64,000 nt of DNA, taken from NCBI GenBank assembly GCA_943704425.1, contig CALSCP010002497.1, forward strand, positions 1-64,000. The letters run 5' to 3'. The notes under the pieces were generated by a model. The model was not told where the DNA came from, did no database searches, and was given only the letters and a program-made list of their open reading frames with translations. This stretch comes from Ministeria vibrans ATCC 50519 (Eukaryota > Protista > Filasterea). Shown here piece after piece: positions 1 to 64,000 of this stretch. The first letter of the stretch is position 1, and every line of letters begins with the position of its first letter. The translations under genes were made by a program, and so were the position numbers.

Positions 1-120
<120 letters not shown>

Positions 121-173
121 TCTCCCCTCTATCGCGTTGTTTCTTTTGTCTTCCTTTCTCTCTGTGCGTTCAG

Positions 174-493
174 GATGTGTGTATGCCCGTTCGTCGAGCG
201 TTGTGGACGACGATGCGACGCGCGTGTGGCTGCTGTCGAGTGCACCGCCTCCGTCGGTTGCCAAGCGACGCAAAGAGGAGTCGGAGAAGAACAAAGTCCT
301 TGAGGGCCACTCGAATGTGTCGCAGTTGGAGGACAACCTTCAAAAGCGGTTCCAGTCGTACAAGGACACGGGCGGGCAGATGGTCGCCCCTCTGGCGCGC
401 AAGGATCTGCGCAACGCACGCAAGGATGGCCGTCTGGGCGAGACTATGCTCGACCGCAGGACCAAGGTCAAGGCCGATCGCTACTGCAAGTGA
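174..493 (+). CDS. FRG1: FRG1 (FSHD region gene 1 protein), last exon; upstream exons lie outside the window
   Basis: A cag acceptor at 171-173 follows a (TC)n tract. The exon ends ...KRFQSYKD...ARKDGRLGETMLDRRTKVKADRYCK*, matching the FRG1 C-terminus (KKFQSFQD...[25 protein letters not shown]). Confidence 0.93.
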
Positions 494-593
494 GTGATAT
501 AGACAGAGATAGATGGAGACAGAAGAGGGAGTCGGACGTTGCGAAGAGAGTCAAGAGTAAAAAAGTTGTACATTTTTTTTATTGCGGGTATTC

Positions 594-1353
<760 letters not shown>

Positions 1354-1526
1354 TGGTCACCGAATCCGAAACAGTCAAACGCACAAAGCTGTGTGCACTG
1401 GCCCCAAAGGAACGTTGGTGATGTGAAGCGCACCGTTCAACGGAGATATGAGAAATAATGAATGAATAGATCTGAACTTTTCCATACTCCCAGAGTTCAC
1501 TTTCTTTCGAAAAAGTATGAAATAGA

Positions 1527-3992
1527 ATGACTAAACTTACGCGGACACAACGGATTCTGTTCTATACGACGCTCTTGCTTGTGTGCTTTTGCTACTTTAC
1601 GGCCGTCAACTTTAGTGGGTCGACAAGCGTGAAACGTCCAGCAGAGTCAATTGACAACCCTCTTCATCTTCATGACGCCACATCACACAGCATAGTCTCC
1701 AAAGTATCCGAGATACACACATGGTCACAAGAGGTCGACTCCACCAGTCGGCGTGAGTCATCAGAATCGAGCGGATCGCGATTGGGCACTCCGGAAACAA
1801 CAATCAGTGTCAAACGTGACAGATTGCAACCTCCCCCTCGTACTCCTCCGCTGCCCGCTTCGTTCTTGCCAACGGTCCGAGGACCAAACATTGTGTCAAA
1901 CCACGACTTTGCAGCGCCTCTCCACCACAATCCCGCGTCGATTCAGGAGGCGTTTTCATCGTGGCGCGTCGACGGCAAGTCGTGGCACAATGTCTCGTGT
2001 GTGTCCGCCATGGGAACGTCGCCGAGTTGTTCGCACGCGCGCAAACAGGTCTTGGGCGTTGACTGCAGTCATCAGTTTGTGCGTGCCGCTCTTCAGTTTA
2101 TTCCCATTGTCGTACCGCCCCATCTCTCGCTGCGATCGTTGGACGTGCGTCTGACCGTTGCCGGCGTCGACATCTCAGTGGCGCACAACAGCAAAGGGCG
2201 TCCCATTGCGGGCCTCTATGCTCGCATCCGTTTTCGAAAGCCGTCGTCGACGGTCGATATCGTCGATGCACCGTCTAACAACACTGCTACTGCAAACACA
2301 ACGCACGATCGCGTGGTTCATATCCCCGTAAAAATGGGCTCTTACGGCTTTGCGACCGCTCATCGCGAAGTTTTCGTGAACGACGTTAATGCACGCCATC
2401 CCGTTGAGTCGGTGACTCTCATGCTTACTTGCTTTGGACACAAGGGGCACCTGTACTTTGACTCGGTGGTGGTCGAACCCATTCTCGAAGTGAAAAAGAG
2501 CGTGAGCGCTCATGGTCAGTCTCTCATTGAGTTGGACGCAATTGCCGACAACAACAAGCGTGTCTCCATCGTGCCGGGGTGTCCGCCCTACTACACCGCC
2601 GGCGAACACACCTTCCGCCAAGCGTTCCATGTCAGCGTGGTGCAAGAATTCCCGCGGCGCAGTTCGGTCCCACACAGCAGCGACAGTGTCACACTCGCCA
2701 TCCATGGCACCGTCAACCGCCTTGCCACTATCGCCCTGACGCTCCAAATCTTCAAGGGGCCTGTGTCGCTCGCCATTTACACAGACCACATGAATCGCAG
2801 CGAGGCAGACGTGGCCGTGCGCGAGCGACTACTTAACGGCCACACATGCACGCCAAGTCGCTGTCGCCTGGTCGTCGTGACGCCTCGTGATGCCCAACGC
2901 GACATCGAGTATCCGGGCAACATGCTACGCAACATGGCGCTTGAGGGAGCCACTATCACCGACTATGTCTTCCCTCTCGACTCCGACTTTGTGCCTAGTC
3001 CTCTTTTCCCGCGTCTCTTTGCCAGCACGCTAAAGGCACTCTCCGACTCGCAACGCAATCGCCTCAATCTCACTGCTTTTGTGGTGCCTGCTTTTGAACT
3101 GAACAGGTCCGTGTGATTATGACTAGCATCCCATGTGTGTGTGGACGCACGTGTCTCTATCGATATAATTATTTCATAATTATTGTTGTATTCTCCTGCA
3201 TCTCTGTGGGATCTCTGTGCATGCGCTTCATGTCGTACGTGTCTTCGCCGTGTCTCACTCTTGCGTATTATTATTACGACGTAGTATACATGAAATGCAA
3301 TCGGACGGGTCGTACAACGTACCCGCAGATGTGCTTGTGCAGGAGGCACAAGACAGACTGCCGACACACAAGCGCGAAATCCAACAAGCAATGCGTAACA
3401 AAACGATGGACATCTTTCAGGTAAAATAATTATTATTATTATTATTATTATTATAATTATAAAAATAATATATTATACGAGCGTCGTATTGGTCCCACGC
3501 ATGGGCGTGCAATATTTTATTCAAGAGTTATTAATTTGACGTATGGTGCAGTTTGTGCACAAACCTGCAGAGCACAACGCAACCAACTACGCGCGATGGT
3601 TCCGGTCGTCCGACCTGTACCCTGTTGCGACGGACGGCAGCGACGGCACTGGATACTCTCTGTTCCACTATGAACCCTTTGTCGTGGTGCACCGCCAGTC
3701 GCCCCATCTGCCTCGCTACGACGAGCGATTCACTGGCTTTGGCATGAACAAGGTCAGTTGGGTGATGAGCCTCGCGGCTGCCCACTACCACTTTCTGGTG
3801 CTCCCCGAGCACTTTGTCACCCACGTTGCCCATGACAAAACCAATGCCTTTGCCGCCTTCCTCACCGATGTCGACACACGTCTGCTCAACCGTGTTCACA
3901 GCTACGAATATCTTGCCAATGCCATTCGTGAGCATCATCTTGCCGACTGCGCTCATCTCAAAGCGGAAAAACGAAAAGACATATTGTTATAA
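1527..3992 (+). CDS. Type II membrane GT49 glycosyltransferase (LARGE/B4GAT1-like glucuronyltransferase domain) with an N-terminal CBM-like domain; exons 1527-3106, 3285-3420, 3552-3992
   Basis: N-terminal TM (ILFYTTLLLVCFCYFTAV). GT49 motifs are YPGNMLRNMA, DxD in PLDSDFVP, AFVVPAFE, HNATNYARW and YEPFVVV...YDERFTGFGMNKVS...FLVLPEHFVTHVAH. GT-AG splices keep the frame. Confidence 0.9.
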
Positions 3993-4168
3993 TTATTATT
4001 ATAATTATTATGATTAATTTTTAAAAATAAAAGTATAATAAATTTATCATTATCAAGAATCAGTGAGTTCAGTTAGTTGTGACTTAGATTATTCGATGTT
4101 AACGTGAAACGTGACTCAAACGTCTGTCTCTTCTTCAATTTTTTTTCCGCGCCTTCATCGTAATATTA

Positions 4169-6617
4169 ATGTCTCGCTTCACTGCGTTGGCGTGCTTTTT
4201 TCTCGTCGGTGTGAGTCTGGGCACAGTGTGGGTTGCCATTTTCAATTCTGCGGATGCAAAGCTATTGCTCCGCGCCCTGGGCGACTCACGCACCTTCCCT
4301 CCCATCTATCTCTCGTCAGATGGCGTGCCCAGTCCGTTTGATACAAGGCGCTACGATCCTGACCAGAAACCCAAGCAGATCGAGCAGAGCAGCGAAGAGC
4401 AATCCATTGTGGTGGAGATGTTGAAGCGATGCGTTGACGGCGACGAGATATCGCCCACTCTGAAGCCAATCAACTGCCTGCCCATCCTCCAAAAGGCCGG
4501 TTTGCTACCCCTTACTTTTCGCATCCCTGGCGACGACACAGACGACAACGAAGAGGCTTATACGCGTACGGCGCTGCCGAAAAATGCGTCTACGACATCA
4601 AGATTCGATTTCGACCTTGTGAACCAATTAATACGCGAGCAAGAGATTGAATCGCGCATGTCGCGCCACTACCGATCGGGAAACCACTACGAGGGCTTTC
4701 AGGTGCAACCACTCTGCCATTTGAAGCACCACCTCTTTGTAGTTAACCTGTCCATTACTGTCAATTGTCTTTCACAAAAACAGATACCCACCAACGGCTC
4801 CTGGACGCCAACGCGCCTGACCGCCCTCCCCGACAATATGGAGGCATTTTACCAGCAGTATATGGTGCGACGAGAGCCTGTCATATTTGATTTACGGGAG
4901 ACGGGAGGGTTTGAAAAGGTGCGTTGTAGTAGTCCCTGCAAGTTGAAGATAGTGATGTGCTACGTCGTACCTTAACGACCGTTCATGGGCATGTGTGTTG
5001 TATTTGACGGCGTAGTGGCTCAAGTGGAGAACGCATCTATGGTCAAATGATTATTTGATAGAAACGGCAGGATACGAAAGGGTGAGAAAAATATTACATT
5101 TGGGAGGACATAAAAAAGGGAAATATCCTTGTTCTATGTTCTCGATATCAGGTCAAGTGTGAAAGAAAACGCATTGCAAAGCGCAACGAAACGGTCATGT
5201 TTGGAGCGGTTGATGATTCGTACAAAGGACCGCAGGTAATGTATCATGATCATCGACGATGAACTGTTTGAGAGAAACCCTAGTATAGGTCCCTGACATA
5301 ATTAATACTCCTTGTAGATGGAAAGAGTTGAACTGGATTTTGGAGATTATGTTAAACGAGTGCTGGTTCCTCCGCCCGAGAAACAACTCTTTAGTCACTA
5401 CATGAACCTCCAATCGGACGCTGAGTCCAGTGGATCGGAAATTGCCGAACCAATCACTTTCGTAAGGGACAAGAGCATGCTCCGTGATACTGTTCACAAA
5501 AGCAGGTAGAGATCAAACATAATGAAAATGGACTGATGTAGGCACCACTCGCTGCCCTCTCGACCGACTACCACATTCCGCACTTTTTTTCTCACCGTCG
5601 AATTGTCTCGGTAAAGATTAAAGAGAAACTGAAGGAGAGAGAACGGAGGGAGAAACAAAGTGACAGGCCAGATAGCTATAATTAGAGAGATTTAGAGAGA
5701 TCTAAAGCGTGTGCGTACATGCAATACGAGTTTTATTTTGATTAGTGTGTTGGGTGGTTAGACTGACTAGCCTGCATCTATTTGCGCAGGTGAACATGTG
5801 GCTGGGTCGGTCAGGCACTGAGATTGGAGGGCGGTCGCAATTGCACATCGACTCAAAGTACCGAGTCAAACAATTATGAATATGTCTGTGCCCGTGTGTG
5901 TATGTGTTGCACTGACGTTGATTGATTTTGTACTGTAGCGACAATCTATATGCCTTGATAGCGGGTCGCAAGCGAGTGCTGCTCTACCCGCCCTCTGACT
6001 CCTCTCGAATCCACTACAAGGCACATACATAAAAATATTATTGATTTTTGGAGGGTTTGTATCTGTCACGCGCGTCCACGTGCACACACACACACACAAT
6101 GCACACGTGACACGCACGCATACACATAATTATATATTATATTATATATTATATAATTATATATATACATACAGACGCACACACGTACACACACACACAA
6201 ATAGCTTTAACTCTTTATCCACATTTCTCTCTCTGTATCTCTTATGTATAGACGCCCGTTGCGTATGTGTCGCCCAACGGGGATGTTGCACTACAGCCCA
6301 TGGCACACGCCAGCGACGACCACTTCTCCAAGATCCGTCTTGATCGCATTGACGAGAGTCGCTTTGCCTCCTTTCTCGAGGCTCGTCCGACTGTCTTTGA
6401 CTTGCTTCCCAATCAGCTCCTTTATCTTCCTCATGGCTGGGCCCACTCCTTTGAGTCCTTTGACCGCCATGTAAATAGTCGTCCCCCCTGTTTGATCGAT
6501 GTTTGATCTACTCATTTGAAACTCACACTCTGCACATCTTTGTAGATTGCTCTCAATTTCTGGTTGGCTGACACGTACTTTGACCCGCAATGCGACAAAG
6601 AAACGTGTCACAGATGA
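4169..6617 (+). CDS. Signal/TM-anchored JmjC (cupin_8-type) 2OG-Fe(II) dioxygenase, about 10 exons
   Basis: Hydrophobic N-terminus (ALACFFLVGVSLGTVWVAIF). The spliced product contains FYQQYMVRREPVIF, WSNDYL, YMNLQ, VNMWLG..SQLHIDSNDNLYALIAGRKRVLLYPP, LLYLPHGWAHSFES and IALNFW, giving the HxD...H triad and 2OG-binding Lys. Confidence 0.85.
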
Positions 6618-6696
6618 AGACATGTACAGGGGCGAACGAACAAAAAGAAATACGTAAATTTTTCGAATTGTCGAGTCCCCACAATCATGAAGACAG

Positions 6697-6767
6697 ACCA
6701 TGAAACCCATCCGAAACTCTAAAGGCAATCAAACCACGAAACCCATCCGAAACTCTAAAGGCAATCA
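6697..6767. repeat. Two-copy direct repeat, ~36-bp period (acca[t/c]gaaacccatccgaaactctaaaggcaatca)
   Basis: Read directly: copies at ~6697-6731 and ~6733-6767. Confidence 0.85.
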
Positions 6768-7098
6768 TGAAATGACGGCGACAGATCAGAGGTGTAAGTG
6801 TCGTCGCTATCTAGTGAGGTATTCGCAATGATAGGCCCTACCGAAGTCCTACCTACCCTTTGACCATGATGGAAGAAAAAAAGATGGCAAGCCGCAAGTG
6901 ATGTAAAGTGACACAACTGTACAGTCATCGTTGAGGCGGTCAGGTCGGTAGTCGGCGGCGGCAGCATGTATGCAGTGTGTACTCGACACAGGCGTGGCAT
7001 GCGATCACGTCGTTGAATGCAAGATGCCATTTGACACCGTCCGAACCGTCAAGAAAATGCCGTGGAGGGAAAAGTGAAGAAAAAATAGAGATAGTCGT

Positions 7099-7151
<53 letters not shown>

Positions 7152-7201
7152 GATAAAAAAAGATGTACTAAAGCGGTTTTGGCGCTGTGCGTTCAAGGCA
7201 A

Positions 7202-8184
7202 TTAAATCGGAGGTGTTGGGTAATCGACGGTGGACGGGCAGTTTGAGCTGGAGATGAGTTGAGTGGAGCAATCAATGGCCTTGAGCGTCGTCTTGGAGAT
7301 GCAGATGTTCACTTCGATGAGGGTGGAGCCGCTGCACGAGGTGTACGCCTTGATGCCGTACGCACGATTGATGGCATTGAGGATGGCATTGTTACTGTAC
7401 TCCTTTGACTGCGAAGGCTACACAGAGAAATCAAACGAAGTGAGATATGCAGAATACTTCAAGGAGATGACGGACCACGATGGAAGAGGCATTCAAAGCA
7501 GGGTCGACAGGGTACGTCTCCTTGATGGCAAGTGTTGTGTTGAAAAAGTCGAATCTAAAGGAAAAAGAAGATACATTTTTTTTGGTTGAGACGAAATAAA
7601 AATATTAAAATATTTTGTTACTCTGTGCTGAGCTGAGGAACAGACGCAGCGCAGGTACCGTGCTTGCAGTACTCATGGCTCCAGAAATCGGCGTTGGGAC
7701 CGGAGTAGCTGGGCCACCTGGTGAGCGAGGGAGTGAGGGAGAAGCCGAAAAACGTGCGGGAATGTGACGAACCATTTGTCGAGGGGAGTCTCAATGGGAG
7801 AGAGCGCAGAGGGGTCAAAGTTGCAGGTGCTGCAGTCGCTCGGGTAGGAGCCGTCGTCGTTGGTGGGCCACCTACGAAAAAGCGACGTGTTCAATGGATT
7901 TCGTGTTTCGTTTGGTATGGAGTGGTTCGCTTACAGTCCATGGAGAGTCCACCAGTCGATGCCCTTGGGTTCCGTCGTGCATGTGCTTGTGCGGCAGTAC
8001 CCGCCAACCCACTACGAAGAATGGGGCGCGGTTATTGAGGGATTGCGCTCAGCGGAGGGGGCGATGCGACCTGCTGCACAAGAATGAGCAGATCGAAGCT
8101 ATCGCTGCTGCGGAGACGGGCGGGCGCTGCACCCGAGCCGACAATACACACTGTGGCAACAAGGAGGAGAATAATGCGGGTCAT
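7202..8184 (-). CDS. RNASET2: Secreted ribonuclease T2, 6 exons
   Basis: Signal peptide MTRIILLLVATVCIVGSGA, then FDLLILVQQW..YC, CAS I WTLHGLWP, CAS II FWSHEYCKHGTC and C-terminal LIEVNICI. Stop TAA at 7202-7204. Confidence 0.93.
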
Positions 8185-8260
8185 TTCGAGAGAAGTGCGA
8201 ATAAAAATGTATTAATGAAACGAAGAATAAAGAATAAAGAATAGAGATTCAAGGATGTAC

Positions 8261-8261
<1 letters not shown>

Positions 8262-8333
<72 letters not shown>

Positions 8334-8357
8334 GACGTAATAATAATAATAATAATT
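8262..8357. repeat. (TAA)n microsatellite between the KCNQ stop and the RNase T2 start
   Basis: Read directly. Confidence 0.95.
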
Positions 8358-8395
8358 TTTACGATTATACAAAATGAATCAATATAATTATAACT

Positions 8396-13162
<4,767 letters not shown>

Positions 13163-13336
13163 GCCTGGGCATACAAGAAAATATGATCGTCACTTGATAA
13201 TTGATTATGTGATCATTCTTTAATCTTTTTTCCGTTTCTTACGACCTACTACTACGACGCTGTCTTGATACTCCCAAACCCACGAATAGGCGAATAGTTA
13301 AACTATACTCGATTATACATCTTTTCCATTCTCAAC

Positions 13337-15210
13337 ATGGGTTGCGGCAGCTCCAAATCAACAGCGGTGCCCGACAAAAAGGTATTCGTGCGCTTCTGCT
13401 CGCTTCAAGCATCCCTTTCGCTCTCGACCTCTCAGCATACCTTTCTGTTTGTCACCATAGCTTCATAACTCCTTCAGCATATCCTCTTGTTCCTCACATG
13501 CCAATTTGCGTTATTCTTTTCGTTGTTGCCATGGCAAATTCGCAAACTCTCCACTGATTAAGTCTCTCTCCTTCTCTCCCATTCCTTCGCTCCATTTCAG
13601 AACTCCAGCGCAGCTTCAAAGTCTCGAAGCTCTAAGTCATCGGTCTCTTCCAGGTATCACCAACTCGATGAATCCAATGGATGAGCCTTTTGAGGATTTT
13701 CTTCTTCTTTTTTTTCTTTCTTGTCTTGACTCTCTTTCTGTTGCATCCTCCAACTTCAGGGGGAGGCGCGCCACCAGTGAGTCGTCAAGTGGATCTGATT
13801 TTGAAGACGAGCGGGGACATGGAAGTCGTTCGAAGAAGAGCAGCCAAACGAGGACGAAGAAGACGAAGAAGAAGAAGAAGCAGGTCGGAGAGAGTGCGAG
13901 CGACGACGACGATTCGGAGGAGTCGATGTACGGCAAGAAGAAGACGAAGAAGAAGACCAAGTCGACAAAGTACAGCAGCAGCGAAGAGGAAAGCAGTAGC
14001 GAGGAGGAAGAGCAGGTGAAGACGAAACGTAAGGCATCGTTGCCCACAAAGCGCGCCGTTGCATTTGAAGTGGGAGCAGACGACTCACAGGTTAGTTTTG
14101 GGTTTGTCGAATTAGTTTCATTTCTGATCACGTGTATCCTTCTTGCAATTGCTGTCATTTCAGATTGTGGCGGGTAAAAAGCCATCAAAGATGACAACGG
14201 GGTCGACAGCGTCGGACGGGCGCAAGAAGAAGGCACTGAAACGCGAGCTGGAAAAGAAGCAAGAGTTGGCGGAGAAACGCAAGGCGGCGCTGGAACAAGA
14301 GAAGAAGGCGGTAGAAATATTATTGTTCTTGTTAAATATATGCACCGTGTTTATCAATTTTGGACGTTTTAGGAGCTGGAAAGACGGGAGAAGCGTGCAG
14401 AGGAGGTACGCAAGCGCAAACAAAAACTTAAAGAGGTGAGGTTGGAAAAAATAATTGAAACACAAAATATGGTACAATTTTTCGCGCAATTTAAACTGAA
14501 TACCTCTGGAATAATAATATTATAACTAGGAGGAAGAGGCTCTGGAGCGGAGTGGCGGAGGAGGACGACGATCGCCGGTGAAGAAGGCGGTGGGGAAAGC
14601 GAATTCGAAGGGAACACCGGTGAAAACGACGAAGAAACGAACGGAGGCAGAAAGTGATGAGTCAAGCGAGAGTGAGGGGTACAGTACGAAGCGCAGCAAG
14701 GGCGGATCGAGCAACAAGAAGAAGACCAAGGGGGAAAAGATGAGCACTAGCAGCAGTGAGGAGGACAGTGATGATGAAGCAGAGCGCAAACGGAAGCAGA
14801 AGAAGAATAGGAAGTTCAATATAGGCACTAGCGACAGTGAGAGTGACAGTGCCCCCGCGAGCACAAAGAAGAAGGCGACAGGGTCGAAGAAAGTGCCGGT
14901 ACGCACACCCAGTAAAGGAAAGAATTCAAAGGCTGCAAGTGTCAGGCACGACAGCGACGAAGACAGTGAGGAAGAAGAGGAGGAGGAGCACAAGGGGACA
15001 AAGAAGAAGAGCAGCAGCAAGCCGTCAAAGAGGAAGCCATCAAAGGTGCAGACGAGCTCATCCGCTTCAGAATCGGAGTCAGAGTCAGAATCGGAGGAGG
15101 AGGTGCGCAGGAAGACAAAGAGGACACCTGTAAAGGGCAAGGAAGCGAGCAAGGGGAGTGTGGGCAAAAACAAGAAGGGGAAGAAGGAGGACAGTGACTC
15201 CGACTGGTGA
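13337..15210 (+). CDS. N-acylated, low-complexity K/S/E-rich protein with a central stathmin-like segment, about 6 exons
   Basis: Starts MGCGSSK (myristoyl/palmitoyl motif). The spliced centre is KRAVAFEV...KRELEKKQELAEKRKAALEQEKKAELERREKRAEEVRKRKQKLKE. It ends DSDSDW*. Confidence 0.7.
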
Positions 15211-15480
15211 ATTCCTGTATGCGATGATTCGCGATACACCATCATTGATACGTTGTCGAGTAGAGTTTGATAAACGTTTTAAGAGAGAGAGAGAGAGAGA
15301 AGTAATTAAGATTGATCATTGAAGGGTAAAGCGCTACTCCATGGATTTAAATCATGAAGAATAGGTATTAATTTCGATTAAAAATAGGTATTATTGTTAA
15401 TTCTATAATACGAAAAGAAAAATACATTCGAGATGATTTTTTTGCATTTTTTTGAAACTGAAAGAACACACATGAGGTCG

Positions 15481-18400
15481 CTACTGCCGACTCGTCTTCT
15501 TCGTCTTCTTGACCTCACTTGACGCTGCAGTTGTTGTTTTCGTGGTGTGTGGCGCACCGTGCGACACTGGAGGCCAGGCGGCAGCGAGAGCAGCATGCTG
15601 CGCACGAGGCAGCCAGAGGGACACGGGCTGGAGCAGGAACTTGGGATCCTGCTCGAACTGAGCAAGCAGTGAGGCGCGCGAGTCGATGCGCGCGTCAATG
15701 AGTGTCTGCAGCAGTGCGACAACGCGCTCTTGTGACCAGGGCTTCAACAGGGACGCCGGCTTGCTCGTGTAGTACGATTGGAACTGGGCCATCGCCGGGA
15801 GAATCTTGCCCTCCAGGAAGAAACGTGCAAACCATCGCACACGGTCGGCACTCGCGAGCGGAAAGGGCAATTCGGTGACGGGGAGGTCCCAGGCACGCGA
15901 GCCAAACACTCCCTGGGCATGACACAAAATGAGGTCGCGTGCGGGGTCGTAGCGAGGCGACGGCTGTGGCAGGGGGTCGCTAAAGGTGCACTGTGCCGGC
16001 GTGACGGTCGCGAGCCAACGCGGATCAATGGGCGTGCACCCTTTCATGTAGATGCGCTTGCTACTGACGAGTTCTTCAAAGACGAGAAAGGATGGAGGGC
16101 GGTCGAGGGCCATCACCAGAAAGGAGCACGGGTGAATGTACACGAGCGAGTCGCTCGACAGACACCGGTAGGCAAAGCGAAACAGCGGCGGCTCGTGGCC
16201 ATCGGCAGGGCGCTTCATGCGCGGCTGTTCGGGCTCGAGACGCGCCACGCGATCCGAGTAGCCCCCAAGGAGGATTTGCTGCAGCAGCTTCTGCTGCATC
16301 GCCGAGGCTGGTTTCATCTTGGGATCGAACACGAGATCGCCAACGCCATCCTGGCCGCCCACGCCCATTGTTGCTTGCACAATGCGTGTAAGCTGGGCAC
16401 GCAGCTTGCGCACCTCCGTCACCTGTTTAAAGCGCAATTGGTGCTTCGCACAGAACGATTCGTCGCCATTGGAATACTCAAATGCACCCACGGCACGCAA
16501 CGACGCAAGCACGTCGCCGCCCGCGTCCACCCATGGCTGCAGACCGTACCGCACGCGAGCGGCCGCACGTCGCTTGCGTTCTTCCTCGCGTCGTTTTGCC
16601 CGCACCGCCTCGGCCTCTTCGCGTGCCCCCTGCAGAGCGTCGTCGTCAGCGTCTCGCTTGCGTCGTGCCGCACGACCTTCTCCATCCTCGTCGTCGTCAT
16701 CTCCATTGCCATCTTCATTGTCGTCATCGTCGTCGTCCGCCTCGGCAAGCAACACCTCGGGCTGAAGCACAAACAGCTCGTGCACTGTCATGGCTGCAAC
16801 CATGGCAATGACGTAGGGCATGCACCCGTGCTGGCCACTGACTGCAAGCATCTTCGCAAGGCGTGGTGCCACGGGAAACTTGGACATTACCCGGCCCAGT
16901 GGCGTGATGGTGTGCGAGTCCTTTGTCGCGTCCAGCGCACCCAGCGTGACCAAGAGATTCTCGGCGGCTCGCATTGCTGAAGGGCTCGGCGGAGTGGGAA
17001 ACGGAAAGTTGACGGCATTGTCGATGCCCATCGACTTCATTTGGAGCAACAGGCCGTCAACGGGCGTGCGGAGAATTTCGGGCGGCGAGAACTGCTGAAA
17101 CTCATTGGTGAACACAGCCGAGGAGTACAGACGGTAGCAGTGACCGGGTCCCGTTCGTCCGGCACGTCCCGAGCGCTGATCGGCCGACGCGCGCGACGTC
17201 CACACCACATTGTACGACGAGATGCCCGTGCGCTCCTCGTACACACGCTCCTTGACCAGCCCTGCATCGACCACGTAGCGCACCCCGGGAATGGTCAGTG
17301 ACGTCTCGGCGACATTGGTGGCCACCACACACAGTCGCTGTCCATCGGTGGGTGCCTCAAAGACACGCATCTGCTCGTGTCGTGGCAACATCGCGTAAAG
17401 GGGAAGCACGTGCAGCGGCTGTCCTGCACCACTCTCTCCATCGTCAGCACCACCATCATCCTCATCATCGTCCTCCTCATCCTGTCCATCATCGGATAGT
17501 CCCATTTCCACGTCTTCGTCGTCGTACTCCTCCGTGTCCTCCTCTCCTCCGTCATCATCCTCCCTTTCGCTCTCACCTCCTTCGTCGCCGTAGCGGTTTT
17601 CACTGCAATAATTGTCAACACTGCCTCGTGTGCTTGTCGTTGTCCCCGTGCCGGACGACGTTGATGTCTTTGCGGCAGCGACCACTTTGGTGGCGGCACC
17701 CTTCGCATCGTGTGTCACCACAAATCGATCGAGAAGTCCAACAGCGTTCTTGGACGTCGAAGGCTTCTCGTCTGTTGTGTCGCCTTCCTCAACCATGCTA
17801 TTGTTTGATCCACGATCTTGCCGTTGCTGTCGCTTCAGGAGTGCCTTGGCTGCCTTCTTGCGCATCGCAGCAGCACCCCAGCGCTTTCGCAGGCGGCGAC
17901 ACAACTCGAGCACATCGCCACGACCCGTGACAAAGACAAGAATGCCGCCTTCGGGCAGTCGACGATGGATCTTGCATATTTTGTTGAATACTTCGTTGAC
18001 GTACTCAAAGCGAGCGGGAGTACGTCGACTGAAATGCACCGTAACCGGGTACTGACGGGCGGGCACCGAGTAGATGGGGGGACGGTCGGGCAAAAGAGTG
18101 CGGTTCTCGGTGAAGTCCTGGGTGCGCAGAGTCGCCGACATGATGATGAGCTTGAGCGGCACGGGCGCGTCGCCGGGCACAAGGGGCTCACGAGCACGCA
18201 GGCGCACAATGCGCGAGAGAAGTCCAACGGCAATGTCAGTGTTTACCGAACGCTCGTGGGCTTCGTCGACAATGAGTGCCGAATAGCGACGCAACAGAAA
18301 GTCACTTTCAATTTCGCGCAAGAGCACACCATCGGTCATAAACTTGATGCACGTCTCCGCCGATGTGGTGCGATCGTAACGAATCTGATAGCTCACGTGG

Positions 18401-19398
18401 CTTTCGTCCATGGCAAGTTCCTTGCCAACGCGCTGACTCATGCTCACGGCAGCGACCCGGCGGGGTTCGGTCACACCGATGATCATGCCGTTGGCGGTAA
18501 AGCCACTCTCGTAAAGGAACTGCGGCAGCTGTGTCGTCTTGCCGCTGCCCGTCTCACCACAAATGATCACCACATCGTTGTGTTTCACCATCTCCATGAT
18601 GCCCTGCTCCTCGGCGAGAATCGGAAGCTCAAGACGCGCCGCCTGAATCTCTTGGGGTCGCTTCACGATGACGTAGCGTGCGGGTGCGGACGAAACGGGG
18701 GTGTCGGATGTAGTGGCAAGCTCTACATGGTTGGACACGACCATCGGTTCGGCTGCCGGTTCGGCTGCCTCTGTCACTGCTGTGTCGTCGTCGTCGACCT
18801 CGTCGTCGCTACTGTCCTCCTCGCTGCTCTCTTCCATTGTCTTGTCTTCTACTGCCACGTCTTGCAAGACTTCCTCCTCCTCCTCCTCCTCCTCCTCCTC
18901 TTCTTCTTCTTCTTCTTCTTCCTCCTCCTCCTCCTCCGGTTCTTTGTGCACCACGAGTGATGTGCTCTCTTCGGTGCGAAGGCCGGCACGCACCTCTCGC
19001 AGCTCTCGTCCCAATCGCTGCTTCGCAGTCTCACGGCGTCGACCCATGTTTGCAGAGGAGTGGAGGAGCGCGGTGTGTTCGGCGGGGAGTCGAGCAGACT
19101 CGAGGGCGGCAAGGACACCCGCACGACGATCCACTTTTGCCTTCTTCTCGACGACCTTTTGCAGCTGTTTGCGTCGACGCGAACTCAGACGCTTACTCTG
19201 AAGTCGCTCCATCTCAACCTGTGTGCTGGGGCCGGCGCGGGCGGTCTTCCGCGACGGCAGGGCAAGGGGCACGTTTCCGGCAGCATCGAGCAGGTCGGCG
19301 CTCAGAAGGCGCTCCGTTGCCTCCGCGCACTGCCGCATCCTCTTGTCCCCCGCTTCCTCATCCCGTACCACAGCTGTCGAGCGTCTCTTGCGTCCCAT
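15481..19398 (-). CDS. DHX37: DEAH-box RNA helicase DHX37/Dhr1 (SSU processome), intronless
   Basis: Motifs GETGSGKTTQ, TEPRRVAA, DEAHERS, MSAT, ATNVAETSLTIP and QRSGRAGR; HA2 and OB folds. The N-terminal RRRKQLQKVVEKK and PQEIQAARLELPI segments are typical of Dhr1. Confidence 0.93.
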   Translation of the reverse strand: MGRKRRSTAVVRDEEAGDKRMRQCAEATERLLSADLLDAAGNVPLALPSRKTARAGPSTQVEMERLQSKRLSSRRRKQLQKVVEKKAKVDRRAGVLAALESARLPAEHTALLHSSANMGRRRETAKQRLGRELREVRAGLRTEESTSLVVHKEPEEEEEEEEEEEEEEEEEEEEEEVLQDVAVEDKTMEESSEEDSSDDEVDDDDTAVTEAAEPAAEPMVVSNHVELATTSDTPVSSAPARYVIVKRPQEIQAARLELPILAEEQGIMEMVKHNDVVIICGETGSGKTTQLPQFLYESGFTANGMIIGVTEPRRVAAVSMSQRVGKELAMDESHVSYQIRYDRTTSAETCIKFMTDGVLLREIESDFLLRRYSALIVDEAHERSVNTDIAVGLLSRIVRLRAREPLVPGDAPVPLKLIIMSATLRTQDFTENRTLLPDRPPIYSVPARQYPVTVHFSRRTPARFEYVNEVFNKICKIHRRLPEGGILVFVTGRGDVLELCRRLRKRWGAAAMRKKAAKALLKRQQRQDRGSNNSMVEEGDTTDEKPSTSKNAVGLLDRFVVTHDAKGAATKVVAAAKTSTSSGTGTTTSTRGSVDNYCSENRYGDEGGESEREDDDGGEEDTEEYDDEDVEMGLSDDGQDEEDDDEDDGGADDGESGAGQPLHVLPLYAMLPRHEQMRVFEAPTDGQRLCVVATNVAETSLTIPGVRYVVDAGLVKERVYEERTGISSYNVVWTSRASADQRSGRAGRTGPGHCYRLYSSAVFTNEFQQFSPPEILRTPVDGLLLQMKSMGIDNAVNFPFPTPPSPSAMRAAENLLVTLGALDATKDSHTITPLGRVMSKFPVAPRLAKMLAVSGQHGCMPYVIAMVAAMTVHELFVLQPEVLLAEADDDDDDNEDGNGDDDDEDGEGRAARRKRDADDDALQGAREEAEAVRAKRREEERKRRAAARVRYGLQPWVDAGGDVLASLRAVGAFEYSNGDESFCAKHQLRFKQVTEVRKLRAQLTRIVQATMGVGGQDGVGDLVFDPKMKPASAMQQKLLQQILLGGYSDRVARLEPEQPRMKRPADGHEPPLFRFAYRCLSSDSLVYIHPCSFLVMALDRPPSFLVFEELVSSKRIYMKGCTPIDPRWLATVTPAQCTFSDPLPQPSPRYDPARDLILCHAQGVFGSRAWDLPVTELPFPLASADRVRWFARFFLEGKILPAMAQFQSYYTSKPASLLKPWSQERVVALLQTLIDARIDSRASLLAQFEQDPKFLLQPVSLWLPRAQHAALAAAWPPVSHGAPHTTKTTTAASSEVKKTKKTSRQ

Positions 19399-19539
19399 TG
19401 GTGGCACTCAGAGTTCAACTAACTGTGTGAATGAAGTGAATGATTTTAAGATTTTATTTTTTTTGTAAATGTTCAATCATTTTTATACTCTTCTGGTCTG
19501 TAAACATAGAAAAGTGTAGATACATACTCCAAGGCGACC

Positions 19540-22500
19540 ATGGTCGACATCAAGCCGGAATTCATGGTGTTTCTGGCGGTGTCCATCGCCTGGATTGTCT
19601 ACACCATCTTTTACAACAGTCAGATCGTTGCACTCATCCTCTCCGCCTTTATACGGCGCTTCTTTGTTCCCAAACACGACTACTTTCGTCTCGACTCGGT
19701 CACCATCAACCTGCTCGGTGGCAAAATCCAGTTCCGCGGTCTGCACTACGCCAATCGCGACATGTACTTCCGCGGCGCCACCGGCTACCTTCTCATTCGC
19801 TATTGGGCTGGCCGCTGGAACGAAGACGGCCACGTCAAGCCGTACGACGACGACTGCCGTGTGTCTGTTCGCGTCGACGGAGCAGCCGTAAGTAAACAAA
19901 AAAAAGGGCGTTTGTACAATAAGTTCGCAAACGGTTTTTCTCTGGCCGTCTCGTCTGCTTCTCCACAAACAGCAACAACATATTTTGTCCTCTCTCACCC
20001 ACGCACGCACGCCACTGTCCTCGCAGACACCCACACTCACCTTTGTCCGCGCCCCACACTCTCCCACTTACACCCGCATATATACAGTCACACACAATAT
20101 GTTCACAAATACATACACTCATGGCTGTTTTTGTTTCTGTTCTTTTTATATATTATTAAAATAGATTCATATGTACAACAACGGTGCGAAGTACGACGAA
20201 CTCAAGGTATTGTAACAGGAAAAGAAAAAAAAAACTTACTATTATGATTAAAATATGAAGTATTTTTCACATAATTATAATAATAATTTTATTATTTTCC
20301 TTTTGTAGAACCTCTTGATCCGCCGCGAACAGTCGGCAGGCCATTATGACAACGACGTTGATGATGACGACGACGATGGCGTTACGGCCAGGGTGCCGAT
20401 AGGCTCTGCACGGGCGGGTGCCGCTGGAGTTGTGGAGAAACCGACTCGATCGTGGTTCTTCGATCACTTCCCCACCTTCTTTGTCAACATCTATCGCTTG
20501 ACGCTGGTCGTGGGCAATCCATTTATGAATAGCGTCTTGCAGTGCGAAAGTCGCTATGTCAAAGGCACACTTTCGACAACGGGCACCTGTCGCTCTTTGC
20601 GCGACGTCTACCGCCAGGAGGCTCTCTTGCAAATGGTCAAACCCAAACTGTCGCTCGAGCCCAACAACCATCAATGGCACGCTCTCCTGCGCGATAACAA
20701 CGGCAATCCTGTACTGCGCTCGGGCTACGTCTTTGCCGGTGTTCTCGTTGAAGACTCACGACGAAGTACGGCCGCTTCTGCCACCGCAGCCGCCGCTGCC
20801 AACAGCAACAACAATAGCAGTGTAAACGCGTCGTCGACCGCCTACGAGCCGGGCCAACTGCTTCTTACTCAGCGCATTGATTTGCACTACATCAATGATG
20901 TGCCAGGTCCCGTCACAGCTGGGTCGCTTGCATGCCTCGACAAAGACGATAAGGGGCCCCAGTTTTCCATTGAGATCACCCTTCCCGAATCCGCAAAAAT
21001 TTGTTACGGCCCCCACGAAAATCGTCTCCGTGCGCTTCTTCAGTCCTTCCTTGTGCCCTGGGACTTTAAAGATCACAAGCCCGCCCGGGCGCCGTGCCTC
21101 GGCGACACTCGCACTCCCAGCTCCTTTGATCTCACCGTGACATTTGCCGCCGAGGCAACCCTCGCCGTTGGCTTTGTCAAGCGCGAACAGCTCCTCTGCG
21201 ACCAAGTCAAGCAGCACGCTCAGGCCATTCGCATGCGAAACGCCCAGCAACGACGTGGTCGAAGGAAACGAAGCCCCGACGACCCACGGCGGCAGCACTT
21301 GCGACGGCGCAACCCACTCGACGACGCTGGGAGCGCCGGGGAGTTTCGACGCGTCGATGCGGGCGCGGGCGTCGGTCTTTTTGCGTCGTTTGAGGAGAGC
21401 AACGATCTTGACGAACTTAGCGCCACTTATGGCAGTGTACACTACGATGACGTTGACATTGACGAGCCCATATTTGGCGACGACCGCGATGATGATGATA
21501 ACAACGACGACATGGACTTTGACAGCGACCTGGACGAATCAAACGACAATGGACTCGTGGTCGATCGGGGTGCGTTGGACGAGCGTGACAAGCGCCGGCG
21601 CCGATTTCGTGCCGCACGGCGTGCAATGGCGCGTGGAAAGCCACTCGGCGCTGATGAGCCCGCCTCTTCCGTTGCCGATGCTGCTTCGAGCCGCTCGCAG
21701 AGCAATCTTCAACAACCGGACAGTGAGAGCGATCATGTAGCCGACGACAACCGCTACGATGACGACGAGGATGGCGATGAGGACGATGAGGACGACGAAA
21801 GCGCCGACGATGTGTTTGGCCTACTGGCGCCTAACGATGGTGCCTACCAGACGCTTAGGTGCACACTGGGCGCTGGTTCACGCATTGACTACTCCCTCCC
21901 TCTTGTTGTCGGTGCCGACGGCTACACGCCCACCGTTGTCATGGTTGCCCAACCTTTCACGGTGGTCACCGACCTTGCCTACCCTCACCTCATCCAGTGT
22001 CGCTCTTTTGAAGTGGCCGCCTACCTCTCGACGCCCCTCCAGTGGAACGGCTCGCGTGTCTGGGTCTTTGACTTTACCATGCTTCACCCGGACATACACT
22101 ACCTCAAGTGCCAGGTGGAGTTTCTGCAGACCCTCATGCGTGACTGGACCATTGGTCCTGCAACTCCCATCGATCGCTTCGTCCCCATTCGCTACGAAAT
22201 GCGCATCAAATTTGCCGACTATCGTGTTCTCTTTTGCACCAACGAAGGCAACATTGTCGAGTCGACGTTGTTTGCCGACAACAGCTACGTGGCCGTGTCA
22301 GGGCGCATTCTTGAGCTTGCCATTGTGCTCGACTTCACCATGTTCAATCAGTCCTTCAGCGACACAAGCGTCCTCGTCACGGCCGCCGACCTTCGCATGG
22401 GTCTGCAGCTCGCCGCCTCCAGCACCATCCGACGCCACCTCGACGATCTTAACCGACCCTACATCACCGTGGGCGTGTTTGAGGCTATTATCGAGTACCA

Positions 22501-25500
22501 CGCCAACACTACCGTCGCCGACGGCAATCTTGACACACTCTCCGTCTCGCTTCATCTGTCGCGCACCCACTGGCGCTTCTTTGGCCACTTTTTGCGTCAT
22601 TTACTTTTGCTGCGCGACAACTACTTTGGCGACCACCAAATGATCAAGTCGAAGCGTGCCTTTGAGGCATCCCGACGCGATAGAATGGTGCCGCGCACGC
22701 GCACCAACGCCTTTGAATTGACTGTCGTTGCACAAGTGGATCACATTCTGCTCACACTCCCACACCATCTTTATCAGCTCGATGACGACTGTCCCATAGT
22801 CACATGCCCCGAGCTCGTTGTCGACATTCGCTCGCTACCCGCCTACATGGACATCCAACTGAATACAGCGCCCATCACCGCAGTCGTGCCGGTTGTTGGC
22901 ACCGTCTTTCCCTCGCATCCCACTGCCATTCCGGCCGCGTCGCCCGTCACTACACCAATCTCGACACCGACACTATCGCGTGCTCCACCCTCGTCGCCCG
23001 TCATGGACGCTCGCTTTGAGCCTTCCCGCTCCCGCGTCGCTGCAGCTGGGGGTGTGTCCAATGCTCCACCCTCGTCGCCTCTGACGCCCGACGACCATCA
23101 CGTGTCGCAGCAGATCCCGGTGCCACCGCCGCCTCGTCTCGACTCGCCTGTCGACCTGTTCTACGCGCGAGCGCGCCAGTTGCGTAGCAAGGCCGGCTCG
23201 GGTCACCTAGTGCTGGATGCTGGTTGTTTTCGTGTGCGCAAGTACTACGGTCCCTGGTCGCCAATCGCATCGGGTCCCTACTCCAATGACTACACCCTTG
23301 CGCTGGGTGCTCTCTTTGGCGAAGTCTCACCCACCCACCTGCGTGTAATCCTTGATCATGTGGTCAATTTTGACTACAGCCTCGACGCCAAAAATGATCG
23401 TGTCTTTATTGGCTCGCTCGCGCGCATTCCCTCTGACGAGTTTGTGCGCACTGCCGTGCACGTCGATGTGCCACTCATTGAGCTGGCCGTCGTCGACAAG
23501 TCCACGGCCATTCTGGCTCAGCTACCGGACGGATTGCATTTTCACTATGACGGTGTGTTCCGTGCGGGTCGCATTGCACGCAAACAACTGCGTATTCCGT
23601 CTGTCGTTGTGCACCATCTCATTGATCATGAGAAGACCGCCACTGCTATTTTGAAGCGTGCACGAGGGCGTGTACAGGGCGAAAAGTTGCCTCGCGTCTC
23701 ATCGTCATCGTCCGAGCCCTCGACACTCAACAATGCCAAGTGTACGTGGGTCGAAGTGGGCGCACTTTCGCTTGATGTCCTTCTCACGAGCGACGTGCGT
23801 GTTGACGACTGGCGTGACCGCAAGATCAAGCAGCGACAGTTCCTCCGCGAGAATGACGCCGAGCTTCGCCAACTGCAATTCCTGTGGGTTCACAAGGAGC
23901 CGACCAACAGACGTGTGGGTGCATCGGTCTCGGCAGCCTTTATGCCGCGTGTAAGCTCTACCAGACCTGGCGCACATCCGTCGCAGTCTCAGCCACGCAT
24001 CAATCCCGCCGTCGCCAATGCCCGCAAAGGCTACAGCGTCAACTCTTTTCTCATGCCCCATCTCCCTGAGGACGCCACCGACACAACGGACAGCGGCACT
24101 GTTGAACATCAGCAACGACAGCAAGAGCAGCAATATTCACAGCAAACGTTGCGCTCGCATCAGCAGTACACGACGGACGCACTCTCAAGTGAGGGCGGCG
24201 GCAGTGCAAACTCTCCCACGATGACGCGACGCACTCCTCGTTTGCCTAGCGAACCTCACTCAGCCTTTGCACACACAGGCACTTTGCGTGCTCCCTTATC
24301 GCGCAGTCGTCGCACCCGTGCCACAAACCCGCAGTCACGTGCATCCGTTATTCTTTTGCCCGATCAAGCAGATTACGGTCTTAGCTCTTTAGGTGGTAGT
24401 GGTGATGGTGACGATGGCAGCGCAACGGTGACGACTGCACGCGACTCTATGTCGGTTGCTTCGCCCATCACCGATCGTGCCACATCAAGGTTCTTGCATG
24501 ATGACGAGCCTGACGACGCGAGGGAGACCGCCCCAACGCTGCCTGTGGCTCTCGAGCGAGTCCCGCGTCCGCGTCTCAAAACGCTATCAACTGCCGACAG
24601 TCGTGGCGGTGCTCATGATTCTCTGATTCTGCCCGAACCCGACCTGATTCGCTTTATGATTCAACAGCACGCCGATGCGGCCAAGGCAAGTGGTACCTCC
24701 TCAGCGAGCCCACCTGCCACTCGATCCATTCACCGCATGGCTAACGCTCCGCCGCGTCCTGGTATACTGCCACAAACAGTTGAGCGTCAGACGGAAAGGG
24801 CAAGGGATCATGGCGAGATGGAGTCTGCACACAGTGAGTCGCGTGGCGATGACGCGCGCCGAACACCCTCATACCATTCTCCTTCGACCTCCTCGAAAGT
24901 ATCGTCAGCGTCAACTCCACCTCCGTCCCACCTCACGCGACAGGAGAGCACCTACGTGGACGCAGTGGATGACACACTCGTTGAGTATGACGACGACTTT
25001 GACGATGTGCCCGACGAAGACGACGACGAAGCCGACACAGCGTCGTTTTACTCAGCGCGCTCCTCCCTACCGTCCGTGGGTTCTTCGTCGCACTCGCGTG
25101 CCTCACTTCGTGCACGACGCACCATTCAAGACCACTTTGAAGTGGGTCTCTCACAAGTGCGCCGCGCCACCTCCATTGCTGGCTCACAATCCATCTCCCT
25201 CAGCAGTGTGTCGATCAGCAGTAGCGATGGCCCGGGCCACAGTGGGGACGATGACCTGTCGTCAGGCTTGTCCAGTAGTTTTGATGACGATGACGACGAT
25301 GACGAGCTGGAGGACGAAGAGGAGGACGAGGATGAGGAGGAAGAGGAAGACGACGATGAGGACGACAACGACGACGATGCTACCGGGGTTGACGGGCGAC
25401 GACATCGCCGTCGTCGTCCTCATCGTCAACTCGGGGAAGATCTCAAGACTATCCACCTCTCGAGCGATCTCTTCTTTGAGGACAACCTTTCGGTGTCGAT

Positions 25501-28500
25501 CAGCAGCGATTCGTCAGACAACGAATACGATTTTGACGACGATTTCGACGACGATGACGACGACGATGATGAAGACGACGACGATCATTTTGACGATGGT
25601 GCTCATGGCCATGGTCAAACCTTGCCAACTTCCTCTTCTATGACGTCTGCGACTTCAAGGCCACAATCCACGTCGGACACAACCACAACTGTGGTGGCGA
25701 CAACGGCTGTGGGAGCGACACCTTTGACGACCCTCGCACCTTCTTCTCTTGCCCCCAGTGGCACGTCTGGCTCTGTCATTGTTCCCGACCCTGTCGCTGA
25801 TTCTGCGATCCCAGGCAACTTGGCCTCTAGCGCCACCTCGGCTGTTGTCACCAGTGACCCCATCGCCAATGGTGCTCATCACCAAGTCGATGAGAAGCAT
25901 CCTCGTCGGCACAAGAAGATGAAGAAGACGAAGCGACCGCACGCGCGCATGTTCCATGATCGTGACCTGCTTGTCAGTGGTGTTTTTGGTGCGTCTGACT
26001 CAAACAAGGAGGCGCTCACCACGGACGCCGGCCCTGATTTTTCCGATGGCGCTGCCTACCTGACAGACAGTCGTCAAGTGACCGCCTCGTCTGCAGCACA
26101 GTCGGACGTGTTGAACGGAACCAATGGCAAGGCGGCGCGCGACGAGCGCAAGAGGAAGAAGAAGAGGAGGAAGCAACAAAAGAAGCTGCGCGAAACTCGC
26201 AAGACCTCGCAGGACGACGGTCTTGGCGATATCAAGTCTCGGTCGAAGCGTCGCCACAAACACCATCACAAGCGTCGCCAATCACCCGCGCCCGCCACAC
26301 TGCCTGGCTCGTCCAATGCTGGATTCACCTCGATCAACGGCAACGCTCCGCTTGATTACTCCATGTCTCCGCTGACTGTCGCGTCGGGCGCCGCCCCATC
26401 CTCACAGGACGTTGCTTCGCCCCTTTACGCGGGAGCGGCCGCTGGAGCGACTGGAACCGGCTCGCCCTTGACCACCTCAGGTGGCGCTGGTGGTGGTACA
26501 GCCATCGGTGGTGGCGCAATGGGGGCTGGGGGAAGTCAGTCTGCGGCAGCTGCTGCCGCCACTGCTGCCGCCAGCGCATACATGGCCAACATGGTGGGCT
26601 CGTCGCTCGGAGGCGAGTGGCAACCACACGCGAATAAGCGTGTGAACAGTGTTTCGGAACTCTATCACTCCGTTTTGTCCGCCTATCGTCTGCCCCTCTG
26701 GACGCCAACCAACGAGTATGGCGGTCTCAACTCGGCGCGTGGCGAGTGTGTTGTCGAGGGAGTTCGACCGTGCGTTAATGTTCATGCAGGCCCTGTGTAC
26801 GAGATGCGCTCCCTTAGCGCCACCTACGAAAAACGAAACCAAGACAAGGAACACGCGTCGGCAGCAACAGCGACGTCGTCAACGGCGCCCAAGTCGTCCG
26901 CTCCCGGTGCCTCTAGTTCGGGTGGGGGCAGTCGTAACACCGGCAAGGGCACGGCACGACCTGGGGTTTCGACGAGCGCAGGAGGCAAACTGCATGCGTC
27001 GGGCAAAAACGACATGCGATCAGGCCTGTCGGCATTTGCCAAGCATCGCATGGGAGTCGATGGTGTGGGTCTGTCCTCCGACGAGAAGCCCCTCAATCGT
27101 GATCCGTACACCTTTACCGACGTGCGCACCAAGTCGTATGTGGACGTGTTCCTGACGCCTATGTCGGTGGAGGCCTTGAGCATTCTGGTGGAGTCGTTGG
27201 AAGAGCAAATGATCTTTACGAGCGCCTCTCTTCTCGACGACATGGAGCGTGCATACGACAAGACCATTCGCGAACCGGGTGCCATGCCACTGAAGCGTAA
27301 GCGCTATGGCATGTCATTGCCAGGCGTGCAACTTATGTTGTTGGCACACGGTGGTGCCCCGAAGAACCCGTCAACGACAGCCAAGAGCGCCGCACGCCTC
27401 TCTGCACGACGTTCTGGGGCAAGTGCTCTACAGCGCGAGGGTCTCTATGTGGTGTCGGTGTTTCTTGGCGACACAGGTCTTGGTGCAGAGAGGGTTACGT
27501 CGATGCCGGCGCCCTCAGCCGACGAGCTTCCATTTCGTGCGCTCGAACGAGGCGTCGAGGGCAGCGGGTTTCTTTCGGTGGATCGACTGTTGACACGTCT
27601 CATGTGGCTTGGAGACACGCGTCGTACCAGCACCGTTGCGTCTGACAAATCGACATCAGCAACAGGTGGAGGAGGAGGGAGCGTGGGCAACTCAAATCAC
27701 GAACCGGCGTTCAATGCTCATCGCGATGGAGGCATCAACAGTGCACGGTTGTGGACGCGCGGGTTCGACACGGGAGCACACGCTGCGGTCCTCGCCGACA
27801 TGGGAGTTTGCGCGATGCGTGGCACGGTGCAGCAAACTGCGGTGTCCGCAGACTCGGCAGCCGCATACGCGGGTGTCAGCGAAAGCGAGGCGACGAGTGG
27901 TGGAGATGTGGACATGGTTGTAGGCGACGCGCGTGTCTACGACATGTGGCTGGTATGCTCGCATGCCTCTGTCAGCGGCATTGAGTCGTTCATTGGGACG
28001 TGGTACAGCCACGTTCATCGGCTGAGCAGCGCTGCAGCAACCCTTCAGGGTCGTGTGGGTCTTGAGCGACGCAAGAATATGTCGTCACTCGCGCGCACCT
28101 CGCAAGTACTGCCCCGCCGACAGGCCGAGAAGATGTCCGCGAATGAATCGCTGTTGAACGGCCGGCCTCGTTTTCGTGTCGCTTCCGATGTCTCTTGGCG
28201 TCTTTTGCAACATTTGCGTGATTGTCTCGGCGAAATGTCGCATCAGCGTCGACTGGCAGGTCACTCGGTACACAAGGAAGCGCTGCGACGCTTGCTTACA
28301 TCGGCGAGTTCGCGCAAGGCCGAAGAAGCACAACAATTTGGTGCGGTGGCTTTGCTCCTGAAGCCCTGGTGTCAGCGCAACAAGGACAGTTTGGGGATGC
28401 ATGCGCGCTCTTTGATTCTCCCCGAGTTTGGCGTAGCTCGTGACCTGGTGTTTCTGTCGGGTGCGACACCGTTCAACACGAGCGAGGCACATGTGCAAGG

Positions 28501-28833
28501 ACGCACGCAGACCAAATCAGGCTCTGTATCGCTTGGACGCTTTCGTCTGCGTCTCTACGAATGGAGCGACTGCGCTTTGCCGGCTGCCCTTGCCACGGCT
28601 CCTCGCAACGAACTTATCTTTGGCAATGTGCTTGCCGAGGCGCGTGTGCAGCGTTCAGGCGAGCGACGTACGGACGAGGGACGCGGGCACGGCGTTGTCT
28701 TTGTCTCCAAGCAGCGTCTCACCACGGTAGTGCGTGTCACCGAATGTCGTGTCTCTCTCAGTCCTGGCATTTTGCAGTTTGCCGACAAGATTCAAACACT
28801 GTAAGAAGACAAGAGGGCGAGCTAACTATTATC

Positions 28834-28927
<94 letters not shown>

Positions 28928-31900
28928 GATTATTATTATGATTATTATTATTATTATTATGATTGTCATGATTATTATGATTATTATGATTATTATGATT
29001 ATTGCTATTATTATTTTTATGACTATTATATTATTATTATTATTATTCATGTTTTTCTTAGAGCACATCAGGCCAAGTCGGGACGGGTATTTTCGGATGA
29101 TGAGCGACGGCGGATGTTTGAAGAGGATGGAGAGGAATTGGAGAGTGAAGATGGACGACAGCAAGACGAGACTGTGACGACACGCGTGGCTGTCGATGAC
29201 GGGTCGTCGTCGATTGCGGCGCGCACCGAACGCTCGTTTGATCGGCGTCAATTGTTCATGCACGAGGACGACGACGACGAAGGTGGCGATGGCGATGGGT
29301 ACGACGAAGATGACGAAGAGGACGACGACGAGGACGACGATTACGACTATGACGATGAAGACGACGAGGACGAGTTGTACGACGAGGACGATCTGGACGA
29401 GGAGGAGGAGGACGATGACGAAGATGACGACTACGACTATGACGACTCGAACGAGGATGACATCAAGAGTAGCGATGCCATTTCGAGTGGTGTGGGCGGC
29501 GCGAGCGAGGGAACGAGCGGTTTTGGTATGGAGGGTGCGAGCGAACGGGGCGGATTGCGAGGGTCGCGTCGTCGGCGGACGGCGCACTCAGTGCGCAACG
29601 AAGGCAGCGAGTACATCGAGATGGACGTGTTGTCGCGCAACAGCTCTGAGAATGACCTGCTTCGACGCGAGGCCGAGGATGAAATTGGTGACTTGCAGCC
29701 GCGACCAGCCATGTCATTGCGTGGTGCGAAACGACGCAAGCGCTCGCGCAATCGCATCAAGTTTTCTATTGATGCGCCCTCGTCGCTGAGTCTCACGCCT
29801 AACCACACTGCGGCTGACTTTTCCGACGCGGCCATTGACACGTCGCGCACGGCCCCCACGACACTGTCGGCCGCCATCTTGTCAGGGACCCTCTCGGCCG
29901 AGTACCAGGCGAGTCTCAAGGCGGCCAACATTGCGGCAATGCTGCCCATCCACAAGGTCGAGTGGACCAGCATGACAGTGGTGGGCATTTTGGAGCGACT
30001 TACGGCGGACACACTCGTGTCAGGAGCCCGCGCCGTCTTCAGCATGGAGGGTGTGCGTTTGAGCGGCTCGCGCCGAAGTGACGAGCAATCTCTTGATGCC
30101 GACGCACCGCTGACGCTCGATCCGGTGCGTCCTCGCGAGCCAGTCACACCCACATCCAAGGTGCGCGTCACCAAGACGGCACTGGTGACCATTTCCACTG
30201 TGGGCTTCCAGGTGATTCGTGTGGTTGACGCCCAAATCATGGCTGTGCTGCTTGTGCCCATGATCGAGGGCTCGTTTGGCCAGGCGACCATTGGCGATGG
30301 AGACGGTCACACGGCGCAAACACTCGTGGTGCGCTGGAAGTCATTCACGCTACGTGTGCCCCAGGAGATCTCGTCGGTTGCCCATCTTGCTGTGCGATGG
30401 CGACGTGCATTTCGCTCGTGGTCGTTGCGTCGTCGCGAACAACGCGAAGAAGTCAACCAACTGAAGGAGTTCAAGCAAATGCAGTACGAGCTGTTGCGAC
30501 AGCAGCGCGAACAGAATCGCCAACGTCGTCGCAGCAAGATTGCTGGTGACGTGCTTTCGACAGATCACCTGCCGACTCTTGGAAGTGCCGACAGTACCGT
30601 GCTTGGTGGTGATGGTGGTGGTGGTGCCGGTGTGTGGCGAGTGAGCGACCAAACGCCAGCGTCCCGTGCAAACGAACAGCACGCGCCGGTGGTTGTGTCG
30701 GAGATGTTGAATGCGGCACGAACGTCCGTCGAGCACTTCAACTTTGTGTACGTTCTGCTTCCAAGCATCAAATTTGCGGCACATCCGATTCCGTCGCTTG
30801 TCGTTGCCTATGAGATTGATCGCGTTGGCGTACTCGTGCGAAGCTCGTCCGATGGCATTGACGACGCCCGTGTTGATGTGCGCCAGCACAAGATGTTCTT
30901 GCAGACGTTGCAAAAGGGCTCGCGTCGCACACCGACCGTGTTGCCACTGCCACGCCTCCTTGGCGATTGCAAGGTCGTCGAACCGCGTGGTCGTCTGCTT
31001 CTTGGTCAACCGGATGGCTTGCATGCCGCGCTCACGCGCACCGTGCTAGGTACGGTTCACGTACGCTCCTTCCGCATTTCTTTGTCGGTGACTACCGTGA
31101 ACCATTTGATGCACGCTCAAGCGTTGCTTGTCAAGGACATTGACAAACTGTTTGAGACACTCTCGGAGCTGAGAGAGGAGCCGCCCCATCGCGCGAACGT
31201 TGGGAACATGTCGGGCGACGACGAGGAGTCGGCTTACAAGAGCCCTCGCGGCACGTCGACTACGGCAAGCTCACGCTCGATTGGCGGCCGTCCCTCTACG
31301 CCTGTCGATGTTCATTCTGACAGTGCCGCGCCGAGTGCGAGCGGTGTGCCTCCTTCACCTGCTGCTGGCGATTCGGCTGACGTGAACGTGCCAGCAGAGA
31401 GACGACGCATTGCAGTTGACTATCGCTTTTGTCTGTTCCTTCAGGGGATCGACATTGGCTGTGTGTCACCTATCGCGGTGGTCTCCTTCTCGACAGGCAA
31501 GATCAAAGTGTCGCTGGGCGCTACCAGCTCGGGCTACGCGCTCTACCGTGATCACTTGGTGGCTGCTGAGCTGTCAGATTCCCAACCCGCCTCGGGACTG
31601 GTGGGTGGGCCTTTGCAGCGGACACTGACGGACCTGTCAACATACGGCATGCCTCCCATTGTTGTGAACAAGGGTGCGGAGCGTGGTAGTATGGATAACA
31701 GAGATGCCGAACGCTGTGGCAGCAGTGGAGGAGCGGCGAGCAGCTCCAGTGGTGGTGGCAGTGGTGTCGCGGGTAGTCTACTTGACGCTGCCGCCGCCCT
31801 TTTGTCACCTCGCTCTGCTTCGGGTAGCATTCGCAGTGGCGCCAGAGGTGTCGGAGGTGGACCGGGAAGCCGTGGTGCTGGTGCTGGTGGTGGTGATACA

Positions 31901-34900
31901 GCTGAAGCGATTCGCTCAATCCCTGTTGGTGCGTCGTCGTCCGGTGGTGGTACTGTTGCGAGTGGTGGCTCGGGCAACGGCCGTGGCAGTGGCGAGGGAC
32001 TCATGGGCACCGCGACCTCGTTACCTCTGCTTGCAACGCCCTCGGTCGACGCCATGGCCACGAGTGGTCTTGGCGTGAGTTTTGGACAGGTGTTTGTGGC
32101 GCGCGTTGATGAAGACTTGCTGCCGAGCATGGCGAGTGTGGACAACCCGCCGCCAGTCGTGTCGGGTCCATCGTGGACATTTTTGGAGCAAAATTCTGCT
32201 CGCTGGAGCGCCTTCGTTGACGTTCTCGTCTCTCTTCGCTGTGGCGGCGATCCCGTTGCAACCATTAACGCTGATATGATTGCAGGGGAAGCGCGCATTC
32301 GCACGACCGTTGTTCTTGAGAATGATTCGATGGCAACCCTCTCTTCCACATCATCACCATCGCCGCCACCACCACCACCGCCGCCGCCGCCACCACCACC
32401 GCAGCCATCATCATCATCATCGTCACAGCAGCATCACCATCAACAACATCATCATCACCAGTATCACCGTCAACAACAACAACAACAACATCAGCAGCAG
32501 CAGCAGCAACGTGAGAGTGGGACAAAGAAGCGACGTGACTCGTCTGCCGCCAGTCGCTACCTTGGTCGTGTATTTGGCTTTCGTATGGCCAGCGGCCGAC
32601 GCGCCGCGGGATCGACCACGGCCGCCGAGCGCGGTCCCATGATGCACTTGGTGCGCGTGCAGGACACGTACATTGTGGCCTCGACATCGACCGTGGATCG
32701 TGGCATGCGCTTTGCTCTCTTCTTTCGCAATGCCTATGAACACTTTAATGCGCAACACATGTCAAATGATGCGGTGCGCAATGCCCGTCGGCGGGTTGTT
32801 CGTTCGACGATGGACTTGCGACGAGCACATCGCTCTGCAGAACGACGCCGTGGAGAACAACGTCACGACTCAGCGCGCGACGGTTCGTCAGCGACCGGCT
32901 CGCCACCCTCTGCCAGTGCCAGTGCCAGTGCCAGTGCAAGCGCTTCCGAGGCCTTTCTGAGTCGCCACAAGGGACACGCATCATCGTCTTTGACCACGCC
33001 TGTGTCTGCACCCTGGTTTGCCCCTGCCGCTCCACCGCCGCCGAAATCGTCGTCAACAAGCAACAAGACGCATGAGACACCACGACGTGTCGCGTGGCTG
33101 CGTGTCGAGGTGCGACGTCTCGCCATTGCCGTGCCTCTTTTCTACGATGACGCCTCGGCACTCACCATGAATCCACCGTCAGCGCTGGTTCTCACGGTGA
33201 AGACTGCGGGTCTCAATGTGAGCGGCCACGATGGCAGCTTTGGCATGCTTGACAATTTCCTATTGCGATTTGATCCGAATTTTGACCTTGCATCACCCAA
33301 GTTTTTGTGGGAGCTCTCGTCCGAGGCGCTCATCACGTCCAAAGTGCGCAACGTTGCCATCATCGATCGTGGCCAGCTCAAGATTGTGTCGAAGACAATC
33401 AAAAGTGCGTCACAGGACACGTTTGCGCCTTCAACCACTGATGGCGATGCTACAACAGCACCACCGCTCGTGAATGTGATGGACAATGTTGAGACAGATC
33501 AGGCACGCATCGCCGTGCAACTTGTCATGTCGGGCCTCAACTTGCATCTCGATGCGACAGTGCGCACCCATTTGGAGTTTGTGGTGAGTTCGCTGACTCA
33601 TCTCTCCAGCAGCGAATCTCAGGCGGCCCGCGAGCAGGCCGCTGCGCACGGACTCAAGGACAATGTCGAGGCAGAGCGACGTTCGATTGAGACTATTCCG
33701 GAAGCAAACGAGGTGGCGGCTGCTGGTCGCCAGACACACGGGGTTGCAGCAGCCGATGCTACTGCTGTCGGCGGTGAGGCGTTTTCTACTGGACCCCTTT
33801 CGTCACGCTCACGACACAATTCGAAACTGGCGGGCACTCGGCATCATGCTGGCTCGCTCACACGACTCCCGCCTATTCTGAGTAAGAGAAGTCGCTTTTT
33901 ACGCCAATCACGTCGTCGCGACAGCTTCCTCTCGACGGCATCGCACGCTCCGACGGCACTGGCAACAGATGTACCTTCCACCGCAGCGACCTCCACGACC
34001 ATGTCGACCGGAGCCTCGGCGCCCATTCTAAGCGGCACATTCTCGCCGAGTATGTCAGACAGCAGTGATGCAACATGGCGTCGCTCGAGTACCGTGCAAA
34101 AGCAGGTGTCTCAAATCCAATTGCACTATGTGATCGACGTGAGTTTGACCATCGAGTCGGGGCGTGCAGTGCTTCATTGTTGCGAAAGGGAGCCGCAGGC
34201 GGCAGCACCAACCGCCACGACGGCTAAAACGTTCTTGTCGGTTGGCCATGCGCCACCGAGTCGTCGTACGTCCGTCTTGACTACTTCCAATTCGAATGCG
34301 TCCGCCAGTCTGGATGGGCAATCGACTTCATCGACGGGTGGGGGCACCGCTGGCGGTGGGACAGACGACGAGAATTCTCTTGCTGACATGCGATTCACTG
34401 AGTTTATCGTGCCACGCATCGGCTGTCACTTTAACTACCAATCGCTCGAGTCGGAGCTGCACGCCGATCTTCTTATTGGCAGCATGGGCGATGAGGTGAA
34501 AGTACAACCGCACCTGTTGGAGTTTATTGAAGAGGTTTTGGCGCTGCGAGGTGCCGCTGCGGCTCAGGTGCGACGTACACGGGCTGTTTCGCGAGCGAGT
34601 TCCATTCGCGAGTCGATTGCGAGCCACAGACGTCTGTCGGTCGAGCAGCAACGTCAGTTGCAGTTGGAGGCGGAAGAAGCGAAACGATCGGAGCTGATGA
34701 CACCAGCAATGCAACGTACTGAGTCGATGGCACGTCAACAAGAACATGGAGGGAAGCGCGGCCCGACGACGTTGGCGGTGACGGGGTCGGCGAGACCATC
34801 AGAGATTGCACAGACGCTTGGCGAAGCGGGTCTCTCGCCTGTGTCGGTGCGTCGTCTGTTGCAGATGCGAGGACTTGCTGGAGCACCCAAGGCTGGTGCG

Positions 34901-37900
34901 ACTGACTCGACCTTGTTGTCACCGCTTTCGTCGTCGCTGTCGTCACGCCCGTCATCAGGTCGAGGTCCTCCGGCGCCCGTGTTCACCGTCACGCCCCCAA
35001 CCGCGGCTGGCAAGTCGGCGGACACCGATGCAAAGGTTGAAATGGAGGCAGGCGAGCGCACGTTGTCTCGTTCGACGAGCTTTCAGGGTTCCGACTGTGG
35101 TGGGGATGGTGAACGGGGTGCGGGCGAAGAGTTGGAGGAGGATGAGGAGGTGACTGCGCTGTCGAGCATGAGTGATTGGAGCCTGAAGTTGAGCGTGAGT
35201 GTGCGACTGATGCCAATCAAGTTTGTGGTGAGCTGTGGTGCGACGAGCAAGACGGCGTGCACGATTGCCTTGCCCATGGTTCTTGTGATGGGAACGTCAT
35301 CACCGGCACTGCTTGATGCCAACACGGGTGCTCGCATGAGCAACAGCAAGCAAACGGTGACGTGCCTGCTCAGCGGCTTCTCCGTTGCCCTGCAGCACCC
35401 TTATGCGAATGGCCCGGCGCTGCGTGTTGTCATGCACAGTATTACGATGAACATGACACGCACCAAGTTGCCAACGGGACGACTGGTCTTTTCGGTGCTG
35501 GGCGATGCGGAGGACATTGTGTTGGCAGGCAATGTGCAGCAGATGGATGAGATGGTTGAGTTTCGCCGTGTCTGGCTTGAGAGCCATCTGCTGAAGAAGA
35601 TGTTTGCGGTGGACGAGACTAGTAATGCAAACACTGACGGGGTGGTTGGCGCGACCTCTGCGGAATCTGTGCCGTTAGGGCAACGACCTCGGTCGCGGTC
35701 GCACCTCACGCTGTATAAGTTAGATGGTGGCGTGAGCACCGACGATGAAGACGAAAAGAGGAGGAAGAAGAAGGTACAGAAGGAGGACGGAGGAGAAGCG
35801 GGAGAGAGAGTGAATGAATGGGAGGAGGAGGTAGAGAAGGGAGAAGAAGTGAAGGAGGGAGAGGACGAGGAGGGGGAGGAGGAGAAAAAGAAGAAGAAGA
35901 AGGAAAAGGAAAAGGATGTAGACGAGGACGACGGTCGACCTGTCTTGCTGATTATGGTGCGCCTTCGTGAGTTGCGCGTGGAGACTAATCTTGGCCCTCA
36001 GCTGGGCACGTCGACTATTGTGCGATTGCGGCAGATTGTGGGACAGGGACAACACTTGTTGACTGGCGATCGAGCAGTGGCGCTCAACTTTGGCATTGGG
36101 GACATTGCGCTGGGGAGTGATGGTACACAGCTGAGTGGCGAGGTGACCATTGAGACGGTGCGCCTGACCATGTTCCATCGCCACGCTGTGCCCGACGCGG
36201 CATTTGAACTGCAGACGGTGAGGGGTTCTCCTGTGTCTGTTGCTGGCGTCAATGCGTCGACGTCGACGGACAAGAAGACATCAGCGGACAATGCCACGGA
36301 TCATCGACGCACTGCTTCGGATAGTGGCACTGCTACTACCGTTGATGCTGCGGAGGCACGAGATGGCGAGTCGACTGGAACTCCTCCGCCGACGGCACCA
36401 CGGGGCAGCGTGACCAAGGCACGCGAGCGCTGGTGTCTAAACCGCTACAATGCAATGGTGAGCAAGGTCAATGTGCGCTTGGCACACAACCGCGTTCCCA
36501 TGCTCGTGGTGGCGCTGGACAATGTGACCTGTGGATTTTGGGACTCGTGGCCCATTGTGCCACTCCATGTGCCGCCACCGTTGCGTGCGTGTGTGGTGAC
36601 GGGCGAGGCGGGTCTTGGCCAGGCGTCGGTGATTGTGAGTCGCGAGACAGCGCCTGCCGGCATGGCGGTACTGTTCCGCGTGCGCGAGCAGATTTCTGAA
36701 GTGAAGCGCAAGCTTGTGACGATGAAACCAGCATTTAAGGTGCGCGGTGCGGGCACTGGCGGTGGCGGAGCTGGTGCGTCGCTGGGGAGGCACACTACGA
36801 GTCGTGTCGGCGACGAGCCATCTTTGACGACTCACTCACATGGTGGTGGGGGAGCACTGCTGCAAGTGCCTGGTGGTGCAGCGGGGACAACGGCGGCTGG
36901 GACCATCACGAGTTCGGGCGACACTTTGGAGGAGCTTAAGCAGCTCAAGTACCAGCCGGTCCTGTCGGTGGGGGTGCCGGCAAAGTCTGTTCAGGGAACG
37001 GTGCGTGTGCGCTGCGGCACCATCACCGTGGCGTGTTTCAACCAGTGCTTCAACGACGTTTCGTGGCTGCTCGTTCACATAACAGGCTGGCATGTGCGCT
37101 ACCACCGTGTGCCGCTGATCGCACAGGCGACGGGTGTGCGTCAGCGTGTGCGTATCACGCTGGGTGACATCAACGGCGAGAACCCCACAGCTCACGAGGC
37201 GGCGACCGTGTCACAGATTCAGGTTAGCGATGAGAGAGAAAAGACGTCTTTATTTTTAGAAGAATGTATCTTAATTCTGTCTTTGTGTCTGTATGTCTGA
37301 CTTTGTGTGTGTGTGTTTCTCTGTAGATTGCGAAGAACGCCACGCGAGCAGACGCGAGTGTGGACGAGTGGCTTGAGTTGATTAACGCACGGGCGGCGTC
37401 CAAGTCGACCGTGTTTTCGATTCCGGGGCTGGTGATGCGCGTTGAGTCATACTCGCCGTCGCTCGCAGCCGTTGTCTATGTGAACCTTGTTTCGGAGTTT
37501 AGTGGCCCGCTTGGTGTGACGGTCGCCGTGGACTTGTATGCGTTTCTGCGGGCGACAGCGGATGCGTATGTAGACGAGGTGAAGGCGCGACACAAGAAGG
37601 CCCAGAGTCTGTGGCAGTCTGGCACGCACAAGGTCAAAGGTATCAATCTGTTCCGCAATCTCAAGTCGCTGCAACGATCGGCATCAACGAGTGCGGACGA
37701 GGCGGACGCGAAGGCAGCGGCAAACAAGAAGAAGAGGGAGGAAGATGATGAAGAGGCAGTCGCAGCGGCGGTAGCGCGCGCCGAGCGCGTTTTCCACACC
37801 AAGCAGTTTGTCTTTGCACCCGACATTCGATTGACGGCATACCAAGCAGGTGCGTCTTGACCATTTTTTTTTAATAATAATGATAATAATTAATCTAATT

Positions 37901-38075
37901 ATGTTTTTGTTTAGGAACGATTTTGCGACCGGACATTAGTTGGGTGATGCAGCGCCTGAAGATTGGCGATGCACGCGCGAGTCTTCCGCGTGTGGTCCAT
38001 CTCGGTTCGATTGATGTCTTTGAGAAGGTCATCTGTTTGTTGGGCAAGGTTTCCTTGTATGAGAAGCCCGTGTAA
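19540..38075 (+). CDS. BLTP1: Bridge-like lipid transfer protein BLTP1/KIAA1109/Csf1/Tweek, ~5,908 aa; exons 19540-19887, 20165-20206, 20309-28800, 29062-37222, 37327-37849, 37915-38075
   Basis: N-terminal TM and Csf1-like start (FYNSQIVALIL...INLLGGKIQFRGLHY...GYLLIRYW...IHMYN). Internal motifs are ICYGPHENRLRALLQSFL, PLQWNGSRVW and LRDNYFGD. The C-terminus PDISWVMQRLKIGDARASLPRVVHLGSIDVFEKV resembles the KIAA1109 end. The six exons join in frame (17,727 nt). Confidence 0.9.
28825..29047. repeat. (TTA)n/(TGA)n trinucleotide microsatellite filling BLTP1 intron 3
   Basis: Read directly; it is the source of the poly-Ile and poly-Leu pseudo-ORFs. Confidence 0.95.
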
Positions 38076-38603
38076 AATGTAGTATTAGTGTGTTTGTTTA
38101 CATAGAGTATTCATTTTGGGGTATATTATGATGATGAGTGTTATTATAATTATGTTATTATAATGATGCAAGTGTGCCCGTATCCCTAAAGTTTGTTTGT
38201 TTCTTATGCTCTCCTGTTAATTTGTATTAGCCGTCTGTGAGATTGAGAGTAAGTTGATATTATTTGACCTTGATCCAGTTAGAGTAGTGGAAGTAATGTT
38301 CTTTTCTCTGAGTCTCTTTAACCAAGGAAACAACTTCAAAAAAATGTCACAAGTTTGAGTCTTGAATGAACACTGAAAATGAAATAAAAGTCTCGTCAAG
38401 AAGTCTACGACTCTGCAGTCTACGGCGGAAGTAATAAGTATCAAGTTACTCAAGTATTGTGTTGCTCTTTGTTTTGATAATGTCTTGTTTTGTTTGACAT
38501 TGAAGTACATCTCTCAATTATTTGTTTATGAGTAAACTTCATTTATTCCTATTTCTTATTTAAAATAATTTTTTTTTGTCTCTCTCTCTCTCTTTGGGCT
38601 AGT

Positions 38604-41476
<2,873 letters not shown>

Positions 41477-41607
41477 ACCCGTCCCTTCAGTGAACAGCAA
41501 TAGAAAAAAAAACAAAAAAACAAAAAAAACAGAAAAATACTTTCGGTTCTTTATTTTAAATTGTACTCAAAAAGAAAAAAAAAAGAGAAGGAGAAGCAAG
41601 AAGGTAT

Positions 41608-42806
41608 TTAAATGAGCTTCTTGGAGGCAAAGAAACGCTTAAGGTAGTAGACCTGCCAGAAGGCAAGGGCGAGAAGACAGCCCATGCTGAAAGCAGTGAA
41701 GTAGAAGACGCGCTCCGTCGTCGACTTGTTCGTGTCTCGCATCTGCTCTTCGCGCTTTTGCATGTACAGGAAACTTGCTACAATTGACGTGGAAAAGTCT
41801 GTACCAAAACAAGACAGAGTAAGAAATGCGCGTTGGGTCTTGCCATTTATATGCTGCGGAGTCACCTTCAAGACGCTTCAGTTCCATTTCGAGAGGTTGC
41901 AGCTTCTCGACGACGGCCAGTTCGTTGTAGTCGCGTGCCTCGACACCTTCGTTGGTCACAAAGGTAATGGGCATCATCACCTGTTGGCTCTTGTCTGTTT
42001 GGAAGACAGAGTAGAGAGAGAGAAGGCACGACAAGTTGACACGATGATCACTCTGTTAAATTTCTGTCCAACCTGCCAACTCTTCGTATTCGGCGGTAAA
42101 GCACGCCTCGTACACATCAAAGTCGTCGGGAGTGTACGCAATCTTCCCTTCCTGTTGCCGTAAAGTCTTTTTGTACACCGTGTGGTGCTTCTGATCGGTG
42201 ATCTGCAACGGAGTGAGTCAGACGCAGACGCATGAACATGACGACGACGATACTGCGGCTGCTTACGTGGATGCGAATGATCACGCCAGTCTGCGGTTTG
42301 GTTTTGTAAGTGTGGACAACCAGGGCATTCGGGTGAACCTGAGAGAGAAGGAGAGACGCACAGAGGGAGAGATGTGATCAATGATAAAACGATTGCTTTG
42401 AGCGAGATTCTGCGCGGTTAAAGCTCGATTTTGTAGTGTCATGGTAGAGATTAGGAAAGCACACATGGGCGGCGGAGGTGAGAGGAAGACCAAACGTGGC
42501 AAAAGTGTCGTTGAGAAAAAAAAAAGCATAATATGCAGAAAAGACGGAAAGAGAAAGAAGATGACGACTGGCGGAGGGGAAGACGGTAAGAAGAGGGTAC
42601 GCCTCATTCCGAGAGAGAAAGCGCGGGAGGGAGAAAGAGAACGGGGACGCGGAGAGAGACGAGACAAGCGAGAAAGAGATGTGATGGGCGATGTTTACCT
42701 CACGACGGAGACATCTTGTGCCGGGCACTTCAATCTGAAACGATACTTCTGACCCTAAGGCTTCGTGGAGAACAGCTAGCAACAGAACGAAGCAAATAAG
42801 TCGCAT
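41608..42806 (-). CDS. TMED10: p24-delta family cargo receptor (TMED10/Tmp21/Erv25), 5 exons
   Basis: Signal peptide; GOLD-domain cysteines (RCLRRE, YEACF); [25 protein letters not shown]; [12 protein letters not shown]; [16 protein letters not shown]. Confidence 0.93.
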
Positions 42807-42893
42807 AGCGAATGCAAATAACAAAAATGTCTGATCTTTCTAATTTCTATTCATTTTGATCTTTCGCTCTCTTTTGTGCGATCGCGTATCGGT

Positions 42894-45378
42894 ATGCCCA
42901 AGAAGAGCGTGCATGCATCTGTGCAGCCGAATCCGGCTACCCCATCGCGCCCGCCGATGATCACATCTGTTGTTGACGAAGATAATTCGCTTGACGCATT
43001 CGACATTCCGCCCCCCTCTACACGCCGGACACCGCCAAGACGATCGCGTGCGGTACCGCCTCCTGCTGCAAGGAGTAAGGCCGTTGCGAAGCGGAAGCGG
43101 AAGGTTGTGGTTGAGTCTGAGGAAAGCGACAGTGAGAGCGAGATCGAGAGTGACGACAGTGACGAATGGAGTCCAACCGAAAAGCAACAGAGTAGCGCCA
43201 ATGAGGATGAGGATGAGGAGGAGGAGGAGGAGGAGGAGGAGGATGAAGAGGAAGATGGCGTGTTGGATGTTGTTCCCGTGGCCAAGGTGCGACGGCGCAG
43301 TGGAGGCACGGAGAAGAAGAAAGCGGCGCCCACTCGCACCCGCAAACGCGCCAAAACCACACAACCCAAGACGACTACGACTACGGTCACGACGGCTACT
43401 ACTACTACTACTACAACTGCTACTACTACTAGTACTAAGACTGCGGCTCGTACGACGACGAAGGCGAAAGCGCCTGTGGAGGCGAGCGACGAAGACGAGA
43501 GCGACGAGGACATGGCTGGCTTTGAGACGGTCGATGAAGACGACGACACACGCGTTGAGGAGGCACCGCGCGCCGCATTGGAACTGGTTGTGGGCGGGGA
43601 TGGAAGTGGGAAGATGGAATCGCAAGGGAGCCGTGAAGAGAAGCACCGGCAAATGTGGGAGACGTACTTTCGAAGGAAAATCAATCGGTTCGATCGGGAG
43701 CAACATCAACTGGTGCATCGCGTCGGCTTTGTGTGCCACCTCGCCTGGGCGTTGCGTCGTCAACAGCTTGCGTGCAGCGAGAACATTCGCGATGTGCTGG
43801 ACGAGGCACTAGCAGCTCACAAGAGGGAACCACAGGCGCTGACCGCCAGCGATTTAAACAGCGTGACGGAGTGGCTTCGGGCGCGTGTGGTTGTCTCGCC
43901 CGACCCAGTCCCTGTGGTGGAGTACGACGAAATGGAAGCATTGTTGATGTCCGTGGCGATAGGTCTACACGAGAATGACAAGGGGGACAAGAAGAAGAAT
44001 AAGAAGAAGAAGGAGCGTACGAGGGAGCGCATGAGCGTATCATGGGACATGATTGTAACACTCTACCTTGCGTGTCTGCGAGTCGTTGGGTTTCGCGCGC
44101 GTCTCGTGTACAGTATGCATCCGCCACCGTGGCGACAGGCCACCAAGTCCAAGTTGGAAGTGCGCATTGTGAAGCGAGAGTTGTACTTTCGCAATGTGCC
44201 CGCGTCGATCCGGTGTGGAAGAGTGCGAAAGGGGGACGTTGAGGAGAAGGGAGAGAAGGAGGGCGGGAGTGGCGAGGGCGACGATGATGATGATGAAGAG
44301 GAAGAAGATGGTGATGATGAAGAGGAGGAGGAGGAGGAGGAGGAGGAGGAAGCGGCAAAGAAGAGGAAGAGATCGAGGAAGAAGAAAGGGGAGGGAAAAA
44401 AGAAGAATGTATATAACGCGTGGGTTGAAGTCTGGCTCAGAGGTGAATGGTATGCGGTGCAGCCACTGCAAGAGCAGGAGAACGATGATGGAAGTAGCAG
44501 CAGCAGCAGCAGCAGCAGCAGTCGTCATGTTGATGAGGAACTAACGTGTGCACACAAGGACGTTACAGAGATGCTGATCAGCGCGCGGAAACCTGTTGTG
44601 TATGTCGTGGCGGTGGATGCGTCGGGACGTGTGAGCGACGAGACGCAGCGATACGCGACGCAGTGGAGCACAACACATCAGATGCGTGCAGAGGAGACGT
44701 GGGTAAAAGCGACGCTGCGGCCGTGGGAGGCGCGGGAGACGGAAGAGGAGAGGGTGGCACGGGTGGCGCGCGAGATGGATCCGGAACGCGACGCAGTGCG
44801 TCTCGCACAACTCAAGGAGGACATCCTGACGGAGATTGCAGAGATGCGGGGACTTCTTGAGCTGGGAAGGGTGCAGCTGCCCAAGCGCGTGTCCGACTTC
44901 AAGAATCATCCGCAATTTGCATTGCGACGGCACCTGCTCAAGTTTGAGTTTCTGTACCCGTGCGAGCAAGTGGAGTGGTACCAGGCGAACAAGAAGGCAG
45001 AGCGTGAAGCGGTCTTCTTGCGCCGCAGTGTTCAAAAGCTGCACACAGTTGAGCAATGGATCAAAGTAAGGGCGGGGAATGTATTATAGACATTGCGACT
45101 GGGCGCACATGACTCTCTCTCACTCTTCTCTTCTCTTTCATACAGTTGGCGCGGAGCGTCAAAGAGGGAGAGGTTGCTTCGAACATGGTCAAGAGTCATC
45201 CCGACTTTAAGACCAAAGAGGTCAGGATGGTGCCCGTCTATGGAGAGTGGCAGACCGAGCCGTACCGTCGGCCCAGTGCCAAGGTAGAAACAAAAATGAG
45301 AGTTATAACAATAATATATAATCATTATTATATTAATATGACGTCTTGGCTTTCTATTCTCTATGACGTATTTTCTTA

Positions 45379-45447
<69 letters not shown>

Positions 45448-46129
45448 GTTGTAATAATAATAACAATAATAATAATAGTAATAATAATAATAATAATAAT
45501 AAAAATAATAACAATAATAATAAAAATAATGATAATGATAATGATAATGATAATGCTAATGATAATGCTAAAAAATACTAATTATTATGTTTGTTTATTC
45601 TTGTGAGTAGAACGGGAAAGTGCCACGCAATGAACATGGAAATGTGGATTTGTTTATTGCGGAGCGGATGATGCCACTTGGTTGTGTATGTGTGAAGCTT
45701 CCGCATGTCAAGCGGGTTGCGGCCAAGCTCAAGATTGACATTGTCGAGGCGGTTGTTGGCTTTGACCTGAGCAGTACGTTAAAGTATTCTATTTGTGTGT
45801 GACTGTGACTCATAATTATTATGTGCATTGTGTGTTGTGTGTCGTGTGTTGTGTTTGATGTTTATAATCATATTAATCATATGTGTGTAGAGGGACGAAT
45901 GGTGCCGACTATTGGGGGAGTGGTGGTGTGTCAGGAGTTTGAGGAGACACTGCGTCTTGCGTGTGCAGAGGAAGCGGTGCTAGTGCAACAGCGCGCCGAA
46001 GCACGCCAAGCGAAGGCAAAGCGCGCCGCAAATTCCCTTGTAGAAAAGAAACGCAAGGCACAAGAGCAGCTCGATCGGCAGTTTGGCAAGGTTGCCAAAT
46101 CGTCAAGCGACGACATTGAACATTTGTAA
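42894..46129 (+). CDS. XPC: XPC/Rad4 DNA damage recognition protein; exons 42894-45065, 45146-45283, 45611-45773, 45891-46129
   Basis: Motifs [87 protein letters not shown] and PTIGGVVVC. Confidence 0.93.
45381..45570. repeat. (AAT)n microsatellite in XPC intron 2
   Basis: Read directly. Confidence 0.95.
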
Positions 46130-46215
46130 AGAAATTACTCCTCGTAATCAAGATTAAAAGATTTATAACAAAATAAACAAATCGAAAATCAAATCAATTT
46201 ATAGTTTTAAAGACA

Positions 46216-48476
46216 ATGGCTCTCACCCTTCCTGAACCACCAAAGTCGTGGACGCCCAATGAGGCCCCCAAAATCACTGCATCCATTTCAGGTTTGACAT
46301 TTTCCCTTCCACTTCCTCTCGTCGCTCTGTGCCCATGCACTACTCTCCTCCCTCTCCTCCTTGGTAGTAGCTCTCCTTTCTATCGGTTCAACAACCGGAT
46401 GCAAGGGAGCGCAGTCGAGAAACAGCTGAGAAATGTCGTACACGTGGAAACTCATCGTGCGCATGTTCGCTTCTCTCTCTCTCCTCTCTTTCTCTCTTTC
46501 TCTCTTTCTCTTGCTTCTCAGGCTTTCCCCAGACCGGCAGCATTGAGCCGGTGGGTCCGTTCTTCCAGGCGATCTCTCGTCGTGCGCGTCACAACCGAAC
46601 AGAAAGTGAAGATGAGCGTGTGCAGAAGGCAGCAATTGCGAAGGCGCAGGAGAACAAGAGTGCAGCCGAGTCGACACCCAACGCTCATCTGTTTGACGTC
46701 GACGACAAGGCCATGGAGGACTTCCTCCTGGACCAGGACCCCGCCGAGTGGCGCTCCAAGCCTATCGACATGTACAAGGTGATGGGCCTGTCGAAACTGC
46801 GATGGCGCGCCACCCTTGAGGACATCAAGTTTGCCTACTCGAAGAAGGTACTACCACCGCACAACACAACACAACACAACCAATGATTAATCGTTTCTCT
46901 CCCAACTTGGTAGGTGCTGTTGTATCACCCGGACAAGCGTGGTGGTCCGTCGGGGGCGGATGAGGAGGACGACGATCTGTTCAAGGTGATCAAGAAGGCC
47001 TTTGAGATTCTGACGGACAAGAACTGGCGTTCTGCCTTCGACTCGATCGATCCATTCTACGACGATGCAGTGCCGGCGGTGAACGAGAAGAATAAGAAGA
47101 ACTTTTACGCGGTGTTTGGACCGGTGTTTGAGCGCAACGCTCACTTTTCGACGACCTACTCGGAGACGGCACCCTACAAGATTGGAACGGAGGAGAGCAC
47201 GGAGGAGGAGGTGAACGCCACGTACAACTGGTGGTACAGCTTTAACTCGTGGCGCGAGTACCAGTGGTTGGACGAGGAGGACAAGAAGCAAGAGAACCGC
47301 GACGAGCGCCGCTGGAACGACAAGGAGAACAAGGCGGAGCGCAAGCGTCGCAAGGCCGCCGAGGTGGCGCGCATGCTTCAGCTTGTGGACAACGCCATGG
47401 CGTGTGACCCGCGCATTGCGCGCTTCCGTGCTGCCGAGGCACACCGCAAGGGTGCCAAGAAGCGTGAGAAGGAGGAGGCCGCGCGTCTTGCGAAGGAAGA
47501 GGCAGACCGTGTCAAGGAGGAGGCGCGCATCGCTGCCGAAACGGCGGCTGCACTTGCCAAGGAGACTGCGGCCGAGGCCAAGAAGAAGCGCGACTGGGAG
47601 AAGCAACAGCTGAAGAACCAGCGCAAGCGTCTGCGCAACACAGCCAAGGCGAACCAGTACTTCTTGTCGGCCGACGATGAGGCGGACCCGGCCCAGCTCG
47701 AGGCGGGCATCGCACGCATCGAACAGCTCTGCGAGAAGCTTGGCTACGAGGCGCTCGATGCCGTCTCAAGCTCACTCATTGACATGGTGGCGTCCGGTGC
47801 GACTCACGAGGCACTTGCGGCCGAGCTTGAGAGTGCCCTCACGTCGCTGGGCAAGGCGCAGCACGACGCTAAGATGGCAGCGGACGCGGCCAAGGCAAGC
47901 GCAGGCTCAGAGGCAGCGTCGTCGTCGAGCAAGACAACAGCAGAGGTGTCCGCCGCACCGTGGACGTACGAAGAGAAGCAGCTGCTGGTCAAGGCCGTCA
48001 AGGTGCACCCGGCAGGCACCAATGACCGCTGGGCCGTCATTGTGCAGTACCTGCACGAGCACTTGCCGGGCCGACCGGCGGACGCCAAGGCGCGCAGCGA
48101 GAAGGACGCGCGTAACATGTACAAGGAACTTCAGTCGATGGGTGATCTGTCCAAGGAGGAACGCGAAAAGGTCAACTCGGAGGCATTTGCGGCGTTTGAG
48201 CGCAAGAAGCACACGCGCGACAACGCCGAGCCGGAATCGGCGCCGACGCAGCGCATCGAGGCTGACTCGTCAGTCGGCGAGCTGCAGACGCCGTGGAGTG
48301 CCGACGAGCAGAAGGTCCTTGAGGCCGCCATCCGCACCGTTGACAGCAGCGCACCCGACCGCTGGGCCCTCATTGCCGCAAAGGTCCCGGGGCGCTCGGC
48401 CGACGCCTGCCAGCACCGCTTCAAGGAGCTTGCTGCGGCCGTCAAGGCCAAGAAGGCTGCAGATGCTAAAAAGTAA
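46216..48476 (+). CDS. DNAJC2: DNAJC2/zuotin/MPP11 ribosome-associated J protein with two C-terminal SANT domains, 3 exons
   Basis: EPVGP...HNRTESEDER; J domain YKVMGLSKLRW...YHPDK; FNSWREY, ENRDERRW, DPRI; SANT domains WTYEEKQLLVKA..RW and WSADEQKVLEAA..DRWALIA. Confidence 0.96.
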
Positions 48477-48627
48477 ACGAGGCTTTCACTGTTTTTGATG
48501 ATCGAAAACGACATATTCTTTTAAGCATACTAGGAAGAACAGTAACTATTGTTGTTTTATTAACAGTCGTAATATGAATTATTATCGTGAAAAATTAAAA
48601 AAAGGGATTTTCGCAATTACGAAGGTG

Positions 48628-49960
48628 TCAGGCGGACGTTTCAACAGACTCGATGATCTGGTGGACAAGGTCGTTTTGGAGGGGGCTAAACATGGACCAG
48701 AGGTCACCTTGGAGAGCACGGAGGGCCATGACGTCGGAGCGGGAGCAGGCAAGAACCATAGATTGGAGAAGAAGAAAGAGGTCGTCCTGGAGGAAGGTGT
48801 GTGGGGTGGGGAAGGTGATCATGGCAGTCTGGACGGGCGCGGCGGTGGAGATGGGCCGCGGGGAGCGGTGGTGCCGCGAGAGGGCCCGCGCCGAGACGGC
48901 ATCCGCGTCGTCGTCCATATCGTCCATGTCGTCCATGCGGGGCATATATGACTTGATGATACTGATCGACTCGGTGGCGTACGTTGCTGCTGGCTGGAGC
49001 AGCAGCAGCAAAAGCAGACGCGACACTTCGGCCGAGCAGAGGTGCTCCAGTGCCGCCCCACGTTCACAGCCAGGTTCATCGGCTGCACTTGCGCGTCCGC
49101 AGTCCACCAGCTGTTGATGGCGCTGTTGTTGCTGCGCAATGAGCAGTGCCAAAATATGATTGAGAGTCTCCAGAGCGCCGTCGTAGTCGCGAAGTGCAAT
49201 GCGACACTCGACGACGCGTTGCAAGGCACTCAGCGCCGACGCTTTTTCACTGGTGGTGGCCGACGATGAAGCAATGGTTGTCGCGGACGACGGCAGTGAC
49301 GATGATGGCGCAGTAGCCGTGGCAGTCGCTGAAGTGGTGGTGGTGGCCGACGCGGAAGCTGCTTGTGCTGCAGCCGCCGCCAAAGGATCTGTAGAAGTCT
49401 CTGTGTCGACTGCCACGCCTACCCGTCTGGTGAGTAATCTTGCAGCACGCTCGTAGTAGAGAAGCGCCTCGCTGGCGTGTCCCAGTATCAGCAGTCCGTC
49501 AGCGAGCTCGGTGCACAGCATGGCGGCGAACTGGGCTCGCGAGAGTGCCTCGTAGCGTTCGATGGCGAGCAAATAACAGTGTATCGCTTCAACCATGTAC
49601 TCTTCAAAGCCCGTATAGTCTGTGTCGTTGGCGTCCAGTTCCGTCTTGAGAAACATTTGCGCTACAATTCAAAGGCGATTCACACAAGAGTCAGCAACTC
49701 CATCACACACACACACACACACAATTAATACCTGCTTCCCAGGTACGCTCTGCTTCGGTGGTGGCATTTCCAGCGGATTGGGCACAGCGGGCGACGGCCA
49801 GCGAGCAGAACGCAGCGTATTGGTGGTTTCCTTCGCGCCGCAACGACGCCACAAGATCGCCATACAAATCGCGAGCGTCCGTCACATTGACTTTCCGAAA
49901 GAAGCGTTTCTTCAGCTTGGCACCAATGGCTCGGTACGAAGTCCAAAACTCGGCCGACAT
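48628..49960 (-). CDS. F8A1: HAP40 (40-kDa huntingtin-associated protein, F8A); exons 49960-49732, 49661-48628
   Basis: FWTSYRAIGAKLKKRFFRKVNV...[26 protein letters not shown] and DLFLLLQSMVLAC...LQGDLWSMFSPLQNDLVH match HAP40 motifs (LKKRFLRKPNV; YAAWCQLAVARC; FLLLQSLVMA). Confidence 0.92.
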
Positions 49961-50197
49961 GACAAAATAATTGATAATTTGATAGTGGAGCAAAGTAAGT
50001 AATTGACAAATAATTACGACGAGTAATTATTAATAAATTTATTGTTAATTATAAAATTATTTTTTGAAGTTTTCTTTTTCTTTTCTTTTTCTTTACTATC
50101 ACTCTGTTTGTTTGGACTCTCCTTATCTCTTTCTCTCATACACGCACACACACGCACATACACATGCGTCGTGTGAGTCATCCGCTCTCGTGACTGT

Positions 50198-51442
<1,245 letters not shown>

Positions 51443-51750
51443 ATCGCCACTGTTCCGTTGAGATTTAGGGGAAAATAATTATTTGAATTTGAGTTTTCAG
51501 TGTTTGTTAGAAAAAATTCATAATAATATTAAAAAAATCGCAAAACAAACTCGGAAACTGATTGTACAGTATTACAACATCCAACGTCTTGAGCGCGCCA
51601 GCGCGGTAAACACTGTGATTTAACTCATTTACTATACAAACCACAAGATATAATTGAGGTGCACTGTAGAGATTTGTAACACTCGAATTGGCTTCAAATG
51701 TGAATTGTGATCTCAAATTTCAAAGGTCAAAACACATACAACTTTTCCTC

Positions 51751-52440
51751 ATGTCAAAGCTAGCTTGGCGCCATCGAGAGGTGCTTGAGCTGCAAGAGGC
51801 CGTGGCCAAGTATGGGACGCGCTGGGAGGCGATTTTGCAAAATGCTGATTATCAAAAGCATTTGGGGCGATTTTCGGTCAAGGAGATCGCACGCAAGGCC
51901 TACAGCGTCGTCCCGAACCTCGTGACGACCCCGAGCACCTTTGTTTTAAGCAAGGGGCCGCTGAGTTCTCGTGCGGCCGCGGTGCGCAGAGGAAAGGCCA
52001 ACTTGTCAAGTGCGAAAAGTGAATCATTCGTTGTTGTGGACAAGAACGACGACGAGGAAGCGGGGGAGGAGGAGGAGGGTAGCAGTGGTGATGGTAAGGC
52101 CATGAACGAACGGCATGGCGCTCGCAACGATTCAAAGGGGCCGTTGATTGCAAGAAAGAGAGGTCGGAAGGCATCAGTTGGTTGCGCGGCAGCAACGGCA
52201 GGCGCATCAAAGAAGAAGAAGGGGCCGGCGTCGAGGGCAACAGCGACATCTTCAGTGACACGCAAGACGCAGGGGAAGTCGAAGGCGAGTCAGAAGCCCA
52301 CCTTGAAGACGCAGGCGGCGGCAGCGGTTGCAGCTGCGCTGCAGTTGCTGAAGGAGGCACAGCAGAAAAAGAAGAAGAAGAATGCAGAGGAGACGAGTGA
52401 CGATGAAGAGGAAGGTGCCAAGGACGACGACGACGACGAC

Positions 52441-52480
<40 letters not shown>

Positions 52481-53465
52481 GCGAAGAACAGTCGAGTGAT
52501 GAAGAAGAGCAAAGTACCGACGACGATGCTGATGATGATGAAGATGATGATGATGAAGAGGAGGAGGAGGAGGAGGAGGAGGAGGAGAAAGAGGTAGCGT
52601 TTTGGCCGCGACCGTCGTTGGAAGATGACTGGGTCGAGCGGTGCATCAAGTGCGGTCTTGGCGGCGAGCTTGTCTGCTGCGACGGTTGTCCACGTGCCTG
52701 GCACATTGAATGTCTTCGTGGCATAGACGTGCCCGAAGGAAGCGCTGACTGGTTCTGTTCCGTGTGTCAGACACCGCCCACCACCGAGATGACAAGGCAT
52801 GACCAGGTCAGGAACAACAACAACAACGACAACACTACGCCCACGCACACACACAATTTTTTTATTGACCGAACTTTGTACAATAGGAGACAGCCATGTC
52901 GGCAGTTGTCAACGTGTGCAAACTGTTCCTGCCGGGCCATTTCATGTCGGTCATGGGCTCACAGATTGCACAAGTGCTTGCCAGTCGCCGTATTGCGGAA
53001 CGTCGAGGGCGCGCCACTATCAACACGGGCTACCGGCGTGACGGCATGCGCGCCACAGCGGAGCTCATGGCGCTCAGCGACCCAGCACCCCGTCCCTCCT
53101 CAACCGACATTCCCGACTTTGAACTGACCTACTCCCCTGCGCAGCGCAAACAACAGTTTCTTAGCTACGGTCTCTGCCAGACAGGCAAGCGCCTCACTAA
53201 TGCACAAGTACGTCTCAACAGATAAAGACGCCACGCTACACGCATGCAGTCACTGTTTTCAACATCCCCTTTGTTTCATCATAGGTGTCGCGCTGCTATA
53301 GTGTCGTCATGGCAGCGTACAATCGCTACATGGACATTGTAAATCGTATGGATTTGCGTCGCGCACTCACCGAAGGATTTGCCGAAATCAAAGTGCGTTG
53401 TGAGGGTCGTTATGATATTCAAGTAAGCGCCATGGTCATTCTCAAGAGAAGAATGAGAGGAAGAG

Positions 53466-53548
<83 letters not shown>

Positions 53549-54950
53549 GGAGGAGAGCCAAAATAAGTAGTAGATAGAGAGAAACAAAACAAAGAGGGGG
53601 GAGAGAGAGGGAGGAGAGCCAAAATAAGTAGTAGATGGAGAGAAACAAAACAAATCGAAAGAGATCAATCATTCATTCAACCCCTGCTTTGCTCAGGTTC
53701 CCGAGTTGGAGCTGCACGAGTTTTCCTTTCTGCGCGAGAAGGCACCATGGCTGCCACTGGTGCGGGCGCTGCTGGGCAAAGACTGCGTGTGCGTGCACTC
53801 GGGCGTAATGTTGTCCATGCCGGGCAGTAAGACACAGTTTTGGCACCAGGACGGACCGCACCTCAACCGAAACCGTCTTGTTCATCTCCCACCCCACGCC
53901 ATCAATATTTTTGTGCCTCTCGTCGATCTCACGGCGCGCAACGGACCCACCGAGTTTATCCCCACCACACATTACAACTCCATGTGGGACACAGAGACCA
54001 TTGAGCCCATGTCGCTCTACCCGTCCGCCGGCGAGGTCATTGCCTTTGACTACCGCATCAAACACCGCGGCCTTGGCAATTGCTCTCCAGCTCCCCGTCC
54101 CGTCATCTACATCACCTATGCCATTCCGGGTTTCATCGATGAGGCAAACTTCTCCAATAGACGCTACCGCATGACTCTGCCAATGCTCCCCTCTCAAGAA
54201 TCCCGTCGTAAGCGCGCTCTTAAGCGCAAGGCAGATGTGAACAGCAACGCAGATGGCGACGACAACGACAACGGCAGTAGCGACAATGAAATCAGCGATG
54301 TAGACGACACCAAACCTGTAGCGAAGCGCGTGAAAGTCATGTGTCCTGCTCCTCGACCGCGTGGTCGTCCTCGCAAGAGTGCGTCCGCCTCAACCACCAC
54401 TACAGCAGCATCAGTAGTTGCGAGTGACAAGGAGAGTGGTCCTGGTCAAAGAACCATTCTCACTCGCAACGACTTACACGCGTAAGAAAAAAAAATATCA
54501 AAGTTGTTTTTCGCTCACTACTCTCTCTCTCACTATCTGTCTCTATCACTTTGCTCTTTCACTCTATCTCTGCCTTTTCTTTTTCTTTCTGTCACTTTGG
54601 TTATTTCTCTTTCTGTCACTTTGATTATTGCTCCTTCTTTCACTTTGATTTTTTCCCCCTCCTCTCTCTGTCTCTTTGTGTCTAACCCTCTTCTCTCTCT
54701 GTCTCTCTTTTCCAACTTACCCAGCGTGCTTGACGCGACCTTCAGTGTGTGGAACAAGGACCGCAACTGGGCGGGCATGTACTGTCAGCTGGTTCTACAC
54801 GTGCACACACACGGTAGTGCCTCCGTCCCCGAAAAACTCCCGTCCAATCCTGATCTCGCAAAATGGGCCAAGACTCAACGGCGCAAAATCGCCGAAAAGA
54901 CTCTCACTCCAATGCATCTCAGCCTCCTTCGCAAGATTCGCTTCCGCTGA
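51751..54950 (+). CDS. Multidomain nuclear protein, ~841 aa: Myb/SANT-like, acidic tract, PHD finger, PhyH-family 2OG-Fe(II) dioxygenase, AT-hook, helicase-associated (HA) domain; exons 51751-52806, 52887-53207, 53285-53422, 53697-54481, 54725-54950
   Basis: Myb-like WRHREVLELQEAVAKYGTRWEAIL; PHD CIKC...CCDGCPRAWHIECL...WFCSVC; PhyH-like PGSKTQFWHQDG...NIFVPLVDL...NGPTEFIP.TH...GEVIAFDYRIKHRGLGN...RPVIYITY; AT-hook RPRGRPRK; HA-like W..MY.QL..H...HGSASVP...PDLAKWAKTQR...L...HLSLLRKIRF. All four introns are GT-AG and phase-consistent. Confidence 0.85.
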
Positions 54951-55016
54951 ACACCAATACAAGACCAAAAATTACGCAAAATTAAACTCCTTATCAGCAA
55001 TGTACATAATAATAAG

Positions 55017-55058
<42 letters not shown>

Positions 55059-55153
55059 TGTAATAAAATATTAATATTATTATTGATAATATTAACGTTT
55101 TTACTGGTACAATAACAAAATATGTTTTTTTAAAACATCATAATAATCTTATA

Positions 55154-58100
55154 TCACAAATCAGCTGAGACCTCACGCAACTCAGTGGGCAGGGTGAACG
55201 CAACAGAGCGGCGAGCCACAGGAGTGTGCACATCCTCCACGTCCGAGTCGACCGACGTGGTCTCGCCCAGCGCCGCCAACTGCCGCACAACCTGCAGGAA
55301 GGATGGGCGCTCGTCCGCCGACTGTCGCCAGCACGCCTCAATGATCTCACGCGTCTCCTGTCCAACTTCGCCGCCAATCATCGGTCGTTTTCCACTCACA
55401 ACAGCCTAAACACACATAGATTCAGATCATTCTTCTTTGTCTATTTGTTGTGTTTTGTGCACCTACCTGTTCAATTTCGTAAATTTCCCGCAATTCTGCA
55501 AAAGGAAGTTTTCCCGTGGCAATTTCAAAGAGAACCATCGCAAAGCTGTACACGTCACTCCCAATGCCATGGACACCCCCAGAGATCACTTCCGGCGCCT
55601 GTTCAACGAATGAAACAGCCAATGAGTGGACGAGAGAAAGGAGGGAGTAAGAAACAAAGTGATAGAGAGAAACAAAGAAAGAGAGAGAAAAAAACAAAGT
55701 GATAGAAAGAAAGTGAGAGAGAGAAAAAAAAAAAACAAGTGATGGAGAGAGAGAAAGAAAAAAAAAATAGAGAGAAAGAAAAATAAACAAAGCGATAGAG
55801 AGAAAACAACAACAACAAAATCAAAGGAGGTGGGTTGTGCATCTTCTGACCTGCCAGAGGAGTGTACCCAAACCCGTCGTCAGAATTTGTCCCTCGCGTG
55901 AGAGTACGCTAGAGTGAGCAGCTTCACACAAGCGAGCGTTCACTGAGTATGTCCGGCGTCCGTCGCCCCCCGCATCGGAAGAGAAGGTGTGCAGAATCCG
56001 ACTCGTTCCAAAGTCAGCGACTGCAGAAAAAACAAGTATTTAAATTATTCAAACCCCCCTCGTTTTCTTTCGGTACCTTTGCAAGTCCATTTGCGCGAAA
56101 CCAAAAGATTAGGTGTTTTTAAATCTAGAAAGCAACAAAAAAAAATTATAAGAAGAAATAATTATAATTATATAAAAGGACGTCGTGAGTTTTCATACCG
56201 CGATGAAGACACGGAGGACGGAGACTGTGAAGGAAAAGCATTCCCTGAGCAGCATCGAGTGCAAAGCGAATGCGCCGCTCGTACGGCAGCGACTCAAAGG
56301 ACTCTGCAAGCAACGTGTGGAGACTCCCGCGCTCCATAAGCTCCGAGACGAGAAAGGGCAGACGCGTGTCCGGGTGTCGTCCTGCTCCGAGGAACAGCAC
56401 AATGTTGCGGTGCCGCAGCGTCCGGAGGTACCGGATCTCTTTTTCAAACTCACTCACGGCTGTTTGGTCGCTCTCGGCCACTACACAACAATAAAATTAT
56501 TATTATTATTATTCTGCGAAGTATCTTTTTAACACTCTCCTCTCCTTTGTTTGCTACTAGTTATACCTTCAATTTTGAGTTGTTTGATGGCCACAACAAA
56601 GTCACCCCAGTCACCTTCGTAGACATCGCCAGAGGCTCCGGATGCAAGAAGTTTTTTAAAGCGGACATCGCGGTAGTCAATGAGGAAGGCACGCTCAAGC
56701 GCTGCGACGTCGGCACGCGACTCCACAAGAAGACGCGAGTAGGCGGAGGCACGCGTCGTGTAGCGGTCGGCGCGACGGCGCAAGCGCACAATCACAACCA
56801 CCACAACGACAATGACAGCAATGGCAAGCGCGACACCAATAAAGATCCAGGGGGCACGGCAGTTGTCCGACGCTAAATAGCCTGCATTGCAACTGCACAC
56901 CGCATTATAATCCTTGACGACACACGAGCCCTTGTTGTGGCACGCCGACGGCTCACACACTGTACAGTCATCGTCGGATGTACTCCCCAAGGACATCGTG
57001 TACGTGAGCCCGGGACACGACGCACACTTCTCTACTCCCGACTCTGTCGAGTAGTAACCCAGGGGACACGGAGTGCACCTTTTGATAAAAAAAAGAAAAA
57101 AAAGAACATACACAAAAATGCAAACATAAATAAACACCATGAGAAATCGACGCATCCATTTGTGTTATTGTCACTTACTCGGTGAGAGAAAAAGGAGCGC
57201 CATACTGCCCGGGCGGACATGCCACAATGACCTCACGCACAAGATTGCTCGCCAGAATACCTTGCTGTGCTCCTCCAAACACAACCAGACCCTGTGTCTC
57301 GGTCCAGATGGTGTTCGCAGCAAACGTAGAGTAAGGTGTGTTGGTGCAGGGCACAAGGGTCCATTGACCCGACAGAGCATTAAGCAGGTGAATTTCCGTG
57401 AGGGGCACATTGTCTGGGCCAATTCCACCATAGACAATCATGTTCGAGCCGGCCATGCTCGCCGTGTGGTATGTCGACAGCGGCGGTCGCGCATAGCCCG
57501 CCGATTTGGGTTCCGTGTCCCATTTGTTCCATGAGCCCAGCGCCAAATGGAACACGTACACGTCGCGAAAGATGGGTGCAGGTTGAGCGGTTGTCTCGGC
57601 ATTCCACAGACACTCGACGGAGCCACCGTACAGAATGAGCGTATAGTCGTAGGCGACCAGCGACGCACCACATCGACCCGGCGGCGAGTCAAGTGTCCCG
57701 CCTGGATGCAGCAGTGTCCAATTGTATACTACAGCTTCGCCAGGTGTGTTGTCAATGAGCGAGAAGGACCAGAGATCGTCGAAGAGGGTCGTCTCGTTGG
57801 ATCCCGAGAAGATCACCATGTTCTCTGTGACGCTTGTGCCCCTCTGAGCGACGTAGGTGGTGCTACATTGGCCAGCGCGCGCCAACGGATGTACCTTCGT
57901 GTTGATCTGAGTCCATGTCTGAAAAGAACTATCGAGAATTTGAATAGTCCATGTCTCCGCATTGAACTGATGGGTAGGATGAAGACCGCCAAAGATGGTA
58001 AACGCAGTGTAGGTGTTGGTGCCTGACGTGTAGGACATCAACTCGCCGGTGTGGCAGTAGCGCGCAGACGGGCCGATGGTGCGCGGGTTGCTGATCCTTG

Positions 58101-59720
58101 TCCACTGCGACAGCGCCAAGTCAAACTGCCACAGGTCAGAGTGAACATTGTATCTATAGGAGAGAGAAATAGTGAGGAAAAAGTATATAAATTATTATAT
58201 ATAATTATATAATTATATTATTATATATAAAACAGGGTAAACCGAATCCATTTGTGGTAGGTACATACTCTTGGAAAAAGATGGAGAGACCGCCCTGAAC
58301 AATGAAGAGATTGGAGGACGAGCTCTGAACAAATGCACTTGCGGAGGCAATGCGGCCGGCCGGGGCTGTGTCCACAGTGGACAGGTCTGTCCAAAGGGTG
58401 TTAGGTGACGACCAAAGCCAGACGGTCGAGAAGATTTGTCCGCTGACTGACGCACCGCCAAAGACAAATAGCGAGTTGGCATACTTGGAAGAGTTGGGAG
58501 TGGGCGTAAGGAGCGCCGCAGACTGACCTGCGCGCTGCGATGGCTGGGCGCCCTGCGGTGTCAGGACTGTCCAGTTGCCATTGTCGATGTTGTATGAGAG
58601 CATTTCATTCGCCTCAAACGAGTTCCCTAGCAAAAAGACACACATCAGTTGATCTTTTTTGTTGTCTTGATCCTTCCCATCGCATCTTCCTTGTACATAC
58701 CTGAACCGACTCCCCCGTAGAGAATAATCTCGAGCGGTCCCACCTGAGTGAAAGATGCGCTCATGCGCCCGATGGTGCCAGTGCAAGCGTCGGCGAGCAG
58801 TCGCCAGTCGTACTGGCCAGACCTGCTTTGCTCAAAGACCCACAGGTCATCAAAGAGAGTCAGCTTTTCGTTACGCCCACCAAAGAGAAACACGCGCGAC
58901 TGTCCAAAGAGAAATGACGACGCCATGGCGTGGTAGGCGCGCGCCTGTGGACGGCTCGTCACGTTGGCGGGCGACCATGCGAGTGTGCGGCTGTCAAAGA
59001 GCCACGTTTCGTTGCACACGGTCACAGGCAATGATAGGTTACGTTGACCACCAAACAATACCAAGACGGAGTCGCTGAACGTGGCGGCCGCGTGTGCAAA
59101 GCGAGGCGAAGGCGCATAGCCGGAAGTGTGATGTGGGGTCCACGTATTGCCAAACGTAGAGTAAAGCCATGTGTCTTGGAACACTGTCTCCGAGTCCCGT
59201 CCGCCAAAGAGCACACCCACAGACTCCACCTGGTTCCCAATCAAGCGCGTCAGAGAGGACGAGTAGCTGCAGAGAACAGCAAACAAACAAAACACAATCA
59301 TTTAGCGAACTTTGACCAGTGTCTTTGATACCGTCCAGGAGGGGGGCTTTGGCCGGCGTCGAGCACCAGATACTCCCAGGTATTGGAATCGGGGGAGAAT
59401 CGCCCTGTAGTGGGACGAGAAGCGAAGCGTATGAGACGATCAGGTGCGTGTTGACGCAATGTGTCATCTTGCAGTGCCGTACAGGTGTCATTGTAGCTCT
59501 CCGAGTAGCCATTCCAGCCACCAAACACCATAAAGAAGGGAATTGAATCACCGCCCGTTGAAAGAAGCGGCATCGACGACGACGCGGCAAAGCTGCGAGC
59601 AGATGGGGCATCCATATTATTGGTCAGCGTCCACCAGTCATTCAATCCGCTGGGGCCCGTCACCAACGACGTCGCAGTCGCAACAATCGTCAGCACAAAT
59701 ATAAACAGCACCCGTTGCAT
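55154..59720 (-). CDS. Receptor-like TKL kinase: signal peptide, 12 Kelch repeats, ephrin-receptor-like Cys-rich repeat, EGF, TM, Raf-like kinase (multi-exon)
   Basis: Signal MQRVLFIFVLTIVATATS; twelve hhFGG/YGG Kelch cores; CPPGQY..CTPCPLGYYS..CASCP; EGF CHNKGSC...CSCNAGY; TM IFIGVALAIAVIVVVVVVIV; kinase ASGASG, VAIK, HRDLKTPNLL, DFG, GTLLWQAPE, SDVYSF, CW...RPSF. Confidence 0.9.
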
Positions 59721-59862
59721 CGCGAAAGACGAGAAGCTAATAAATTAATGAAAATGTACAATTGACAGAATTGTACCTATGAACTTGAAAATTGAATAAA
59801 ACTCAAAGTTTCACAGTTTTCTCGCAGAAGAAGTATCTCATTATCTCCAACTCGAAAAGAAC

Positions 59863-60564
59863 ATGTTTGGCTGGCTCAGTGGACGTGGATCAACCCCTGC
59901 AGGCGGCGCGCCCCGTGGCGGCTCTCGCGAAGAGTCATCCCACGTGGAATTCTCGCCCGACTCCGGTCTGCTCGACGACAACGACCAGCCCACAGCGCCC
60001 TCGGCCACGGCCAGCGCCCCGGCGCACGTCGAAGACTACAGCTCCAATGACAGGCTCCTGAACGTGCCTGGTAAGCAGCATGCGCTCCCATTTTCCGCTC
60101 CTGTCGACTTCCACAGAGGACATCGTCAAAGGTCAGGAGAGTGCCCGATTCAAGGTAGACAATGAGAGAGGCGAGAAACACGCACTGTTGNNNNNNNNNN
60201 AGCCCACCAAGAAAAAAAAAAAAAAAAATCGCACTTACTCTGTGTGCTATTCGCCCTCTGTGGCCCTCTGTAGTGAACCCGTCAACACGAGGATCAACAT
60301 TGTCGCCGTATGCGTTCGATCCGATGCATATGTCGCCCTTGAATGGACAGGGTGGACTCGAATACGTTTTCCCTGACAATGCGTCGGGCCTTCGTGCGCC
60401 CAGCTGGGGCCAGCGCCTCTGCTACGGTACGCCTCTCCCCGCCCACCTGTCCACCCCTTGTGTGTTATTCCGCTCTCCGCATTCACGCGCGTCATTCGTG
60501 CCCAGGCAACTGTGCGCGTTGACTCGACACCTTTTAATCATTTGTCATGCGCCACCAAAACTAA

Positions 60565-60601
<37 letters not shown>

Positions 60602-61008
60602 GTCTTTTTCGCTTCGGTTTGTCCCTCGTAACAGGCACCGGCGTGTCGTATCTTGCGGGTCTCACTACCGGTACCGTCTGGGGTCTGCGTGAAGGGTTGC
60701 AAAATGCTTCTGCGGCGCAGTCAAGAAAGCTGCAACTCAACGCAGTGCTCAACTCGGTGACGCGTCGTGGACCCTTCCTGGCCAACTCGCTGGGCTCCGT
60801 TGCGTTCATCTACAACGGCATCAACGGTGGCTACATCTACTTCACCGAAAACAACACACCAGTCAACACCATTGGCAGTGCCATCATCACAGGGCTGCTC
60901 TTCAAGAGCACCGCCGGTGTCCGTGCCATGGCGCTCGGTGCCGCCATGGGTGCACTTCTATCCACTGCCTTTGTCGCTAAGGACTTTGTCGCTGCAGATA
61001 TCTTCTAA
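59863..61008 (+). CDS. TIM23: Mitochondrial inner-membrane translocase TIM23; exons 59863-60070, 60274-60426, 60635-61008
   Basis: LEYVFP...SWGQRLCYGTGVSYLAG...GLREGL...RKLQLNAVLNSVTRRGPFLANSLG.VAFIYN...GLLFKSTAG. Intron 1 contains an N gap. Confidence 0.93.
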
Positions 61009-61188
61009 CTATTCCACACGCACACACATCACAATTGTACCATCACAACTTCCTGTAAAACTGAAACATCCTTTTTTTTCTCTGAAAATTTACACTATAA
61101 CAATGGAAAAGGAAAGAGAGAGGGAGGGGAGGGAGTGAAGCACAAAAAAATAACAAGACAAACCAAAAAGAAAATAAGATGCAGGGAT

Positions 61189-61443
61189 TCATGTAGTGGA
61201 TGAGGCAGGGGGGAAGACCTCGTCCTTGAGCTGAGGTAGGAACTTGCTTGTGACAGTCCAGGTAAGCAGCCAAAGGTCTTCGTGGCGATGGATGGGTGTT
61301 GCACCCGCACTGTGCGGGTCTACCAAAATGTCTGAGGTTTTCATCACCAGAAGCACGTTCTTCATCGACTCCGGAATCGCCTCCGCCTACAAATTGGATG
61401 TAAGTAATTTATCGTGCAAAAGAAAACACAGTAATAATATTAA

Positions 61444-61485
<42 letters not shown>

Positions 61486-63946
61486 GAATGTGTACCAGTG
61501 AATCGCAGTTTTCAGCTTCCATCAGCTGTTTCATGCTTTGTAGCAGCTGGAGCCACAAATCAGGAAAGTCGTCGAGCTCAAGAAGATCGTTGAGGTGCAG
61601 CAGAAACACCTTGCACAGCAGAGCAGACGTGCGCATGCGCATCTCATCCATCCCTACGCACGTCGTACACATACATATTAATTATATCAATCATTATAAA
61701 ATCATTCTTGTTTCGCCGTACCTTTGGGATCTTGTTGGTACACGTTAGGATTGAGAAGAAGTTGTAGCATGGGGAAGAGGACCTGTTGGAAGCAGGCGTG
61801 CCAGAGAGGTGGACCCAAAGACGCCAGCTTGGGCAGGTTGAGCGCATGTTGTAAGTGCGTGAGCGACGCCTGCCGAGTGGAACGCACAGCGTCCGTGCAC
61901 GCCTGACTCAACATTTGCAGAACGGGACACCAAAACCGACTCCACGCATCGCCGATGGCCAAGGTCGACGACGGCTCCACGGGTGGCATCACCTCGAGCA
62001 TGTGAAAGGCAACGTCGACGGCGTCCACAGGCTCACTGTTGCCCTCGAGCGACTCGGCCACGGTGGGTCGTCGCTGTTGCGCCAGAACACTTGCCAGTTG
62101 CAGACACTTGTCAAAGTTGTACGTATTCAAATGGTTCGTCTCGATCACAATGAAGCGCAGCGTCTCGAGCGATGGCACGCGAGGTGCAGTGCCGGAAGCC
62201 GCAGCGCGCACCGCCAAGTCCAACAGGGCCGCCCACTCGGCGGCACAGTCGCTCAACACGGTCGCATTAAGACGTACAATCTCACGCACACCAAGGGCCA
62301 CCTGCAACGCTAGCGAAGGCACGCCTGCCTCGCCGCTGCCCCCATGTTGTTGCGACGGCGATATCACTTGCAAGTTGAGGTAATCGAGTAGGTGCAGTGC
62401 ATGTGCCATGTCGGGCTCAAGCGCCGTCTTGGTGCCAATGAGACGCTTGCACAGGCGCAACACACCAATGGCTGCTCGCTCTTGGTGCATGGTCGGCTGA
62501 GTCTGCGCCAAGACAGACGCCGCTGCAGACGCCAAAATTGAAGTACCACCTGTGGCAATCGCAGGAGTGTCGGTAGCAGAGGCAGCAGCGACAACCGTCT
62601 GGGCAGCGGCCGCAGCGGCCACCGCCTCTTCCGTCACAAGGATGTTCTGTAGATGGTTGAACACGGTCGTCCACATGGTACACACACGGTCCTTGTTGCG
62701 CACGGTTACCTCGAGAAGTAGTTCGAGGAAGAAGACAGCCGTCTCTTCGTCGTACACACTTCCCGCATCGCGACACGCAGTGGGTCCTTGCGATGCAAAC
62801 ACCAGCGCCTTCACAAGCTCCAACAACGAATCTTCCGACAAAAACCGACTCTCGCCAAACAAGTCCTCCACGCGACAGCTCACTATACATTGTTCAGCCT
62901 AGAAAACATGAACGAAACGAATTCATATATATTTTCAGAACATACTTTTCGATTTTTTTTTTTAACCTGTTCTCGGGCTCGAGACTCGTCGGGAGTCGGC
63001 ATTTCATCGACGGGGTCGTTGGCAAGAGAAAGGTAGTAGGACATGGCAGACCAGATGCTGGTGTCGGCGCCACGGGCGAGATCGCGCGGGGCGGGGCGAC
63101 GGAGAGGCACACGACCAGAGGGAGAGACAAAATCCTCCATTTCAGTCATGGTCTTGGGCAGAAGATGGGCGCGATACAGTTGCTCAAGACACTCAAGAAT
63201 ATCCTTCCAGCCCTCGCGCAAGATATTGCCGTAGTCTCGTGTCAGTGCAAAGAGCGTTGTTGCCGCCAACTGTGCTTTGACATTCGTCCCAAACGCAATC
63301 GCAAGCGACTCGTTCTTCTCCACATTCAGCACCGACGTCAGTTTGCACAATGAGATGACAAGGTTGTCAAACACCTACAAACAAACAAAAACATTCATTG
63401 ATCGGTCGATAAAAAATAAATAAAAACAGAAACAAAATTCCATACTTTGCAGAGGGCATAGTGACCGGAGATGATGGCACACTTTTTGTAGCCGGAGATG
63501 GCACGTTGGACCACAGCTTCGTGCTGGGCAGTCTCAAAGACGTAGGAGATAGCAGTGACGCAGGGGCCCCATAGGAGCATGAATACATCTTGGTCGTAGG
63601 CGTTGGTGTCGACGCAGTGATAGGAGGCGGCCGAGTTGCGACCGCGACGCAACATCTCTTTCCACTGATAGTTCTCGCGCAGTTCGCCGCGGTGCTCTTC
63701 GGGCATGACAATCTCGTTGTACTTGATTGAGTTGTAGATGTCCTCAAGAAAGTCGCGGGGAAAGTCCTTCTTCTCGTTGAGTTTGCGCTGGTTCTTGACA
63801 AAGTCATCAAAGGTCATCTTCTTCTTGATGTTGGGGTGGTGCTGGTCCGTGTTGAGTTGCATAATAGCAAACGACAAAATGTACGTCGCGTCTTCCGTTG
63901 CAAGCACGCCGTCCGCGTTGCATGTAAAATATACTTTAGCAAAGCA
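61189..63946 (-). CDS. GBF1: GBF1/Gea-type large Sec7 ArfGEF, 3' portion; the 5' part lies beyond the window
   Basis: Sec7 end LSFAIMQLNTDQH...YNEIVMPEEH; FDNLVISLCK; AFGTNVKAQLA; GNILREGWK; DEMRMR..LLCKVFLLHL; EAIPESMKNVLLVM; LWLLTW...FLPQLKDEVFP. Confidence 0.94.
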
Positions 63947-64000
63947 CTAAAAAAAGAAAAAGGAAAAAAAAAAAGTTCAACTTAGTAGCGATCTCTTGGG

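Follow-up and report, generated by a model that had tools for sequence, protein, structure and literature searches.

To our knowledge, no chromatin oxygenase is known outside the JmjC, TET/JBP and AlkB families, and a review relates all histone demethylases other than LSD1 to Jumonji (PMC3417536). The JmjC demethylases (KDM5, and KDM7/PHF8 with PHD) combine an Fe(II)/2OG oxygenase with PHD, chromo, Tudor and DNA-binding modules in varying sets. TET/JBP and AlkB enzymes are also 2OG oxygenases that act on chromatin or nucleic acids, at times fused to DNA-binding domains. Human PHYH and PHYHD1 (PDB 2A1X and 3OBZ), members of Pfam family PF05721, carry no chromatin modules, and PHYH is a peroxisomal acyl-CoA hydroxylase. 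The kanamycin B dioxygenase KanJ from Streptomyces kanamyceticus (PDB 6S0R and 7CL2) is a standalone bacterial protein of ~280 amino acids without reader or DNA-binding modules, and its chemistry is the oxidative deamination of an aminoglycoside.

We analysed a stretch of 64,000 nucleotides from Ministeria vibrans (the window), which encodes at positions 51751-54950 a protein similar in design to the JmjC demethylases but with a catalytic domain of a separate family. TET/JBP and AlkB also differ from this protein, being of another family by both Pfam and fold. Its best solved relative by sequence and fold is KanJ, the H-x-D, distal His and Arg segments of which align with exon 4, although the two share an identity of ~22-27% and KanJ acts on an aminoglycoside substrate. 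Human PHYH and PHYHD1 have the same Pfam family and fold, but are far more distant than KanJ. Searches and folding were done exon by exon, with the joined five-exon product excluded, and the homologue P0007 was used as a full-domain proxy.

Gene structure and expression

Reading of the sequence gave five exons on the forward strand at 51751-54950, which join into one in-frame product of about 841 amino acids; all four introns are GT..AG and the reading frame is kept. Exon 1 (51751..52806, 352 codons) begins with an ATG and encodes, in one open frame, a Myb-like region, basic stretches, an acidic tract and a PHD finger. After intron 1 (52807..52886, 80 nt), exon 2 (52887..53207, 107 codons) encodes at its residues 3-30 a short helical linker, which is conserved, and the PhyH domain begins near its residue 90 (53154). 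Intron 2 (53208..53284, 77 nt) is followed by exon 3 (53285..53422, 46 codons), which provides the N-terminal helices and hairpin of PhyH with the conserved G-R-Y-D motif, and intron 3 (53423..53696, 274 nt) contains a (GA)n microsatellite. Exon 4 (53697..54481, 261 codons plus 2 nt) comprises the jelly-roll catalytic core (residues 1-150), a conserved basic helix (residues ~154-186) and a disordered tail with an AT-hook. The CT-rich intron 4 (54482..54724, 243 nt) leads to exon 5 (54725..54950), with an HA (helicase-associated) domain at 54759-54944 and the stop codon TGA at 54948-54950.

RNA contigs of 1744 and 1748 nt, from runs X1 and X2 of one study, join all four predicted junctions base-exactly (52806/52887, 53207/53285, 53422/53697 and 54481/54725). 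Run X5, from another study, joins junction 4 directly, and its loose ends agree with the exon sequence over junctions 2 and 3 (the end of exon 2 and the start of exon 4). In the DNA run X11 intron 1 is retained, and no spliced joint was found there at any of the four junctions. One minor unspliced X1 contig is present at intron 4, with a depth of 5.1 versus 95.9. The RNA contigs terminate at 54977-54987 at the 3' end. A transposon-borne gene was ruled out, as the five-exon gene occurs once in its 29.7 Mb genome and is spliced and expressed. A prokaryote-style gene caller records the locus only as a 259-aa fragment (P0001), which the RNA-verified model corrects. The neighbouring DHX37 shows only ~46-65% identity to fungal and animal proteins.

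Exon 1 is covered by RNA contigs at 51753-52413 and 52602-52804. The interval 52414-52601 is flagged as a repeat, at which contigs stop in RNA and DNA runs alike, and it overlaps a trinucleotide-repeat-encoded tract (52384..52593) that is rich in Asp/Glu in translation. Because no single RNA contig spans this acidic repeat, the continuity from the Myb-like region to the PHD finger rests on the uninterrupted DNA open reading frame and the similar contig depth on either side. The RNA contigs begin at 51753/51755, 2-4 nt into the ATG at 51751, and thus show neither the 5' end nor that this start codon is used. The next in-frame Met is residue 117; if transcription starts downstream of the ATG at 51751, the Myb-like region would therefore be lost. 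A promoter/terminator scan of bacterial type over the 5' intergenic region, which has no bearing on a eukaryotic gene, returned nothing.

The unbridged repeat and the unresolved 5' end are the points in favour of regarding the fusion as unreal, that is, as adjacent Myb-PHD and PhyH-HA genes read as one, or as a decaying chimera without function. However, a single RNA contig runs from the PHD-coding end of exon 1 via the four junctions into the HA exon, exon 1 is one open frame and the catalytic residues are intact. In addition, the order and spacing of PHD and PhyH are collinear with those in full-length transcripts of other protists, and expression was found in at least two studies. This reading is all but excluded. 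A fusion made by gene prediction was ruled out, as the RNA joins the parts.

Domain composition and the catalytic core

The N-terminal residues 4-51 (51760..51903) correspond to a SANT/Myb-like helix-turn-helix. The Pfam call is weak, as PF00249 scores 19.6 bits (E 0.001), below the cut-off of 24.4, and covers the first two helices alone. The best matches to PDB sequences, MYB24 and the RSC8 SANT domain, are not significant (E 0.5-0.6), and the ten best named clusters in the Atlas, all of Myb type with a top score of 0.88, give a lead and no more. The PHD finger (residues 298-339, 52642..52767) is a complete C4HC3 finger with all eight zinc ligands present, scoring 25.6 bits for PF00628 against a cut-off of 24. 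Its best matches among PDB sequences are CHD4 PHD1/2, NSD2 and AIRE PHD1, with E values of 1.8e-12 to 3.6e-10. A word-index search with the PHD-encoding part of exon 1 returned no candidate. Complex prediction of the PHD finger with residues 1-38 of H3 from the same genome yielded a score of 0.21, short of the mark of 0.34, which neither supports nor opposes binding.

Local BLAST aligned residues 3-30 of exon 2 to residues 167-194 of P0007, and residues 90-97 to residues 310-317, where the Pfam PhyH model begins. The linker forms helices in the P0007 model with pLDDT of 72-92; the Atlas search with exon 2 returned nothing usable, with a best score of 0.75. The AT-hook (54351..54380) has an R-G-R-P core with Pro/Arg/Lys flanks, while PF02178 scores 14.3 bits (E 0.037), under the cut-off of 17.4. 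Similar G-R-P hooks are found in the tails of P0007, Paulinella P0010 and Stephanoeca P0163. The HA domain matches PF03457 over profile positions 2-64 of 64 (43.8 bits, 3.3e-11, cut-off 28.4), and the HA exon has no significant match among PDB sequences. At least 54 HA matches were found across its own genome, in a scan that also recovers the place of exon 5.

Exon 4 alone matches the PhyH family PF05721 at profile positions 68-212 with 54.3 bits (cut-off 22, E 2.9e-14). Collinearity with P0006 and P0007 indicates that the N-terminal part of the PhyH domain is encoded by exons 2-3. Exon 3 maps onto residues 101-147 of Salpingoeca urceolata P0006, with exon 2 reaching residue 100 and exon 4 continuing contiguously from residue 148, and it matches 80 of 158 family proteins immediately upstream of the exon-4 match. 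The H-Q-D iron ligands His50 and Asp52 of exon 4 (53844..53852) have an H-L-D counterpart in KanJ. The distal His123 is followed eleven residues later by Arg134 (54063..54098), in a segment aligned with that of KanJ, and from the family Arg134 is presumed to bind the C5 carboxylate of 2OG. All four residues are invariant in a family alignment of 66 sequences, and also in alignment A1. A pseudo-enzyme was ruled out on the basis of these invariant iron and 2OG ligands.

In the AF2 model of exon 4, residues 1-150 are predicted with pLDDT >90; the top Foldseek matches of this model are KanJ, which ranks first, SptF and TlxIJ. Comparison with KanJ yields a Foldseek value of 2.7e-9 and an rmsd of 3.0 Å over 160 columns with 26% identity, and the match by sequence reaches 7e-13. 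The full-domain model of P0007 gave Z scores of 22.0 for KanJ, 17.3 for PHYH and 17.2 for PHYHD1. None of the exons has a Pfam match to JmjC, TET or AlkB at E<=1, and structures of JmjC, TET/JBP and AlkB are absent from the listed Foldseek matches of the exon-4 model and P0007 and from the 50 best VIA matches of P0007. The catalytic domain is PhyH/KanJ-like, not JmjC, TET or AlkB. It has intact iron and 2OG ligands and a KanJ-like fold; 2OG-oxygenase activity is inferred from these, without biochemical data. No obvious PTS1 or PTS2 signal was found in the protein by eye. A peroxisomal PhyH orthologue was ruled out, as the domain belongs to the KanJ-like clade and no targeting signal was seen.

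A preliminary description, made from the sequence alone, had claimed five GT-AG exons in frame for a protein of about 841 residues and had asked for the junctions to be checked on RNA; this held, with all four confirmed. Its PHD finger, its dioxygenase with H-Q-D...H and Arg, and its HA domain also held, PHD, PhyH and HA being above the Pfam cut-offs, whereas its Myb start and AT-hook score below them. Among the outcomes that it had named as refuting, separate transcripts for the Myb-PHD and PhyH parts were not seen for PHD-PhyH, which share one contig, while the step from Myb to PHD is unbridged in RNA. As for the catalytic domain, it does match PhyH, and Pfam and fold searches gave no match to JmjC, TET/JBP or AlkB.

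A protist clade fused to chromatin readers

The family search returned 2651 matches at E<=1e-3, 132 of which reach E<=1e-30. The named members of the clade, defined by the 132 representatives at E<=1e-30, are all unicellular eukaryotes, comprising choanoflagellates, Thecamonas, haptophytes, a diatom, Telonema, Paulinella and Picozoa; animals, fungi and plants are not among the named matches. The signature motifs of the clade, F-D-Y-R-x-x-H-R-G, H-x-x-N-V-F-x-P-L and G-R-Y-D, are present in exons 3 and 4.

Partner domains were counted with Pfam in 128 clade members of at least 380 aa. PHD occurs in 23 members, chromo in 10, HMG in 7, and MBD, MBT and Tudor-knot/MSL3 in one each, with further Tudor types in one or two. 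The sole other Pfam partner is one Spc7 match, and no metabolic partner domain was detected in the 128 members. Some proteins combine several modules, as in MBD+chromo+PhyH, PHD+chromo+HMG+PhyH and PhyH+MBT, and the MBD of P0011 is a canonical methyl-CpG-binding domain. The fusions are present in transcript-derived proteins from Telonema, Paulinella and three choanoflagellates, as well as in annotated genes of Thecamonas and Diacronema. No reader was detected by Pfam in the member from the diatom Extubocellulus. In the tree of catalytic domains, the window's protein lies in a group of 47 rows, of which 31 have a detected reader and the remainder are mostly short fragments, and it branches with the PHD-bearing P0161 in this reader-rich group. 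A second large branch, of diatom type, holds 79 of the 130 catalytic domains and just one detected reader. The catalytic clade is recurrently fused to histone readers and DNA binders.

Five homologues of the same clade, Thecamonas trahens AMSG_09122, Diacronema lutheri KFE25_010973, Telonema subtile P0014, Paulinella P0010 and the metagenomic P0007, show 42-56% identity over the exon-4 core and have the PHD and PhyH order in common. P0007 additionally shares the helical linker and the C-terminal AT-hook. However, these five proteins, which bear automatic names only, lack the Myb-like start and the HA domain, and neither of the two was found in any of 157 family proteins tested. PHD plus PhyH, with or without the AT-hook, is a widespread core, and lineage specificity is limited to the Myb-like start and the HA exon. 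The preliminary description had not recognised the architecture from any characterised protein, and this is corrected in that the architecture is not a one-off. Its proposal of a PhyH-fold enzyme recruited to chromatin is supported by recurrent fusions and invariant ligands that extend beyond one gene, with the function itself inferred. No account of PhyH fused to chromatin readers was found in the literature searched, including two surveys from the Aravind laboratory and a 2022 preprint on chromatin evolution.

Proposed function and its implications

We propose that the expressed five-exon gene is likely to encode a nuclear, chromatin-tethered Fe(II)/2OG dioxygenase of a distinct PhyH (KanJ-like) clade, probably directed at histones. 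Its activity and localisation are inferred, and there are no biochemical or localisation data for any member. The PHD finger, of the CHD4/AIRE type which in characterised proteins reads the unmodified N-terminus of H3, would bring the enzyme to nucleosomes, and the AT-hook, the SANT/Myb-like start and the HA domain may supply extra contacts with DNA or the nucleosome. The catalytic domain, with O2 and 2OG, would place a hydroxyl group on a carbon atom of some component of chromatin. The inferred target is most likely a histone-tail side chain, with a DNA base as the main alternative. The hydroxylation would be stable or, where the carbon bears a nitrogen, the reaction would end in oxidative demethylation or deamination, following the chemistry of KanJ. 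Small molecules, free amino acids and acyl-CoAs are the only substrates among the characterised enzymes that the sequence and fold searches returned; a macromolecular substrate would therefore be new for the PhyH family.

An alternative is that the enzyme acts on nucleic acid, with 5-methylcytosine, thymine or N6-methyladenine as examples of DNA or RNA bases that it might oxidise; it would then be a functional analogue of TET/JBP or AlkB with a PhyH fold. In favour of this, DNA-binding partners recur in the clade (the HMG box in 7 members, the MBD in P0011 and several AT-hooks), the window's own protein carries an AT-hook, a Myb-like region and an HA domain, and a conserved basic helix follows the catalytic core. 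However, the histone readers PHD, chromo, MBT and Tudor outnumber the DNA binders among the partners, and many histone-modifying enzymes contain DNA binders as well. No nucleic-acid oxygenase is among the top 38 fold matches of the P0007 model, and thymine-7-hydroxylase, a free-base enzyme, reaches Z 12.4 versus 22 for KanJ. The net charge of the catalytic core, about -3 with the basic helix after it, does not discriminate between a protein and a DNA substrate. We regard the nucleic-acid reading as unlikely.

Even less probable is that the enzyme, while tethered to chromatin, acts on a small molecule or non-histone substrate (a polyamine, a free amino acid or another nuclear protein), or serves as a local O2/2OG sensor with binding as its output. 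The closest characterised relatives are indeed small-molecule enzymes, the substrate of KanJ being a polycationic aminoglycoside, and the nearest bacterial relatives are standalone myxobacterial PhyH proteins with 31-36% identity, located beside methylmalonyl-CoA mutase. However, repeated independent fusions to a wide variety of readers together with strictly conserved catalytic residues are the pattern of enzymes with chromatin substrates, and the absence of a metabolic partner in the 128 members also speaks against it; we consider this reading very unlikely. As the preliminary description acknowledged, the choice among a histone hydroxylase/demethylase, a DNA-base hydroxylase/demethylase and a sensor is not decided by the data.

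The evidence is finely balanced on whether the clade constitutes a fourth, undescribed class of chromatin oxygenases, of PhyH/KanJ type and acting via PHD, chromo, MBT, Tudor, HMG, MBD and AT-hook modules. Such a class, with the same reservation, would install or remove a mark on histones or DNA that lies outside the reach of JmjC, TET/JBP and AlkB, and would span protist lineages including choanoflagellates. If true, a PhyH-type class would join the chromatin oxygenases, possibly with other chemistry such as side-chain hydroxylation or oxidative deamination on chromatin, and chromatin would gain a new link to the availability of O2 and 2OG. The epigenetics of the lineages that contain the named members, namely haptophytes, diatoms, choanoflagellates, apusomonads, Telonema, Rhizaria and Picozoa, is poorly known, and many of these organisms are marine protists of ecological importance. 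The family provides a concrete and testable set of enzymes, several of them from culturable organisms.

Gene structure and transcription

The gene at 51751-54950 on the forward strand was read as five exons (51751-52806, 52887-53207, 53285-53422, 53697-54481 and 54725-54950, all +) with four GT..AG introns and an unbroken frame, giving a predicted product of about 841 amino acids. At least part of the stretch is contained in 12 of 13 public sequencing runs, four of which were compared over 51400-55300. In each of the RNA runs X1 and X2, from the same study, one assembled contig (1744 and 1748 nt, respectively) covers 52602 to 54977 or 54981 with joints at 52806/52887, 53207/53285, 53422/53697 and 54481/54725, and is otherwise identical to the window. 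All four junctions being exact in both runs, the preliminary description of five in-frame exons held. The run X5, from a separate study, shows junction 4 directly; at junctions 2 and 3 it has loose ends that match the adjoining exon sequence. The run X11, which contains 97% of the sampled words, behaves as genomic DNA: it is collinear with the window and has no splice joint over 51400-55300.

A second RNA contig covers 51753 or 51755 to 52413, leaving a gap between the two contigs only at 52414-52601, a trinucleotide repeat coding for the acidic tract that the read comparison skipped in both RNA and DNA. Continuity of the transcript across this repeat is not shown directly, and is inferred from the open frame and the similar contig depth on either side. 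The RNA contigs start 2-4 nt within the ATG without an attached upstream exon or leader, and the 5' end is likewise not directly shown. A minor unspliced contig of X1 (54452-54729) retains intron 4; its depth is 5.1, that of the spliced form 95.9. If translated, it would end at the TAA at 54483-85 and might yield an isoform without the HA domain; otherwise it may be pre-mRNA. Introns 3 and 4 bear long (GA)n or CT-rich microsatellites (53455-53555 and 54500-54720), and similar repeats, together with a short run of unknown bases, lie in the upstream gene at about 50950-51050.

Domains of the product and the catalytic core

The Pfam scan, run exon by exon without joining the product, revealed PhyH in exon 4 (54.3 bits against a cut-off of 22), HA in exon 5 (43.8 against 28.4) and a PHD finger (25.6 against 24) with all C4HC3 ligands present. 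Myb_DNA-binding (19.6 bits, E 0.001) and AT_hook (14.3 bits) fell under their cut-offs. Of the domains first called from sequence alone, PHD and HA held, and Myb and the AT-hook stand as weak calls. The ten best named Atlas clusters for the Myb-like region are all Myb-type (top score 0.88), possibly a soft support at most, and a PDB sequence search gave a best E of 0.5. The nearest matches of the PHD finger are CHD4 PHD1/2, NSD2 and AIRE PHD1; several of these fingers bind the unmodified H3 N-terminus. A predicted complex of the window's PHD finger with residues 1-38 of H3 from this genome scored 0.21, under the mark of 0.34, which speaks neither for nor against binding.

Neither exon 2 nor exon 3 alone gave a Pfam match. 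Both are collinear with homologues without introns: in P0006 of Salpingoeca urceolata, exon 2 runs to residue 100, exon 3 corresponds to 101-147 and exon 4 starts from 148, and in the metagenomic P0007 the Pfam PhyH model begins at the position aligned to the exon 2 end. Therefore, the PhyH domain extends over exons 2-4. A short, conserved helical region between PHD and PhyH (52887-52976, P0007 residues 160-245) is common only to P0007 and two further homologues, P0159 and P0013, and has no family assignment; in the P0007 model it forms a four-helix unit with pLDDT 72-92.

The closest solved protein by sequence is the kanamycin B dioxygenase KanJ (7e-13), followed by proline, leucine and ectoine hydroxylases and fungal meroterpenoid oxygenases. 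KanJ is also the best structural match of the AF2 model of exon 4, whose residues 1-150 have pLDDT >90 (2.7e-9, RMSD of 3.0 Å over 160 columns). As the exons were not joined for folding, P0007 served as a proxy for the whole domain; its model matches KanJ with a Z of 22.0, human PHYH and PHYHD1 with about 17 and prolyl hydroxylases with about 15, and no JmjC, TET or AlkB structure occurs among its 50 best fold matches. His50, Asp52, His123 and Arg134, numbered from the exon 4 start, are invariant across 66 aligned relatives. Both the intact iron ligands with downstream Arg and the assignment to PhyH rather than JmjC, TET or AlkB were thus borne out, the latter by Pfam, sequence and fold comparisons. 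A component of the RESC RNA-editing complex of trypanosomes (PDB 8fnc chain 14) matches the P0007 model with a Z of 18.2 and is a precedent for a PhyH-like fold within a nucleic-acid-associated complex.

A protist family joined to chromatin readers

When exon 4 was the query of an exhaustive search without a profile, 2651 proteins matched at E<=1e-3 and 132 did so at E<=1e-30. Many of these proteins are 600-1150 amino acids long, with the PhyH domain near the C-terminus. Among the 128 family members of at least 380 amino acids scanned for Pfam partners, PHD occurs in 23, chromo in 10 and an HMG box in 7; MBD, MBT and MSL3/Tudor-knot occur once each and other Tudor types once or twice, and the only other Pfam partner is one Spc7 match. 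The architectures include MBD+chromo+PhyH, PHD+chromo+HMG+PhyH, chromo+HMG+PHD+PhyH, MSL3-chromo/Tudor-knot+PHD+PhyH and PhyH+MBT, and AT-hooks with G-R-P are again present in P0007, Paulinella and Stephanoeca. Partners of the MBD, HMG and AT-hook types support the main alternative, that a DNA base is the target, which we regard as unlikely and rank below a histone side chain.

Named sources are the choanoflagellates Salpingoeca urceolata, S. kvevrii and Stephanoeca diplocostata, together with Thecamonas trahens, Diacronema lutheri, Emiliania huxleyi, Telonema subtile, Paulinella chromatophora, Picozoa and the diatom Extubocellulus spinifer. The named matches alone leave the impression that animals, fungi and plants may lack the family. 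Several members are complete ORFs from transcriptomes, which rules out gene-prediction artefacts as the source of the fusions. The preliminary description recognised this architecture from no characterised protein; fusions of readers to PhyH recur across protists. No description of PhyH/phytanoyl-CoA dioxygenase fused to chromatin readers was found in the literature searched (subscription-only literature excluded), and within that limit we count the family as undescribed. Iyer et al. 2010 (PMC2938197) place phytanoyl-CoA hydroxylases only in bacterial operons, with some protein substrates predicted; Aravind et al. 2012 (PMC3417536) describe all histone demethylases except LSD1 as Jumonji-related; and a 2022 chromatin-evolution preprint makes no mention of dioxygenases.

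A FastTree of 130 catalytic cores, read cautiously as deep support is weak, contains a reader-rich group of 47 rows, with a reader detected in 31 and the rest mostly short fragments. This group includes the window's protein, adjoining the PHD-bearing homologue P0161, as well as an MBT subclade of choanoflagellates. A second group of 79 rows holds long diatom-type proteins whose conserved N-terminal regions gave no Pfam match. Members of this branch (P0033, P0054, P0178 and about 75 others, including Extubocellulus) have 600-1150 amino acids and no Pfam reader; HMG-box-like and MBD-like motifs were seen by eye in their conserved N-terminal region, which may contain undescribed chromatin modules. 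Among bacteria, the closest relatives come from Myxococcota MAGs and are standalone PhyH proteins that share the signature motifs at 31-36% identity, perhaps a hint at the clade's origin. Their loci are L013 (3001-3702), L015 (2542-3714), L014 and L016; in L013 and L015, the two examined, the PhyH gene immediately precedes a gene for methylmalonyl-CoA mutase.

Genomic setting and proposed function

The catalytic clade has one copy in the organism's own genome. None of 157 family proteins tested matched the Myb-like start or the HA exon. HA (PF03457) itself is strongly expanded: the 29.7 Mb genome has at least 54 matches at about 25 loci, often as tandem arrays within very long open frames (e.g. 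C2362, C1419 and C524); therefore, the terminal HA exon is probably a promiscuous module that was added locally. Elsewhere in the window, Pfam identified a Glyco_transf_49 (dystroglycan-type) glycosyltransferase (1527-3113, +), an intronless DHX37/Dhr1 helicase with DHX37_C (15484-19407, -), whose identity to its fungal and animal counterparts is only about 46-65%, a Rad4/XPC homologue (42876-45086, +) and a zuotin/MPP11-like DnaJ + ZHD + RAC-head + Myb protein (46914-48473, +). Adjacent uninterrupted ORFs at 20315-28804 and 29114-37300 (+) encode 2829 and 2728 amino acids.

The results show a PhyH/KanJ-type oxygenase, intact and expressed, in physical linkage with a PHD finger and other modules of nucleic-acid-binding type. 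Across protists, its clade is coupled to a wide range of chromatin readers, with no change in the catalytic residues. These recurrent fusions support the early inference of a PhyH-fold enzyme recruited to chromatin, and leave the choice of substrate undecided. We consider a small-molecule enzyme or sensor merely tethered to chromatin even less likely than an enzyme acting on a DNA base. Substrate and catalysis are inferred without a test, and a histone side chain is the probable target, because histone readers predominate among the partners and because PhyH-family chemistry on amino acids and amine-bearing carbons (proline, leucine and ectoine hydroxylases; KanJ) would, by analogy, transfer easily to Lys, Arg and Pro side chains. 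We propose that the reader modules would bring the enzyme to nucleosomes and that it would oxidise a chromatin component there.
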